This document shows, piece after piece, positions 1 to 64,000 of a stretch of DNA of 64,000 bases (position 1 is its first letter; every line of letters begins with the position of its first letter). The notes under the pieces were generated by a model. The model worked only from the letters and a program-made list of their open reading frames with translations. It searched no databases and was not told where the DNA came from. Both the position numbers and the translations under genes were made by a program. Source of the stretch: Spirochaetota bacterium (lineage in GTDB: Bacteria; Spirochaetota; UBA4802; UBA5550); assembly GCA_963663865.1 (NCBI GenBank), contig OY760686.1, forward strand, positions 1,664,001 through 1,728,000, written 5' to 3'.

Positions 1-1407
1 GATTGGGGAGAGCACCTCTATTTCGCTTCTGACTATTTTCAGCAGCTTTATGAATGGGCCATTAAGCTCATTAAAAAAGGCAAAGCCTATGTTTGCGACC
101 TTAATGGTGAGCAGATTCGAGAATACAGGGGAACGCTTAAGGAACCTGGCAGGGAGAGCCCCTACAGAAACAGGACCGTTGAAGAAAACCTTGATCTTTT
201 TGAAAGGATGAAAAATGGGGAATTCCCGGACGGCGCCAAGGTTCTGCGTGCTAAAATAGACATGGCATCTGGAAACATCAACATGAGAGACCCGGTCATG
301 TACAGAATTCTTCACGCCGAGCATCATCGAACCGGGAACAGCTGGTGCATATACCCAATGTATGACTTTACGCATGGTCAGTCTGATTCGATTGAAAAGA
401 TAACTCACTCAATATGCACGCTTGAGTTTGAGATACACAGGCCTTTGTATGACTGGTTTTGCGAAGAGCTTGAGATCTACCATCCTCAGCAGATTGAGTT
501 CGCAAGGCTGAATCTGACATATACGGTAATGAGCAAGAGAAAGCTGCTTCAGCTCGTAAAGGAAGGCCACGTAAACGGATGGGATGATCCCAGAATGCCG
601 ACTATCGCGGGACTAAGGCGAAGAGGATGCCCGCCGGGAGCGATTAGAGATTTCGCGGAGAAGATCGGTGTCGCAAGAGCGGACAGCACTGTCGACATGG
701 CTTTTCTTGAATTCTGCCTGCGTGAAGAGCTTAACAGGACAGCTGAAAGGATGATGGCTGTCCTCAAGCCGCTTAAGCTCATTATCGACAACTACCCGGC
801 GGACATGGAAGAGGAGGTGCTGTGCGAGAACAACCCAGAAGATCCGGCGGCAGGTGTAAGGAAGGTTGTATTTGCGCGTGAGCTGTACATAGAAGAAGAT
901 GATTTCCGAGTTGAGCCTCCGAAAAAGTTTTTCAGGCTTTTCCCGGGCGGAGAGGTGAGGCTGAAACACGGGTATATTATCAGGTGTGAATCCTTCAACA
1001 CCGATGAATCGGGGCGAGTCACGGAAGTGCACTGTACCTACGATCCAGAATCAAGAAGCGGCGGGGATAGTTCCGGCCGAAAGGTCAAGGGGACTCTTCA
1101 CTGGGTGTCAGCAAGGCATGCTGTTCCGGCTGAAGTGCGGCTTTACGACAGGCTGTTTGTTTCAGAAAACCCTGATAGTGCGGAACCCGGCAAGTCTTTT
1201 CTGGATAATATCAATCCTGAATCGCTGGTAACAATAAATGATGCTCTTGTCGAACCTCTGCTTGCTGAAGCGCCATCAGGACAGAGCTTCCAGTTCATAA
1301 GGAACGGGTATTTTTACAAGGACCCTGATTCAAGGCCTGGCAGGCCGGTGTTTAACAGAACGGTGGGCTTGAGAGATTCCTGGGCCAAAATTGAAAAGAA
1401 AGGTTAG
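1..1407 (+). CDS. glnS: Glutaminyl-tRNA synthetase (5' end outside the window)
   Basis: Frame 1 is open from base 1 ([13 protein letters not shown]...); motifs [33 protein letters not shown] and C-terminal FNRTVGL. Confidence 0.95.
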
Positions 1408-1416
1408 ATGTTTGAT

Positions 1417-1447
1417 AAGGCCCCAGAAGTCAGCGGGGCCTTTTTTA
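1417..1447 (+). terminator. Intrinsic terminator after glnS, possibly bidirectional
   Basis: AAGGCCCC-N10-GGGGCCTT hairpin followed by a T run, between convergent genes. Confidence 0.7.
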
Positions 1448-2251
1448 TTTGGATGCGGTCTCAAGAATTGAAATCTTCATGCCTCTTGCAGAGGACATCG
1501 CCCGCAGGACTGACAGAGGCATGTCGCTTTTCAGGTGATGATAGGCAAGCGCAATGTAGCGGCTGTGAGACTTCGGGCCCGGCCTTGTCGAGTCGACAAG
1601 GACCCATTTCCCGTCCACAAGAGCTTCCGCCCACATGTGGTATACGTAGCAGTTTTTCTCGCCCATGAATTCCGGTACAAGAATCATTCCCACTACGCCG
1701 CGGGAAGGTATTCCAAGCGAACGCAGAATAGCGATTGTCAGCACAGAGTGCTCAGTGCAGTCGCCTGTCCGGCTTCGGATGATATTGACGGCCGGCATCA
1801 TGGGCACTCCCGTCGTTTTGTCAGAGATAAGTCTGTCAACAAAGCTTTCAATCTCAGCTATGCTGCCCGATTTATTGCGGAGCTTTTGAGACAGCATCTT
1901 AACCTCCTGTGAATTGAGGTTTAGCAGGCGGGTGTTCGCAAGGTACTTCTTAATGTCAGTTTCTGCGGCGGGAGCAGGGAATAAACCAGATTTCAAGGTA
2001 ATGTGTTTCCGCTGGCCTTTAACTGCGGATGCAATTTTTTGCTGAAATGGCGTATCTGGAAGCGAAAAGGCGGACTCTGAAGAGCTGATCTCACAGGTGA
2101 TAAAGGGAGAGCTGAGGTATTCCGACTTCATGTTTTCCGCGTGGACAATAAACATGTCCGCCTGCTGAGCAATCGCATGCGGCTGAATCGCAGTAATCAG
2201 AATGGGCAGGGCAAAGAGCGCTTTACTAATAACGCCAGTGATTGATTTCAA
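1445..2251 (-). CDS. Secreted transglutaminase-like domain protein
   Basis: Signal peptide; catalytic triad motifs GDCTEH, YHMWAE and VDST. Confidence 0.8.
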   Translation of the reverse strand: MKSITGVISKALFALPILITAIQPHAIAQQADMFIVHAENMKSEYLSSPFITCEISSSESAFSLPDTPFQQKIASAVKGQRKHITLKSGLFPAPAAETDIKKYLANTRLLNLNSQEVKMLSQKLRNKSGSIAEIESFVDRLISDKTTGVPMMPAVNIIRSRTGDCTEHSVLTIAILRSLGIPSRGVVGMILVPEFMGEKNCYVYHMWAEALVDGKWVLVDSTRPGPKSHSRYIALAYHHLKSDMPLSVLRAMSSARGMKISILETASK

Positions 2252-2269
2252 GTGTGCTTTCCCTCAACT

Positions 2270-2959
2270 CTATTCAGAAATAATCATCTCAATTCTGTTG
2301 TTAAGCATAATAATCACGGCCTTCTTTACAATTCCGTTCTTATCCATATAGATGTCAATATTTTTGAATCCCTCAATTGACTGGCCGACGTGAATCAATC
2401 TCTCTTTTTTTCCGTTTATCTCGATATCTTTTTCTCCAAGAACAACAGCCTTTATTTCAACAGCTTCTTCAGGTTCGAGCGATGGGTCGTAGATTCTGGC
2501 GCTTATCTCTTTACCGGGTTTAAACCCGTGACGGATCATCTCAGCAAGAATGTAATTGCCGTCAAGGTGAAAGCCGCCTTCGATTTGAGCTGTCGCAGTA
2601 ACCCCCGCGCTTGTAACCTCTACAGTTCCGCCGTTAAAGACAGCTTTCGTGTCAATGTTCTGGATATTGCCGTTGTTTATGATTTTGTTGTTAATTTCGA
2701 TGCTGACCGGTTCGAATGATGCGGTTTCAGTAACAGTCTGAGTCATCGCGTTTGAAACAGGACCGATATTCATTTTCATCTCGGTTGTGATTTTGTATTT
2801 CCCGCCTGAAAAACTGTTTGATACCGCGGCCGTACCTATCTCGGTGCTGTTCATGATAAGCTTGTAGTTCCATTTCCCGGAGGGAATTTTCTCCGCGTGT
2901 TCCCTGCAGCCGGCGAGCATGCAGGCGGTTATTGCAAGAGTGAAGATTGTTTTTTTCAT
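2270..2959 (-). CDS. Hypothetical lipoprotein
   Basis: MKKTIFTLAITACMLAGC lipobox; start moved to the ATG at 2959, just after the thiL stop. Confidence 0.65.
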   Translation of the reverse strand: MKKTIFTLAITACMLAGCREHAEKIPSGKWNYKLIMNSTEIGTAAVSNSFSGGKYKITTEMKMNIGPVSNAMTQTVTETASFEPVSIEINNKIINNGNIQNIDTKAVFNGGTVEVTSAGVTATAQIEGGFHLDGNYILAEMIRHGFKPGKEISARIYDPSLEPEEAVEIKAVVLGEKDIEINGKKERLIHVGQSIEGFKNIDIYMDKNGIVKKAVIIMLNNRIEMIISE

Positions 2960-2963
2960 GTCA

Positions 2964-3980
2964 CTATCCTTTCCTGAAGTGGTCAAATCCCCTGGGGTTG
3001 ACCACTTCAATTTTATTTCCATCCTTGAGGAGGATATAGCCTGTTTCTGTTACGGTTCCTATTCTTGAAATTCCCTCGGCCTGAGCGTCTTTTTCATTCG
3101 AGGTGAAGAGCAGTTCATACTCCTCACCGCTGTTCAGAGCGTAGACGGCAGGATCGGCATGGATATTCCTGCAGTGTGCTGTCAGTTCAGGGAGAACCGG
3201 AATGGACTCAGCTTCGATTACAAAGCCGGTCTTAGAAGAACAACAAATATGTCCGAGGTCGGAGAGCAGACCATCAGAGATGTCAATCATTGATGTAGGC
3301 TTGAAGGTGTTGAGTATATTTTCAACCATGCCGCTCCTTACGGGAGGACAGTTATGTCTGTCCAGAAGAACCGGGTGAATCATTGGACTAAAGGCTGTTC
3401 TTTCAAGGATTACATCAAGTCCGGCCATGGATGATCCAAGTGTCCCGGTAACAAAGATGCTGTCGCCCGGACGGGCTCCGGAGCGCTTAAGAGGCGATTC
3501 TCCATTCTTTTCGCCGTAAAGAGCTATGTTTAAAACCAGCACCTCAGATTTCGACAGGTCGCCGCCGCTTATAGCGCAGCCGCAGGAGGAGGCAGCGGCT
3601 GTCATGCCTTCATAGAGTCCGAGGACGCTCTCTTCAGACATCGCCTCTGGAATGCCCAGAGACACAAACGCGAGAAGCGGGTGTCCGCCCATGGCCGATA
3701 TGTCGGAGATGTTTGAGACCATGGCTTTGTATCCGATGTCGCGGGGAGTGGACTTGCTCAGCAAAAAGTGCTGGTTCTCAATGCTGATGTCGGTGGTGAA
3801 AAGCCCGTATCGATCAGGGCCCAGCGAATACACGGCGCAGTCATCGCCGATTCCGGTGAGAAGTCCGGGAATCTCAGCTCCCCTGGAAGCAATTACTTCA
3901 ATTTTCTTTATAAGGTCCTTCTCATCCTTAACCGGATGTGAGGGACCCTGTGCTCCGGATGTCCGTCCGAATCTTTCCAT
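2964..3980 (-). CDS. thiL: Thiamine-monophosphate kinase
   Basis: GIGDDCA, NISDISAMGG, GGDL, IDISDGL and GEEYELLFT motifs. Confidence 0.92.
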   Translation of the reverse strand: MERFGRTSGAQGPSHPVKDEKDLIKKIEVIASRGAEIPGLLTGIGDDCAVYSLGPDRYGLFTTDISIENQHFLLSKSTPRDIGYKAMVSNISDISAMGGHPLLAFVSLGIPEAMSEESVLGLYEGMTAAASSCGCAISGGDLSKSEVLVLNIALYGEKNGESPLKRSGARPGDSIFVTGTLGSSMAGLDVILERTAFSPMIHPVLLDRHNCPPVRSGMVENILNTFKPTSMIDISDGLLSDLGHICCSSKTGFVIEAESIPVLPELTAHCRNIHADPAVYALNSGEEYELLFTSNEKDAQAEGISRIGTVTETGYILLKDGNKIEVVNPRGFDHFRKG

Positions 3981-3981
3981 T

Positions 3982-5418
3982 TCAGTGTGCGTACTTTTCT
4001 CCGCAGAATTTTATTCTCTGTAAAAGCCTGTCAAGGCCGATAAGCGGCAGGGCCCGGTGCAGGTCGGGGCCCTTAAGCCTTCCGGTAATGATCGCGCGGG
4101 CCGGCATGAAGAGCTTCTTCCCGGATTGACCGGAATTTTCCTTGAGCATCTCCAGAAAGTCAGTGAAGTTTTCAGCTGTAAGTGAGGCGGCTATGTCCGA
4201 AGCGGCCTTTATTACTGCGGCTGCGTAATCTTCATTCAGCATTGCGTCGGCTTCATCATCGGGCTTACAGACATCGTCCAGAAATATGCCGGCGAAAGCT
4301 TTAATGTCGGAAAGGACCTCGCAGTTGCCCTTCAGAAGCTCGGAAAGCCCGTTCAACAGCTCGGAATCTATGTTGTTTATGTCATAGCCGGCCTTCTCTA
4401 TGTATGGAGAGAAAAGAGGAGCGAGTTCGTTTCCTGAAAGCTGTTTGATATAGGCGTTGTTCATCCACTTGAGCTTCTGGAAATCAAAAATAGCCGAACT
4501 TTTGCCTAACTTGTCGAGTTCAAACTCCTTTAGCATTTCGTCGAAAGGCATAATTTCGCTTCCGGCTTCGGTTGCCCATCCGAGAGAGGTGAGATAGTTG
4601 ACCAGAGCCTGGGGCAGATATCCCTCTTCACGGTACAGATTAACCGACGTAATGCCGTGACGCTTGCTCAGCTTGGCCCGGTCGCTTCCGACGATGAGAG
4701 GCAGGTGGGCATATTCGGGCACATTGATTCCGAGGGTTCTTGCGATAAGAATCTGCTTTGGCGTATTCGACAGATGATCTTCACCCCTTACAACATGCGA
4801 GACTTCCATTAACGCGTCATCTATGACGACAATGTAGTTGTAAACGGGCACTCCGTCAGATCTTACTATAATAAAGTCTCCGCCTATGTTTCCTGAATCA
4901 AATTCAACGCTGCCCTTGAGGTGATCGTCGAATTGAATCTTCTCGTTCGGCGGGACCTGAAAGCGTACAGTCGGTTTTCTGCCTTCTGCCTCATAGGCAG
5001 CTTTCTGTTCGGCTGTCAGATGTCTGCATTTTCCGGAGTATTCGAAAGAAGTGGTTTTGCCTTCGCTGTCCTTGCGCATATCCTCAAGCTCTTCTTTTGT
5101 GCAGTAGCAGTGATAGGCCTTGCCTTCGGAAAGAAGCTTTTCCGTGTATTTAGCGTAAATATCGAATCTTTCCGATTGACGATATGGACCGAAATTGCCT
5201 CCCATGTCCGGCCCTTCAGTCCATTCGATACCCAGCCATCGGAGATCGTCCATGATTGAACGTTCAGACTCAATCGTGCTGCGTTCGAGGTCGGTGTCCT
5301 CAACCCTGAGAACAAGGTCGGCGTTGTATTTTTTGGATACTATGTAGTTAATTACAGCTGTTCTGGCATTGCCTATATGAAGGAAGCCCGTCGGGCTTGG
5401 CGCAAATCTTACTCTCAT
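3982..5418 (-). CDS. gltX: Glutamyl-tRNA synthetase
   Basis: RVRFAPSPTG.LHIGN, EDTD, RGEDH and KLSKRHG motifs. Confidence 0.95.
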   Translation of the reverse strand: MRVRFAPSPTGFLHIGNARTAVINYIVSKKYNADLVLRVEDTDLERSTIESERSIMDDLRWLGIEWTEGPDMGGNFGPYRQSERFDIYAKYTEKLLSEGKAYHCYCTKEELEDMRKDSEGKTTSFEYSGKCRHLTAEQKAAYEAEGRKPTVRFQVPPNEKIQFDDHLKGSVEFDSGNIGGDFIIVRSDGVPVYNYIVVIDDALMEVSHVVRGEDHLSNTPKQILIARTLGINVPEYAHLPLIVGSDRAKLSKRHGITSVNLYREEGYLPQALVNYLTSLGWATEAGSEIMPFDEMLKEFELDKLGKSSAIFDFQKLKWMNNAYIKQLSGNELAPLFSPYIEKAGYDINNIDSELLNGLSELLKGNCEVLSDIKAFAGIFLDDVCKPDDEADAMLNEDYAAAVIKAASDIAASLTAENFTDFLEMLKENSGQSGKKLFMPARAIITGRLKGPDLHRALPLIGLDRLLQRIKFCGEKYAH

Positions 5419-5630
5419 GTAATTCTCCTTATTAGTGTTGTATAGATTTTCCCGGTACAGCCGTGTGTCAATTAAAAAAGGTAATATACGCGGGGGCAGA
5501 AGGCCGAGTTTTTTGATCTTTTTTTGTGAAAACTGTTTGAATACGCTTTGTTATGTGTTATAGTCGAGTAACGGTTGTTTCATAATTATTAAATTTCGAA
5601 TTAAGAAAAAAGGCAAATGGGTGGTTTACT

Positions 5631-6017
5631 ATGCCGGATAGCGGAGTTGTTCTTGTAATGGATGATGAGGATTTCATTCGCGAGATTGCGGGTGAGATGC
5701 TTCTGGATGCAGGTTTAACGTATCTGGGCGCTGCCGATGGAGAAGAGGCAGTCAGACTGGTCAAGTCCTCTCTGGAAAGTCCCGAAGGTGAAAGAATTTC
5801 TATCGCCGTGCTTGATTTGACAGTGCCTACGGGCATGGGCGGCCTTGAAGCCGCCGGCATTTTAAGGGGGCTGGCTCCTGATATCAGGCTGGTGGCTTCG
5901 AGCGGATTCTGTAATGATCCGGCTATGTCCAATCCTCAGGAAAACGGCTTCGACGCGAGCATAAGGAAGCCGTACAGACAGGACGAGTTTATCGCGCTTT
6001 TAAAAAAAATGCTCTAA
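5631..6017 (+). CDS. Single-domain response regulator (receiver)
   Basis: VMDDE, LDLTVP (phospho-Asp), SSG and KPY receiver motifs. Confidence 0.85.
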   Translation: MPDSGVVLVMDDEDFIREIAGEMLLDAGLTYLGAADGEEAVRLVKSSLESPEGERISIAVLDLTVPTGMGGLEAAGILRGLAPDIRLVASSGFCNDPAMSNPQENGFDASIRKPYRQDEFIALLKKML

Positions 6018-6094
6018 CAATCGGTTCCGGCAAAGCACTGTCAGTAATCAAATAATGATTGACCTCAGTAATTCTGCTGTCATGATGTGACTGT

Positions 6095-6168
6095 TCAACA
6101 GGGGTGCCCTACGGGGCTGAGATTATACCCTTAGAACCTGATCCGGGTAATGCCGGCGAAGGGAGTTC
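6095..6168 (+). ncRNA. TPP riboswitch
   Basis: GGGGTGC...GCTGAGA...ACCCTTAGAACCTGATCCGGGTAATGCCGGCGAAGGGA matches the THI-box consensus and lies upstream of thiamine genes. Confidence 0.93.
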
Positions 6169-6238
6169 GGATATCCTTAATACATTCCCCATTCTCTCCA
6201 ACCAGCATTGCCTCCGGAATTACAAGGAGGAATAGTCC

Positions 6239-7012
6239 ATGGAACAAAAGGTCTCACTCTCAATCATCGATTCGTACTTTTCACTGTTAAAGGACAATCT
6301 TAAGGTGGATGTTGCCATCGCCGGCGGAGGGCCTTCAGGGCTGTACGCGGCATACCTGCTGGCAAAGAAAGGCATTAAGACCGCGCTTTACGAAAGGAAG
6401 CTGGCCCCCGGCGGCGGAATGTGGGGCGGAGCCATGATGTTTAACCGAATTTTTGTGCAGGAAGAAATTGCGCCTGTCTTTGACGAACTCGGTATACGCT
6501 ATGAGAAGAGCAATGGCGGGCTTGTCGCGGATTCGGTTCAGGCGACGTCGGCGCTCATATACAGGGCTGTAAGCGCGGGCGCTTCAATATTCAACTGCTA
6601 TTCAATTGAGGATGTTATTCTGAAAAAAGGAAGGGTCTCCGGAATCGTAGTCAACTGGGCCCCCGTGCACCGGGAAGGGCTTCATGTTGACCCGCTTATG
6701 ATAGAGGCAGAGGCGGTGATTGACGGCACGGGCCATCCCTGCGAGATCGCTTCCATTCTTGCGAAAAAAAACGATGTAAAGCTGTTCACGGCAACCGGCG
6801 GGATAGTTGGCGAGATGTCTCTCGATATGGATGAGGGAGAAAGGACTACAGTTGAGAATTCCGGTCCTGTTTTCCCAGGGCTGTACGTATGCGGCATGGC
6901 GGCAAACGGCGTAAAAGGCAGTTTCAGGATGGGGCCGATCTTCGGCGGGATGCTTAAGTCCGGCGCTAAGGTAGCTGAAATCATTATGGAAGAGCTCAGG
7001 AATGCTGATTGA
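6239..7012 (+). CDS. thi4: Sulfide-dependent adenosine-diphosphate thiazole synthase (Thi4 family, His-type)
   Basis: GGGPSG, GGGMWGG, GLHVDP, DGTGH and RMGPIFGGMLKSG motifs. Confidence 0.9.
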   Translation: MEQKVSLSIIDSYFSLLKDNLKVDVAIAGGGPSGLYAAYLLAKKGIKTALYERKLAPGGGMWGGAMMFNRIFVQEEIAPVFDELGIRYEKSNGGLVADSVQATSALIYRAVSAGASIFNCYSIEDVILKKGRVSGIVVNWAPVHREGLHVDPLMIEAEAVIDGTGHPCEIASILAKKNDVKLFTATGGIVGEMSLDMDEGERTTVENSGPVFPGLYVCGMAANGVKGSFRMGPIFGGMLKSGAKVAEIIMEELRNAD

Positions 7013-7631
7013 CCGCGATCTTTACATTATCATGACCAGGCCCCGTATCGGTTACTTGCCCTTCCTTGAAATCTGCATTGAGGAGGGGCTGCCTCTCGTT
7101 CAGCTGAGGGATAAGACTCTTACTGACCGTGAGCTATTTGAAACCGCCGTGAAGCTGTCAGAAGCGGCAAGAGGCACCGGGACGGCTCTGATAATCAACG
7201 ACAGGCCGGACATCGCTGCCATGTGCGGAGCGGGGGGCTTTCACCTCGGACAAGATGATGTTCCGCTGGAAGCCGTAAGGGTGAAGATTCCTGAGTGCAG
7301 AGGGCTCATCACTGGAATATCAACCCACTCGAAGGAGCAGGCCGAAGAGGCATTCAGTCTTTCACCTGACTATATCGGTTTTGGCCCTGTCTATCCGACT
7401 CCGACAAAGGAAAAACCGGATGTTCCGGTCGGAACAGACTCTGTCGCACAGATAGCAGGCTCAAGTCCATGTCCTGTGGTTTTTATAGGTGGGCTTTTTC
7501 CCGACAACATGGCGGCATTGCTTGAAAACGGCGCAAGAGTGATTTGTTCAGTGAGGTACCTCAACGAGTCCGATAATCCCGGAACGAGGATAAGGGAATT
7601 GAGGCGGATGATTCAATCGTATATTTCGTAG
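7002..7631 (+). CDS. thiE: Thiamine-phosphate synthase (copy 1)
   Basis: QLRDK, INDRPD, HLGQDD, STH and GPVYPTPTK motifs. Confidence 0.9.
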   Translation: MLIDRDLYIIMTRPRIGYLPFLEICIEEGLPLVQLRDKTLTDRELFETAVKLSEAARGTGTALIINDRPDIAAMCGAGGFHLGQDDVPLEAVRVKIPECRGLITGISTHSKEQAEEAFSLSPDYIGFGPVYPTPTKEKPDVPVGTDSVAQIAGSSPCPVVFIGGLFPDNMAALLENGARVICSVRYLNESDNPGTRIRELRRMIQSYIS

Positions 7632-8203
7632 CAGCCGTAGTCTTCTCTCTTGAGAAGACGGTTAATATCCTTGATGTTGAAGAAATCCCTGTCGAAGTCT
7701 TCTCCGAGCCAGGCAAGCACCTCTTCATATTCTTCACTCCCGGGATCTGTAAGAATATCAAGCATGTCCTCAAAACCTCCGGGGCCCCCGCAGTCTTCAG
7801 GCGGGCAGGCCCTTTCTCCGTCAAGGCATTGAGGATGTTTCAGGGGCCTGTCGTCAATTATATCGAGAAGTTCGATTTTGTGTTCCCAGCCGTCGCCGAA
7901 GTCGTAATCGTAGTGTAGAATTTCGCCTTTAGCAGTCAGAAGGCGGGAAAGGGTGATTTTCCTGTAGTCAACATACTCCAGAAGAGATTCATCATCCGGT
8001 AAAGAATAGAGGACATCTTTATGTCTGAACTGATGCAGGTGGCTGGAAGTCCAGCCCATAACCGTCTGTATGACGCGGTGCAGGTCAGGCAGCTTTATAG
8101 TTGAGGGGACAAGAAAAGTCCTCCATATTTCAGGAGTAATATCCTCAAGGGTAATTTTCAGCAGATACGCTCTTGAAGGTTTGAATTCGATAATCTCAGC
8201 CAT
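7613..8203 (-). CDS. Plasmid pRiA4b ORF-3 family protein
   Basis: IWR...LHRVIQ.VMGW..SHLHQF, YDYDFGDGWEH and GERACPPEDCGG motifs. Confidence 0.88.
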   Translation of the reverse strand: MAEIIEFKPSRAYLLKITLEDITPEIWRTFLVPSTIKLPDLHRVIQTVMGWTSSHLHQFRHKDVLYSLPDDESLLEYVDYRKITLSRLLTAKGEILHYDYDFGDGWEHKIELLDIIDDRPLKHPQCLDGERACPPEDCGGPGGFEDMLDILTDPGSEEYEEVLAWLGEDFDRDFFNIKDINRLLKREDYGCYEIYD

Positions 8204-8473
8204 TCAGGGTTCCTTATTCTTTGTTGTATGTTTTCAAAAGGATACTTGATTTTTGTCAAGACGAAATCTGCCGAATCGTCTCAGAACAGCATTTATCCTG
8301 AAACCAGATGTTAAATATTGTATGCGAATTGAAGCATAAGACGATCAGCTTAACAACAAAAGATAGCATAAAAAGCGGATGTAAACAGCTAAATATAACT
8401 AACTCGGGGAGTGAAGCGAGATGCATGCGTTCAGGAAGCGGAGCTGACTGCCTCCTGAACGTTGATGTAATAT

Positions 8474-10219
8474 TTAGCGTGGAAATCCGCCGGTTGTGCC
8501 GGATGATCCGACTGACGTTACGGATGAGGATACCGTGAAGGTCGCGGATATCTCGCCTCCAGAATACTCAATCCCGTCCAGGAGAAGGCCTTCGAAGATC
8601 GAACCGGAGGAAGCGCTCCCGCCGCTGTAGAGGCTGTATTCGGTTCCAGTGAGTATAAGTGGAGAAGATATCACAGCTGTGCTGCCCGACGCGGGGATCA
8701 CAGCGGCAAAGGCCGTATTGCCTTCCGGGTCAAGCACGGCGAGTATATCACCGGCTTTCGAACCAGAGCTGCTTACGACAAGGACATTCTGTGTGCAGGC
8801 TGAAGCTGTTGGAGTGCTTGTCGATCCTCCAATACCGATCAGAGTGCCGCCGGTTATTGAAAAGGTGTTCTGGTCGCAGTCAAAGGCGCCTTCGGGAGCT
8901 GCGGCGCCTGATGCAACGATGTAACCTCCGTTTATGGTCAGCGTGCCGTTTGAATCAATAGAGTCGTTTGCCGTACTGACCGCAAAAATACAACCTCCGT
9001 TTATGACTATGCTGGTTCCCGCGTTTATCGCGTCGTCGGCCGTGCTTATCGTGATATAGCCGCTGTTGATAACTACGCTGCTCTTGCCTTCTATTCCCTC
9101 GGGGCTGCAGCTGATCCCTTCAACCTCGTCTTCGTATGGAGTGCCTGTTGTTGTTATGTTTATTATGCCGCTGTTGATTGTCACAGTCGGGTTCGGGTCG
9201 TCGTCAGTCGTTGCAGTTGTGTAATCCTCTTCGATGTCCCATGAGGCGGTAATTCCCTTGCTCACTGAGGTTATGTTAATTGTGCCGCCGTTTATGACAA
9301 CATAGCCCTTGCCGGCTCCCCCCTCTTCATCTGTTCCGTCGACCTTGATACCTTTGCTCTCCTTGTCTTCCTTTGTCCCGGTAGCGTTTATTTTAAGGCT
9401 GCCGTCATCAAATATGAAGCCGTTTATGCATCGTACAGCGTCTCTGGCGCTAACGTCAACATTGAGCTCTCCTGAGCTGACTCTGATATGCTCCTGAGCA
9501 TATATCCCGTGTTTGTAGTTACCTGAAACAGAGATGCTGCCGCTCCCGCCGAAAATCAGCGCCCCGCCGCTGAATAGGGACGCATCATAGTCTTCAGCGG
9601 ATTCTGCCCTTGATGACTGGTCCGAAAGGCTGTTTTCAGTGCCTTCTGCTGATACAATGAAAGCTCTGGACGCAGAAGGAAGCAGCAGCGCGGCCGAGTC
9701 AGGCGAGCTTATTGAAGCGTTTGAAAGCAGAATCTGAAAGTCGGCGTTGGGGCTGCTCACAGTGACGCTTCCACTGAGTGTCCCGGAAAGGCTGTATATG
9801 ATATTTTCCGTGGTGTCTGATTCAATGGCGATGCCGTATTCATTGAGATAGACGGAAATGCTGCCCGAAACCCCGGTGTAAACCGTTGCGGTAGCAGACG
9901 TGATGTTTGTTTCTGATGGATCCGCGACTTTGACAGTCCTGTCAGTAAGATTGATGTTTACCGTGGCTGCGAAAGTGATGTTTGACAATACTTCTGCGGC
10001 TTCATAGGTCGCGGATGATTCATCGGCTACTGATACCGAGTAAGCTGAAGAGTCAACTTCAGTGTTTGCCAGAGTTGAACCGCCTCCGGAAGGCGTGTCG
10101 TTTGTGATATCTCCATCTTCGTTATCAGGCGATGTTGAATCATCTGAGCCGCATGATACAGCCAGAGCCAATAGAGCTGACGTAAGGAGAAGAGAAAGAG
10201 TTTTTTGTCCAAAAGACAT
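8474..10219 (-). CDS. Lipoprotein with a Cthe_2159-type beta-helix carbohydrate-binding domain
   Basis: LAVSC lipobox; repeated INGGTINI/DAINAG/DSIDSNG/AFDCD beta-helix coils. Confidence 0.75.
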   Translation of the reverse strand: MSFGQKTLSLLLTSALLALAVSCGSDDSTSPDNEDGDITNDTPSGGGSTLANTEVDSSAYSVSVADESSATYEAAEVLSNITFAATVNINLTDRTVKVADPSETNITSATATVYTGVSGSISVYLNEYGIAIESDTTENIIYSLSGTLSGSVTVSSPNADFQILLSNASISSPDSAALLLPSASRAFIVSAEGTENSLSDQSSRAESAEDYDASLFSGGALIFGGSGSISVSGNYKHGIYAQEHIRVSSGELNVDVSARDAVRCINGFIFDDGSLKINATGTKEDKESKGIKVDGTDEEGGAGKGYVVINGGTINITSVSKGITASWDIEEDYTTATTDDDPNPTVTINSGIINITTTGTPYEDEVEGISCSPEGIEGKSSVVINSGYITISTADDAINAGTSIVINGGCIFAVSTANDSIDSNGTLTINGGYIVASGAAAPEGAFDCDQNTFSITGGTLIGIGGSTSTPTASACTQNVLVVSSSGSKAGDILAVLDPEGNTAFAAVIPASGSTAVISSPLILTGTEYSLYSGGSASSGSIFEGLLLDGIEYSGGEISATFTVSSSVTSVGSSGTTGGFPR

Positions 10220-10377
10220 AATTATGCCCCCGTTCTTATGATGTTTGTGAAAAGGTGAGATTAGACCTGATGGAGTCAGTTTCGGTTCCGATGCTTGAAA
10301 AAATAAGGGGCGATAAAACAGGATTTATGGAGATGAATAAATAATGAACAGCCGGGAAAAGCACAAAAAATATTTTG

Positions 10378-11502
10378 CTACTTAAGCCTGCGGCTGAATT
10401 CATCCTGAATCTGACTTTGCAGAGGGTGATTGAAGTAGAGCCTGACCTTGAAATTGCCTGTGTCGGCGGCATCGATTTTTTTATTTAACCAGCCGAAGGG
10501 ATAGAGCACCAGGCAGAGCGCTTCTCTGAACACACCCGGCTTCATGGTCTTCTCGATGTAGGCGGAGGTCTGTATTAGGGCCTCTCCTATTACCGAGCCG
10601 AGGGCGGGAGTGAATATGGCGTCATTTGCGGAGACCTGTTCGCGCCACTCTCCGACATATTCCCAGAGAAGGCTTCCTCCGAATGACCAGGCGAAGGACT
10701 CAAAGATGCCGTACTGGTTGCTTCTGGCAATCTGGTAGTAGTTCATGCCCGCGTACATGTGGTATATCGTGTTTGTGTTGAAGTTGTTGGGGTCCCAGTA
10801 CCAACCGTCCTTTATTTTTCGCCAGGCGTCGTCGAGTGTGTAGTCGTAGACCCAGTCGTCCTTGTTCAGGTGGGAATAGTAAAAGTAATGTCCTATGCCG
10901 AGCCCTATGCCCAGCGATATTTCAACAGATGTTCTCACTGCCCTGTAGCATGCGGAGCGCTTTATTCCGTGCTCCCACTCGTAGCCGTCTATTGAGCTTC
11001 CGTCAGGGCCCGAGAGTATCGGCCTGAGGTTTTTCGGAGTATCAGAGAGGGCTATGTATGCGCTGAATGCCTCCTGAATGCTTTCTGCCCGGGTCGCCCT
11101 GAAGGTTTCGGCAATTATACGGGCAGCCTCCTCGTGGCGTCCCGACAGATTGTATCCCGATGAAAGTTCAAACTGCAGAGAATACGGCGCATTCAGAGAG
11201 TCAAGGGAATCTGAACGGAGCATGAGGGGGCCGCTTTTCGGCAATGATTGAAGATAGGCGTATATATTCAGCCCGGGTGACAGAGGTGCCGCAAAAGCTG
11301 AAGGGTCATAGCGGTCTTTTATCTGAAGTATGGCCCCGGGGAAAAGGTCCCTGTAAAAGGACATGTCAATATCCTCCCCCAGATTAAAAAAAGAAATCCC
11401 GGCTGGATAGGCGCCTGACGATGAAGCCTCAGCCGCGTATGATCGGCTTGAACCGGATATGATAAGCAGTGACAGCGTAATTGTTCCGATTTTATTTAGC
11501 AT
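10378..11502 (-). CDS. DUF3943-like secreted or membrane protein
   Basis: Signal peptide; WD.NNFNTN..HMYAG.NYY..ARSN, SLLWEY..E and SANDAI..P..GSVIGE pattern. Confidence 0.7.
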   Translation of the reverse strand: MLNKIGTITLSLLIISGSSRSYAAEASSSGAYPAGISFFNLGEDIDMSFYRDLFPGAILQIKDRYDPSAFAAPLSPGLNIYAYLQSLPKSGPLMLRSDSLDSLNAPYSLQFELSSGYNLSGRHEEAARIIAETFRATRAESIQEAFSAYIALSDTPKNLRPILSGPDGSSIDGYEWEHGIKRSACYRAVRTSVEISLGIGLGIGHYFYYSHLNKDDWVYDYTLDDAWRKIKDGWYWDPNNFNTNTIYHMYAGMNYYQIARSNQYGIFESFAWSFGGSLLWEYVGEWREQVSANDAIFTPALGSVIGEALIQTSAYIEKTMKPGVFREALCLVLYPFGWLNKKIDAADTGNFKVRLYFNHPLQSQIQDEFSRRLK

Positions 11503-11507
11503 TGAAT

Positions 11508-12800
11508 CTAAAACCTGATCTCTCCCTGAATTGTGAAACGATGCCAGTGGTGGCTGATCTCCCTGATCGCGGAGAATCCCTTTATGTGGTAGAAGTCATA
11601 TCCGGCTCCGACAGTGGTCCGCGTGTTAAAGTAGTAGCTGTACTTGAAGGAAATGACATTCATGATATCGTACAGTTTGCTATCCAGAAAAGCCTGAAAA
11701 TAGAAGAACCTGTATCGGAGGTCGAACCTGCTGTTGATGTAACGGTCAACCGAAAGCTCGATCTCTGCGGGAAGGACCAGGCTGTAGTAGTAGTTGAGCG
11801 CGTTTATCTCAAAGCCTTTTCTGCCGTACCACTTGTTGGTAAAGGCCTGGCTGAGCGTGTCTTCGTCTTCAACGTCTGTTGCCGTAAGTGAGGAATTCTG
11901 GCCCGGCCCAATGCCAGCGCTCCAGGTCAGAGTGACGGACCCTTCCCGACGGGCGAACTCAAGAATCTGTCGGAAAAGCAGGGTCTCCCAGTAGCAGTAC
12001 TGTATGTGCACGTAGTCCGGGTAAATGGAGTCAGTCCAGCGGACTGAAGGGTCTTCAAGATAAGGCCTCTGGTATTCAATGCCGGTGAAAAGTCCGTAGA
12101 GGTTCCTGACGCCGTTTTCAGGGCTGCCTTTCTGGCTGTGACGGCCGTACATAATGATGTCCACATTGAAGAACGGATCATTCAGCTTGTTCAGGTTGCC
12201 GCCTTCTCTGTCGTTGATGGTGATGGAGAAGTTGGTGTCAATGTAGCTTGCGGGTGTCAGAATCATGCTGTTTCTTCCAGAGAAACGCGAAGGGTCGTAC
12301 TTCAGCCGCCAGTCAACCAGAAGCCGGCCCCTGTCTTTTTCAGGAAGGACGTCCCACTTTTCATTTACCCTTGTGTATCCCAGGGCGAGGCTGCCGAAAA
12401 AAGACGTGCTGGTTTTCTCGGGAGGGGCACCTCCTGAGGTTTCGCTGAGTGCGTAGGGTATAATCACCGCCTTTACGCGGGCATATTCGGCAGCGTGTTC
12501 ACTGTCAAAGCGGAAGCTTCTTTTCCGTGTACCTGTAATATGCGTAGAGATTACAGAGTACGCAATGTACTCAGAGGATATTTCCTCTTCAACACGAAAT
12601 GAAATCCTTTTGTAGGCCGGTGTAAGGCGCCATATATCGGCTTGCTTGCCGTCCTGAGATGTAAACCATCCCTTTGAGCTGTAGACAGATGCTATATCGC
12701 TGACAATCCTCTCCGGGAATCCTGTTTCCGCGAGAGCCGAATTGCTTATAAAAAGCAGGGCAATGAGTCCCGCCGGCTTTAATAAATATCCTCTGATTAT
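11508..12800 (-). CDS. Putative outer-membrane beta-barrel protein; true start probably upstream of the ORF-track start at 12467
   Basis: Frame open from 12815 to 11508, with a signal-like segment GLIALLFISNSALA; alternating aromatic strands and terminal Phe (FTIQGEIRF). Confidence 0.55.
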   Translation of the reverse strand: MIRGYLLKPAGLIALLFISNSALAETGFPERIVSDIASVYSSKGWFTSQDGKQADIWRLTPAYKRISFRVEEEISSEYIAYSVISTHITGTRKRSFRFDSEHAAEYARVKAVIIPYALSETSGGAPPEKTSTSFFGSLALGYTRVNEKWDVLPEKDRGRLLVDWRLKYDPSRFSGRNSMILTPASYIDTNFSITINDREGGNLNKLNDPFFNVDIIMYGRHSQKGSPENGVRNLYGLFTGIEYQRPYLEDPSVRWTDSIYPDYVHIQYCYWETLLFRQILEFARREGSVTLTWSAGIGPGQNSSLTATDVEDEDTLSQAFTNKWYGRKGFEINALNYYYSLVLPAEIELSVDRYINSRFDLRYRFFYFQAFLDSKLYDIMNVISFKYSYYFNTRTTVGAGYDFYHIKGFSAIREISHHWHRFTIQGEIRF

Positions 12801-12986
12801 ACTATCCCTGTATTGTCATTTTGTCTCTGTCCGGATAAAATCCGGTTTAAGCGGACAATAAAGTGACATAAATTACGTAAAAGCATTACAATCAACATAA
12901 AATTTACTATATGGTTAAAAAAATTCACCTTTTATATTACTTGACACTGCTGTGACTTTTGATTCTACTTATCTATTGGAGTTAAT

Positions 12987-13748
12987 ATGCAGCGTGTCAA
13001 GTTAATTGAAACGGCTGAGGCTGTTCTTTCATCCGGGCCGGTAATTGCGCTGACCGGAGCGGGCATTTCCGTGGAAAGCGGCATTCCTGACTTCAGGAGC
13101 CCCGGAGGGCTCTGGGAGGTCTATGATCCGTCGATATACGCCTCAATATCCACATTTGAGAAGAGCCCCGAAAGGTGCTGGGATATGCTTTTCCCGATGA
13201 TGGAGCTCATCCTCAAGGCCGAACCGAACGCCGCCCACCTGGGTCTTGCCGACCTTGAGAGGGAGGGTGTACTCAAGTCGGTGATAACGCAGAACATTGA
13301 TTCACTGCACAGCCGCGCTGGCAGCGTTAATGTCATTGAATATCACGGATCGGCGTCAAGGCTGGTCTGTACCCGCTGCCGCAGGGTTAAGGGGCTTGAG
13401 GACTTTGACCCCGCCTCGCGTGTAGTCCCGCTCTGCGGAGAGTGCGGGATTGCGCTGAAGCCTGATATCGTGTTTTTTGGGGAGAATATACCCGTAAGGG
13501 CATTTGCCGATGCGGCTGAACTTGCCAGCAAGGCCGGCTGCGTAATCGTCGCCGGTTCGAGCGCCGAGGTATTTCCCGCGGCATCAATACCTCTTGAAGC
13601 AAAGAGAAACGGAGCAATAATTGTGGAGTTTAATATACGTGAGACGGGACTGACATCATCCTTTACTGATTACTTTATATCCGGGAGAGTCGGCGAGACA
13701 ATGCCGGCCTTTGTTTCGGCCCTGCTTTCCGTCAGGGAGGGGCTTTGA
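12987..13748 (+). CDS. cobB: NAD-dependent protein deacylase (sirtuin)
   Basis: TGAGISVESGIPDFR, TQNID, HGS, two CxxC and KPDIVFFGE motifs. Confidence 0.9.
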   Translation: MQRVKLIETAEAVLSSGPVIALTGAGISVESGIPDFRSPGGLWEVYDPSIYASISTFEKSPERCWDMLFPMMELILKAEPNAAHLGLADLEREGVLKSVITQNIDSLHSRAGSVNVIEYHGSASRLVCTRCRRVKGLEDFDPASRVVPLCGECGIALKPDIVFFGENIPVRAFADAAELASKAGCVIVAGSSAEVFPAASIPLEAKRNGAIIVEFNIRETGLTSSFTDYFISGRVGETMPAFVSALLSVREGL

Positions 13749-15532
13749 GAAGAATACAGCTTCTTCCGGACTCGGTCCGGAACATGATAGCGGCGGGCGA
13801 GGTGGTCGAAGGACCTTCGTCAGTGGTGAAAGAGCTGATTGAGAATTCGCTGGACGCGGGCTCCCTTGAGATCAGCGTCCAGGTCGCTGACAGCGGGCTT
13901 AAGCGGATTACGGTGACCGATAACGGCTCGGGAATACATCCGGACGACCTGAAGCTGGCCGTATGCGAACATGCAACCAGCAAGATAGCCGATGTGCACG
14001 ATATTGAAACCGTTGAGTCCTACGGCTTCAGAGGCGAGGCCCTTGCCAGCATATCATCCATCTCTGACGTGACAATACTCACGAGATCGGCTGCCATCGA
14101 CACGGGCGCCAGGCTTGAAAATGCAAGAGGCAGCGTAAAAGTATCTCCCTACGCGGGCCCGTCAGGAACCACAGTAATAGTCGAAAACCTGTTCTACAAT
14201 GTTCCGGCAAGGCGTAAGTTTCTGAAAGCCCCGAGGACAGAGCTCAAGAACGTGAGAGAGGTATTCATCAGGGCGGCCATACCCGCCTGGCGGACATCAT
14301 TTTCGTTTGAAAACGACGGGAAGCGGACCATTACATTGCCTCCGGCTTCAAATCAGGAGGAGCGCCTTAAACAGGTCTTCGGCGTTTCTGAGTTTGAAGG
14401 CCTTCTCTTTGACTCTCTGGAAGACCTCAAGGTCAGAATAAGCGGCTTCTTCTCAAAGCCGGACAGGCTCAGGGGTTCCAGGTCGATGCAGTACCTTTTT
14501 GTAAATGGAAGGCCGGTTGAAAACCGCTATCTGGGATTTCTGCTTTCCAGGGCATATGAGGCCGTCGCGCCCCATGGCCGTCATCCCGCTGCGGTGATAT
14601 TTATCGATATCGAGCCGTCGCTTGTTGACGTCAACATTCATCCGGCAAAGCGCGAGGTAAGGCTTTTTGACCAGCGCTATATTGATTCGCTTATCATCCA
14701 GCTTGCCGGCAAGGTTCTGAACAGGGTCCACAGCGCGGGTGAAAACCTCTTTTCAGGAATTAATAGGGGGGGGGATGATGGCCCTGCAGAAGAAGGCCGC
14801 TTCCGCCCGCGCACAGGGGGAGCCGTGCCGGCCGAAAACGGCGGCTTTGTTCAGGGCAGGATGGGCTTCAGCTTCGACAGGGCCAGCCCGGACTCGGCCG
14901 GCGTCGAAGTGCAGGATGGGCCTCTGACCATACGCGAGACCGAAGAATTTTACCGGACCGTGACAGGCGCCGACTTTGCCGTTATCGGAGTTGCCTTTGA
15001 CACCTACATAATAGCACAGAAAGGCGAATCGCTCTACTTCATTGATTTTCACGCGGCGCACGAAAGGTTCATATACGACACCCTTGCCGGAAAAGGAATG
15101 CACTTTGAAAGCCAGGAGCTCATGTTCCCGGCCGTTATCGAGCTTTCGCCGGGCGATTACGCGGTTCTGATGGATAACATAGAGTACTTTGCGGGACTCT
15201 CATTCGAGATCGAGGAGTTTGGAGGCAGCACTGCCGCAGTCAGGGCCGTTCCCGAGCTCGGTGTCAGGTTCAATGTGGAACGCTTTGTAAAGGACGCCAT
15301 TGAGTCAATAAAGGGAGAGACAGCTCCCGATGATATCAGAAAAAGGATAGCCGCAAGCGCCGCCTGCCACAGCGCGAGACGGGCCGGTGACAGGCTTGCT
15401 CCCGGCGAGGCCGATATCATCTGCGGTAGGGTCTTCTCCGGAGATGTTGAGCTAAGGTGTCCGCATGGAAGGCCCTTTGTACACATGGTAGAAAAGGACT
15501 CACTTGAAAAAATGTTTAAGAGGCAGCTATGA
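13745..15532 (+). CDS. mutL: DNA mismatch repair endonuclease MutL
   Basis: IAAGEVVE, KELIENSLDAG, GFRGEALASI, DVNIHPAK, DFHAAHER, ACH and CPHGRP motifs. Confidence 0.95.
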   Translation: MRRIQLLPDSVRNMIAAGEVVEGPSSVVKELIENSLDAGSLEISVQVADSGLKRITVTDNGSGIHPDDLKLAVCEHATSKIADVHDIETVESYGFRGEALASISSISDVTILTRSAAIDTGARLENARGSVKVSPYAGPSGTTVIVENLFYNVPARRKFLKAPRTELKNVREVFIRAAIPAWRTSFSFENDGKRTITLPPASNQEERLKQVFGVSEFEGLLFDSLEDLKVRISGFFSKPDRLRGSRSMQYLFVNGRPVENRYLGFLLSRAYEAVAPHGRHPAAVIFIDIEPSLVDVNIHPAKREVRLFDQRYIDSLIIQLAGKVLNRVHSAGENLFSGINRGGDDGPAEEGRFRPRTGGAVPAENGGFVQGRMGFSFDRASPDSAGVEVQDGPLTIRETEEFYRTVTGADFAVIGVAFDTYIIAQKGESLYFIDFHAAHERFIYDTLAGKGMHFESQELMFPAVIELSPGDYAVLMDNIEYFAGLSFEIEEFGGSTAAVRAVPELGVRFNVERFVKDAIESIKGETAPDDIRKRIAASAACHSARRAGDRLAPGEADIICGRVFSGDVELRCPHGRPFVHMVEKDSLEKMFKRQL

Positions 15533-16056
15533 AGATAGTTCTTGGAGTCACATCATCAATATCAGCTTATAAGGCCTATGACCTCTCAAGGATGTTTGTT
15601 AAGGCGGGGCACAGCGTGCATGCGGTGATATCCGAAAACGCCCTGAACCTTGTCTCTCCGCTCACCTTTGAGACTCTAACCGGCAATCCGGCTTATACGG
15701 ACCAGTACAGCAGGGACAGGCGTGAGATGGGTCACATATCGCTGAAGGACGGGGCGTCGCTTCTGATTGTCGCTCCGGCTACGGCCAATATTATCGGGAA
15801 ATTCGCCTGCGGAATCGCAGACGACCTCCTGTCCACGACTTATCTATCGGTGAGCTGTCCGGTGCTCATTGCGCCGGCAATGAACCCGGCCATGTACGCG
15901 CACCCCGCGGTGCAGGCCAACATTGAGGTGTTGAGAAAAAGAGGAGTAGAGTTTGTTGATCCTGAGGAGGGGCCGGTGGCCTGCGGAGACGAGGGAGTCG
16001 GCAAACTTGCGTCAATAGAAACAATCTATGGGAAGGCGCTCGATGTCATTCGCTGA
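15529..16056 (+). CDS. coaC: Phosphopantothenoylcysteine decarboxylase (stand-alone)
   Basis: APATAN, GIADDLL, PAMN and ACGDEGVGKL motifs. Confidence 0.88.
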   Translation: MKIVLGVTSSISAYKAYDLSRMFVKAGHSVHAVISENALNLVSPLTFETLTGNPAYTDQYSRDRREMGHISLKDGASLLIVAPATANIIGKFACGIADDLLSTTYLSVSCPVLIAPAMNPAMYAHPAVQANIEVLRKRGVEFVDPEEGPVACGDEGVGKLASIETIYGKALDVIR

Positions 16057-16720
16057 GAGGAAGGCCGTAATAACCGCGGGGCCGACAAGAGAGTGGATTG
16101 ATCCGGTAAGATTCATATCCAATCCCTCAAGCGGGAAGATGGGGGCCGCGCTCGCTGACAGCGCCTTCCCGGATTTCAGGGAAACGGTATTGATACACGG
16201 CCCTGTTGACGGCAGCATTGTTTCCGGCAGGCCGTACAGAACAATCAGCGTTGATACTACAGAGGAGATGCTTGAGGCTGTCAAATCTGAACTTGAACCG
16301 GGATGCGTCCTCATAATGTCGGCGGCGCCGGCCGACTATGCACCGCTTAAAGCTGAATCCTCAAAGATCAAGAAGGGCGATGAGACTTTGACTCTCACTC
16401 TGAAGAAGACCCCGGACATTCTGAAAGAGGTCGCTGCCATGAGAGCGGCAGGTCAATTCCCCGGAATGATAACTGTCGGTTTCGCGGCAGAGACTGACAA
16501 CACGGAAGCATACGCCCTTGGAAAGCTGAGAGACAAAAACCTGGATATGATATGCCTTAACGATGTATCGAGGCCTGGTGCAGGTTTCGGTTCTGATACG
16601 AATATTATTACTGTTTTTCAGAGAAACGGCGGACGCTGTGAAATACCTCTCGCGTCCAAGGTGGAGGCTGCCTCAGAGATTCTCAGGCTGGCCGGATTGA
16701 TTGAAAGGGAGGCCACATGA
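16043..16720 (+). CDS. coaB: Phosphopantothenate-cysteine ligase (stand-alone)
   Basis: ITAGPTRE.IDPVRFISN.SSGKMG, AA.ADY and VGFAAET motifs; ATG at 16043 preceded by GGAAGG. Confidence 0.88.
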   Translation: MSFAERKAVITAGPTREWIDPVRFISNPSSGKMGAALADSAFPDFRETVLIHGPVDGSIVSGRPYRTISVDTTEEMLEAVKSELEPGCVLIMSAAPADYAPLKAESSKIKKGDETLTLTLKKTPDILKEVAAMRAAGQFPGMITVGFAAETDNTEAYALGKLRDKNLDMICLNDVSRPGAGFGSDTNIITVFQRNGGRCEIPLASKVEAASEILRLAGLIEREAT

Positions 16721-17970
16721 TTGCCGGTATCAGGAAAATGACCGAATCAAGATTGTTCAGTAATCATTCCTTTTTTATTCCAGTTACACTTTTGTTATTA
16801 TTCTCATTATCCTTTGTGAACTGTGGCAAGGCCAATTCGGGCGCTCCCTCTGCGGAAAAGGTTGACAGAGCTGTGAAGGCCGCAGCCGGCTATCTGACCC
16901 GTTCTGTTATGGATAGCGGAAGGTTTATCTATCAGGTGAATATGGACCCTTCGATGAAGGTCCCTGACAGCTACAATGTCCTGAGGCATGCGGGGACAAT
17001 CTATTCGATGTGTATGTACTACGATGCTTTCCCTGAAAAAGAGGTCAGGGAGGCAATCCTCCGTTCGGGAGAGTACTTCAAGAGGGAATTCATAGCGCCT
17101 ATGCCGCGGAAACCCGGAATGAAGGGAATTGGAATGAAGCATGCCGGCAAGGTCAAGCTCGGTGCTAATGGAATCGGGCTTCTGGCACTTATGAGCATAG
17201 AAAAGATCAGGCCCGGTTTTACTCAGCCCGCTGAGCTTCGGAGTATCGCGGAGCTGATACTGTACCTGCATAAGCCGGACGGAAGCTTCTACTCCAGATA
17301 TCAACCGGCCGCTGACTTGCGTGACGACAGCTGGACTTCGCTCTACTATCCGGGCGAAGCGGCATGCGGGCTATTGATGCTGCACGAAAAATACCCTGAC
17401 GCACGCTGGCTGAACTCGGCAGTAAGGGCCCTGGAATATTTGGCTGAAAGCAGAAAGGGAAAGCGCAAGGTTCCGCCCGACCACTGGGCCCTTCTTGCCA
17501 CAGCAAAGCTTTTTTCACTCAAAGACAGCGGGCTTTCCGAAAAACAGAGGGAGCTTATCGCGAATCACGCTGTTCAGGTCGTAAGATCAATGCTGGCGGG
17601 GCAGGTCTCAAGTTCAGACTCCAATATTGACGGGGGCTTTACACGCGCTGGAAACACCACCTCTGCTGCCTGCCGCATGGAGGGGATAATTGCCGTTTAT
17701 CCGTATCTCCCTGAAGCGGTGCGCGCAGGGCTGGGCGTAAGGGAGTCATGCGACAGGGCCGTAAACTTTCTCCTTAATGCTCAGGTAAAGGACGGAAAGT
17801 ACAGAGGAGCATTTCCTCACAGCGCGGGCAGGTCATTAATCTTTTCTGAGAGCAGTGAAAAGTCAGGCGAGATAAGAATTGATTATGTACAGCATGCCTT
17901 AAGCGCCATCCTTGAATACAGGGAGCAGTTTCTGGTGAATGCCGACAGTGTGCTGAAAGCGCGAAGGTAG
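16717..17970 (+). CDS. Exported hypothetical protein, probable alpha/alpha-toroid fold
   Basis: Hydrophobic N-terminus with Cys; YNVLRHAG, YYPGEA, DHW and RIDYVQH motifs; repeated Q/DG helical units. Confidence 0.5.
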   Translation: MIAGIRKMTESRLFSNHSFFIPVTLLLLFSLSFVNCGKANSGAPSAEKVDRAVKAAAGYLTRSVMDSGRFIYQVNMDPSMKVPDSYNVLRHAGTIYSMCMYYDAFPEKEVREAILRSGEYFKREFIAPMPRKPGMKGIGMKHAGKVKLGANGIGLLALMSIEKIRPGFTQPAELRSIAELILYLHKPDGSFYSRYQPAADLRDDSWTSLYYPGEAACGLLMLHEKYPDARWLNSAVRALEYLAESRKGKRKVPPDHWALLATAKLFSLKDSGLSEKQRELIANHAVQVVRSMLAGQVSSSDSNIDGGFTRAGNTTSAACRMEGIIAVYPYLPEAVRAGLGVRESCDRAVNFLLNAQVKDGKYRGAFPHSAGRSLIFSESSEKSGEIRIDYVQHALSAILEYREQFLVNADSVLKARR

Positions 17971-18067
17971 CGGACGGGACAGAGTCAGGGAGCGGTTTTT
18001 TGCACTCTAAATAACGGGCAGTGATGTTGATGGTATATTCTGAAGCTAAAGGTTAAACAAACATAAA

Positions 18068-18733
18068 ATGAGCAAAAGCCAGGTTAAATCAAGAGAGAGA
18101 GTTGCAAACCACGGTGAAGTATATACTTCTTCCCGTGAAGTTAACGCGATGCTTGACCTTGTTAAACAGGAAACAGAACGGATTGATTCGAGATTTTTAG
18201 AACCGGCCTGCGGGACAGGAAACTTTCTGGCGGAAATTTTGAATAGAAAATTACAAGTTGTAAGCAGCCGATATAAAAGAAATCAGGTTGAATATGAAAG
18301 GTATTCGATTATCGCTGTTTCAAGCATATACGGTATCGATATACTTGAAGACAATGTTGCAGAATGCCGCCACCGTCTTTATGCTATTTATGTTGAGCAA
18401 TATGATTCGTTATTTCATGAATTTACCAGAGATGAATGCAAAAATGCGGTACTCTACTTACTCTCAAGGAATGTTATATGGGGCGACGCTTTAACTCTTC
18501 GAACCGTTGGAGAAAAACCTTCCCCGATTATTTTTTCTGAATGGTCGGCAGTTAACAGCAACAAAATCAAAAGGCGTGATTTTACAATGGAAAATCTCGT
18601 GAATACATACGCCAGCTTAGACTCTGAACCGAATCTTTTCTCCGATCTTGGCGACAATGCCGCAATACCAAAATCAGTGAAAGACTTTCAACCAGTACAT
18701 TTTATGAGGCTTGCAGATGTTGAAGAGCAATAG
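18068..18733 (+). CDS. Short SAM-binding N6-methyltransferase-like subunit (no catalytic motif IV)
   Basis: GEVYT motif X, FLEPACGTGNFL motif I and IYGIDI motif II; no NPPY or DPPY in the protein. Confidence 0.75.
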   Translation: MSKSQVKSRERVANHGEVYTSSREVNAMLDLVKQETERIDSRFLEPACGTGNFLAEILNRKLQVVSSRYKRNQVEYERYSIIAVSSIYGIDILEDNVAECRHRLYAIYVEQYDSLFHEFTRDECKNAVLYLLSRNVIWGDALTLRTVGEKPSPIIFSEWSAVNSNKIKRRDFTMENLVNTYASLDSEPNLFSDLGDNAAIPKSVKDFQPVHFMRLADVEEQ

Positions 18734-20213
18734 TTATAATCCGGATGTTCTGTCCTGTCTCGCTAATCTAAGCAGTGATGAAATTTTCACTCCTCCGCAA
18801 ATGGCGAATAGATTATTGGACTTATTACCAGAAGATATATGGAAGAACAAAGACGTTAAATTTCTTGACCCTGTGTGCAAAACGGGGGTATTTCTGAGAG
18901 AAATAGCCAAAAGGCTGTTGAAAGGACTGGAAGATACCATACCGGATAGACAGGCAAGAATTAACCATATCTTTAGAAACCAGCTCTTTGGGATTTCAAT
19001 AACTGAGATTACCGCCCTTCTTTCGCGCAGATCTGTTTATTGTTCAAAAAAAGCAGACGGTAAATATTCTGTCTGCGGGTCATTTGATAATGAACAGGGA
19101 AATATTCGTTTTAATAGAATTGAACATATTTGGGATAACGGCAAATGTAAATATTGCGGCGCGAGCCGGGAGAATTATGAAAGAGGCAGTGAACTTGAAA
19201 CGCACGCCTATGAGTTTATCCATACAGAGAAACCAGAGGAGCTTTTTAATATGAAATTTGATGTAATTATAGGGAATCCGCCATATCAATTGAGCGATGG
19301 CGGACATGGCCGAAGCGCCAGTCCAATTTATCATAAATTTGTGCTGCAGGCCAGGAAGCTGAATCCGCGCTACCTGGTAATGATCATACCTTCACGCTGG
19401 TTTGCAGGCGGAAAGGGGCTTGATGACTTTAGAAATGAGATGCTAAACGATAACAGAATCAGAACCATCGTCGATTTTGAAGATGCAAATGAATGTTTCC
19501 CGGGCGTAGATATCGCAGGTGGTATTTGCTATTTCCTCTGGGAGAAAGATTCAGCAGGTCCATGCGAAGTTACTAATATGCATAATGGCAAAGAGGCTGT
19601 TACAACAAGAAAACTAAACGAGTTCAGTACCTTTATAAGGCATGGAAAGTCTGTTCCGATAATCCGAAAAGTTCTATCAATGAATGAAAAGAGTATGAGT
19701 CAACAGGTTTCTGCAAGTAAACCTTTTGGGCTAAGAACGTTTGTTCGGCCAAGAGATAATGGAGATATTACACTACGTTGGCAAAAAGGAGAAGGCCCTT
19801 ATAACCGTAGTGAAATAACTTCCGGTATTGAAATGATTGATGAGTGGAACGTGATAACGTCCTACGTTGGCTATGATCATGCGGGCAATCCGGGAAAAGA
19901 TGGAAAGAGGCGGGTGTTTTCAAAAATTGATATCATGCCTCCTGGTACGATTTGTACAGAGACATATCTTGTTGTAGGAAGCTACAAGAATGAAAACCAA
20001 GCGTTAAATCTTATTGCATATATGAAAACTAAATTCTTCCGTTTTTTGGTTTCGCAATTTATGTATTCTCATCATATTACAAAAGATGCATATTTTTTTG
20101 TTCCAATTCTTGAAATGAGTGAACAATGGACTGATGAAAAGCTATATAAGAAATATGAGCTTACAGGGGAAGAAATTGACTTCATCGAATCAAAAATCAG
20201 ACCCATGGAGTAA
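18711..20213 (+). CDS. Eco57I-like adenine DNA methyltransferase with target-recognition domain
   Basis: DEIFTP, FLDPVCKTGVFL, FDVIIGNPPY and IPSRWF motifs; C-terminal WTDEKLYKKYEL. Confidence 0.85.
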   Translation: MQMLKSNSYNPDVLSCLANLSSDEIFTPPQMANRLLDLLPEDIWKNKDVKFLDPVCKTGVFLREIAKRLLKGLEDTIPDRQARINHIFRNQLFGISITEITALLSRRSVYCSKKADGKYSVCGSFDNEQGNIRFNRIEHIWDNGKCKYCGASRENYERGSELETHAYEFIHTEKPEELFNMKFDVIIGNPPYQLSDGGHGRSASPIYHKFVLQARKLNPRYLVMIIPSRWFAGGKGLDDFRNEMLNDNRIRTIVDFEDANECFPGVDIAGGICYFLWEKDSAGPCEVTNMHNGKEAVTTRKLNEFSTFIRHGKSVPIIRKVLSMNEKSMSQQVSASKPFGLRTFVRPRDNGDITLRWQKGEGPYNRSEITSGIEMIDEWNVITSYVGYDHAGNPGKDGKRRVFSKIDIMPPGTICTETYLVVGSYKNENQALNLIAYMKTKFFRFLVSQFMYSHHITKDAYFFVPILEMSEQWTDEKLYKKYELTGEEIDFIESKIRPME

Positions 20214-20375
20214 ATGCTGTGAGTAGAGATTTCTTTCCTAAACGACCTGATACAAGCCCTAAAATCCAGACATTGTCTGGAAAATCGAGTTGGAGCCATA
20301 ACATGTATAAAAAAACCCTGTTTTCTATACATGTTTTCGTTGATAAGTATATAATATGCCTGTTTTCTATATACG

Positions 20376-21461
20376 ATGAGGACGCATATGTCCTATAAAA
20401 TACCCTCTCTTCCTCATTCTGGCGATATCGAAACGGTTTCAGTGCTGAAAAAAGCAGCTTCAGCACATCGTTATCTGGCAGAACTAAAAGGCCTCTCCCG
20501 CAGTATTCCAAATCAGGGAATTTTGATTAATACCCTGTCGCTCCAGGAGGCAAAAGACAGCTCTGCCATTGAAAATATTATAACTACCCATGATGAACTT
20601 TACAGGGAAGAGCTTTTTCCTGAATACGCTGTCAATGCCTCCGCCAAGGAGGTCAGAAATTATGTAAGTGCGCTGAAAACAGGTTTTGAACTGGTTAAAA
20701 AAGATAACCTGTTTACAAATAATCACATTCTCATTATTCAGTCAGAGCTTGAAAAAAACAGGGCAGGTTTTCGGAAACTTCCAGGGACAGAATTGAAAAA
20801 TGAACAGACAGGCCAAATCGTTTACACGCCGCCCCAGATAGCTGATGAAATTATTAAGCTCATGGGCAACCTTGAACAATTTATTAATGATGATTCTCTG
20901 AGTTCTCTTGACCCGCTTATAAAAATGGCGCTTATACATCACCAGTTTGAAAGCATCCATCCGTTTTATGACGCGAACGGGCGCACAGGGAGGATTATTA
21001 ATGTTTTGTATCTTGTGTTGAAAGGTCTCCTTGATATACCGGTGTTATATCTGAGCCGTTATCTGGTTCATAATAAATCTGCATATTATAATAATCTACA
21101 AAGAGTACGCGATACGGGCGACTGGGAATCATGGATTATGTATATGCTTGATGGGGTGGAAACAACTTCGCGCAAGACTATTTATATGGTAGAGCAGATT
21201 GGTATAGCCCTCAGTCAGTATAAACATGGAATCAGAGGGTCATGTAAATTCTATAGTCAGGATCTTATTAACAATCTGTTTTTTCACCCGTACACAAAAA
21301 TTGAATTTCTGCAAAAAGCTCTCAAAATATCAAGGCTGACTGCGGCTAAGTATCTTGAAATCCTTGTATCAGAGGGGTATCTTCAAAAAGAAAAAATCGG
21401 TAAATCAAATTATTATATCAACAAAGCATTGTTTGAAATACTGACAAAAGGGAATATATAA
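20376..21461 (+). CDS. Fic family AMPylase (N-terminal inhibitory motif, C-terminal HTH)
   Basis: HPFYDANGRTGR Fic motif and SSAIEN inhibitory motif. Confidence 0.9.
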   Translation: MRTHMSYKIPSLPHSGDIETVSVLKKAASAHRYLAELKGLSRSIPNQGILINTLSLQEAKDSSAIENIITTHDELYREELFPEYAVNASAKEVRNYVSALKTGFELVKKDNLFTNNHILIIQSELEKNRAGFRKLPGTELKNEQTGQIVYTPPQIADEIIKLMGNLEQFINDDSLSSLDPLIKMALIHHQFESIHPFYDANGRTGRIINVLYLVLKGLLDIPVLYLSRYLVHNKSAYYNNLQRVRDTGDWESWIMYMLDGVETTSRKTIYMVEQIGIALSQYKHGIRGSCKFYSQDLINNLFFHPYTKIEFLQKALKISRLTAAKYLEILVSEGYLQKEKIGKSNYYINKALFEILTKGNI

Positions 21462-23971
21462 TGAGTAGAGATTTCTTTCCGCAAAGGCCCGCGGCAAATC
21501 CAAAAATCTATGCCTATGAAGATACCAATCCGCAATACACCGGTCTTCTCAAGGTAGGTTATACTACTATCGATGTTCAGGCCCGCGTTAAACAGCAGTA
21601 TCCCACTCTACGTCCCGGCGACCTGCCGTACAAAATCGTGCTTGAAATATCCGCAATGCGGAATGACGGAACTGTATTCAACGATCATGATGTTCATCGG
21701 TTTTTAAGGAAAAAAGGTATTAGAAATCCTGAAGGTGAATGGTTCAAGTGTTCAGTCGATGATGTTATTGCGGCGATTATTTCAATAAAAACCGGAATGA
21801 TAATTGAAGATAATCGTACTCTGGATTTCAAAATGCGCCCTGAACAGGCTGCGGCCGTGGAAAAAGCGGCATTATATTTCAAGAGTTTCAGAAAAGAAAA
21901 TCCTGAAAAAACACCTCACTTCCTGTGGAATGCTAAAATGCGCTTTGGTAAAACCTTTGCAGCATATCAACTCGCAAGAAGAATGAAATGGAAAAGACTG
22001 CTGGTTTTGACTTTTAAACCCGCGGTGCAAAACGCCTGGGAAGAAGATATTAAGAGTCATATTGATTTTAAAGGGTGGCAGTTCATTTCCCGTAATGGAA
22101 TGAGCTATGAAGAAATTGATAAAACCAGGCCCTATGTCTGTTTCGGTTCATTTCAGGATTATCTTGGGAGAAACAATGCCGGCGGAATAAAAGCAAAGAA
22201 TGAATGGGTACACACGACAAAGTGGGATTGTGTAGTCCTTGATGAATATCACTATGGAGCCTGGAGAGAAAACGCCAGAGATTTATTTGAGGCCGAAGAA
22301 AACAGAGAAGAAAAATTCGGCAAAGGAGAAGGAATAGAATTATTTGATGAAGCAATTATGCCTATTACAACAGGTGCATATCTATATCTTTCGGGTACCC
22401 CTTTTAGAGCAATAACTTCAGGTGAATTTATTGAAGAACAAATATATAACTGGACCTACTCTGATGAACAGAGGGCAAAAGAGGAATGGGTTGGTAATGA
22501 CAATCCCTATGTTTCATTGCCGAGAATGGTTATGATGACATATCAGCTTCCTGATTCTATTCGGGAAATAGCGATGAAGGGGGAGTATGATGAATTTGAT
22601 TTGAATACTTTTTTTTCTGCTGAAGGTCAGGGGGATGATGCGAAATTTCTATTCAAGGACGAAGTCCAGAAGTGGCTTGATTTGATCAGAGGTTCATTTC
22701 TTGAAACATCAGTCGATAATCTTAAACTGGGAGCAAAAAAGCCACCACTTCCATTTTCAGATACGCGTCTGTTGAATGTTTTGTCACACACATTCTGGTT
22801 TTTACCGAGCGTACCTTCCTGCCATGCCATGAAGAATTTGCTGTCAGAGAAACAGAACAGCTTTTATCATGATTATAAAGTGATTGTAGCCGCCGGTCCC
22901 GGTGCGGGTATAGGCGTAAATGCCTTACCGCCGGTATTAGACCAGATGGAAAATCCGCTGGAATCAAAATCAGTTACTCTTTCCTGCGGAAAGCTGACTA
23001 CTGGCATTTCTGTTAAACCCTGGACAGGAATCTTCATGCTTCGAAATACTTCAAGCCCGGAAACATATTTTCAAGCCGCATTTCGTGTGCAGACTCCATG
23101 GACTGTCAAAAACCCGGACAGCATATCGCCGAACAAAGAAGAAATAATCAAAAAAGAATGCTATGTTTTTGATTTCGCGCCCGACAGGGCATTAAGACAG
23201 ATTGCAGAATACAGCTGTCGTCTTAACGTGGATGAGTCAAACCCTGAGAATAAAGTTAAGGAGTTTATCAGCTTTCTCCCTGTGTTGGCCTACGATGGCA
23301 GTTCTATGAAAAGAATTGACGCGGCTGGTATTTTAGACATGGCCATGAGCGGTACAACAGCGACATTGCTCGCAAGACGATGGGAAAGCGCGTTGCTGGT
23401 AAATGTGGACAATGATACACTTCAACGTCTTATGAAGAATGAAGCAGCAATGAAAGCCTTGATGAATATTGAAGGGTTTAGGAACCTCAATCAGGATATT
23501 GAAACAATAATCAATAAATCTGAATCGATCAAAAAGATAAAAAATACTGCGAATGAAAGGGATTTATCTGATAAAGAAAAGAAACATCTCAGCGATGAGG
23601 AAAGGGAGTATAAAAATTTAAGGAAGCAGATCCAGGAGAAGCTTATTAAATTCGCAACCCGGATTCCAGTTTTTATGTATCTGACTGATTATCGTGAACA
23701 GACTCTAAAGGATGTTATAACACAGCTTGAGCCGGGACTTTTTAAAAAAGTAACCGGAATTACCGTCAAAGATTTTGAATTGCTAGTAAGTCTTGGAGTT
23801 TTCAACAGCGCCTTGATGAACGATGCTGTTTATAAATTCAAAAGATATGAGGATTCAAGTCTGTCTTACACCGGCATTAATAAACATGAGGATGAAAATA
23901 TTGGTCTTTATGATACTGTAATTAGTCCAATTGAATTTATTTCGGCTTATGGGAAAGTTGCGGATAGTTAA
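21461..23971 (+). CDS. GIY-YIG/T5orf172-like nuclease fused to an SF2 helicase (restriction-type subunit)
   Basis: N-terminal IYAY..KVGYT..RVKQQ..EWF; Walker A MRFGKT, Walker B DEYH, SGTP and YFQAAFRVQ. Confidence 0.8.
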   Translation: MSRDFFPQRPAANPKIYAYEDTNPQYTGLLKVGYTTIDVQARVKQQYPTLRPGDLPYKIVLEISAMRNDGTVFNDHDVHRFLRKKGIRNPEGEWFKCSVDDVIAAIISIKTGMIIEDNRTLDFKMRPEQAAAVEKAALYFKSFRKENPEKTPHFLWNAKMRFGKTFAAYQLARRMKWKRLLVLTFKPAVQNAWEEDIKSHIDFKGWQFISRNGMSYEEIDKTRPYVCFGSFQDYLGRNNAGGIKAKNEWVHTTKWDCVVLDEYHYGAWRENARDLFEAEENREEKFGKGEGIELFDEAIMPITTGAYLYLSGTPFRAITSGEFIEEQIYNWTYSDEQRAKEEWVGNDNPYVSLPRMVMMTYQLPDSIREIAMKGEYDEFDLNTFFSAEGQGDDAKFLFKDEVQKWLDLIRGSFLETSVDNLKLGAKKPPLPFSDTRLLNVLSHTFWFLPSVPSCHAMKNLLSEKQNSFYHDYKVIVAAGPGAGIGVNALPPVLDQMENPLESKSVTLSCGKLTTGISVKPWTGIFMLRNTSSPETYFQAAFRVQTPWTVKNPDSISPNKEEIIKKECYVFDFAPDRALRQIAEYSCRLNVDESNPENKVKEFISFLPVLAYDGSSMKRIDAAGILDMAMSGTTATLLARRWESALLVNVDNDTLQRLMKNEAAMKALMNIEGFRNLNQDIETIINKSESIKKIKNTANERDLSDKEKKHLSDEEREYKNLRKQIQEKLIKFATRIPVFMYLTDYREQTLKDVITQLEPGLFKKVTGITVKDFELLVSLGVFNSALMNDAVYKFKRYEDSSLSYTGINKHEDENIGLYDTVISPIEFISAYGKVADS

Positions 23972-24188
23972 ACATTTTCTGAATTACTTGCAAGTTTAAT
24001 TGACTGGTAAGGGGGGGGCTGGGTTTTTCCGGCGGTTCGCATAACAGGGAGAAACCTGTACCCTGCTTGAGTTATAGGCAATATCGCGCCAGGGCAGAAA
24101 GAAAAAGATAGATTGATAATGCGGAAGATATTAAAATCCCCACGCCCCAGGAAGCCCGGCGTTCATGCCGGGCTGAAGAGAAGGAAAA

Positions 24189-24436
24189 ATGTATTATAAA
24201 TGGCAAAGACAAAAGCAGCACCGAAAAAAAGGTTCGGAGAAAACGTCGGAGAAAACGTCGGAGAAAATCATCAAAGCGATTCTTTTAGACCCTCAGATCA
24301 CAATAGCCGAACTTGCCAATATAACCGGCGTTACCACCCGTTCAGTTGAAAGAAATATTGGTTCGCTCAGGAAAGCAGGGCGGTTAACGCGGAATGGACC
24401 GATAAGGGCGGACACTGGGAGGTAATAGTTGATTAA
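24189..24436 (+). pseudogene. Frameshifted winged-HTH C-terminal fragment
   Basis: SEKT tandem repeats then ITIAELA...RSVERNI; the expected ending GPDKGGHWEV is shifted by one base (GGACC GAT AAG GGC GGA CAC TGG GAG GTA). Confidence 0.6.
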
Positions 24437-24700
24437 ATTAACTGAAGAAAAACTTGAACAGGCCAGGACCAGATGGCAATGCTTTTCGGAAATTCCGAAT
24501 AACCACTCTATGAGTCTAACCCGTATAATACGGACAGAGGGTTAAGCCGAAAATATTAATATTGAGGTTTAATATGGTTCCGCTTAGCTTCACCCAGATT
24601 ATGTTTCACTGCGTTTCGCAGTTACTTCATATAGCCGTGAAATGTCAGATGAAGCAACATAGTCACCATCAGCTTCATCCCGCGCATAAGGAGGTCAGCC

Positions 24701-25525
24701 ATGAAGATAAAAAAAGCGAATGTTGCCGGAATGTTCTATCCTGCCGATCCTGATGAGCTTCGTCTGATAATACGCAGATTTCATGCGGCAGTTGAACTCC
24801 CGTTATTCCAGGGGCACATCCTCGGGATAATTTCACCTCATGCCGGATACATATATTCCGGGCAGGTTGCCGCGTACGGCTACAGGGCGCTTGAAAAAGA
24901 ACTGCCCGAAACGGTGATAATCCTGGCGCCTTCGCACAGGGCCAGGTTTGGGGGAGCGGCCCTGATCAGCGAGGGGAGCTATGAGACACCGCTCGGTATC
25001 GTGGAAATTGATGATGTCATCGGCAAGAGGCTGGCGTCCGAGAGGTTTTTTACTGATATTCCGGAGGTGTTTAATATGGAACACTCACTTGAGGTGCAGA
25101 TACCTTTCATTCAGTACAGCTTTCCGGAGTGCAGAATAGTACCTGTTATAATCGGGACCACTGATATCGATATCTGCTCTGCGATTGGAAACGCGGTCCA
25201 TGAAGCTTCTGCCTCGGTGAAAGGACATACGGCGATAGTCATGTCTACAGATCTGTCCCATTATCATGGGTATGATACAGCCGTAAGCATGGACCAGAGG
25301 GCGATCAGGGCCATTGAGCGCTGTGACCCGGAGTTTCTGCAAAACACCCTGGCTTCGGGAGCAGCTGAGGCGTGCGGCGAGGGGCCCCTTGCTGCCGGTT
25401 TAAGCGCCTGCAGTAAATCGGGCAACACGGAAGTCCATGTCCTGAAATACGCCAATTCGGGAGATACTGCAGGCGACAGGTCGCAGGTTGTCGGATACGT
25501 TTCAGCCGTTGTGACGGGAGAGTGA
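24701..25525 (+). CDS. amrB: AmmeMemoRadiSam system protein B (MEMO1 family)
   Basis: VAGMFYP, PHAGYIYSG, EHSLEVQIPF, STDLSHY, ACG, NSGD and VVGY motifs. Confidence 0.9.
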   Translation: MKIKKANVAGMFYPADPDELRLIIRRFHAAVELPLFQGHILGIISPHAGYIYSGQVAAYGYRALEKELPETVIILAPSHRARFGGAALISEGSYETPLGIVEIDDVIGKRLASERFFTDIPEVFNMEHSLEVQIPFIQYSFPECRIVPVIIGTTDIDICSAIGNAVHEASASVKGHTAIVMSTDLSHYHGYDTAVSMDQRAIRAIERCDPEFLQNTLASGAAEACGEGPLAAGLSACSKSGNTEVHVLKYANSGDTAGDRSQVVGYVSAVVTGE

Positions 25526-26040
25526 GGAGCAGGGTTTTTTGGGGCAGGGAGCCTGCCATCCATCTTCACGCTGAGAGCGTGGACATTTTTCTGTGCGGAG
25601 CGCACGGGCATTTCTTTCGCCACTTTTTTGTCGCGCCACAAAAAATTCATCTGTTTTCTATAGCAGGGAGCCTGCCGGCTGTTTTTCACGCTGAGAGCGT
25701 GAGACCTTTTTCTTCGCCCCTTTCGTCCGGGTTTTTTGCCGTAGGCTTTAACTCGCTCAGCTTCGCGACTCGCATTTTTGGCAGGGAGCCTGCCGTTCTT
25801 TTTCACACTGGGAGTGTGAGACCCTTTTCTTCGTCACTTTCGTCCGGGCGAAAGTGACCAAAGCCCGCGCCTCAGGCGCCGGCGGGGCTTAGCTATTGTG
25901 GGTACAAGGCTATTTCAACGCCGGTATCATCATCCTGATGAACCGGCGCCCGGGCGATTTGCGTCCATGCAAATCGTACTGGTTGGGTTGTTGAAGTAGT
26001 GTGTCTGAAACCCCTTCAATCCGCTATAATGTTTGAAGCG
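25526..26040. repeat. Modular palindromic repeat, copy R1
   Basis: Three (G)GCAGGGAGCCTGCC...CACRCTGRGAGYGTG units (25543, 25663, 25780), GGCTTTAACTCGCTCAGC, and a ~170 bp block (25861-26032) shared with R2 and R3. Confidence 0.9.
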
Positions 26041-26045
26041 TGCCT

Positions 26046-26531
26046 TTATTTTGCTGTGCTGTGCGACGAACCAATACCAGTGATAAGCTCATTGATTTTT
26101 ATCCTGAGCTCAGTTATCTGATGCAGCGACAGCCCTGTTCCGCAGATAAGCTTTTCAGGTATCGCGGCAGCCTGTTGCTTCAGTTCGGCGCCTTTCGCAG
26201 TCAGGCTGACTATGACCCGTCTTTCGTCTGCGGTGTCCCGTCTGCGTTCGATAAGTCCCGATGATTCGAGCTTTTTCAGCAGCGGGGTGAGCGTTCCGGA
26301 GTCGAGGATTAGCCTTTCCCCGATTTCGCTTACACTGAGGCTGCTGCTCTCCCATAGCACAAGCATGGTTATATACTGAGGATAGGTGAGGCCCAATTCG
26401 TTGAGCAGGGGCCTGTACCTGGCAGTGATGATCCTCGATGCCGCGTAAAGTGAGAAGCATAGCTGATTGTCAAGCTTCAGCGCATCATCGCTGCGCAGGT
26501 CTTTATTTTCCAAGCAGTTTTCTGATGTCAT
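26046..26531 (-). CDS. ohrR: OhrR-type MarR regulator
   Basis: LKLDNQLCFSLY (redox Cys), LTYPQY, LDSGTLTPLLKKLE and DERRV motifs. Confidence 0.88.
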   Translation of the reverse strand: MTSENCLENKDLRSDDALKLDNQLCFSLYAASRIITARYRPLLNELGLTYPQYITMLVLWESSSLSVSEIGERLILDSGTLTPLLKKLESSGLIERRRDTADERRVIVSLTAKGAELKQQAAAIPEKLICGTGLSLHQITELRIKINELITGIGSSHSTAK

Positions 26532-26991
26532 TTTCAATCCTTTCCGGTCTTGTTGACGGAGCATATCTTTTGATGACATTACCGTCTCTATCAACCAGGA
26601 ATTTTGTGAAGTTCCACTTGATTCTCTTTGCGAGAAAGCCGCGTGCGTTATTCTTTAAGTAAACGTAGAGAGGGTGTGTTTCCTTTCCGTTTACGTTTAT
26701 CTTGCTGAAGAGCGGGAAGCTCACATTGTAATTCAATTGGCAGAAAGATTTAATATCTTCCTCTGTGCCGGGTTCCTGTTTTAGAAAGTCATTTGAAGGA
26801 GAACCAAGTACCTTGAACCCATCCTCTGCATATTTTCTGTGAAGAGCTTCAAGACCCTCGTATTGTGGTGTTAAGCCGCATTTGCTTGCCGTATTTACGA
26901 TCAGGAGGACATCACCACGGAACTGTTCCATCTGAATCAGGTTTCCGTCAATTGTCCTTATGTTTATCCTGTAAAAATTGTCTTTGTTCAT
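26503..26991 (-). CDS. Glutathione peroxidase (Cys-type)
   Basis: NTASKCGLTPQY, QEPG and IKWNFTKFLVD motifs; the catalytic codon is TGC. Confidence 0.92.
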   Translation of the reverse strand: MNKDNFYRINIRTIDGNLIQMEQFRGDVLLIVNTASKCGLTPQYEGLEALHRKYAEDGFKVLGSPSNDFLKQEPGTEEDIKSFCQLNYNVSFPLFSKINVNGKETHPLYVYLKNNARGFLAKRIKWNFTKFLVDRDGNVIKRYAPSTRPERIENDIRKLLGK

Positions 26992-27008
26992 AAAAGCCTC
27001 GTGTAAAA

Positions 27009-27050
27009 TTATATTGAGTACAATATAAATATCCATTCCATCCTCGTCAA
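27009..27050 (-). promoter_or_regulatory. Sigma70-type promoter of gpx-ohrR with an overlapping palindromic operator
   Basis: Minus strand TTGACG-17nt-TATATT; perfect inverted repeat TTATATTG-agta-CAATATAA (27009-27028) overlaps the -10 box. Confidence 0.6.
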
Positions 27051-27150
27051 TATAAAATATCTTAAATGTTAAATTAATCAGTTATTGCAGTTGACAAAAG
27101 ATGGCATAAGGTAATAAAAAGTAGCGAAATGTAACAAGAGAGAGGCAGGC

Positions 27151-27606
27151 ATGACACTTTTAACAGTTGATGCGGTTGCAGAAATTCTTTCGGTCCATAC
27201 GCGGACTGTCAGACGGTATATCAAGGAAAAAAGGCTGTCGGCGCAGAAGGTCGGCGGTCAGTGGAGGGTGACTCCGGATTCCCTGAAGCTGTTTATGGGC
27301 ATTGACAGCTTTGAGGAGATAGCAAACAGAAATCATTCTGAAGAAAGAAATATTAAGTTCAGTCATGATTTCAGCTCTGTGGAGAGAATAACGGTTTCTG
27401 CAGTTGTTGATGTTCTGGTCAGATCAAGGGATGAAGCTGACAGAATCTCCGCTACAGTACTGGCTGCAATTCAGTGCAGAGAGGGCTCCGGCGGAGCAAG
27501 ATGCGACTGCATATTTCATGAGTATGAGGGAAAACTCAGATTTATGCTCTGGGGTACTCCTGATTTTATCAGCAGAATGATGCAGAGCCTTGAAGTAATA
27601 GTGTAA
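27151..27606 (+). CDS. Excisionase-like (HTH_17) DNA-binding protein
   Basis: LLTVDAVAEILSVHTRTVRRYIKEKRLSAQKVGGQWRV. Confidence 0.8.
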   Translation: MTLLTVDAVAEILSVHTRTVRRYIKEKRLSAQKVGGQWRVTPDSLKLFMGIDSFEEIANRNHSEERNIKFSHDFSSVERITVSAVVDVLVRSRDEADRISATVLAAIQCREGSGGARCDCIFHEYEGKLRFMLWGTPDFISRMMQSLEVIV

Positions 27607-27608
27607 AA

Positions 27609-28484
27609 GTGAAATTAGTATACAGAGGAAGGTGTATGAAAACTGGTCCATTTTTTAGAAGTGAAATGTACAAAAATGCAATATTTGAACGCTATGATTC
27701 GGTTCTTGCCGGTTGGATTAAGGCGGAGCGGATGAATGTATCAACACGTTTCGGTAATACGCATGTTATAGCCTCCGGCACCAGAGATAAAACGCCCCTT
27801 GTCCTGCTGCACGGTTCGGCATCAAATTCATCAGTGTGGACTGGAGAACTGAAAGCGCTTGAAGCTGATTTCACGGTGTACGCGATCGACATACCGGGGG
27901 AAGCCGGAAGGAGTGAAGAAGTCAGGCCGGCTTTGAATGATGACAGCTTTATCGAGTGGATGGAAGATGTCTATAAAGGACTGGAGATTAAAAATGCCGT
28001 AGTTTGCGGAGTTTCTCTCGGGGGCTGGATTGCCGTTAAATGGGCTTCCAGTCACAGTGAGTGTGTATCAGGTCTTGTCCTTGTTTCAACGGGCGGTGTT
28101 GTTAATCCTAAAGGGTTATTTCTTCTGAAAGCGGTATTCCATGCTTTAAGAGGACGGAAGGGGGCCGACGGATTTATGAAAATGCTTTTTGGAAAAATGG
28201 AAATTGATGAAGAAGTCCGTGATTACTTCAGGCTCATGGCGGAGGGGTTTTCTCCGAGGACCGGTTCAATCCCTCTTTTCAGTAATGAATTACTGGCCCG
28301 GCTGAATATGCCGGTCCTGTATATTGGAGGCGCGGATGATGAATTCTACGACAGCAGGAAGGCGGCTTCCCGCCTGACAGAAATTGTTTCACATGCACAG
28401 ACAATAATACTGGAAAATACAGGACATGTCGTAACAGGGATTGGTGAGATGATTAAGGACTTTGACCGGGGTGTGTTGCAGTAG
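27609..28484 (+). CDS. Alpha/beta hydrolase
   Basis: LLHGS, DIPG..G.S, nucleophile elbow GVSLGG and C-terminal TGH. Confidence 0.88.
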   Translation: MKLVYRGRCMKTGPFFRSEMYKNAIFERYDSVLAGWIKAERMNVSTRFGNTHVIASGTRDKTPLVLLHGSASNSSVWTGELKALEADFTVYAIDIPGEAGRSEEVRPALNDDSFIEWMEDVYKGLEIKNAVVCGVSLGGWIAVKWASSHSECVSGLVLVSTGGVVNPKGLFLLKAVFHALRGRKGADGFMKMLFGKMEIDEEVRDYFRLMAEGFSPRTGSIPLFSNELLARLNMPVLYIGGADDEFYDSRKAASRLTEIVSHAQTIILENTGHVVTGIGEMIKDFDRGVLQ

Positions 28485-29225
28485 GGTTTAACTCGCTCAG
28501 CTGCGCTGTGCGACTTGCATTTTGGCAGGGTGCCTGCCTGTCATTTTTCACACTGGGAGTGTGAGACCTTTTTCTTCGTCACTTTCGTCCGGGGTGTGTT
28601 GCCGTGGGCTTTAACTCGCTCAGCTGTGCGACACGCTTTTCTTCTGGCAGGGAGCCTGCCGTCAATTTTCACGCTGAGAACGTGGTACATCTTTTGCCGC
28701 TTTTTGACCGGCCAAAAAGCGGCGGTAAAAAGCCGTTCCTCAGGCGCCGGAAGGGCTTGACTTTTTACTGTTACCAAACTATTGCAGCGCCGTTATCATC
28801 ATCCTGATGAAACGGCACCCAGGCGATTTGCGTCCATGCAAATCGCACTGGTTGCATTGTTGAAGCAGTGTGCCTGCAGTTTTTTAATTCCGCCATTATG
28901 TTACAGCCAGCCATAGGACATCCATGTCCTGAGAATTAGTTACTGTGAAATATTCCGAGGAGTGACAGCTTTATTATGTCAGGCTCCTTCGGAGCCGGAA
29001 GGCGCAGCGTCCTGCTGCGCTTGAGTGATTATGCATTTTGGACATATTACGTTATCATATTGATTTAACAGGCATTAGGTTTTGGCACCCGGTAGAGCCG
29101 CCCAATTTGGGCGGCTCTACCTCATCGTGACACAGTCCCCCGGGGGTGGCAAGAGGAGGAGAGCCGAAGGACGTAACTTGCCGGCAGAGGCAGGGTCGCT
29201 TCGCACAAAAAAACGGAGTAGAATA
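28459..29225. repeat. Modular palindromic repeat, copy R2
   Basis: Two tandem ~122 bp units, a block shared with R1 and R3 (28730-28902), a block shared with R4 (28912-29026), and a GTAG palindrome at 29091-29121. Confidence 0.9.
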
Positions 29226-29340
29226 TGTTCAAAGGGGAAGACCTCAGCACGAAACTTTTTTATAAAAGAAAATTGGTGAAGAAAAAGTCTTGAATATTAT
29301 ACTGATAATGGAAAAGCTATTTAAGAATATGGAGAATTTG

Positions 29341-29583
29341 ATGCCAACTATATTTGAGTGGAATGGATACAGGTTTTTTTTCTTTTCAAATGAGGGAACT
29401 CCTCTTGAACCGGCTCATGTACATGTCAGAAATGGTTCGAATATTGCGAAATTCTGGCTGATTCCTGAAGTTAAAGTTGCAAAATCATGGGGACTCACTT
29501 CCAGAGAATTAAATACGCTTGAATTAATTGTAGAAGAAAATAAAAATTTGATTATGGAGAAATGGAATGAATTCTTCAATTGA
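29341..29583 (+). CDS. DUF4160 family protein (putative toxin-antitoxin component)
   Basis: MPTIF...GYRFFFFSNE...HVHV...AKFWL...WNEFF. Confidence 0.85.
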   Translation: MPTIFEWNGYRFFFFSNEGTPLEPAHVHVRNGSNIAKFWLIPEVKVAKSWGLTSRELNTLELIVEENKNLIMEKWNEFFN

Positions 29584-29821
29584 AGACGTAAGAGCTCACA
29601 GGGTTTGGTTCGATAATGATAATATCTGGATATTGTTTACGGATGGACGTCAACTTGCTGTGCCTTACGCATATTTCCCTCGTCTGCAAAAAGCTACGCC
29701 TGATCAAAGAGAAAAGTTTCAAATGAGTGGCGGAGGCCTCGGGCTTCATTGGGAGGAGTTGGATGAGGATATCAGTGTTCCTCATTTGCTTCTTGGTTCA
29801 TCAATGAAAATTGCTGTATAA
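29567..29821 (+). CDS. DUF2442 family protein (putative toxin-antitoxin partner)
   Basis: F.DGRQLAVP..YFPRL..AT..QR and GLHWEELDEDISV; overlaps the DUF4160 gene. Confidence 0.85.
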   Translation: MNSSIEDVRAHRVWFDNDNIWILFTDGRQLAVPYAYFPRLQKATPDQREKFQMSGGGLGLHWEELDEDISVPHLLLGSSMKIAV

Positions 29822-29825
29822 ATAT

Positions 29826-30545
29826 TTTGGGCAGGGAGCCTGCCGTCTTTTTTCACGCTGGGAGCGTGAGACCTTTTTCTTCGCCACTTATGTCCGGGCG
29901 GAAGTGGTCGACGGCTTTTTCTACCTCCTGTAGGCCGTCGACACTTAAGCATCCAGCTTTTCGGCCAATATCTTTTAGGCGCCGGAAAGGCTGAATTGCC
30001 GCAGGCTTTAACTCGCTCAGCTGCGCGACACGCTTTTCTCCTGGCAGGGGGCCTGCCGGCCATTTTCACGTTGAGAGCGTGGTACCTCTTTTGCCGCTTT
30101 TTGACCGGACAAAAAGCGGTGGGAAAAAGCCGTTCCTCAGGCGCCGGAAGGGCTTGGCTGTAGCTGTTACCAAACTATTCCAACGCCGTTATCATCATCC
30201 TGATGAAACGACGCCCGGGCGATTTGCATCCATGCAAATCGCACTGGTTGAGGTGTTGAAGCAGGGGGCCTGCAGTCTTTTAATTCCGCCATTATGTTCC
30301 TGGCAGCCGATGGCATTTTCGCCGTCCTGGCGGCCATCGGCACTAAAACATCCTGTTTGTCGGACTCCTCGCAGTCGGCCGCGGGGAAAAGCGCTGCGTT
30401 TGTTTGAGCACCAGGTAGAGCCGCCCAATTTGGGCGGCTCTACCTCACCGTGACACGCAGCGCCCCACATCTGACAAGATGAGGAGGGAAGCCGATTTTT
30501 CGCGGCTTGTGCGTAGTTACAGGCACAAAAAAGAGTGTAGATTTA
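29826..30545. repeat. Modular palindromic repeat, copy R3
   Basis: Units at 29830 and 30043; 30005-30298 is near-identical to 28606-28902; GTAG palindrome at 30414-30444. Confidence 0.9.
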
Positions 30546-30639
30546 TAATAAAATTATATAATAGTAGCAAATTCCAATGAGGCTGTTATATAGAGTCTAA
30601 TAGGTCTTGTGTTAAATATAAAGATTGAGGAGTATTCTT

Positions 30640-32197
30640 ATGAAATGGTCTCATCGGGTCTCATCGGGTCTCATCGGGTCTCATTGTATTGGTTTTGTTT
30701 TCTGTTATTGGTTTGTTTTCATGTAGTAATGGAGATGTCGATTTAAAGAATGAACATACAGATGTTACTGCACTTTTAACTGAAAAAGAGATAAAGGCAT
30801 TAAGCCTTCTTCAGGAAACACATTCTGTATCGGATGAGGCTGCGATGTCTGAGGTCGAAAGTGTTATGGAGTTGCTCAACAACGATGACATTAAACGCAG
30901 CGGAGAGATTAAGGACCGCAGGCTAAGCTCGGTCAAGAAAGAATACGTAAAGCCTTCAAAGAATTTTATTTCCAGAGAATTAGTATTAAAAAAAATGCGG
31001 GAATATAAAAATAATAGACTGCATTATCGGTCAAACGAAGAATCTGAAATAGACGAATCTGAGAAGGAGAACACGGAAGCAGAAGATGTACCGCTTTATG
31101 TTTTTAATTTTTCTGACTCTGAAGGCGTGGATGCCGGCTTTGCTATTGTAAGCGGAGATGACCGTACAGACAGTGTTCTTGCTGTTGTTTCTGACGGCAG
31201 ATTGAACTCTGAGAATGATAATCCAGGACTTGCCGTATTCGTGACCCGTATTCCGGATTATATAGACAGTAAAATAGAAGAATACAACAGCATTGATGTA
31301 GCTGATCTGGAATCTGCTCTTGAAAAAATAGAAGACAGTGCCGGCAGTAATTATTCAGAATCGGATTTACCGGAAGCTCTTTCTGGAGAGATTATCACCC
31401 GGGGTAGTTCGACAACAACAACATTTTATGGTGCGTAGACAAAAAATACAGTATACGGCCCGCTTATGGCAACCAAGTGGCATCAATTTTCACCTTATAA
31501 TAATCTGATTGGATATAATACGATTTGTTCAAACAATCCGAATGGGAAACCGGTGGCCGGTTGTGTGGCAATAGCGATTGGTCAGGTTATGGCATATCAC
31601 AAATACCCGGCTGCCTTTGGAGGCGTAACTTATAACTGGTCAAAAATGATAAACCCGTCTGATTCAGCATCAAGGAACATGGCAGCTTCTTTGATTGCAT
31701 CAATAGGCAGGCTTGTTGATATGGACTATGGATGTGATGGCAGCGAGGCATACAGTTCTGAGACAGACGACTGCTTTGACGATATGGGATACAGTACTCC
31801 AAGTAAGTATCAGGATTACAACCTTAATAAAGTGATATCATCTATAGCCAATAGAAAACCGGTTTGTACAGATGGTTATGCTATAAAGGTTAAAGAAAAG
31901 GTATTAGGTTTTACATATAACACATATTACAAAAAAGGACATGCGTGGGTAATTGATGGTTATACGAAGAGGAGCCGTCCAGTAACTCGTTATGTGAGAA
32001 CGTCAACAAAAACTACGAAGACAACTTCGACACAAACAGAGGAATATGTAAACTGCAACTGGGGATGGGGCGCAACCGATAACGGATGGTATCTGAATAA
32101 AGTCTTTGATACTAACAAGAGCGATATTACACTTAAATCTGGAACAGAAAGATATTACCAGTATAAACTTAAAATTCTACCTGATGTTTCGAAATAG
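30640..32197 (+). pseudogene. C10 (streptopain/SpeB) family cysteine peptidase lipoprotein, interrupted
   Basis: Propeptide GFAIVSGDDRT; catalytic AGCVAIAIGQ, GHAWVIDGY and NWGWG; the ATG at 30640 is out of frame because of a 10-bp tandem repeat; in-frame TAG at 31436-31438. Confidence 0.8.
30647..30684 (+). repeat. 10-bp tandem repeat (GGTCTCATCG x3.8) in the signal-peptide region
   Basis: ggtctcatcg ggtctcatcg ggtctcatcg ggtctcat. Confidence 0.95.
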
Positions 32198-32203
32198 AAG
32201 GGG

Positions 32204-32959
32204 ATGGAAACAATGATGAAAAATATATTTAAAACTGTTATATTGTTAGTGTCACTTCTGTTCTCTGGATGTCATGAAGATGAAAATTGGAGTCCTGAGC
32301 CTTTATCAGATTATTTTGTCTGGGAATACACAACAGTAAGGTATATCAATCCGATTGTAATGCTTTATTATGAAGACGAAGAAAGCCATAGTATTTCAGA
32401 TTTTGAGATTGGATTGATGGACTGGCTCTCATACCATAATGATGATTATAATTCAGGCTATTTTTATCGGGACTCACTCAATTATCCTGAGGAACAACGT
32501 GAGAGATTTCTTGAACTGGCTTCAAAAATTAGTGATGGAAGCTTTGGCGGCAAATCATCTAATACTTTTGGTTTTTGCTGTCCTGATGTATCTGTAAGTT
32601 CAATTAACATAAATACAATTGAAGACTACGCCGAAACGCATAAAAGCGGTTCATCTCTAAACGATATAGTTCAAATTGGTTATTTTTGTGCCGACGAGTA
32701 TGTAGATAATGGTTTTAATTTTGATGGAGGCGACCAGATACAGTATTCGTATTCATATGTGTTTGCTCAGAAGGAAGCTCTAATCAGCTTTAATGGTAGT
32801 AAACATACAATTATTGGTTTAGATACAATTAATCTTCAATTAACTATTCCTCCGTCGGACGATGGTGAATACAGTTTTGAGATTGAGTACTGTCAGTCTG
32901 ATGGAACATCATTTAAAGGAACTGTTGGTCCTGTGAATATTAAAGGAAGTTCAAGATAG
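32204..32959 (+). CDS. Hypothetical lipoprotein
   Basis: MKNIFKTVILLVSLLFSGC lipobox; starts 6 nt after the peptidase stop. Confidence 0.65.
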   Translation: METMMKNIFKTVILLVSLLFSGCHEDENWSPEPLSDYFVWEYTTVRYINPIVMLYYEDEESHSISDFEIGLMDWLSYHNDDYNSGYFYRDSLNYPEEQRERFLELASKISDGSFGGKSSNTFGFCCPDVSVSSININTIEDYAETHKSGSSLNDIVQIGYFCADEYVDNGFNFDGGDQIQYSYSYVFAQKEALISFNGSKHTIIGLDTINLQLTIPPSDDGEYSFEIEYCQSDGTSFKGTVGPVNIKGSSR

Positions 32960-33117
32960 AAGTAGTAGGCAGGGAGAGCTTGAGTGCATCATTCAGTGAA
33001 TAACACTTCAAGCTTCCCTGTTTTTTTGGTTTTGCACGATTAACTCTAATCATTCATGCGAATAACAGGCATTTTCTGGTTGAGCTGGATATTATTTTCA
33101 ATCATTAAGTGAATTGG

Positions 33118-33415
33118 TGGTGCGGAGCGCACGGGCTTTTCTTTCGCCACTGTGATGTGCGACACGCTTTTCTTTTAGGCAGAGAGCCTGCCGTCTATTT
33201 TTCACGCTGAGAGCGTGAGACCCTTTTTGGTTACTTTCTTTTTTCGATCCAAAAAAGAAAGTGACCAAAGAAAAAGGGATCTCCTGCGCGGAGGGCGATG
33301 GGACATCCATGTCCAAAGAATTTGTCACTGTGGAATAGTATATGGAGAGATTGCTTTATTTAGTCAGGCTCCTACGGAGCCGGAGAGCGCAGCGTCCTGC
33401 TGCGTTTGAGTTACT
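33118..33415. repeat. Modular palindromic repeat, copy R4
   Basis: GTGCGGAGCGCACGGGC..TTCTTTCGCCACT shared with 25593; unit at 33178; GGTTACTTTCTT..AAGAAAGTGACC hairpin; 33298-33411 shared with 28912-29026. Confidence 0.85.
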
Positions 33416-33424
33416 AAATCTTTT

Positions 33425-36400
33425 ATTGTATTATGTTAAAACCGTAACCAATGCTTTGGGCCATACAGCTGAATTTGCATACGATGCAGGATTAGGAGTG
33501 TTACTCGAGCAGAAAGACCCGAATGATCTTAAAACAAGATACAGTTATAACGGTAAGGGTTTACTGGACGTTATTTCTATAAGAGGTCCTGAGGATAATG
33601 ACTTTCTGCAGCACCGTAGAATTTCCTACAATGACCTTGATTTGCCCGATAAACAACACGTTGAAATACAGGAGCTTGTAGATAGAGATGGGAACTGGAG
33701 AACTACAAAGCAGTATTTTGACGGGCTGGGCCGTACTTACAGGGAAGTTGCAGACGGTAACTATGATTCAAACAATGAGAATGTAGAGAATTATTATTTA
33801 ACCGTTTACAGCTTTGATGATGTTAACCGCGTCAGCGGTAAATCCAATCCGGTTCCTGTGGATGGAAACGGAAACATGCTGATTCAGCCTTCTTATACTC
33901 AATATGCTTATGATTTTGCAGGGCGCCCAATTACTGTCACTAACCCTGACGGGACGGTTTCATCCTACAGCTATAACAGCAGCATTACTGCTGAAAAAGC
34001 TGTTCAAAGTGTTACTGTAACCGATCCGGAGGGGAACTACAAAACCAAGGAGTATGACTCAAAAGGACGCATTGTGAAAGTAAATGATGCGGGCATCGCT
34101 TCAGTTAAATATAACTATGAAGAAGATGCCTTCAGAGTGAGCATAACGGATGCTGACGGACTGGTTTCAAAAATAATTTCTGATTCATTGGGACGGAAGG
34201 TCACTCTGGAAGATCCGAATTCGGGTCTGTGGAGTTATATCTATGACAAAAACGGAAATCTGAAAAAACAGACTGATCCCAAACAGGCAAGCATATCATT
34301 TGCCTACGATGCCTCGAACAGGGTTGTAAAAAAAGACCTTCCGGACAGTGATACCGATGTTGTATATACCTATGACGGTACAGAGGATTCAGCAAAATCG
34401 CATGTTATCGGTCAGCTTACAGGAGTAACCGATGCATCAGGAACAGTGAGCAGTTACTATGACCAGTATGGAAACAGAAAGGCATGGATCAGGACTGTTG
34501 ACGCAGGTAAAGATGACGCCATGAGCTTTTCTTTTTCAGCAGAGTACGACATACGGAATCAACTGAAAACACTCGACTACCCTGATGGTTCGCAGATACG
34601 TAACTATTATTCACCGGCAGGGTTTCTGAGAATGGTGAGACTGATGCGTACGGACAGGGGTACGATTGACAAGCCGGTTTCTGAAGATGATCAGATTGTG
34701 AATGGTAATTTTGGAGCGTAGCTTGTAACATATTTCGGACCTGCAGTTAATAACGGACAGTACGAATTTGTTAGACGTACCGGAAACAATATAAGAACAA
34801 CGGTGTCTGTTGATCCTGAAAATATGCGTGCCGGTCAGATTACGAGCAGAACAAATAACGGACTTGAAGGTTATAGTGAACTTGAGAACACAAGTTATGA
34901 ATATGACAGCGTAGGCAACATAACCTCAATCACTGACAATATTACAGACGACGGTCTGAATGAATCACAGAGCTTTACCTACGATAAACTTTACAGGCTT
35001 AAAACTGCAACAGCATCTTCGCTCTACGGAAGCCTCGAATATGCATTCACAGCCGGAGGAAGGCTGACTAAAAAGGGTAACATATCTCTTGGCTATTCGG
35101 ACACGGCCCATCCTCAGGCGGTAACATCAGCCACTGAAGACGGTGCAACCGTAAACTACGCCTACGATCTGAACGGAAACATGACATCACGAGCGGGGCG
35201 GACCCTCGACTATGACAGTGAAAACAGGCTTACATCAGTCAGTGACGGAGATACTTTAAAACAGAGCTATGTGTATGATGAAAGCGGCAGCCGCATCAAG
35301 AAGGTGAGGGAAGATGGAACGGTTGTCTACTCGATTGACGGGCTGTACGAGGTAGTACGCAATGCCGATGGACTGCTTGAGCATACCAAATATGTACACG
35401 GCATAAAGGGTGAAATGGTTGCCCAGATAACCAAAAACGGGCTGGATATTCGAAGCCTTGCCGCAAACCTCGAACTTCACAGAAAAATGGTGCTTGCCGA
35501 ATCGTACAGTATCGGCGGCGGAAGAGGACTTTACGGAACGATTCTGAGCGCCTGGAAGTCGGCATATTATAAAACAGACTTCTTCCTTGCACGTTATGAA
35601 AATGCAAAAATCTTCTACGTATTCTATTTCTTATTACAGTTTTGGTAATAATTGCCGGTTATGTTTACAGTCAACTGGGCGGCAAATACGAAGGTCACAT
35701 CCTTCAAAATATGCCGGCGTTGAGGCATCTGACGCCTATTGTGTTAATTGCCTTTGTAGCGGTTTTCGGATTTAACGGCTGCTCTTCAGACACAGGCGGC
35801 GATGACCCGAGTTTCCTCGATGACCCGGTACCCATCGACGCGCCGGATACAGGCTCACTCAGCGGTACCTACAACGATGAAACACGGAACGGATTTCCAC
35901 TAGAGGGAACTTACTTCTATCATCCTAACCACCTTGGAAGCGCGTCGTACATAACCGACACAGCCGGAACAGTAATAACGCGATATTATTACAAACCCTA
36001 CGGAGAAATAATCCGTGACAAAAGCTCGGGCGCTGATATAGTCAGGCACAAATTCACGGGACAGGAGGAAGACGCCGAGACCGGACTCATGTACTACGGA
36101 GCGAGGTACTATGATCCGTACATCGGAAACTTTATAACACCGGATTCACTGATACCTGAACCTGAGTACTCACAATCCTTCAACAGGTACATGTACACTT
36201 ATGGCAATCCAGTGAGGTATAATGACCCGAGCGGGCATGCCGCAGAGGAAGCGGTTGCAGTAATGGGGTCGGATCAAGCCTATGATACAGTAACAGTAAT
36301 GGAAGCATGGGTAGGTAACGGCTATGGTACAGCTCAGGCAAGTACTGGTGCCTCGAATAACAATGAGAATAATAACGGGGAAAAAGGTGTAAGCACAGCT

Positions 36401-37132
36401 GCTTCAAAGAAAGGTGTTAACAGTATTTCAACAGTAAGTATTGGTGATAATGAAAGCGATGGAGGTGATTCTGGAAGATCAAAAAATGCCGGTATTAGTT
36501 CCGGGAAAGCTTCAGGCTCACCTCAGTCAGAAAGTTCAACGCATTACGACTCATCGTTCAGGGATATGCTGAGTTCTACAGCAAATGAGTTCGGCAGAGG
36601 CACCGGGATGTTGTTCAACTTCGATTTCGGATACGACTGGGCATCACAGGGGAAAGAAGCAATTGGTTCTGGACGATATGCTTTTGGAGCAGCAAGCTTT
36701 TTGGCTGCCGGAATAGAGGGGACAGTTGATTCCGCGGTGGCATATTTTCTCGGGAAAGCTATTTACGGCAGACTGAGATCGATAGGTGCTGGCGGAGTTA
36801 GTGTTGTAGGCGTTGATTTAGCAAATAGATTTGCGTTTGATCCAACACGTGTTAGGCTCCTAAAAACAGTAATAAATTCTGATGGCACAATTAGAACTTC
36901 TCAAACGGTTCTAAGACAATTATCAAGTACGAGAAGTTATATAACAACACAATCAATTCATGAAACAATTGGTTCTGGTGTAAGAATTGCAGATCCGCAA
37001 GGTGTAGCTGGGCAATTTCTGTACAAATCAAATGCAATTTTCAATGGATCAAGGGGAACTCTTGAAGTATTGATTCATGAACCTACAGGTGTTATTCGAC
37101 ATGTATTATTTAGAAGCGGTGGTGTGCAATGA
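33425..37132 (+). pseudogene. RHS/YD-repeat polymorphic toxin, 5'-truncated, with an amber stop and a frameshift; core and toxin tip intact
   Basis: YD repeats; in-frame TAG at 34719-34721; frameshift near 35615-35645; core HLGS, KFTGQEED, GLMYYGARYYDP, NRYMY and NPVRYNDPSG. Confidence 0.85.
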
Positions 37133-37425
37133 TGAATAACTATTCAAATTACAAAGAACAGATATATGATTTAATTATTAAATATCTTTCAAAAAAAATT
37201 GATGCAGAATATTTTTGTGACGCCTATGAAAATTTATACAATTTGAAATTGGATAAAGATGTGTTGTCTCCATCTGAATATCAAATATTTGCTCGTATAT
37301 TTGATAGTGTGGTATGGTATTCACCGTATGAAAAAGAGAGGGAAGAAATACCTAATTATCTCAGTGATTCTCAGATATTTGAAATTGTCAATAATGCATC
37401 AAAAAAATTAAACATCAATGTATAG
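37129..37425 (+). CDS. Probable cognate immunity protein (colicin-D-immunity-like)
   Basis: Small helical protein overlapping the toxin stop (ATGA); LIIKYL.KKIDAEYFC..Y and IFDSVVWYSPY pattern. Confidence 0.65.
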   Translation: MMNNYSNYKEQIYDLIIKYLSKKIDAEYFCDAYENLYNLKLDKDVLSPSEYQIFARIFDSVVWYSPYEKEREEIPNYLSDSQIFEIVNNASKKLNINV

Positions 37426-37476
37426 TAACAATTAACTCATTACCTTCATAATCAGGAAAGATGTCGCATCAACAAC

Positions 37477-37652
37477 AGGAAGACGCCGAGACCGGACTCA
37501 TGTACTACGGAGCGAGGTACTATGATCCGTACATCGGAAACTTTATAACACCGGATTCACTGATACCGGAACCTGAGTACTCTCAATCGTTTAACAGGTA
37601 CATGTAGACATACGGCAACCCTGTAAGGTACAATGACCCGACTGGGCATGCC
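37477..37652 (+). repeat. Orphan duplicate of the RHS core 3' end
   Basis: 176-bp direct repeat of 36066-36241, ending at DPTGHA, with an internal TAG at 37605. Confidence 0.9.
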
Positions 37653-37710
37653 CGCCTTCGTGACCTGAAGTTTTCTGATTTACAGATATTTTTTAATGCA
37701 AAATTACTCC

Positions 37711-37739
37711 TTGACTAATAACCATAAAATGATTACTTT
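37711..37739 (+). promoter_or_regulatory. Promoter and probable operator of the RelE/XRE TA pair
   Basis: TTGACT-17nt-TACTTT with the imperfect inverted repeat TAACCAT-aaa-ATGATTA between the boxes. Confidence 0.55.
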
Positions 37740-37744
37740 GACTT

Positions 37745-38008
37745 ATGTATGAAGTGAAGATTAAAAAAAATGCACTTAAGAATTTACAGAAGATGCCAAA
37801 GGAGATACAATTTTTATTTGATTCTCTTGTTGATGATTTAATCGAAAAAGGTCCAATTAGAAAAGAATGGCCAAACTTCAGTACGTTAGGAAAAAATGAA
37901 TACCATTGTCATCTATCTTATAAATGGGTTGCATGTTGGTATTATGAAAATAATTCGGTGAGAATTGAGGTTTATTATGCAGGCAGTCGTGAAAACGCCC
38001 CGTATTGA
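37745..38008 (+). CDS. RelE/HigB-like toxin
   Basis: 87 aa, YEVKIKKNALKNLQKMP...YHCHL...VYYAGSRE; toxin-first gene order. Confidence 0.75.
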   Translation: MYEVKIKKNALKNLQKMPKEIQFLFDSLVDDLIEKGPIRKEWPNFSTLGKNEYHCHLSYKWVACWYYENNSVRIEVYYAGSRENAPY

Positions 38009-38345
38009 AATTACAATAAAAGGCGATATTCCTCCTAAGATGATAGCTTTATTAAAAGAAGAATATGGGAAAAAAGTTCATATTATAAATGATGACGATG
38101 ATGAATATGTAAATATAACCACAACTGATTGGTATAAAAAGATTAAAGCAGAAAAAACTCCTGCTGATAATATGAAAATTTATAGAAAGATTCATAAAAT
38201 AACTCAGGAAAAACTTGGAGAAATGCTTGGTAATATTCCGAAACAACATATTTCAAATATGGAAAACGGTTTAAGGCCAATCAGTAAGATTACGGCAAAA
38301 AAATTAGCGAAAATCTTTAATGTATCTGTAGAAAGATTTATTTAA
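37977..38345 (+). CDS. XRE-family HTH antitoxin (HigA-like)
   Basis: ITQEKLGEML...QHISNMENG.RPISK..AKKLAKIF. Confidence 0.8.
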   Translation: MQAVVKTPRIEITIKGDIPPKMIALLKEEYGKKVHIINDDDDEYVNITTTDWYKKIKAEKTPADNMKIYRKIHKITQEKLGEMLGNIPKQHISNMENGLRPISKITAKKLAKIFNVSVERFI

Positions 38346-38547
38346 AAGACAAAAAAGGGCGGGGGTAACGGCATATGACAAAGCTTATGCGCTCACTCGC
38401 TGTCGCTCGTTCTGGCTACGCAACATAGCGGCGTTAAGGCTGCCTCGACTTTGTTTAGGCAAAACGTAAGCCGTAATGCGCTGCCCGAGGGCCGGCAATG
38501 TCAACACCGATTTGTTTTTGCCGTTTTTTGTAGTGTCATCACTAATA

Positions 38548-39564
38548 TTAGCTTACAACTTCCATGACTCTCGCCGCAAATGACTCAATCGGCTCATTTG
38601 GCTCTGCTGTGATTGTACAGGTATTCTCTCCGCGCCGGCTTATACCTTTTGTATACTTCTTGTCGTAGTAGTCGAGAAGGTGTGAGGCGGCCGTTGTCAT
38701 ATCTCCAGATTGAACGGCTGCAACAGCTTCACTGTAAATCACACTACCCATCTTTTTTTTGAGGATATTGCATGAATTTATTAGAGAGTCTGGATTGAGT
38801 TCGCCGTAGTCGCGGACTATACGCGCGACCCTTTCCTTTCGGGGCACCTCTATTATTATTAGACGGGCGCCTCGGATTTTTTTAAACAGAGCCTCAGGGA
38901 CAACGCATTTGCCGACATTAACGCTTTCATCTTCGATGAAAACCGGTTTGTCCAGGTCGAATTTGCGCCATTGCTCGAAGATATCGTTTTCGAACTGTTC
39001 GGTAGTGGGCTGGACGCGCCCTATGCCTCCGAAGGCCGATCCCATGTGATTGGCCAGACCCTCAAGGTCAATGACCTGGCAGCCCATACGCTTGAGTTCA
39101 AGAAGCAGATCTGTCTTTCCGCTGCCGGTCATTCCTCCTATAACAGCGAGCTGCGCTTCTGATTCAAAAGAGGCGTGCAGGTGACGGCGGTACGCCTTGT
39201 ATCCACCGGAAAGGGTATGTGTCTTGATTCCGCATATCTCAAGCAGGGAGGCGACTGACGAGCTGCGCATTCCTCCGCGCCAGCAGTGTACAAGGGCCTC
39301 TCCGCCGGGTGCCGCGTCACGGGCGGCTCTGTATATTGACAGGGACTTCGGCAGGGCGATCTCAAGGCCAAGCTCAACGGCCTCATCGTGTCCGACCTGG
39401 ACGTAGGTTGTTCCAACTTTTTTACGTTCCTCATCATTAAAGAGGGGGATATTGACTGCCCCGGGGATATGGCCCTGACTGAATTCAGAGGGCGAACGGA
39501 CGTCGATTACCGGCAGAGATTCGCCGAGTTCCATAAACTTTTCAACTACTTCAATCTGACCCAT
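38548..39564 (-). CDS. selU: tRNA 2-selenouridine synthase
   Basis: Rhodanese IDVRSPSEF and HCWRGGMRS; P-loop GMTGSGKT; DLEGLANH.GSAFG; EDES. Confidence 0.93.
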   Translation of the reverse strand: MGQIEVVEKFMELGESLPVIDVRSPSEFSQGHIPGAVNIPLFNDEERKKVGTTYVQVGHDEAVELGLEIALPKSLSIYRAARDAAPGGEALVHCWRGGMRSSSVASLLEICGIKTHTLSGGYKAYRRHLHASFESEAQLAVIGGMTGSGKTDLLLELKRMGCQVIDLEGLANHMGSAFGGIGRVQPTTEQFENDIFEQWRKFDLDKPVFIEDESVNVGKCVVPEALFKKIRGARLIIIEVPRKERVARIVRDYGELNPDSLINSCNILKKKMGSVIYSEAVAAVQSGDMTTAASHLLDYYDKKYTKGISRRGENTCTITAEPNEPIESFAARVMEVVS

Positions 39565-40583
39565 TTCTCGCCTTCTCTGTGTTCGATGGTTTTACCTATG
39601 ACAACGGCGCATAGTTCACCTGAGTCCTTCAGCCGCGATAATACCGTGTCAGCTTTATCTTCAGGAACACACATGAGTATTCCTCCGGAGGTCTGTGCGT
39701 CGCATGCTGTCATCTTGAGACTGTAGTCGACGTGTTCGGAAAAATGGACTTCATTGTCGCTGAATTTCAGGTTTCTGAAAGCGGCTGTGGGGATGCAGCC
39801 TGAATCGGCGAGCTCGTAGGCACCCGGGAGCAGCGGCAGCTCAAGGCTGTCTATTTCAATGGTTACACCGCTTCCTCGGGCCATTTTGAGAGAGTGCCCT
39901 ATCAGTCCGAATCCGGTAATATCAGTAGCGCAGCGTATTCCGTGCTCAGTCATTATAAGGGCCGGGTTTTTATTTAGCCGCATCATGCTTTCGAGAGCGG
40001 CCTGATACACGTCATCGCCGCATTCACCGAGTCTTTTTCCGGCAAGCACAATGCCTGTGCCGAGAGGCTTTGTGAGTATGAGAAGCTCACCCGGCTTCGC
40101 GGCGCTGTTTGTAATGACCCTGTCGGGATGCACCGTGCCCGTTACCGCCAGTCCGTACTTCGGCACCGCGTCGTCAATAGTGTGGCCGCCGGCAAGGGCG
40201 GCGCCTGCTTCCGCGGTCTTTTCTGCGCCTCCACGGAGTATATCCGCGAGAACAGGAAGGCCTTCCTCCTGCGCGGGGTACATTACTATATTCAGGGCAA
40301 GAATTGGATTTCCGCCCATGGCGTAAACATCGCTTATCGCGTTTGCCGCGGCTATGCGGCCGAATGTGTAAGGGTCCGAGCAGACAGCAGGAAAGAAGTC
40401 TGTGGTCTGAATTATAGCGGTTTCATCGTTGATTTTCCACACAGCCGCGTCGTCATGCGTGTCGATGCCTACCAGAAGGTTCTCAGGTCTCAAGACCGGA
40501 ATATCTCTGAGCAGCTCATCGAGCTTCTGCGCAGGGAGCTTTGCTGAGCAGCCTCCGCTTTCGCATAGAAGTTCACTTTTCAT
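39546..40583 (-). CDS. selD: Selenide, water dikinase (Cys form)
   Basis: GGCSAK, DDAAV, TTDFF, NAISDVYAMGG, GGHT, TDITGFGL and DAQTSGG motifs. Confidence 0.93.
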   Translation of the reverse strand: MKSELLCESGGCSAKLPAQKLDELLRDIPVLRPENLLVGIDTHDDAAVWKINDETAIIQTTDFFPAVCSDPYTFGRIAAANAISDVYAMGGNPILALNIVMYPAQEEGLPVLADILRGGAEKTAEAGAALAGGHTIDDAVPKYGLAVTGTVHPDRVITNSAAKPGELLILTKPLGTGIVLAGKRLGECGDDVYQAALESMMRLNKNPALIMTEHGIRCATDITGFGLIGHSLKMARGSGVTIEIDSLELPLLPGAYELADSGCIPTAAFRNLKFSDNEVHFSEHVDYSLKMTACDAQTSGGILMCVPEDKADTVLSRLKDSGELCAVVIGKTIEHREGEKWVRLK

Positions 40584-40788
40584 ATTCGTTGCTCCTGTAT
40601 ATAGTGTAGTTGAATTCAGAAAGTACAGCTTCAATACTGGCTGCGCATTCATCATCAATCTCTATGCCCATTCCGCATTCCTTTGATATGCTTCTCGGCA
40701 CCGGAATAATACGGCATGTCTTGCCGCTCATCCGAAGGGCCTTCTCAGCCCGTATGACTGCCCGGGTCGTCTTGAATATCAGAAGCAT
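40573..40788 (-). CDS. DUF3343 (putative Se/S carrier) protein
   Basis: F.TT...IRAEK.L...IIPVPR.IS.ECG pattern, located inside the selenium operon. Confidence 0.75.
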   Translation of the reverse strand: MLLIFKTTRAVIRAEKALRMSGKTCRIIPVPRSISKECGMGIEIDDECAASIEAVLSEFNYTIYRSNEYEK

Positions 40789-40789
40789 A

Positions 40790-41902
40790 TCAGATACTCT
40801 TCGCCTGCTCCGCGAGAGATTGTGCGAGGTACTCAAAATCTTCGGGACTGTGATACGGCGAGACGGCGATTCTGACAGTTCCTTCGGGGAATGTTCCGAT
40901 GCGGCGGTGTGCCTCTGGCGAGCAGTGCAGGCCCATGCGTGTTTCAATGCCGTGGTCTCTGTAAAGCGAGTCAGCCAGGCGCGCGGGATCGGCGTCGTCT
41001 ATTCCGACCGAGAAGACCGGGCACTGTGCTGAGGGCTCATGGCTGCGGTAGAGCTTCATTCCGCTGATTTTGCCTATTTCGTCCATGAGGCCGTGAAAGT
41101 CAGCGTCAGAGTGTAGTGTTTCCGGACGGTTCTTCAGAGCGGCGTTAAGGCCGAAGATGCCCGCTATGTTGTGGGTCCCTGCCTCGAGTCTGTCTGGGAG
41201 GAAGCCGGGCATGATTATTTCGTCGGACATTGAGCCCGTGCCGCCTTCAATGAGAGGGAAGACATCTTCCAGATGCCTGCCGTAAAGGGCGCCGGTTCCT
41301 GTGGGGCCAAAAAGGCCCTTGTGCCCGGTGAAGGCGATGTAGTCCAGGTCTCCGGCCTGGAGCTTGCAGCTTCCTGCTGTCTGAGTAGCGTCCACGAGAA
41401 ATCGTGTGTCGGGGAACATCTCCTTAAGCTCATGGATCGGTTGAAGCACTCCGTTTACGTTGCTTCCGTGATTTATCACGAACAGGTCATCATCCCCCCC
41501 TGCATTAATAGAAGCGCATCTGTCAAGGTCAATGCGGCCGTCAGAAAAAGAAGGCAGAATGACTGTTTCAACCCCCGATGTTTTCTCGAGGGTGAAAAGC
41601 GGTCGGCGGACAGCGTTGTGTTCCATGGTGCTGATAAAGGCCCGTCGGAATTTAATGCCTTTCAGAACTGTATTGACCGCATGTGTCGCGTTAAATGTGA
41701 ATACGATATTGTCAGCTCCGGCGGTTATGAACTCAGCAAGCAGTTCGCGCGTTTCCTCGACAACCGAAGATGTCTCAACTGCTCTGGAATAGAAGCTCCT
41801 GCCGTAAGGGCCGCCCGTTTCGTTCAGATAACGGGTGACGGCTTCCGCGACCTGCGGAGGTTTAGGAAATGATGTAGCCGCGTTGTCGAAGTAGAGATTC
41901 AT
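40790..41902 (-). CDS. Cysteine desulfurase/selenocysteine lyase (class V PLP enzyme)
   Basis: [29 protein letters not shown] and R.GLHC motifs. Confidence 0.88.
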
Positions 41903-42480
41903 GGTGTGACAAGCCTGTCCGCTGCTGCCAATTTTTCCATGATAGTGTACATGTTCGATATTTCTCCAACGGCAATCTCATCTGCTATACCGAAGAAGTT
42001 CACGCATGTTCCGCAGACTATTATTTTAACGCCCTTATCCTCAAGCTCTTTGAGGCTCTGCTCAACCGGCGAGTTGTTTGCCGCGAGCTTTACCCCTGTG
42101 TTGTAGAATATTATTGTATCAGGGAGGGGATTGAGCTCGCGTATTGTGTTCACAAAACCCTGAATGAGCAGCCTTCCGAGTTCATCGTTTCCGCGTCCCA
42201 TAGTGTCGGATGTGATAGATATGGTCATGTTCGCCGGGGTGATCTGGCAGCCGCATGTTTCTCCGGCCGTGAATGTCACGCTGAAAACACCGTTGTCGAA
42301 AGCTGTCTGAGGTGTAAGGCCGTTGTCTTTCAGAAAACGTTCAACGTTGTTTTTTGATATCTCATCGTTTATGAGAACCGTTATTGTCTCTCCATCCGCT
42401 GATTCGGAAAGGGCCCTCTTTGTCAGAATGAGCGGTTTAGGACATGCCATATCTCTCGCGTCAATTGTCTTGTTTCCCAT
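41899..42480 (-). CDS. yedF: Selenium metabolism sulfurtransferase YedF (TusA and DsrE domains)
   Basis: DAR..ACPKPLI; [10 protein letters not shown]; FYN.GV; CGTC; SNMY. Confidence 0.8.
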
Positions 42481-42730
42481 TTATGCCCCCATAATTGTAT
42501 TGTACCATATTCTGATTATGCGGCGTTATTTGTAAAAGATATTTTGGGAATAATCACCGTTTATTTTTCATGCGGCTTCATTGAGGAATTTTTGAAATTA
42601 TACTGGATTTTCTCCAGAGGCGTGGATACTATTTAAGGCTGGTTTGAGGGCGGCATCGGAGTTTGCCGGTTCGTATTCGTTTCAGCGCAGCCGGATTGAG
42701 ACTATAAAATATATTGAAGGCGGAGGAAAA

Positions 42731-43777
42731 ATGACCTTAAACAGACGATTATATGGAACCGGGTTCATGAGCATTGTGTTTATTAGCGCGATTCTTTTTT
42801 CTTTTATGCAGGGCTGCGGCAGCTCTGATGAAGGCGAGGTTATCAAGCCTCCTGAAAATAACGGTGAAACTGGTGAAGACGACGATGATGATGTGCAGCA
42901 AAATCCCGACTCAACGGTAATAGATTATCGAAATACCGACGCTTCTATTATTCCGGATGAATATGTCGAAGCCGTAAAAAACAATCTTCACGTAGTGTAT
43001 CAGCACACGTCTCATGGAAGCCAGATTATTTCGGGGATGAACGCTCTCCGTGATTACGCGCCCTACAGCGGTCGTTACAGCTGGTCTGACGACGGGAGCA
43101 GCGGCCTTGATCTTGACGATTACGGAATCATGGCGGGCTATCATGATCTCAGTACCGAGGACTCCGAAGACGCCAATGGCGATACTCCATGGGCTATTGC
43201 AACCAGGGAGCTTCTCGACAATCCTGCGAACTACCACGTAAACGTCATCATGTGGTCCTGGTGCAGCATTCACGGTCATAACATTGAGCGCTATATCAGA
43301 AACATGGAGAAGCTGATCGCCGAGTACGGCGCCGGCGGGACGGGCCCGAGAGCGGCCGACCACCCTGTGGAGTTTGTCTTCATGACAGGACATACCCAGG
43401 GGGAGGGCGAGGACGGTTTTGTGGCTCAGGCTGCCGCTCAGATTCGCCAGCATTGCGTTGACAATGGCCGCTGGCTTATCGATTACTATTCGATAGAGTG
43501 CTTTGATCCGGATGGTAACTACTTCGGTGATCTGGATGTTGACGATGATCTGAGCTACTCCGGGGGCAACTGGGCAGAGCAGTATCTTGACAGACACCCC
43601 GGAAGTCTGCTTGAAGTGCTTGTTATGGGAGACGGAGAGTCATATTCGGGATGCCCCTCATGCGCTCACTCTGAAGAGGGTGAAGGCCAGCGGGAATCAA
43701 CTCTTAACTGTGTCCTCAAAGGACAGGCTGTCTGGCATCTGTTTGCCAGAATAGCGGGATTGCGCGGCAGTTTATAG
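42731..43777 (+). CDS. Hypothetical lipoprotein
   Basis: GGAGG RBS, MQGC lipobox, and HTSHGSQI, MWSWC and FMTGH motifs. Confidence 0.6.
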   Translation: MTLNRRLYGTGFMSIVFISAILFSFMQGCGSSDEGEVIKPPENNGETGEDDDDDVQQNPDSTVIDYRNTDASIIPDEYVEAVKNNLHVVYQHTSHGSQIISGMNALRDYAPYSGRYSWSDDGSSGLDLDDYGIMAGYHDLSTEDSEDANGDTPWAIATRELLDNPANYHVNVIMWSWCSIHGHNIERYIRNMEKLIAEYGAGGTGPRAADHPVEFVFMTGHTQGEGEDGFVAQAAAQIRQHCVDNGRWLIDYYSIECFDPDGNYFGDLDVDDDLSYSGGNWAEQYLDRHPGSLLEVLVMGDGESYSGCPSCAHSEEGEGQRESTLNCVLKGQAVWHLFARIAGLRGSL

Positions 43778-43946
43778 AATCGAATCAATCAAACTGCATG
43801 TATATGTATTATTGCTTGACCGGATGCGGCATTGGTGGAAAAATGAGGCAGCAAAATCTATAAACCGCTTCGGGGTTCCGATTGCTTTTCCGGCATGAAT
43901 TGGACTTGCTGCCCGCGGTTTGATACTATTCTACGAGGAGAGAAAG

Positions 43947-44693
43947 ATGAAAAAAGCGCTGACTATCATTATCGCTCTTGCCGTAATCGCGCCTTCTGCG
44001 TGTAAAAAAGAAGAAAAAGCTGAACCGGCAAAAGCCGAGATTAAAAAATACGCGAAGTTTCGCGCCGCGGTTTACAAGGAGCCAGAGTTGAAGTCATGGC
44101 TGGCTACTCTGGAAAAGGCCGAGGACGTTTCAATAATTGCGGAAGAGAATGTTGCTGATTCAAAAGGCAAGATCAGCACAGTGGCCAAGGTCAAGCTCGC
44201 GGATGACTCACAGGGATACATCAACCCTTCATATTTAGCGGAGGCTCCGGTAGTTTTTGTTCAGGAAACAAAAGCCTTTGTTAGGCCGACGATTGGTAGC
44301 ACAATCCGCGCTACAATACCCGCCGCTGAACTCGGCTTTATTACCTCTGAAAAGGATGGATGGGCAAAGGTTTATGTGGGAGAGCTTCCCGGCGGCAAGA
44401 AGGTTTACTCGGACTGGGTCAATGGGGGATATTCCACCGATCCGAAGCTTATTCTGGAAGCCAAGCAGTATCACAACGCTGTCGAAAAGGCCGGGAAGGA
44501 TTCAACAAGGGCAGCCGCGCTCGAAACACTGAAGACGCTCTCTGAAGGCTCGTCTGTAATTGCCGTTATCGCAAAGGATAAGCTGGCAGAGATTGAAGCT
44601 GACAATGAAAAGGGTGAAGAGTCATCCGATTTTTCGGGTGAAGACCCGTCTGACAACAAATCAGAGAATAAACAGGAAGAAGCAGCAGAATAG
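43947..44693 (+). CDS. Lipoprotein with probable SH3-like domains
   Basis: GAGGAG RBS; MKKALTIIIALAVIAPSAC lipobox; acidic tail. Confidence 0.6.
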   Translation: MKKALTIIIALAVIAPSACKKEEKAEPAKAEIKKYAKFRAAVYKEPELKSWLATLEKAEDVSIIAEENVADSKGKISTVAKVKLADDSQGYINPSYLAEAPVVFVQETKAFVRPTIGSTIRATIPAAELGFITSEKDGWAKVYVGELPGGKKVYSDWVNGGYSTDPKLILEAKQYHNAVEKAGKDSTRAAALETLKTLSEGSSVIAVIAKDKLAEIEADNEKGEESSDFSGEDPSDNKSENKQEEAAE

Positions 44694-44738
44694 TCTGGGG
44701 ATTTAATTTTGTTAGCCTTTAGCAGCAGGTTTAATAAC

Positions 44739-44772
44739 GATGGATTGCCCGTAAAGGCAATCCATCATATTT
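44739..44772 (+). terminator. Stem-loop, likely terminator
   Basis: GATGGATTGCC-cgtaaa-GGCAATCCATC followed by atatttt. Confidence 0.55.
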
Positions 44773-44792
44773 TATAAGCAGGTATTTTCAGC

Positions 44793-45602
44793 ATGAAAGA
44801 GATTAACATAGATATGCTCATCGCAGATCTTAACAGAGTCAGGGATACAGGCCCGCTGGTTCACAATATCACGAACTATGTCGTAATGAACAATACTGCA
44901 AACGCGCTTCTTGCTATAGGAGCCTCACCGGTAATGGCCCATTCCGTTGATGAGGTCGAAGACATGGTTTCGATTGCCGGTTCGCTGGTGATAAATATCG
45001 GGACTCTTGAAAAGAGGTGGGTCAGAGCCATGATTATGGCCGGTAAAAAAGCACGCAAAAGAGGTATTCCTGTTATCCTAGATCCTGTCGGTTCAGGGGC
45101 TACACCATATCGAACCGAGGCCTCACTCAGGATAATAGCTGAATGCAGACCTTCGATTATAAGAGGAAACGCCTCGGAAATTGCCTCTCTGCTTGACAGC
45201 GATGTTTCATCAAAAGGGGTTGATAGCAGCATGTCCTCAGCCGATGTTCTTGCCCCCGCACGGGAGCTTTCGATTAAGACCGGAGCGGTAGTATCAGTCA
45301 GCGGGGCTGAGGATTACATTACAGACGGCAGTGAATGCTTCATTGTCAGGAACGGAAGCCCGTTGATGACCAGAGTCACGGGGCTTGGCTGTACCGCTTC
45401 AGCCGTCACAGGGGCCTTTGCGGCGGTCAATCCTGATACTTTATCGGCGGCTGCCGGAGCAATGTCGCTTATGGGCATTGCAGGAGAAAGGGCATCGCTG
45501 CGTTCCGAAGGCACTGGAAGCATGCAGGTTAACTTTCTCGATGAGCTGAGTCTACTCAACGCTGAGCGAATTGCTGAAACGCTGCGGACGTCAAATGCGT
45601 AG
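44793..45602 (+). CDS. thiM: Hydroxyethylthiazole kinase
   Basis: ITNYVVMN..ANALLA.GASPVMA, INIGTL, LDPVG, IRGNASEI and TGLGC motifs. Confidence 0.93.
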   Translation: MKEINIDMLIADLNRVRDTGPLVHNITNYVVMNNTANALLAIGASPVMAHSVDEVEDMVSIAGSLVINIGTLEKRWVRAMIMAGKKARKRGIPVILDPVGSGATPYRTEASLRIIAECRPSIIRGNASEIASLLDSDVSSKGVDSSMSSADVLAPARELSIKTGAVVSVSGAEDYITDGSECFIVRNGSPLMTRVTGLGCTASAVTGAFAAVNPDTLSAAAGAMSLMGIAGERASLRSEGTGSMQVNFLDELSLLNAERIAETLRTSNA

Positions 45603-46227
45603 CTTTGACCTGTCACTCTATCTTGTTACTGACACCGGACTTTCTATGGGTCGAACGACTCAATATGTTGTCGAACAGGCCGTAAGGGGCGGCGTGACGA
45701 TGGTTCAGCTCCGTGAAAAGGACATGGCATCAAGGCAGTTTATCGATCTGGCTGTTTCGGTGAAGGGTATTCTTGAAGGCAGCGGGGTTCCTCTAATAAT
45801 AAATGACAGGGTTGATGTCGCCCTCGCGTCAGGCGCCGACGGCGTTCATCTCGGACAGAGCGACATGCGCTGTGAAGACGCAAGGAGACTGCTCGGCTCC
45901 GGCAGCATAATCGGATTGTCGGTCGAGAGCAGGGAGCAGGCTCTCGAGCCTGACGTCCGGTTCGCGGATTACCTCGCCGTTTCCCCGGTATTCGGCACCC
46001 CCACAAAGACCGATACGGCGCCGCCTGCTGGCCTGGAGGGCCTGAGTTTGATAGCCTCATGCACGGACAAGCCTGTCGCGGCAATCGGCGGTATAAACGC
46101 GGGCAACATCTCAGATGTGATAAGGGCCGGGGCGGCGGGCGCGGCTGTGGTTTCAGCGATAGTATCGTCGGGGGATGTGGCCTCATCAGCCTCTGAGCTT
46201 TTAGAGTCCGTCAGGCGGGCCCGTTAG
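45595..46227 (+). CDS. thiE: Thiamine-phosphate synthase (copy 2)
   Basis: LYLVTD, QLREK, INDRVD, HLGQSD, TPTK and AIGGI motifs. Confidence 0.92.
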   Translation: MRSFDLSLYLVTDTGLSMGRTTQYVVEQAVRGGVTMVQLREKDMASRQFIDLAVSVKGILEGSGVPLIINDRVDVALASGADGVHLGQSDMRCEDARRLLGSGSIIGLSVESREQALEPDVRFADYLAVSPVFGTPTKTDTAPPAGLEGLSLIASCTDKPVAAIGGINAGNISDVIRAGAAGAAVVSAIVSSGDVASSASELLESVRRAR

Positions 46228-47368
46228 AGTGTGCTTTTACCAGCTTTGTAACTGTTTCGATGTGATATGTGAAAGGGAAGGCGTCAACAAAGCTCATTTT
46301 CTCAATTGAGTAACCTGCTGCAATGAAATCAGCCGCGTCTCTCGAAAATGTAGCAGGATTGCATGACACATAGACTATTGTTTCAGGGGCGCATCCGGTA
46401 ACGGCGCCGCGTGTCTTTCTGTCAAGGCCTGTACGCGGAGGATCGACTACTACAGCTGAATACCGGCCTTTGCGCGCGCTTAAACCCGCGGCGTCTCCGG
46501 AAATAAACGCTATGTTTTCCGCGCTGTTCAGCAAGGCGTTTTTTTTGGCAGACTCAATGTTCTTTCTGTCAATATCGATTCCCGTACCTCCGCTGAATAT
46601 GCCGGAGAGCGGAATGGTGAAAAATCCGGTACCGCAGGCAATATCAATAAATTCACCTCCGGCATCAGGGGTGATATAATCCAGAACAAGTTCAATCATC
46701 TTTCCGCGAAGAAAGCGGTTTGCCTGGAAGAAGTTGTCGATGCCGCGTTCGTACCTGAATCCGGCTGCTTCTTCTGATATGAGTTTTCTCTCGTCCATCG
46801 AGGTTATTACTGTGCCATTTTTGTCGACAGCCGCCCGGAATTCAGGAGCCGCGGTACTGAGGCCGGATAATGCTTTATTGATCTCCGGATGCATAAGCAT
46901 ACAGCCTTCTGGTGGAAGGGCGACGATCTCGTTCGAAGATTTTATTCTGAATCCCGATTTTCCTCCGCTGAAGGTGAACCTGCCATGGCTCCTGTACCCA
47001 GCGCGTTCAGCTGAATGAATATCGATTTGAGGAATGCTGTCAGCGTCAATTCCGGATATCCGCTTCAGGGAGTTCATTATAATATCTGCTTTGAGTTCAA
47101 GCTCCGCGCTGTAGGACATGTGCTGGTACGAGCAGCCGCCGCAGCTGCCGTAAACTGGGCATTCGGGCTTAATGCGATCAGGAGAAGGTTCAATCACTGT
47201 CTTTACGTCGGCGAAGAAGTAATCCTTTTTTCTCAGAGTGATTTTCGCGTCAACTGATTCACCGGGGATGCAGCTGTTTACAAACACGACGCGGCCTTCA
47301 TGGTAACCGATACAGTTCCCGCCGTAGGCGGGCTTTTCGATCCGAAGTCCGCGTAATATATCTTTCAA
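46211..47368 (-). CDS. RlmD/TrmA-family RNA (uracil-5)-methyltransferase
   Basis: TRAM-like N-terminus, CP..GSCGGC, FFQAN, CGTG, DPPR.G, YVSCNP.T..RD and FP.T.HIE motifs. Confidence 0.88.
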   Translation of the reverse strand: MKDILRGLRIEKPAYGGNCIGYHEGRVVFVNSCIPGESVDAKITLRKKDYFFADVKTVIEPSPDRIKPECPVYGSCGGCSYQHMSYSAELELKADIIMNSLKRISGIDADSIPQIDIHSAERAGYRSHGRFTFSGGKSGFRIKSSNEIVALPPEGCMLMHPEINKALSGLSTAAPEFRAAVDKNGTVITSMDERKLISEEAAGFRYERGIDNFFQANRFLRGKMIELVLDYITPDAGGEFIDIACGTGFFTIPLSGIFSGGTGIDIDRKNIESAKKNALLNSAENIAFISGDAAGLSARKGRYSAVVVDPPRTGLDRKTRGAVTGCAPETIVYVSCNPATFSRDAADFIAAGYSIEKMSFVDAFPFTYHIETVTKLVKAHSNGPA

Positions 47369-47380
47369 GAGTGATTGCCT

Positions 47381-49495
47381 CTACACTGTTTCGAAGTCAA
47401 TGCGCATCATTACCGGGTCTACCTCGGAGAGCCTGAGGCGGACAGTATCTCCAAGCCTGTATCTTCTTCCTGATTTTCTTCCTACAATTGTAAAATCATC
47501 CTCGTTCACAAGGTAGTAGTCATCCGTCAGATTTTTAAGAGGCACCATGCCTTCAATCGGCATGTCGTGAAGGGTAATAAACATGCCGTATTTGCCGATT
47601 CCGCTGACAGTGGCGTTGTACTCATTCCCGATATTATCCTTCATTAGACGGCAGCTTTTCAGCTTCACCATGTCTCTTTCTGCCTTTTGCGCGATACGTT
47701 CCATTTCCGAGCTCTTCTCGCCAATAACAGAAAGCTCTTCGGATGTATATGGCGGCTTAGCCCTGTCGATAATGCTTTTTAAGCAGCGGTGCACGATCAG
47801 GTCCGGATATCTTCTTATCGGCGATGTGAAGTGAGTGTAGTCCCTGAATCCAAGCCCGAAATGTCCGGCGGGCGTTGTTCCGTAAAATGCCTGCATCAGC
47901 GATTTAAGTACAACGAGGTTTACTACCTGTTCGTTCTCGCGCCCGGAGACGTCATGAAGCACCTTTTGTACAGCCATGCCGGTATCCTCCCCTTTGCCGG
48001 GCTTGAGGCCGTAAACTTTGAGGAAGGTTTTAAGTGCCGCGAATTTCTCGGGGCTCATCTCCTCGTGAATGCGGTAGAGAGAAGGGATTCCGGTTTCCTT
48101 TATGAATTTAGATACGGCTTCGTTAGCTGAGAGCATGAACTCTTCGATAAGGCGGTGGCTTGTGAGCCTCTCAGCGTATCGGATTGACTTGACCCTTCCG
48201 TTATCGTAATCAAGAACGGCATCTTTAAGAGCAAGGTCGAGTCTGCCTGTTTTAAGCCTTGAGGCGAATAGCATTTCGGCAAGCCTGTTCATTGTCCGCA
48301 GGGAGCGAGCCGTATGGGTTATCTTTTTTGACGCAATCAGCTCATGGGCCTGTTCATAGGTGAGCCTTTTGTTTACCCGGATAATCCCCCGGTGGAATTC
48401 TGAAAAGACCGGCTTGGCATCTGTGTCAAATGTAATCTCTGCTGTGAGACAGAGCCTGTCAACGCCGTGCCTTAGAGAGCAAAGGTCGTTTGAAAGTGTC
48501 TCGGGCAGCATTGGAATAACGTTGTTGCCTATGTAGTAGCTTGTGCCCCGGCTGAAGGCCTCCGAGTCAAGCTCGCCTCCCGGAGTTACATAAGAGGATA
48601 CGTCGGCGATATGAACGTAGAGGGTCAGGCCCTTATCGGTTTTTTCGAGTGAAACAGCGTCGTCGAAATCCTTCGCGTCTGCTCCGTCAATGGTGACAGT
48701 GAAGAACTTCCTGTAGTCTTTGCGCGGCGAGCCTTTATCATTCGGGAGATTTTTTTGAGACAGCTCGCTGTATTGGCCGTGCGGCCCTGGCAGTGAATGC
48801 CTGCAGCATATTCTCTTGAAGTCGCCAGATTCATCATTCTGATGATAGCTGTCGATGGGGACACAGACCTCCCTTCCGGAAATAGACTTTCCTGTCAATT
48901 GCATGGTGTAGAACATGTACTTGTCGCGGTAACGGTTTTCGTCGCCGGCAAGGCGCTTTCTTTCGACGCATAACTCGGGCCCGGAGGGACTGTCAGCTCT
49001 CGTGTAGATGAATAGGCCCTGTGATGTTCTGCTGTAGCGGGCTGTGAGCTCGTGGTTTTTACGGTTTGTTATGGATGATATTTTCCCGTAAAGTGTTCCA
49101 CGGCGAATATCGTACAGCGTGAAAAGCACTGTGTCGCCTGTGGCAGCTCCGCCGGCATCTTCTCTGCGAATCTCTATCTCAGGAAGTCCGCGCGAGACCA
49201 CTATTCCGCCACCTTTTCGCGATACGAAACGGCCCTCGGCCTGGAGTGAGTTCTTTACAGAATACCTGCCGGCTTTCGCGTTTACAAGCTCCCATGATTT
49301 AAGCTCTCTGAGCACTGAATCAATTACAGAGAGGTCCTTTGCAGAGGCAGACGGGGATTTCTTTTGAGATTTCTTGCTGTGCTTTTTTAGCTCTGTCCCT
49401 TTTTTTTCTATGTGAATGTTTATAAGGTCTTTTCTGGTGAATGAACCGCCGGAGGCGATTATGCTGCGGATTACAGCTTTAGAGGATAGGGCCAT
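47381..49495 (-). CDS. rnr: Ribonuclease R (RNB family)
   Basis: TIDGADAKDFDDAV, VHIADVS, IEEFML.AN, HFGL and YTHFTSPIRRYPDL motifs; C-terminal S1 domain. Confidence 0.9.
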   Translation of the reverse strand: MALSSKAVIRSIIASGGSFTRKDLINIHIEKKGTELKKHSKKSQKKSPSASAKDLSVIDSVLRELKSWELVNAKAGRYSVKNSLQAEGRFVSRKGGGIVVSRGLPEIEIRREDAGGAATGDTVLFTLYDIRRGTLYGKISSITNRKNHELTARYSRTSQGLFIYTRADSPSGPELCVERKRLAGDENRYRDKYMFYTMQLTGKSISGREVCVPIDSYHQNDESGDFKRICCRHSLPGPHGQYSELSQKNLPNDKGSPRKDYRKFFTVTIDGADAKDFDDAVSLEKTDKGLTLYVHIADVSSYVTPGGELDSEAFSRGTSYYIGNNVIPMLPETLSNDLCSLRHGVDRLCLTAEITFDTDAKPVFSEFHRGIIRVNKRLTYEQAHELIASKKITHTARSLRTMNRLAEMLFASRLKTGRLDLALKDAVLDYDNGRVKSIRYAERLTSHRLIEEFMLSANEAVSKFIKETGIPSLYRIHEEMSPEKFAALKTFLKVYGLKPGKGEDTGMAVQKVLHDVSGRENEQVVNLVVLKSLMQAFYGTTPAGHFGLGFRDYTHFTSPIRRYPDLIVHRCLKSIIDRAKPPYTSEELSVIGEKSSEMERIAQKAERDMVKLKSCRLMKDNIGNEYNATVSGIGKYGMFITLHDMPIEGMVPLKNLTDDYYLVNEDDFTIVGRKSGRRYRLGDTVRLRLSEVDPVMMRIDFETV

Positions 49496-49619
49496 CAAGT
49501 TTTCCGTTATGTAGAGTTTAGCTATGCAGCTGTTTGACAGCATACCTCTTAACGGGGGTATGTCAATCAAATAAAGGCATTGTTCTTGACAGTGAGTTCA
49601 TGTCGAGTTTATTCAAGGC

Positions 49620-50342
49620 GTGGAAACGGGATTAAAAATCAGCTTAAACAGCCTCTATGACACACTTGTTCGTGAATACGGCCCTTGCGGGTGGTGGCCT
49701 CTAACCGATAAATCTGACGGGTCCTCTGTTTACAGCGGAAGGGTTCCCTGTGATGAGGACGAGCTTTTCGAAATTGCACTCGGAGCCATATTGACCCAGA
49801 ATGTCGCCTGGATAAATGTTGAAAAAGTCCTCTCGGAGCTGGTACGCCGCGGGGCTTTGAGTTCGAAGGGTATCTCCGCCACTCCTGCGGATGAACTCAG
49901 AATGATAATACGGCCGGCAGGATACTACAATCAGAAAACAGCACGCATTTGCGGTTTCATCTCCTGGCTCAATAAAATGGGGGGGATGAAGTCCCTTGCT
50001 GAATACGATACACCCGGCTTGAGATCGCTTCTGCTCAGCGTTAAGGGGATAGGCCCTGAAACAGCCGATTCAATAATTCTGTACGCCTATTCGAGAAAGG
50101 TCTTCGTTGTGGACGCCTACACACGGAGGATATTACGGCGGACGGGTATATTCAACTCCAGCTCTGATTACGAGGGGCTCAGAGCCTTTATTGAGAAGTC
50201 ATTCAGAGGCAGCGTAGACGATTACAGGGAGTACCACGCTCTGATTGTTGAACACTCCAAGCGATTCTGCCGAAAAACTCCCGACTGTGAGGGCTGTTTT
50301 CTCGGCGGAATTTGTCCCGGCAGTAAGGGCGAATCACTGTGA
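49620..50342 (+). CDS. Endonuclease III-like HhH-GPD DNA glycosylase
   Basis: GAILTQN..W.NV, KGIGPETADSI.LYA, VVDAYT and a C-terminal Fe-S cysteine cluster. Confidence 0.85.
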   Translation: METGLKISLNSLYDTLVREYGPCGWWPLTDKSDGSSVYSGRVPCDEDELFEIALGAILTQNVAWINVEKVLSELVRRGALSSKGISATPADELRMIIRPAGYYNQKTARICGFISWLNKMGGMKSLAEYDTPGLRSLLLSVKGIGPETADSIILYAYSRKVFVVDAYTRRILRRTGIFNSSSDYEGLRAFIEKSFRGSVDDYREYHALIVEHSKRFCRKTPDCEGCFLGGICPGSKGESL

Positions 50343-50567
50343 CCTTCATTTTCGATCCTGATATAATTATTACGGCCCGCCTGAAAGATTCTTATTGACA
50401 TGGAGCAGTTTCTGTGTAACTTATTCGAGTTATTTAAGTCTTATTATTTGACTCAGCGGGACGCGCTCTTCTGTGTCCGCATATCCCGTCTAAAAGAATA
50501 ACAAACCTGAATTTTAAAGAGGCAGCTGCGCGCTGTCACTATACCTATTTATCAACGGAGAAATGAG

Positions 50568-52190
50568 ATGACCCGAAAGAAACTGCAGGATATGCCTGAA
50601 ACTGCCGCGTTGCAGGAGCACTATGAAAAGATAAGAACCGTTCACATGAGGTCTCTTTTCAGCGAAGACCCGGAAAGGGCCTCCAGATTTACTCTGGAAA
50701 GAGAAGGGATATTTCTCGATTATTCAAAAAACCGGATAAACAGCAAAACAATGGATATGTTGTTTAAGCTTGCCGAAGCCTGTGACCTGAAGCGCGAAAT
50801 TGAAAGGATGTTTTCCGGCGAGAAGATAAATGAAACCGAGGGAAGGCCTGTTCTGCACGTTGCGCTTCGAAATGTGAGCGGTAATCCAGTGCTTGTTGAC
50901 GGAAAGGATGTGATGCCGGGAATAAACTCTGTTCTGGGACGAATGAGGAATCTTTCACTCAAAGTCAGGTCAGGTGAGTGGAAGGGGTACTCTGGGAAGC
51001 CTGTAAAAAACATCGTAAATATCGGCATCGGCGGATCGGACCTTGGACCCGTCATGGTGACAGAGGCTCTGAAGTTCTACTCTGATAGAAATCTCAATCT
51101 GTTTTTCGTTTCAAATGTTGACGGAACTCATATGGCCGAGACTCTCAGAAAGGTTTCGCCCGAGGACACTCTCTTTATTGTCGCGTCTAAGACATTTACT
51201 ACGCAGGAAACAATGACAAACGCGCAGACAGCAAGGGCCTGGTTCCTTCAGAACGGCGGGACAGAGGATGGCATATCCAGGCACTTTGTGGCCCTTTCTA
51301 CGAACGCCGCTGCTGTTGAGGCCTTTGGAATCGATACTGAAAATATGTTTGAGTTCTGGGACTGGGTCGGAGGACGTTACTCGCTGACATCCGCGATAGG
51401 CCTGCCGATAATGATTGCCATAGGTCCCGAAAACTTCGATCTGCTTCTGAAGGGCTATCATGGAATGGATAATCACTTCAGAACAGCTCCGCTTGATGAG
51501 AATATGCCTGTAATCCTCGCGATGCTGGGGATTTGGTACAATAACTTCTTTGGAGCAGAGACTCACGCTGTATTGCCTTACGACCAGTACCTTCACAGGT
51601 TCACGGCCTATCTTCAGCAGGCTGATATGGAGTCAAACGGCAAGTACATTGACAGAAGCGGAAACAGGGTGGCGTATCAGACCGGCCCGGTCATCTGGGG
51701 AGAGCCGGGTACAAACGGACAGCATGCCTTCTACCAGCTGATGCACCAGGGGACAAAGCTCATCCCGGCTGACTTTATATGTTTTGTCAACTCGCTGAAT
51801 AAAGTAGGCGACCACCACAGAAAGCTTCTCGCGAACTTCCTCGCTCAAACTGAAGCGCTCGCGTTCGGGAAAACTGAGCATGAGCTCATGGACGAGGGTG
51901 TTGAGGCAAGGCTGATACCGCATAAGACATTTGAGGGCAACAGGCCGACAAACTCAATTCTCATGGAGAGCCTGACGCCTGAGACACTCGGCGCACTCGT
52001 TGCGCTGTACGAACACAAAATTTTCGTACAGGGAGTTGTCTGGGATGTGTTTTCATTTGACCAGTGGGGCGTTCAGCTTGGAAAGGAGCTTGCTAACAGG
52101 ATACTTCCCGAACTTGAACCGGGCTTTAATGGTGATCTCAGACATGATTCGTCCACTAACTCGTTGATTGAGTACATCAGAAAAGGTTAA
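50568..52190 (+). CDS. pgi: Glucose-6-phosphate isomerase
   Basis: [31 protein letters not shown] and FDQWGV motifs. Confidence 0.96.
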
Positions 52191-53144
52191 TTGCCGGTGA
52201 ATTTACAGGGTTCCTCCAACAACAGCGGCAGGGAAAAACAGACGTCTTCGTCAGGGCGGCGCGATTCAGTCGAAAGCAAGCTTAAAAGGCTCGATATGCT
52301 CCGGGCTGAGGCCAACAGTGTCAGAGAAAAGGATAAAATAATAATAAGAAGCCTTTTTAAGAACTTTTACCACAAAAAGCTTACGGTAGGTATTGGTTTT
52401 CAGAGGGCTTATGGATCTATTCTCGCTGGTGACTACTTTGACCTGATAAAGCTGCCTGACGCCTCCTACATGTTCGTCTTTGCGGATGTGAGCGGTCATG
52501 GGCTCCCGGCATATACGACGCTTATAAGGCTGCGTTCGGCCATAAGCCTTGCCGTAAAGGAAATGAACCAGCTCTACGCAGAGAGCGGCCGTCTTGACAC
52601 GGCCTTTCTCGTGCATGATATCAACAGCAAGTTTACCGATATTATGGAGGATTCGAATTCGTCGGATTTCGCCTGTGTTAATTTTACCATTATAGCCCAG
52701 GAGAACAACGAATTCGTACTCAGATTTTACAACAGAAGCATGCTTTTCCCAATTGTTGTCAGATCCAGGAAGGGGTCCCTGCCGCGTGTCCTGAATCTTA
52801 ATAATTCACATGAGGGCTGGAAGCCTGAAAAAAGCTTTCTTCTCAGCACCGATCTCAGGGGCCTGATGAAGCAGGAATATGACATGACCCCTGAGTGCAG
52901 GTTTACATTGAGCGAGGGCGATTCCGTGCTTTTTTACAGTGATGGGATAACGGAGGCTTGTGACGCTGAAGGGATCGAGTTTGGAGACAGCGGTGTTGAA
53001 GAGGTCTTGAAGGAGAATGCCGGACTCTTTCCGCAGGTGGTTGTGGATGACCTTTTCAGGTCAGTATATGATTATATTGGAGCACATGAAAGGCAAAAGG
53101 ATGACATGACTGCTGTAATGATCAATTTTCCTTTGCCCGGTTAG
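52191..53144 (+). CDS. SpoIIE/PP2C-family serine phosphatase
   Basis: GDYFD, ADVSGHG, YSDGITEA and DDMT motifs. Confidence 0.85.
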   Translation: MPVNLQGSSNNSGREKQTSSSGRRDSVESKLKRLDMLRAEANSVREKDKIIIRSLFKNFYHKKLTVGIGFQRAYGSILAGDYFDLIKLPDASYMFVFADVSGHGLPAYTTLIRLRSAISLAVKEMNQLYAESGRLDTAFLVHDINSKFTDIMEDSNSSDFACVNFTIIAQENNEFVLRFYNRSMLFPIVVRSRKGSLPRVLNLNNSHEGWKPEKSFLLSTDLRGLMKQEYDMTPECRFTLSEGDSVLFYSDGITEACDAEGIEFGDSGVEEVLKENAGLFPQVVVDDLFRSVYDYIGAHERQKDDMTAVMINFPLPG

Positions 53145-53257
53145 AAATAAAGCCTTGACAATAACTCCCCTGAACATAATTCTTAGCACTGTATAACTTG
53201 CCCTCTTTCTTTACGGATATAACGGCCGGATTGCATATATTATTACTGAGGTGATGA

Positions 53258-54589
53258 ATGGAAAATGTTCTCAAGAAGATTGAAGAGCTGACGCTTTCAC
53301 ACGATAAAATTTCTCCCGAATTGATAAAAGAAAAAAATGTCAAGCTCGGGCTGAGAAATCCGGACGGCACCGGAGTTGTTGTAGGTATAACCACCAAGGG
53401 GAAGGTCGTCGGCTATGAAAAAGGCCCTGACGGAAAAAAGGTTCCAGTCCCGGGCAAACTCTATTATTGCGGTTATGATATAGAAGGCATTATTAAGGAC
53501 GTCATCACAAGAAAGGACTTCGGATTCGAGGAGACTGTATATCTTCTTCTTACAGGCAAATTGCCAAGCCAGAGCTATCTTAACGCCTTTAAGACCATAC
53601 TTGGACAGCGGCGCTGCCTTACAAGGCAGGAACGAAGCGTCATAATGGAAGAGGTTCAGAATGAGAACCAGATGTACGGTCTTCACAGCGTCATATCGCA
53701 TCTTGGAAGATGCGATTCCAATCCGGATTCAGTCGACATCAAGGATGTAAGCAGGCAATGTCTTGATCTGATTGCCAAGTTCCCCACAATAGTAGCGTAT
53801 AATTACAATGTCACAAGGTTCAAACGCGGATACGACTTGAAGATGGTGAGGCCGGTGCCGGAACTCAGCACGGCAGAGAATTTTCTGTACATGCTCAAGT
53901 CCGAGATGCCGGACAGCGACGAAGCCCACCTCTTTGACCTTGCCCTTATTCTTCATGCTGAACATGGCGGAGGCAATAATTCAACATTTGCCGTCAGAAC
54001 CGTATCTTCAAGCGGCGCCAACACCTACATGGCCATTGCGGCAGGCATCGCTTCGCTAAGCGGACATCTTCACGGAGGCGCAAACGAGTCGGTAATGAAG
54101 ATGATGAAGGACTTAAAAAAGAATGTCAGGGAATGGTCAAGCGAAAGTGAAATATCAGCATATATAAACGCAATTCTTGACCGGAAGGCCAATGACGGAT
54201 CAGGAAAGGTTTACGGGCTTGGTCATGCTGTCTATACCCTGTCCGATCCCAGGGCCGAGATACTGAGGGAATACGCCAGAGATTTCGCAAAGAAGAAGGG
54301 CGCTGAAGAGGAGTTCGGACTTTACGAAAATGTTGACCGCATAGCAAGCAGATTACTTTCCGAAAGAAAAGGTGTTCCCATTAAAGCTAATGTGGATTTT
54401 TATTCAGGATTTATATACAGGCTCATAGGCATACCCCAGGAGCTGTTTACTCCAATTTTTGCAATGGCGCGTGTGGCGGGCTGGTCCGCTCACAGGCTTG
54501 AGCAGATTGTGCAGGGTAAAATTATGAGGCCCGCTTACATTGCCGCCAATCAGGAAGATAAGTCCTATTTACCAATCGGAGAAAGGTGA
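53258..54589 (+). CDS. gltA: Citrate synthase
   Basis: HAEHGGGNNSTF, LHGGAN, GLGHAVY, ANVDFYSG and AR..GW.AH motifs. Confidence 0.9.
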   Translation: MENVLKKIEELTLSHDKISPELIKEKNVKLGLRNPDGTGVVVGITTKGKVVGYEKGPDGKKVPVPGKLYYCGYDIEGIIKDVITRKDFGFEETVYLLLTGKLPSQSYLNAFKTILGQRRCLTRQERSVIMEEVQNENQMYGLHSVISHLGRCDSNPDSVDIKDVSRQCLDLIAKFPTIVAYNYNVTRFKRGYDLKMVRPVPELSTAENFLYMLKSEMPDSDEAHLFDLALILHAEHGGGNNSTFAVRTVSSSGANTYMAIAAGIASLSGHLHGGANESVMKMMKDLKKNVREWSSESEISAYINAILDRKANDGSGKVYGLGHAVYTLSDPRAEILREYARDFAKKKGAEEEFGLYENVDRIASRLLSERKGVPIKANVDFYSGFIYRLIGIPQELFTPIFAMARVAGWSAHRLEQIVQGKIMRPAYIAANQEDKSYLPIGER

Positions 54590-55044
54590 TGACAGATAGC
54601 TTACCGACATGTGAGTTTCCTGCATCAAATCCAGCCGGGCCAGAGGTGGTAGATGTACTGAAAAAATCCAGGCGTATAGCTGTTGTGGGGCTTTCTCCGC
54701 GGCCTGAGCGCGAAAGCAATATGGTTGCGGCATACCTCCTGGAGCATGGATATGATGTAATCCCTGTTAATCCGGCTGAGAGCGAGATTCTCGGAAGACC
54801 ATGCTATCCTGACCTCAGGTCTGTTCCCGTAAAAATTGATATTGTGGACATTTTCAGAAAGACCGACGCCATACCGGAAATTATAGCTCAGGCCCTTGAA
54901 ATCGGGCCTCAATGTGTTTGGCTTCAGTTAGGCCTCGCCTATAACGCCGCCATAGAATCCCTGGCTGAGGCGGGAATCGTGTATGTTCAGTCAAAATGTC
55001 TGAAGATAGAGCATTCCCGTCTTCTCGCAGAAGGGAAACTTTAG
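54586..55044 (+). CDS. CoA-binding protein (YccU-like)
   Basis: IAVVGLS, PVNP, DIVDIFR and WLQLG motifs. Confidence 0.85.
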   Translation: MMTDSLPTCEFPASNPAGPEVVDVLKKSRRIAVVGLSPRPERESNMVAAYLLEHGYDVIPVNPAESEILGRPCYPDLRSVPVKIDIVDIFRKTDAIPEIIAQALEIGPQCVWLQLGLAYNAAIESLAEAGIVYVQSKCLKIEHSRLLAEGKL

Positions 55045-55075
55045 GCCGCTGTCAGGCCTTAGCCGGAGGTAGGCC

Positions 55076-55732
55076 TTGGAAATCTGCCACATCAGCTATT
55101 CCCGACTCTTTGCCTTTCTTGAGAGACAGAACAGGCCTGTGATGGAGATTGACCTTATCAGAGAGTTTATACCGGCTGAAGATACGGCCCGGGGGCCGGA
55201 GTGTTTGTTTCAGAAGCATTTCTCTGTCTATCACGCGCTGCATGTCCTGAAGGGCAAGGCGGGCCGCAGAGGTTACTATCTTCACCTTGATCCTCAAAGA
55301 ATAAGGCTTCTGCCGGTTCCGGGGCAGGGAAGTTGCGGATATTACTACCCGGAAGAAGGCTGCTTCTGTGGAGCGGTGGAGAAGGCCTCGGGACGCTGTG
55401 AGAACCACCTGAGAGCTGACAGCTCCGGTGTAAACCTTCCTGTGCACGATCCTCTGCATGAGTTCTACATGAACAGATCAAACATCTCCTTCGGGGAGTC
55501 CACTGAGCTTGCCGCGAATACGGAGGCGATAAAAAATTACGCGCTCAACAGGGAAGCGGCCGATACAGCTCTTGCTGTTCTGGGCATTTCACGCCCTGAT
55601 CCACGCAAAATAAAGGAGAGGTACCGGGCTGTTGCTCGTGAGGCCCATCCCGACCTTAATGGCGGGGATGATACGAGAATGAAGGAGATAAACGAGGCTT
55701 TCAGCCTGCTTGAGTCAGTTTTTCGCCTTTAG
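55076..55732 (+). CDS. DnaJ-related protein with a C-terminal J domain
   Basis: LFQKHF.VYHAL N-terminal region; C-terminal HPD.NGG...MKEINEAF. Confidence 0.75.
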   Translation: MEICHISYSRLFAFLERQNRPVMEIDLIREFIPAEDTARGPECLFQKHFSVYHALHVLKGKAGRRGYYLHLDPQRIRLLPVPGQGSCGYYYPEEGCFCGAVEKASGRCENHLRADSSGVNLPVHDPLHEFYMNRSNISFGESTELAANTEAIKNYALNREAADTALAVLGISRPDPRKIKERYRAVAREAHPDLNGGDDTRMKEINEAFSLLESVFRL

Positions 55733-55740
55733 AAATCACC

Positions 55741-56910
55741 TTGACTGCGAAGGCGGAGATTGATATTATAAACTCTATGAAAGAAAGTGAAAAGTTTACA
55801 TTTATCATTAACCGGGGCATAAAGGAAGGCTTCGAGGTTCTTGAACTCAGAAAAATGGATTTTCTGCAGATGACAGCCGGGCTGCTCAGAAAACCCAGAA
55901 AGGTCTTTCTCGGACTTGGTGATTTTCTCGAAGTAGGGGATTACAGCAAGCTCCTTGACACCCTGTTTTTCAATGTTGAAGGAGTGAAAATAGAGAAGCT
56001 TCTGGATGAGTATAACCGCAAGATATCAGCGGACGGCAATATCCCTCTGTCCTTTTTTAAAATCGCCGTTTACTATCCGGACTTTCTCCTGAAGGATGTT
56101 CCGACGTTCTGCGTTTCCGTTATTGGAAAAAAATCCCGGCTCTTCCCCGGAGCTGAAAATTTCATCAGATACATCAAGGACTTCGATCCGCTGATTCTTA
56201 CGGCAATGCCCTATGAAATAGCGATTGAGTTCGGACGCCGTTTGGACTTGAATGACGAAAATCTTCTTTCGACGAGCTACATTACAAGGCGCGGGGGCCG
56301 TCTGAAGGATGTCTATGCTGGCGGAGTTAACAGGTTCGTTTCCGGAAACCGCAAGGCCATCGAGATTGAGAAGCGGCTTACAGGGCTTGATCTCAGAAAT
56401 GAAGACGCCGTCTACATAGGAAGAGGAGAAGCGGGGGTCAAAACATTCTCGCATGTCAACTCCGTTGCCTTTAATCCGCCGGTGAATATAATGCCTGAAT
56501 CCAGGATTACACTTTACGGCTCATCCCTTGAGTCTCTCTTAGTCCTTTTTAATTTCGGAGATAAACATGCCAGGCTGTTGATTTCTGACGCGTGGGAGCA
56601 GTATATGCCCTCTCTTATTGTTTATTCTGAAGTTAAAGAGAAGTCCGAAGAGCTTATTGAGATTGAGAAGATGCACCTGAAATGGCAGGACAACATTATT
56701 GCCCAGAGAATCGAACATTCCGGTGAAAGCTACAAGTCAGTTGAACGGGAGATTGAGGTAATACTCGGGGGATACTTTGTCGATATGAAGGAAGTACGTG
56801 AAATGATAAACAGCCGAATGAAGGCGTATCGGAACTCTCCAGAAGCCCTCATGGAAGAAATTTACAGGATGGCATCAGCGCGGTACACCAATCTGTGTTC
56901 CGCGCGATAG
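55741..56910 (+). CDS. Hypothetical protein, possibly a degenerate HAD fold
   Basis: 389-aa ORF co-oriented with its neighbours; LFPGA..FI and AVYIG segments. Confidence 0.5.
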   Translation: MTAKAEIDIINSMKESEKFTFIINRGIKEGFEVLELRKMDFLQMTAGLLRKPRKVFLGLGDFLEVGDYSKLLDTLFFNVEGVKIEKLLDEYNRKISADGNIPLSFFKIAVYYPDFLLKDVPTFCVSVIGKKSRLFPGAENFIRYIKDFDPLILTAMPYEIAIEFGRRLDLNDENLLSTSYITRRGGRLKDVYAGGVNRFVSGNRKAIEIEKRLTGLDLRNEDAVYIGRGEAGVKTFSHVNSVAFNPPVNIMPESRITLYGSSLESLLVLFNFGDKHARLLISDAWEQYMPSLIVYSEVKEKSEELIEIEKMHLKWQDNIIAQRIEHSGESYKSVEREIEVILGGYFVDMKEVREMINSRMKAYRNSPEALMEEIYRMASARYTNLCSAR

Positions 56911-56922
56911 GCCGTAACCTGA

Positions 56923-57417
56923 TTAGCAGCAGCAGCCGTCTTCGCCGCAGGAACCTTCACCGCATGAAGAGCAGCCTGAACCGTACTTCGGCGAGTCATT
57001 GATGTCGACAACCTTGACTTTGAAATTCAGAGTCTTGCCGGCCATAGGGTGATTCAGGTCAATAAAAACCTCGGAATCAGTTACCTGTTTGATCTGTGCC
57101 GGCATTGTCATGCCGTTTGCCATACCAACCTCAATTACCATTCCTTCCTGAGGTTCAAAGCTCTGTCTGACCTGATCAATCGGCATCGGCTGTACTCTCG
57201 CGTCGTCGTATTCTCCGTATGCTTCGGCTGGTTCAATGCGGACCTCTTTTTCTTCGTCAAGATTCATGTCCGCAACAGCTTTGTCAAGTCCCGGGATAAT
57301 CATGCCTGAACCGATTTCAAACTCCAGAAGATCTCCGTCCTCATTTGAGTCAAAAACCTCCTTGTTGTCAAAAAAACCGGTATATTTTATCGCCGCGAAT
57401 TTTCCGTTTTCAATCAT
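56923..57417 (-). CDS. slyD: FKBP-type peptidyl-prolyl isomerase SlyD
   Basis: FDS, IIPGL, AYGE and DLNHPMAGKTL.F motifs; Cys-rich tail. Confidence 0.9.
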   Translation of the reverse strand: MIENGKFAAIKYTGFFDNKEVFDSNEDGDLLEFEIGSGMIIPGLDKAVADMNLDEEKEVRIEPAEAYGEYDDARVQPMPIDQVRQSFEPQEGMVIEVGMANGMTMPAQIKQVTDSEVFIDLNHPMAGKTLNFKVKVVDINDSPKYGSGCSSCGEGSCGEDGCCC

Positions 57418-57581
57418 GATGCCTCCATTTGTTTTTGATTATTTTTGGTTAAGGATATTTAAGGGAGGAAACGTAAAGTGTTAACTACCTTTATTTGATT
57501 ATGCCACATTATCGGGATATGGCTTAATGTAAAGGAATAAAAGTGACGGTTAAGGGCCTTTATGTTGAATATGAAAAATTA

Positions 57582-57860
57582 TTAGAGGATATATCCTGGA
57601 GGGTATACCCTTCTATCGCTCTCCCTGCGTTCGCCAACCCTTCTATCAAGGGCCCCGTCAGATAGACGTCTGTCGAAGAGTTCTGCGGCTGCTCTGATGG
57701 ATGGATGCCTACGGTCTTCAATTCTGCGGTCAGAAACCCGCCTTTCGCTTGCGCGTTTGTCGAATAAAATTGCATTGTTACGCGAACTTATGTATCTGTA
57801 GACCATCAAAGCCGCTCCGGCGGTGATCAACAGGAAGAAAGCGAATGTTACAGCAGTCAT
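57582..57860 (-). CDS. Small membrane-anchored protein with repeated D/ERR motifs
   Basis: GGAGG RBS, N-terminal TM helix, DKRASERRVSDRRIEDRR and DRRVGERRESDRR. Confidence 0.6.
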   Translation of the reverse strand: MTAVTFAFFLLITAGAALMVYRYISSRNNAILFDKRASERRVSDRRIEDRRHPSIRAAAELFDRRLSDGALDRRVGERRESDRRVYPPGYIL

Positions 57861-57938
57861 ATCTGCCTCCTCGAATGATTGTTGAAGTAAATATATTCAA
57901 GTATGGACGGGGCGGCAAGTTTTCTGCATCCAGTAGCT

Positions 57939-59033
57939 TTATTTTGAAACAGAATCGAAAAATTCAGTATAGTGAACCTCGCTAAGCGCGTCAATATCCT
58001 CAATAAAAAAACCAATTCTAATGCTGTTGTTCTGACCGGGCGCGATATTTTTTACGGTTGCGAGGATTGAAGCCTTTTTGTTTTCTGGAAGAATCATATC
58101 AAGGCTGATCTGGGAGTTTAGCTTGAAATATCTGATAAATTTGCGCTCCTTTATGGTGATCCCAAAGCCTGAGGGGGATACATTCGAAACGAGCATTCTC
58201 TCTTCAGAAGGTTTGAATATTTTGTACTCCCTGAACACCCTGTCGGCGAAAAGACAGAATTTCCGGACATGAGCTGAGTAGGTGCTGTCTATCGGGCTGA
58301 GTGAATTTACGGTGATATATCCATAGGGTAGTTTCCCGTAGAGAAGCATCGGAACCGATACCTCAGAGATGTAATCAGGGTTCTCTTTTAGAAAGTTGTC
58401 GTTGGGAATAATGTTACTCCTGTAGTATGAGTAGTCTGACTCCTTTCCTGCCGGGGCATTAGTTTGTATGTTTTCGATATAGATGGGTGTTCGCCTCAGG
58501 TTGAAGTAGTGCATTCTCTTGTCGTTGTGGGATTCATTCATTAAAAAGAGCCTCATTTTATGCATCGGGCTGCCGAATTCGGAATTGATGATGTCCCTGA
58601 TCTGGTCGGTCTTTTTCAGAGAAAGGGCGAGCGTGTTTTCAACAATGAAATCTGCTATTATATTTGTTATAAATGCCAGTTTACGGTTGCCTTCACCTTC
58701 TGCAACCGGGGTTCTTGTCTCAGCTCTGGACTGTGAAATTATCTGAACTCGTGTAGGCTTAAGAATAAAGAGATTTTCTTCCTGTTTCTCTACGTTATTA
58801 AGAAAAGCATAGAAAACCTCAGTGCCAAGCCTTGTGAAAATTATAACTTCCCCGTTAATTGTTTTTATATGGGGGATTTTGAACGCCGCTGTTTCGCCGC
58901 TGAATCCGAGATAACGTACCGGCATTTTGCCGTCTTTTAACCTGAGAAATATCTCCCTCCCGCTGAAGTATTTGGTGAAAAGATCGGGAAAGTTATCGGT
59001 CAGTGTCTGACTGGTTAGATTGGACTGTTTCAT
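57939..59033 (-). CDS. DUF1577-like protein with PilZ-like elements
   Basis: RAETR, GAF-like SEVSVP..YGYI and C-terminal NVSPSG PilZ-like motif. Confidence 0.55.
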   Translation of the reverse strand: MKQSNLTSQTLTDNFPDLFTKYFSGREIFLRLKDGKMPVRYLGFSGETAAFKIPHIKTINGEVIIFTRLGTEVFYAFLNNVEKQEENLFILKPTRVQIISQSRAETRTPVAEGEGNRKLAFITNIIADFIVENTLALSLKKTDQIRDIINSEFGSPMHKMRLFLMNESHNDKRMHYFNLRRTPIYIENIQTNAPAGKESDYSYYRSNIIPNDNFLKENPDYISEVSVPMLLYGKLPYGYITVNSLSPIDSTYSAHVRKFCLFADRVFREYKIFKPSEERMLVSNVSPSGFGITIKERKFIRYFKLNSQISLDMILPENKKASILATVKNIAPGQNNSIRIGFFIEDIDALSEVHYTEFFDSVSK

Positions 59034-59252
59034 CTGTGATATGGAAATCCTTCTCCGCGGATAATCAGGAGTATTCAGTTTTTTTCAGGTTCGAAGTATT
59101 CATCTGTCCTGTCGGGCATGCATCAACATTGTCTGTTATTCTATGGCTGATTATTCATTAAGCAAGGATTATTTATAAGAGAAATGTTTTTTAGTCTTAA
59201 AAAAGCATCAAAACACTATTAAACAGATTACAAAATGCAGGAGTGCATTTTA

Positions 59253-60908
59253 TTAGAATTTTGCGCGGTTTAATATTTCCCTGCTGGGTGCGATGTTCTT
59301 TTTTGTTAGAAATGATTCTAACTCCTGCATTGAGCTGAAGGGCCTGTTCATAAGGATTTCTGAAGCTCCCTTACGGCTTATTCCAGGTATATGCTCAAGG
59401 GCCTTAGCGGACAGGTCATTGAACCGGAACGGGACTGGCAGACAGGTGAGAGAACGCTCGCGGTGTCCGACAACAACAGAATCAACAAAGCTTCCTTCAG
59501 GAAGGTTCACCGGGTGTTTGACTGTAATGGAATAGCTTGCTATCTGCTTCCCGAGTGAATATTCATTCCGGTTTTCGAGGATTTTATTAGACTTTATAAC
59601 TGTTCCAAGGGGATAAATTCTTTTAAGCATCTCCGTGTCAATTTCCGATCTGATTTTTCCGCGGTAGAACTCAAAACGGGAGACTGTTTTTGAGGTGACC
59701 CTGTACGGAGATATAAACATGCCGGTATCAGGATAGGGTGTGAGCTTCCTTATGTTTATCCTTTTTACCATCAGGCCCTGATTCAGGATTTCGTTGAGGA
59801 TTTCAAAATTTATTTTGAATGTCTCCGTTGTCTCTCCTCTGAGGCCGTGTATCAGATTAATTCCTGGAAGAATGGCGGGGATTCCATTTCTTCTTTCTCC
59901 GCCGGCGCGGTTGATAATTCGTACAGCTTCAACAGCCTGGGCGGGAGTGACCTTCAGGTTGTTTAGCGGGATGAGCCTTGAATCGAAGGACTCAATGCCC
60001 AGCGCCATGGTGTCGCCTTCGCTGACAGCCGCGGCAATGGAAGATATAATCTTCTCAGACCTCTCCGGGAAGTTTACGATTGTTCCCGGGTTGGCATTGT
60101 CAATGTTCAGCACATCAATAAGCCCTCTTTCCCGTCTGCTCTTTAATTCGCCGAAGAGCTCCATGACTGGCGCCGGATCGGGTTCTGGAAATCCGTTAAC
60201 ATATCCTTTTAGTGATGATCCGTACTGGATAATATCTGCCTGTCTGCCTATTCTGAACCTTGTAACACCTGCGGCGATAAGGACGTCGATTTCCCTGAGA
60301 ATGCCCTCAATCGGTCTGAAGTTGATTTCAGGGAAAAGCCCCTCTGAACAGAATGAGCAATGCTGCTCACGCGGGCATCCGCGGTAGGTCTCTATCTCAC
60401 AGATTACGTCAGGAAAGTCCGGGTGCTGTTTGACTATTTGAGCTCCCGCTGCGCACCAGATGTCGGTTTCAGCCGTCGACCTGTAAGGGGCTTCATCCCC
60501 CCCTGAGATTAAAGAAAACGCTGCCTTCTCTATGTCGCCTTTTACCCTTCGGGCGTTAGCGGGCAGGTCAGGCATTGCCGCAGCGACCGGCCCTCCGATA
60601 TGAAATTCCGAGTTCGGATTAACACTGATTATCTTTCTGATCTCCGCCGCTGTCCCGATCTTTGTGCCGAGGTATTTCCCAGGCACTACGGCCCCGCCAA
60701 AAAGAAAAACGGTATCATACTTTGAGGTAAAAGCATAATCAGTTTCTCTGAGAGATGATATGGCGAGGTATGCAATATCCGTCTCAGGGACACCCGCTGT
60801 AAGGAGCGAGCCGTATATGCAGCGGGGGTAGGGAGATATGAACGGCGGTACGCCGAAGCATGCGGGTTCGTCGACAAAACAGTCGAGAATCAGATAGCGT
60901 TTTCGCAT
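59253..60908 (-). CDS. Radical SAM protein with a C-terminal helix-hairpin-helix (COG1031-like)
   Basis: DCFVDEPACFGVPPFISPYPR, VPGKYL, ETYRGC....CSFC, IDNANP and IPGIS HhH. Confidence 0.78.
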   Translation of the reverse strand: MRKRYLILDCFVDEPACFGVPPFISPYPRCIYGSLLTAGVPETDIAYLAISSLRETDYAFTSKYDTVFLFGGAVVPGKYLGTKIGTAAEIRKIISVNPNSEFHIGGPVAAAMPDLPANARRVKGDIEKAAFSLISGGDEAPYRSTAETDIWCAAGAQIVKQHPDFPDVICEIETYRGCPREQHCSFCSEGLFPEINFRPIEGILREIDVLIAAGVTRFRIGRQADIIQYGSSLKGYVNGFPEPDPAPVMELFGELKSRRERGLIDVLNIDNANPGTIVNFPERSEKIISSIAAAVSEGDTMALGIESFDSRLIPLNNLKVTPAQAVEAVRIINRAGGERRNGIPAILPGINLIHGLRGETTETFKINFEILNEILNQGLMVKRINIRKLTPYPDTGMFISPYRVTSKTVSRFEFYRGKIRSEIDTEMLKRIYPLGTVIKSNKILENRNEYSLGKQIASYSITVKHPVNLPEGSFVDSVVVGHRERSLTCLPVPFRFNDLSAKALEHIPGISRKGASEILMNRPFSSMQELESFLTKKNIAPSREILNRAKF

Positions 60909-61462
60909 AGCTCTTCCAGTGCCTTTGATATGGTAGACGTCATGTGAGCTTCAATTTTCTTTTCGAGCGCCATGACAAAATCCCTGTTTTCAAGTATTCT
61001 TGTTCTCGCCTCAGAGTTGATTCCGTAACGTTGAAGCAGGTCTTCAATTCGCTCTTCGATTGAGACTATTTTATCGTGTTTCACTCTCTTGTCCGCGTAG
61101 TGGACAATTTCGCATTCTTCGAGCGGGCCTGCGGAGTCGAACCGTTCCATTCTGACATGAGTGGCGCAGATGAGGGCTGCTGAGTGCAGTCCCATTTTGT
61201 TGAGCATGTCGGCACCCATCAGGTCGTGTCCGTGCAGCCCTTCCCTGATAGATTTTGTCTTTGCTATGTCGTGAAGAAGCGCACCCGCGGCAACGAGATT
61301 CATGTTAATAGAAGAGGGCTCCTTAAGCCGGGAGGCTATCGCTATCGAAACATTCTTTACCTGAATTGAATGCTTGATGATGTTAGGAAGCATATGATTG
61401 GCTTTCATTATCTCAAGGCATTCGCTTTCGTCCGGGATTTTTTGCGTGAATTTTATGTCCAT
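60890..61462 (-). CDS. HD-domain (HDIG) phosphohydrolase
   Basis: HS..V, ALLHDIAK, H...GA and YADKRV motifs. Confidence 0.85.
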   Translation of the reverse strand: MDIKFTQKIPDESECLEIMKANHMLPNIIKHSIQVKNVSIAIASRLKEPSSINMNLVAAGALLHDIAKTKSIREGLHGHDLMGADMLNKMGLHSAALICATHVRMERFDSAGPLEECEIVHYADKRVKHDKIVSIEERIEDLLQRYGINSEARTRILENRDFVMALEKKIEAHMTSTISKALEELCENAI

Positions 61463-61782
61463 GTAGTGTGCGGTTTCCCTGTTATGACGAATTTAGTGAC
61501 AGCGAAGTCACTGCAATTTCAATAGAGCTTTATTGTTTAACTCTAAATTAGTATCCGGCATCAATCCGGACAGTTGCTTCAATCAGGTTCATTAAAGGGG
61601 GCATATCAATCAAGTAAAATTTGACTGTCAGGTTCTTCAGGACATTCTGAAAGGCATTGTGGACGGCCTTTCTCAGCTAACGACGTTTTTAGATTGACTC
61701 AGACTTATGCATCATGTCAATTATTATGAGCAGGATCAATTATTACGGCCGCAAATACTGTTTCAGTCACGGAGGATTTACA

Positions 61783-62079
61783 ATGAAACTTAACGTAAAG
61801 TGGTTTTCCATTACAGGGTTGATAATGGGAGGCGGCATCGGGCTTATACTTTTTATCTGGTGTTCCGCAAACGGTTTCGGTCTTCAGCTTGTTCAGCTTT
61901 TTGAATCAATCCATCCAAGCGGCGGGCTGTCCATAGTGGCAAATATCAGCGGTTCATTTGTATCAAAAATTCCGGGAATTATTGTCAATACTGTTTATGC
62001 CTCAGTAGATTCTTTTATTATTACTTTCTGCTACTCAGGGCTTTATAACCTCCTGATATCCAGGGCATCTAAAAAATAG
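61783..62079 (+). CDS. Small membrane protein
   Basis: GGAGG RBS before the ATG at 61783; two hydrophobic segments. Confidence 0.55.
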   Translation: MKLNVKWFSITGLIMGGGIGLILFIWCSANGFGLQLVQLFESIHPSGGLSIVANISGSFVSKIPGIIVNTVYASVDSFIITFCYSGLYNLLISRASKK

Positions 62080-62086
62080 GCTTATC

Positions 62087-64000
62087 ATGGCTGAAAAAAA
62101 GAAAATCAGAAAGGTCCGTTTCGGGTTAAGGCTCAAGGTATCAATTGTCATTATAGCCTCAATTACCCTTTCATCAGCGCTTCTGGGAATTGCAGTGTAC
62201 AACCAGTACAACAGAAAAATCAAGCAGACTATGATATCCTTCAGCGGAACAATTCTCGGCGGGGCCTACGATGATATGTACTCGTATCTGAAATACAAAA
62301 GGGCGGTCGACACAGGTGATAGAGGCTCCAGACGCGGGTATAGACCAGGGCCGGGAGTCTATAATGCCCTGAAAAAACACAGAGAATCAATTGAAGCCTA
62401 TTTTAATTCAGTACTTAAGCGCGAACCTATGCTTGATATAGCATTTCTTATTGATGTTAACTGGGATAATATCGACTTTCAGTGGGACAGGACTTCCAAC
62501 GCGCATTACAGCTATTTCAGGAGGGCTGACGGAAATCTTGAGTCATATCCTCTTTACAGCCGGGACGGAAAGCCGCTTCCCGGCACATACGGCCGGGACG
62601 ATGCTCAGCTCAAGCCGACGGTGCTTAAGCACTTTATGAATAATATTCAGCTTTCACCGTATATGGCTTTCAGCGAAGGAAGAAAGGAGGGGGAAGAGGA
62701 GTTCGTTGTTGTAGCCGTTCCGATAATGAAAACCGGGGGTTCCGAACAGCTTTACCGCGATTACGCAGACTACATTAGGGAAAAGCCGGCAACTGAGAAG
62801 GAGTTTGCGAAAAGGGCAATTACTGGAGCGTCTTTCAAGTCGGCCTTTATGAGAGAGCTCATTGGTTCCGGCATATATCCCGATTACGAGATTAAGTTTG
62901 ATAAGGAAGCCGATGTAAACTACCTTGCCCGCTATATCTATTCAATGCTTGAGGGGTGGAGGCTGCCTTATTCGGGAAGACGTCCCTTTCTTGAGGATCT
63001 TTCTGCTATTCTTAAAACCTACAGAGGAAATGATGATATTCTCAGCTTTAGTGAGCTTTCGAGCGCTGCAGAGGCCGTATCCAGGCGCTACGGGCTGAAG
63101 CCGCTTGACCGGGAGAAAGCCCCCGCCGCGTGGCTGGGCTTTTACAGGTTTGTTGAAAGAAAGGGCTTTGAGATAAATCCCCTTGTACCGCTTGACAGAC
63201 TGAGTGTTCTATCTTTTAGAAAGGATCTTGCCGGAATAGCGGGAGTGTTTATTTCCAGGAGCGAATATCACCGGGAGATGAAGGAGAACCGCGATGAACT
63301 TATTAACCTGATAATCAGCATACTTCTCAGGGTTACTGTAATATCGCTGCTTTTCCCGGGTTTCATAATCAGGTCGGTTGAAATTTTGGGAGACGGGGCT
63401 TATCAGATAGGCCGTGGAAATCTCTCGCAGAGAATTATGCTTAACGGCAGCGACGAGCTTTGCCGGCTTTCGGACATATTTAACATGATGGCTTCGAACC
63501 TGCAGAAGGCCCAGTCGGAGATGCTTGAAAAAAAACGCATGGCCGATGAACTTAAGACAGCTGAAGAAATCCAGTCTGCCCTGCTGCCGGGCTCTCTTCC
63601 GGAAAGCGCATCTGCCGAATTCGGAGCGTATTACTCCGCGCAGAGTGAAGCGGGCGGTGATTACTACGATGTGATTGAGCTCGATGACGGAAGGTACGCG
63701 ATATGCATTGCCGACGTGAGCGGACATGGTGTGGCATCGGGCCTTGTAATGGCTATGACAAGAACCCTTTTGCATATCTACTGCGGCAAAACAGGCAGTA
63801 CAAAAAAGGTGCTTGAGCAGATAAATACCTATTTGAAAGAAAATACCGCTTCAAATTACTTTGTGACAATGTTTTACGGGATATTCAGCCCGGAAACCGG
63901 AAAGCTGACGTACACAAGCGCCGGGCACTGTGAGGGAATAATACTGCGAGAAGGAAAGGTGCGGACACTTCCGGGAGGCGGCATAGCTCTCGGAGCTGCC
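62087..64000 (+). CDS. Membrane sensor HAMP-SpoIIE phosphatase (runs off the window end; absent from the ORF track)
   Basis: ATG at 62087 with a TM segment; later in the same frame HAMP (G.DEL..L...FN.M), GGDYYD, IADVSGHG and SAGH. Confidence 0.85.
   Translation, partial: MAEKKKIRKVRFGLRLKVSIVIIASITLSSALLGIAVYNQYNRKIKQTMISFSGTILGGAYDDMYSYLKYKRAVDTGDRGSRRGYRPGPGVYNALKKHRESIEAYFNSVLKREPMLDIAFLIDVNWDNIDFQWDRTSNAHYSYFRRADGNLESYPLYSRDGKPLPGTYGRDDAQLKPTVLKHFMNNIQLSPYMAFSEGRKEGEEEFVVVAVPIMKTGGSEQLYRDYADYIREKPATEKEFAKRAITGASFKSAFMRELIGSGIYPDYEIKFDKEADVNYLARYIYSMLEGWRLPYSGRRPFLEDLSAILKTYRGNDDILSFSELSSAAEAVSRRYGLKPLDREKAPAAWLGFYRFVERKGFEINPLVPLDRLSVLSFRKDLAGIAGVFISRSEYHREMKENRDELINLIISILLRVTVISLLFPGFIIRSVEILGDGAYQIGRGNLSQRIMLNGSDELCRLSDIFNMMASNLQKAQSEMLEKKRMADELKTAEEIQSALLPGSLPESASAEFGAYYSAQSEAGGDYYDVIELDDGRYAICIADVSGHGVASGLVMAMTRTLLHIYCGKTGSTKKVLEQINTYLKENTASNYFVTMFYGIFSPETGKLTYTSAGHCEGIILREGKVRTLPGGGIALGAA

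Follow-up and report, generated by a model that had tools for sequence, protein, structure and literature searches.

TCC/GGA-loop hairpins in composite intergenic repeats: a possible REP-like DNA element that may display CsrA-type sites

Four composite repeats lie in the 64-kb window, the whole stretch of DNA analysed (Table 1). The first is flanked by a Memo-like gene on the plus strand and a convergent MarR-family gene on the minus strand (Pfam), and the fourth adjoins a 5′-truncated RHS-repeat ORF. This genome (G000) has about 39 polar composites built of modules A, B, C, D, E, F and H; the hairpins are such modules, and we read the whole as a mosaic of REP/BIME-like intergenic hairpin repeats. 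The preliminary description had listed fourteen hairpins here with GGA loops on the minus strand; by eye and by scan, all were located with an offset of at most 1 nt. On the minus strand, thirteen of the fourteen conformed to C-A(N)GGAN-G; on the plus strand, none did. The scan also recovered the fourteenth, AAGC-ATCCA-GCTT at 29947, with a UGGAU loop on the minus strand. Counting A(N)GGAN loops closed by a perfect stem of 4 bp or longer, the window had 16 on the minus strand versus 1 on the plus strand, and 13 of the 16 fell within 25927-33405. The proposed check of enrichment and strand bias bore out the claim: 25500-33450 held 13 such hairpins, every one of them on the minus strand, and none of 500 dinucleotide-preserving shuffles of that interval reached 13 (minus strand, mean 0.22, maximum 2; plus strand, mean 0.38, maximum 4). 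The hairpin copies are not independent, since D is present three times and E twice; the distinct stems number eight.

Table 1. Coordinates of composite repeats, modules and hairpins in the window
Feature	Position	Strand	Description
Composite repeat 1	25539..26034	+	Order A-A-B-A-D; nhmmer module map
Three tandem A modules	25540..25860	+	Each two 6-bp hairpins with GAG/GGG triloops, then T runs
Module C+D copy	25854..26034		Hairpins TCATC-ATCCT-GATGA (25927-25941) and CGATTTGC-GTCCAT-GCAAATCG (25955-25976)
Module C hairpin	25860..25893	-	G+C-rich stem, then U run; adjoins the two GGA hairpins of D on their 3′ side
Composite repeat 2	28469..29133	+	Order B-A-B-A-D-E-F
Other A module starts	28524, 28645, 29830, 30043, 33178	+	Repeat families D2 and D5
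Module C+D copy	28721..28903		Hairpins 28796-28810 and 28823-28846
Further module C hairpins	~28727-28759, 30124-30155	-	Run is U5
Module E copy	28909..29035		Hairpins AGGAC-ATCCAT-GTCCT (28915-28930) and GCGCAGC-GTCCT-GCTGCGC (29002-29020)
Module F	29079..29133		Perfect 12-bp palindrome GTAGAGCCGCCC-AATT-GGGCGGCTCTAC
Composite repeat 3	29826..30457	+	Order A-H-B-A-D-H-F
Module H copy	29905..29968		9-bp stem, T5 bulge, 4-bp stem with CTCCT loop, short ATCCA-loop hairpin (hairpins 29921 and 29947); R1 83 bits
Module C+D copy	30118..30300		Hairpins 30192-30206 and 30219-30242
Module H copy	30304..30367		Different, compensated stems; loops GTCCT (30320) and ATCCT (30346); R1 82.8 bits
Module F, second copy	30402-30456
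Composite repeat 4	33174..33417	+	Order A-E
Module E copy	33292..33417		Hairpins 33301-33314 and 33388-33404

The A modules combine hairpins with plus-strand T runs, thus resembling terminators for the upstream gene, and may act as such. Terminator-like sites in 24000-34500 lay on the plus strand in 27 of 30 cases (shuffle mean 9.4). Module C joins a G+C-rich stem to a U run and would therefore be terminator-like on the minus strand; in the RsmZ model its hairpin aligned to the terminator. In our own reading of the alignment, module D retained TCC in 19 of 21 copies, with variation at the adjacent loop positions. Two D copies (2311586 and 1976468) contain H, other D copies lack it, and one D copy is interrupted by a group II intron reverse transcriptase gene.

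Module H is a 64-nt unit of two hairpins. A 9-bp stem leads through a T-rich 5-nt bulge into a 4-bp stem capped by an N-TCC-T loop (A-GGA-N on the opposite strand). Next come an ACT linker, a second stem of 3-4 bp with an A-TCC-T loop, and, as a tail, YGTCG. We built a covariance model of H (R1) and analysed covariation in 60 distinct copies from at least 19 genomes, in an alignment fitted to the model. The stems were paired in 97.7% of cells, and in 15 of 17 pairs both partners had changed. Covariation scored 0.586 versus 0.177 in shuffles, of which 0/500 reached 0.586. Both loop-closing C-G pairs were invariant (60/60), and on the GGA strand each loop began with A in 60/60 copies. TCG replaced TCC in ~10% of copies (7 and 5 of 60 in the two loops), with loss of GGA; in three H copies of G000 the second loop was ATCGT. 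Judging from the alignment, the loop motif is under selection.

The genome as a whole contained 391 A(N)GGAN hairpins, 189 on the plus and 202 on the minus strand. Ninety-three of them sat within 42 repeat intervals (42,625 bases, 300-nt flanks included), each of them antisense to the "plus" orientation of the repeat, and the remaining 298 were scattered across 6,227,550 strand-bases. The 93 comprised 30 distinct stem/loop sequences in about 13 stem classes (manual count), the commonest loops on the GGA strand being AGGAU (37) and AUGGAU (20).

Within this bacterial order, H is an old element present in multiple copies. R1 matched 60 of the 64 genomes of the family, in 24 of 25 genera (E ≤ 0.01), and 78 of the 122 genomes of the order, in all 7 families (E ≤ 1e-4). 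In a phylum-wide sample it matched 8 of 151 genomes (E ≤ 1e-6), of which all but 2 belong to the order. A search of Rfam 15 returned no H family. H was mostly intergenic, lying inside a long ORF in 2 of 58 loci.

We tentatively prefer to explain H as a REP-like DNA hairpin element, the loops being the recognition determinant of an enzyme and CsrA binding a plausible overlay. H would be maintained and spread in DNA hairpin form, via ssDNA or cruciforms, with propagation restricted to copies with perfectly paired stems. The loops and invariant C-G closing pairs would be recognized sequence-specifically by a putative hairpin-binding enzyme. The family- and order-wide distribution, intergenic placement and absence from Rfam 15 speak for this explanation, as does the pairing itself. 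Among 1016 cells of the 60 copies, 985 were Watson-Crick, 8 G.T, 6 A.C and 17 other, and the loop-proximal stems of G000 (n = 99) gave 584 Watson-Crick, 0 G.T, 2 A.C and 6 other. Wobble was therefore tolerated no better than other mismatches, and strand asymmetry was absent; the stems look constrained as DNA rather than RNA. Further support comes from the presence or absence of H inside other repeats. In a relative (G008), a 52-nt H-like unit occurred in two of three copies of one repeat and was cleanly missing from the third, and no target duplication was found at the G008 junctions; such cases may, however, be deletions and not insertions. Another relative (G011) carries sets of near-identical H copies, and at two of its sites strong H copies have IS110-family genes (Pfam) at a distance of 183-184 nt. 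These genes, together with the intron reverse transcriptase splitting a D copy, are reminiscent of REPs as targets.

Against this explanation, G000 offered no candidate enzyme: Y1_Tnp/RAYT was not found, and no integron integrase scored above cut-off. Y1_Tnp genes occur in 59 of 63 other family genomes, yet H lay within 1.5 kb of none of nine sampled Y1 loci, and its copy number did not track that of Y1 across the family genomes. H in G011 showed no replication-strand bias (10 versus 7), so lagging-strand ssDNA transposition gets no support. The alternative offered in the preliminary description, a strand-specific ssDNA signal for a mobilizing enzyme, is favoured by the Watson-Crick stems and by H presence and absence without target duplication. 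That the loop motif of an unrelated DNA enzyme should agree with the CsrA consensus on five separate counts is also hard to put down to chance, and the non-random orientation of H in other genera (below) fits an RNA role.

Di Nocera et al. 2013 (PMC3733652) reported CGTC REPs from Spirochaetes; these lack a dedicated transposase, and their tag varies to TGTC. REP/BIME elements and CGTC REPs resemble H as short multi-copy intergenic palindromes with 4-5-nt loops in clustered mosaics, REP/BIME elements and H repeats alike are enriched between convergent and co-directional genes, and the location of H beside IS110-family genes is a further likeness. H starts N-CGTC-G and ends YGTCG, a likeness to the tag of CGTC REPs as they are described. 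Unlike those REPs, H is a two-hairpin unit with a conserved T5 bulge and TCC loops, has different compensated stems within one genome, and occurs in tens of copies and not hundreds; its hairpins are all co-oriented, not head-to-head dimers, and lack a RAYT association. Pneumococcal BOX and Neisseria intergenic mosaic elements are likewise modular and highly structured, with few box types in variable number and no transposase of their own. They share the modular build of the composites, but differ in sequence and lineage, and we know of no conserved loop motif of this kind in them.

It is less probable, and in our judgement rather unlikely, that CsrA binding is the selected payload and DNA-level spread only its vehicle. 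In this broader form of the original proposal, GGA-sense RNA modules would bind CsrA dimers via paired hairpins in 3′ UTRs of convergent genes, in 5′ leaders, between the genes of an operon, or in small separate transcripts that end at module C, jointly titrating CsrA or placing neighbour genes under its control in a FliW-bearing organism. The suggested check of csrA and fliW found both genes intact, adjacent and above cut-offs; CsrA has 79 aa (best solved relative 5dmb_D, E 1.2e-19). PMC7652899 describes for CsrA a SELEX consensus RUACARGGAUGU with GGA in hexaloops and short stems. Here GGA sits in 5- or 6-nt loops, with the invariant first A and C-G closure and most commonly U after GGA, on short (4-5 bp) stems in paired hairpins. 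The variable A-GGA/A-N-GGA spacing suits a protein more than base pairing. In the flagellin leaders of B. subtilis (hag) and C. jejuni (flaA), the CsrA sites combine an upstream GGA hairpin with a GGA in the SD. The flagellin leaders of this genome share that layout: in 4 of 5, an A(N)GGAN hairpin precedes the SD by 25-45 nt. In other genera H often lies, GGA sense, 43-180 nt upstream of a start codon, but it is repeated, lies beside unrelated genes and is farther from the SD than native sites.

GGA-sense transcription has its opportunities: in G000 a gene reads into the composite in this sense in 20 of 39 cases, 14 of 39 composites are convergent intergenic versus a 15.5% baseline, and module C places its hairpin and U run on the GGA strand. 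In other genera, the gene left of H ran in the GGA sense at 38 of 58 loci, for the most part at a distance of 43-180 nt, and tandem contexts were GGA-sense in 22 versus TCC-sense in 11, with 10 distances ≤ 67 nt. Like the sponge sRNAs CsrB, RsmZ and RsmY, the repeats form arrays of short A(N)GGA-loop hairpins followed on the same strand by a terminator-like hairpin. One D hairpin equals the RsmZ model consensus UCAUCAGGAUGAUGA letter for letter, and 22 of 29 weak RsmZ-model matches genome-wide were D copies, 22/22 on the GGA strand. Unlike those sRNAs, the elements are dispersed over ~39 composites and not one gene, and the best match scored 21.2 bits versus a cut-off of 44, at noise level, an unrelated CDS end reaching 19.1 bits. 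The repeats are at most a candidate for a dedicated sponge RNA with its own promoter and transcript. FliW presence is reported (PMC7652899 and PMC4894983) to be anti-correlated with the system driving Csr sRNAs, and this organism has FliW. The near absence of wobble is not predicted by RNA-only selection, the TCG loops destroy GGA, and genes downstream of H are functionally unrelated. Moreover, 113 of the 122 genomes of the order have CsrA, but H is rare in some families (f3, CsrA 12/12 versus H 2/12; f6, 12/13 versus 2/13). Of the original claim that minus-strand RNA titrates CsrA, the loop motif, the intact csrA/fliW pair and the flagellin-leader hairpins held up; the noise-level RsmZ matches and the composites, which mostly (28 of 39) follow a gene in the TCC sense, do not bear it out.

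That orientation instead suits a role of TCC-sense RNA, which we regard as improbable: UCC(N)U loops in the upstream gene's 3′ region would pair with GGA of SD or CsrA sites, much as C-rich-loop sRNAs pair with GGA-containing sites, or the hairpins would serve as terminators, insulators or mRNA stabilizers. The plus-strand T runs of A and the plus-strand excess of terminator-like sites agree with this. The plus-sense fold was stabler in 31 of 34 intervals (G.U pairs 716 versus 327), a comparison uncontrolled for G+T-rich composition. There was a weak plus-strand match (13.9 bits) to Bacillaceae-1, a family with RUCCU loops. However, D, E and H lie downstream of the terminator-like A hairpins, so plus-sense transcripts should largely stop earlier. 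Among five-nt loops (n = 59), CUCCU, the best anti-SD loop, occurred 10 times versus 37 for AUCCU. An optional extra loop base is ill-suited to base pairing, the TCC sense is the rarer one in tandem contexts elsewhere, and the scarcity of wobble pairs weighs here too. Finally, unselected loops inherited from one much-copied ancestral hairpin are very improbable: the repeated D and E copies among the fourteen hairpins would fit, but the cross-genus alignment, in which stems have been replaced repeatedly without any change of loops and closing pairs, contradicts simple inheritance, as do the ~13 stem classes in one genome and the TCC kept in D while flanking loop positions vary.

In G000, H has been joined with the lineage-specific modules A, B, C, D, E and F into polar composites, whose A part looks like the upstream gene's terminator. 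An element transcribed in the GGA sense would display canonical CsrA-type sites. These are likely a consequence, and not the cause, of stem conservation, and possibly represent an exaptation.

All fourteen hairpins that the preliminary description had listed as displaying GGA loops on the minus strand were present, as judged by reading the sequence from 25500 to 34000 and by two scans. Across the whole window, a scan for A(N)GGAN loops on perfect stems of at least 4 bp gave 16 hairpins for the minus strand and a single one for the plus strand. Of the minus-strand hairpins, 13 lay within 25927-33405; the fourteenth listed hairpin, at 29947, has the loop UGGAU on the minus strand. The proposed enrichment and strand bias were borne out by 500 dinucleotide-preserving shuffles of the region 25500-33450, in which 13 minus-strand and no plus-strand hairpins were observed against shuffled means of 0.22 (maximum 2) and 0.38 (maximum 4), respectively, the observed hairpins being partly copies of one another (module D three times, module E twice) with eight distinct stems. 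The same polarity held throughout G000, the genome containing the window. Its repeat intervals contained 93 perfect A(N)GGAN hairpins with 30 distinct stem/loop sequences, all 93 opposite the repeat-plus (TCC-sense) strand and none on it, and the background outside these intervals was 298 hairpins per 6.23 million strand-bases. In plus-strand spelling, the loops of the 93 were ATCCT (37), ATCCAT (20), GTCCT (12), CTCCT (10) and others (14). The Bacillaceae-1 family is known for RUCCU loops.

G000 is a single 3.156-Mb contig with 45.9% G+C, of which the window covers 1,664,001-1,728,000 and in which BLAST with the four intergenic repeat regions of the window returned 47 stretches (17 kb), merged into 42 intervals at 16 loci. 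Modules were defined by hand and mapped with nhmmer models, giving the grammar (B)A(BA)n, optional H, D, E or H, F in the repeat-plus orientation, with additional shared sequence 3′ of F. The TCC/GGA loops are carried by modules D, E and H, at least one of which was found in 39 composites; all copies within one composite were co-oriented. According to crude longest-ORF calls, the neighbouring genes were both housekeeping (YchF-type GTPase, histidinol dehydrogenase, adenylate cyclase, glycosyltransferase) and accessory or mobile (MarR, glutathione peroxidase, DUF4160/DUF2442, ParE, RHS fragments, IS110, rve integrase and a group II intron reverse transcriptase). The upstream gene was co-oriented with the composite in 28 of the 39 cases and the downstream gene converged on it in 20; 14 composites lay between convergent genes, an arrangement shown by 15.5% of all adjacent gene pairs. 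DNA contigs apparently from the same strain break at the repeats. We also observed solitary F-type 12-bp perfect palindromes (GTAGAGCCGCCC...GGGCGGCTCTAC) that stand apart from the other modules and are often followed by one to three half-sites CGGCTCTAC.

The repeats had appeared private to G000, because BLAST of 25780-26040 gave one faint match among 30 relatives; exact patterns of the lineage-specific modules were absent from the genome contigs searched and gave one chance coding match in metagenome contigs. The 15-mer TCATCATCCTGATGA was found once each in five of 63 family genomes, four times apparently within coding stretches and once just beyond a gene end. That privacy was overturned for H, a 64-nt module of two hairpins, by family-wide matches to its covariance model R1. 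The faint match itself led to the relative G008. A repeat there contains, in two of its copies, a 52-nt unit carrying two TCC-loop hairpins, which a third copy cleanly lacks; in two G000 copies, H is located inside D.

R1 was built from an alignment of 17 H copies (A2), where 88.8% of cells were paired, 12 of 17 pairs changed on both sides, and the covariation score was 0.478, compared with 0.162 for shuffles, none of 500 scoring as high. At E ≤ 0.01, R1 matched 60 of 64 genomes and 24 of 25 genera of the family, with up to ~48 copies per genome (18-21 in G000) and scores outside G000 of up to 72 bits. In the order, 78 of 122 genomes were matched at E ≤ 1e-4, covering all seven families (without G000: f1 56/63, f5 5/7, f4 2/2, f2 7/13, f7 3/11, f3 2/12 and f6 2/13). 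The model is not promiscuous, since in a phylum-wide sample of 151 genomes it matched eight at E ≤ 1e-6, of which all but two belong to the order.

A cross-genus set of 67 matches (60 distinct, from 59 loci in at least 19 genomes) had 97.7% of cells paired, changes on both sides in 15 of 17 pairs, and a covariation score of 0.586 against 0.177 when shuffled (0 of 500 as high), in an alignment that was fitted to R1 and in which copies from one genome or from related genomes are not independent. The first loop is closed by C and G and reads N, T (59/60), C (60/60), C (52/60; G in 7), T (60/60); the second, closed in the same way, reads A (50/60), T (60/60), C (60/60), C (54/60; G in 5), T (60/60). 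Read from the opposite strand, each loop is C-A-GGA-N-G. Conservation extends to a T-rich bulge of 5 nt, an A-C-T linker (60, 55 and 57 of 60) and a YGTCG tail. Searches of Rfam 15 were negative, both at E ≤ 5 for the window's two copies of H and at gathering level for 16 H loci from other genomes. H is structured, covaries strongly and occurs across the order, and it is absent from Rfam 15. It sits at contig ends and breaks draft assemblies.

A recurrent loop variant has TCG for TCC (7 and 5 of 60 copies in the cross-genus alignment A4), other changes at that base being nearly absent; the second loop is ATCGT in three G000 copies in A2. At loci of other genera (L065, L070, L073, L075 and others), H is flanked on the left by a conserved CCTCACCCGC-type sequence and on the right by CCTCTCC...GGAGAGG hairpins. 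These different flanking repeats indicate that the mosaic partners of H change between genera.

Coordinates of features in the window, in the genome containing it (G000, contig C1; L042 is a locus handle) and in the complete genome of a relative (G011, contig C1)
Feature	Coordinates	Strand	Remarks
TPP riboswitch	6090-6181	+	77.5 bits, gathering score 54.3; sole gathering-level Rfam family in the window
Low-G+C island (0.39-0.40)	18068-23971	+	just upstream of the repeat region; split Eco57I/MmeI-type methyltransferase, Fic-domain protein, T5orf172-ResIII protein; probably a defence island
10-nt unit, three tandem copies	~30650-30680		at the 5′ end of the C10 peptidase gene
Streptopain-like C10 peptidase gene	30689-32197	+	two ORFs in the same reading frame
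Inhibitor_I69 propeptide part	30689-31438	+
Stop codon between the two parts	31436-31438	+
Peptidase_C10 part	31466-32197	+
Three consecutive RHS/YD-repeat ORFs	33342-37132	+	without N-terminal part; first directly after the fourth composite; resembles a truncated Rhs locus that has orphan ends
181-nt direct repeat	36061-36241 and 37472-37652
Solitary F-type palindromes	G000:C1 653979, 654999, 679835, 2858739, 3009816
Group II intron reverse transcriptase/maturase gene	G000:C1:1038140-1039561 = L042:4141-5562	-	between the halves of D
H/IS110 sites, 183-184 nt class	G011:C1 3046511/3046757, 4866436/4866620		two strong H copies
H-like/IS110 sites, 265 nt	G011:C1 1956484/1956749, 3561380/3561645		weaker H-like matches; another IS110 type

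The pairing pattern bears on whether the stems are maintained in RNA or in DNA. The 1016 paired cells of the cross-genus H stems comprised 985 Watson-Crick, 8 G.T, 6 A.C and 17 other, and the loop-proximal stems of G000 (n = 99) gave 584, 0, 2 and 6, respectively. Structures selected only as RNA normally tolerate G.U far better than A.C. As G.T was as rare here as A.C, wobble pairs being no more frequent than any mismatch, and strand asymmetry was absent from both sets, the pattern suggests that what is constrained is pairing in DNA, as a hairpin or cruciform, or both strands together. Other counts gave no clear strand: module D, which has two alternative outer helices, gave 36 A.C cells under the minus model and 15 G.T under the plus model; a wider search for imperfect hairpins, whose yield on a G+T-rich strand was mainly noise, gave 37 G.T, 15 A.C and 114 other; and the small set of H copies in G000 had 6 G.T and 0 A.C, compared with 8 and 6 in the larger cross-genus set. 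The folding energy of 28722-29032 was far below shuffles on both strands (z = -4.86 for minus, -5.91 for plus). UNCG tetraloops and GNRA loops as marks of the plus strand were withdrawn, GGCTCC-TTC-GGAGCC being a triloop.

The composites of G000 follow replication, with the TCC strand leading in 37 of 39 oriented intervals and at 14 of 16 loci (origin near 0.35 Mb, terminus near 1.93 Mb); no local skew inversion was found at the two orientation exceptions. In G011, the orientation of H was not tied to replication (10 vs 7).

We compared H with known mobile hairpin classes. A RAYT-linked REP does not fit, as PF01797 had no match in G000 and no R1 match lay within 1.5 kb at any of nine sampled Y1 loci of relatives. 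RAYT REPs are 20-40-nt palindromes with an unpaired end GTAG, hundreds of copies and head-to-head dimers, whereas H has 18-21 copies in G000 and up to ~48 elsewhere, co-oriented within a composite; it also lacks a GTAG tag, the flank after its first stem being A-C-T (AGT on the other strand). Y1_Tnp (IS200/RAYT-like) genes, 1-13 each, do occur in 59 of the 63 other family genomes, mostly ~200 aa long with partial matches of ~50 bits. A MITE, with terminal inverted repeats and target-site duplication, was rejected since the junctions of the 52-nt unit in G008 show no duplication; at the H-in-D junction, a possible duplication amounts to an ambiguous 3-nt GGC. Neither was an integron attC array found: the best TIGR02249 match in G000 reached 114 bits against a cut-off of 265, with none near the repeat clusters, and no GTTRRRY core sites were seen by eye in 25500-34000.

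Among described classes, the CGTC-tagged REPs, as compared by their text description, may come closest. According to the available part of the source (PMC3733652), these occur in Spirochaetes without a dedicated or known transposase. They carry a terminal CGTC that varies to TGTC, 8-9-bp stems opening with A-T pairs, 4-5-nt loops and a CCA tail. H resembles them in its YGTCG tail, N-CGTC-G start, 9-bp stem and 5-nt loops, but its starting CGTC is largely paired, its stem does not start with A-T, it has no CCA tail, and it comprises two hairpins, of which the bulge and the loops are conserved. By analogy, H would work most like REP/BIME or Neisseria-type mosaic repeats. Our tentative preference, without great confidence, is for a REP-like DNA hairpin element whose loops would serve a putative DNA enzyme, CsrA binding being a by-product or a later exaptation.

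Genes of mobile elements were seen beside or within the repeats. G011, which has 25 IS110-domain matches, contains two strong H copies at 183-184 nt from IS110-family genes, arranged alike at both sites; for another IS110 type, two copies have weaker H-like matches at a distance of 265 nt. IS110-family elements have a habit of site-specific insertion next to hairpin repeats, and the spacing fits such insertion; alternatively, part of the IS could resemble H. In G000, a group II intron reverse transcriptase/maturase gene splits one D, with the break inside its second hairpin.

In the main rival to the DNA element, the function under selection is the binding of CsrA to GGA-sense transcripts, with the same DNA vehicle providing the spread; a separately transcribed, dedicated sponge RNA is only part of it. 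We regard this rival as possible but rather unlikely. Several independent features of the loop motif agree with CsrA: GGA in a 5-6-nt loop, an upstream A, a C-G closing pair and a short stem coincide on the GGA strand only. The available part of PMC7652899 gives the SELEX consensus as RUACARGGAUGU, with GGA in C-G-closed hexaloops on mostly short stems. Both csrA and fliW, whose presence was to be checked, were confirmed in G000, adjacent and above Pfam cut-offs. Among solved relatives, the 79-aa CsrA is closest to Geobacillus CsrA in complex with FliW (5dmb_D, E = 1.2e-19), and its N-terminal and VHRKEIY segments align with solved CsrA proteins. Moreover, of the five FlaB-size flagellin genes, four carry in their leaders a hairpin (CAGC-AAGGAU-GCUG, UGGC-AAGGAA-GCCA, GUCA-AGGA-UGAC and CCUGAU-AUGGAG-AUCAGG) at 25-45 nt upstream of a GGAG-type SD, which suggests that the presumed CsrA targets of G000 resemble the repeat hairpins on the GGA strand. 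The five flagellin paralogues and fliW-csrA are in keeping with a spirochaete. Against the points for CsrA, pairing in the stems is DNA-like, and the unit is gained and lost in the manner of a small mobile insert. The gene itself is uninformative: csrA was found in 113 of 122 genomes of the order, and since it is nearly universal, its distribution neither supports nor refutes a link to H.

The candidate sponge of the preliminary description stood as far as its GGA-sense loops fit the CsrA consensus, and gave way where membership in an RsmZ-type sRNA family was concerned. The best RF00166 match in G000 scored 21.2 bits against a gathering score of 44, so membership in the curated CsrB/RsmZ family was rejected; 22 of the 29 matches at E ≤ 10 were copies of D. 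The RsmZ model aligns with D from end to end, and one of the D hairpins is identical to the model consensus, letter for letter. Because 21.2 bits falls short of 44 and an unrelated CDS end scores 19.1, we take the likeness of D to RsmZ as architectural resemblance and not homology. For comparison, FliW-bearing C. jejuni and H. pylori are described as lacking CsrB-type sRNAs, and the flaA leader itself can titrate CsrA (available part of PMC4894983). A partial literature search returned no report of CsrA-binding REP-like repeats, nor of a CsrB-like RNA in FliW-bearing spirochaetes.

As to whether GGA-sense transcripts arise, the sequence signals in G000 point in both directions. Module A is a pair of 6-bp hairpins closed by GAG or GGG triloops; a T run comes after each of them on the plus strand, and 27 of the 30 terminator-like sites in 24000-34500 are on that strand (shuffle mean 9.4). 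On the minus strand, module C lies just 3′ of D and is a G+C-rich hairpin with a U run behind it. With A terminator-like on plus and C on minus, a consistent reading of the composite would be two back-to-back convergent terminators, with D, E or H on the minus-sense side. In 25500-34000, nothing terminator-like separates the stop codons of convergent genes abutting composites from D. The MarR-family gene ends 12 nt from D, and its mRNA should run through the GGA hairpins to C, because no terminator-like site precedes D. No promoter-like site recurred at a fixed place across the 39 composites; the sole recurrent one, which is weak (ATGATA/ATTACG-N16-18-CATAAT/TATAAT), lies inside E in four composites.

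In other genera, with H read in the TCC sense, the left gene points away from H at 38 of 58 loci and toward it at 20, and the right gene shows no bias (27 vs 29). In tandem contexts, genes are co-directional with the GGA sense in 22 cases vs 11. The distance from H to the start of the left gene is ≤ 210 nt at 31 of the 38 loci and ≤ 67 nt at 10. From this orientation and these distances, H would often occupy a 5′-leader position in the GGA sense, although the bias is modest. Nine tested downstream genes were functionally unrelated (CheW, HTH-cupin regulator, MoxR-type ATPase, acyltransferase, ZIP transporter, IS110 transposase, cyclase and two unknowns).

A role of TCC-sense RNA appears improbable. 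The remaining probability belongs to other explanations or to none.

It is conceivable, if somewhat doubtful, that a mobile DNA hairpin element, spread through an order described as FliW-bearing flagellated bacteria, carries paired canonical CsrA hairpins as its payload. Inserting upstream, downstream or between genes, it would seed CsrA-responsive sites that sum to a dispersed sponge. The available part of PMC7652899 states that joint action of FliW and sRNAs in any species is undetermined. If the payload reading were true, H would be an RNA-level partner to FliW control of the kind reported there as undetermined. If the loops are CsrA sites, they would bear on whether FliW and RNA antagonists act together (PMC7652899), and a mobile element would be rewiring a global post-transcriptional regulon. 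If instead a DNA enzyme uses the loops as its handle, H would be a well-defined substrate for finding that enzyme: 64 nt long, with known invariant bases and hundreds of natural variants.
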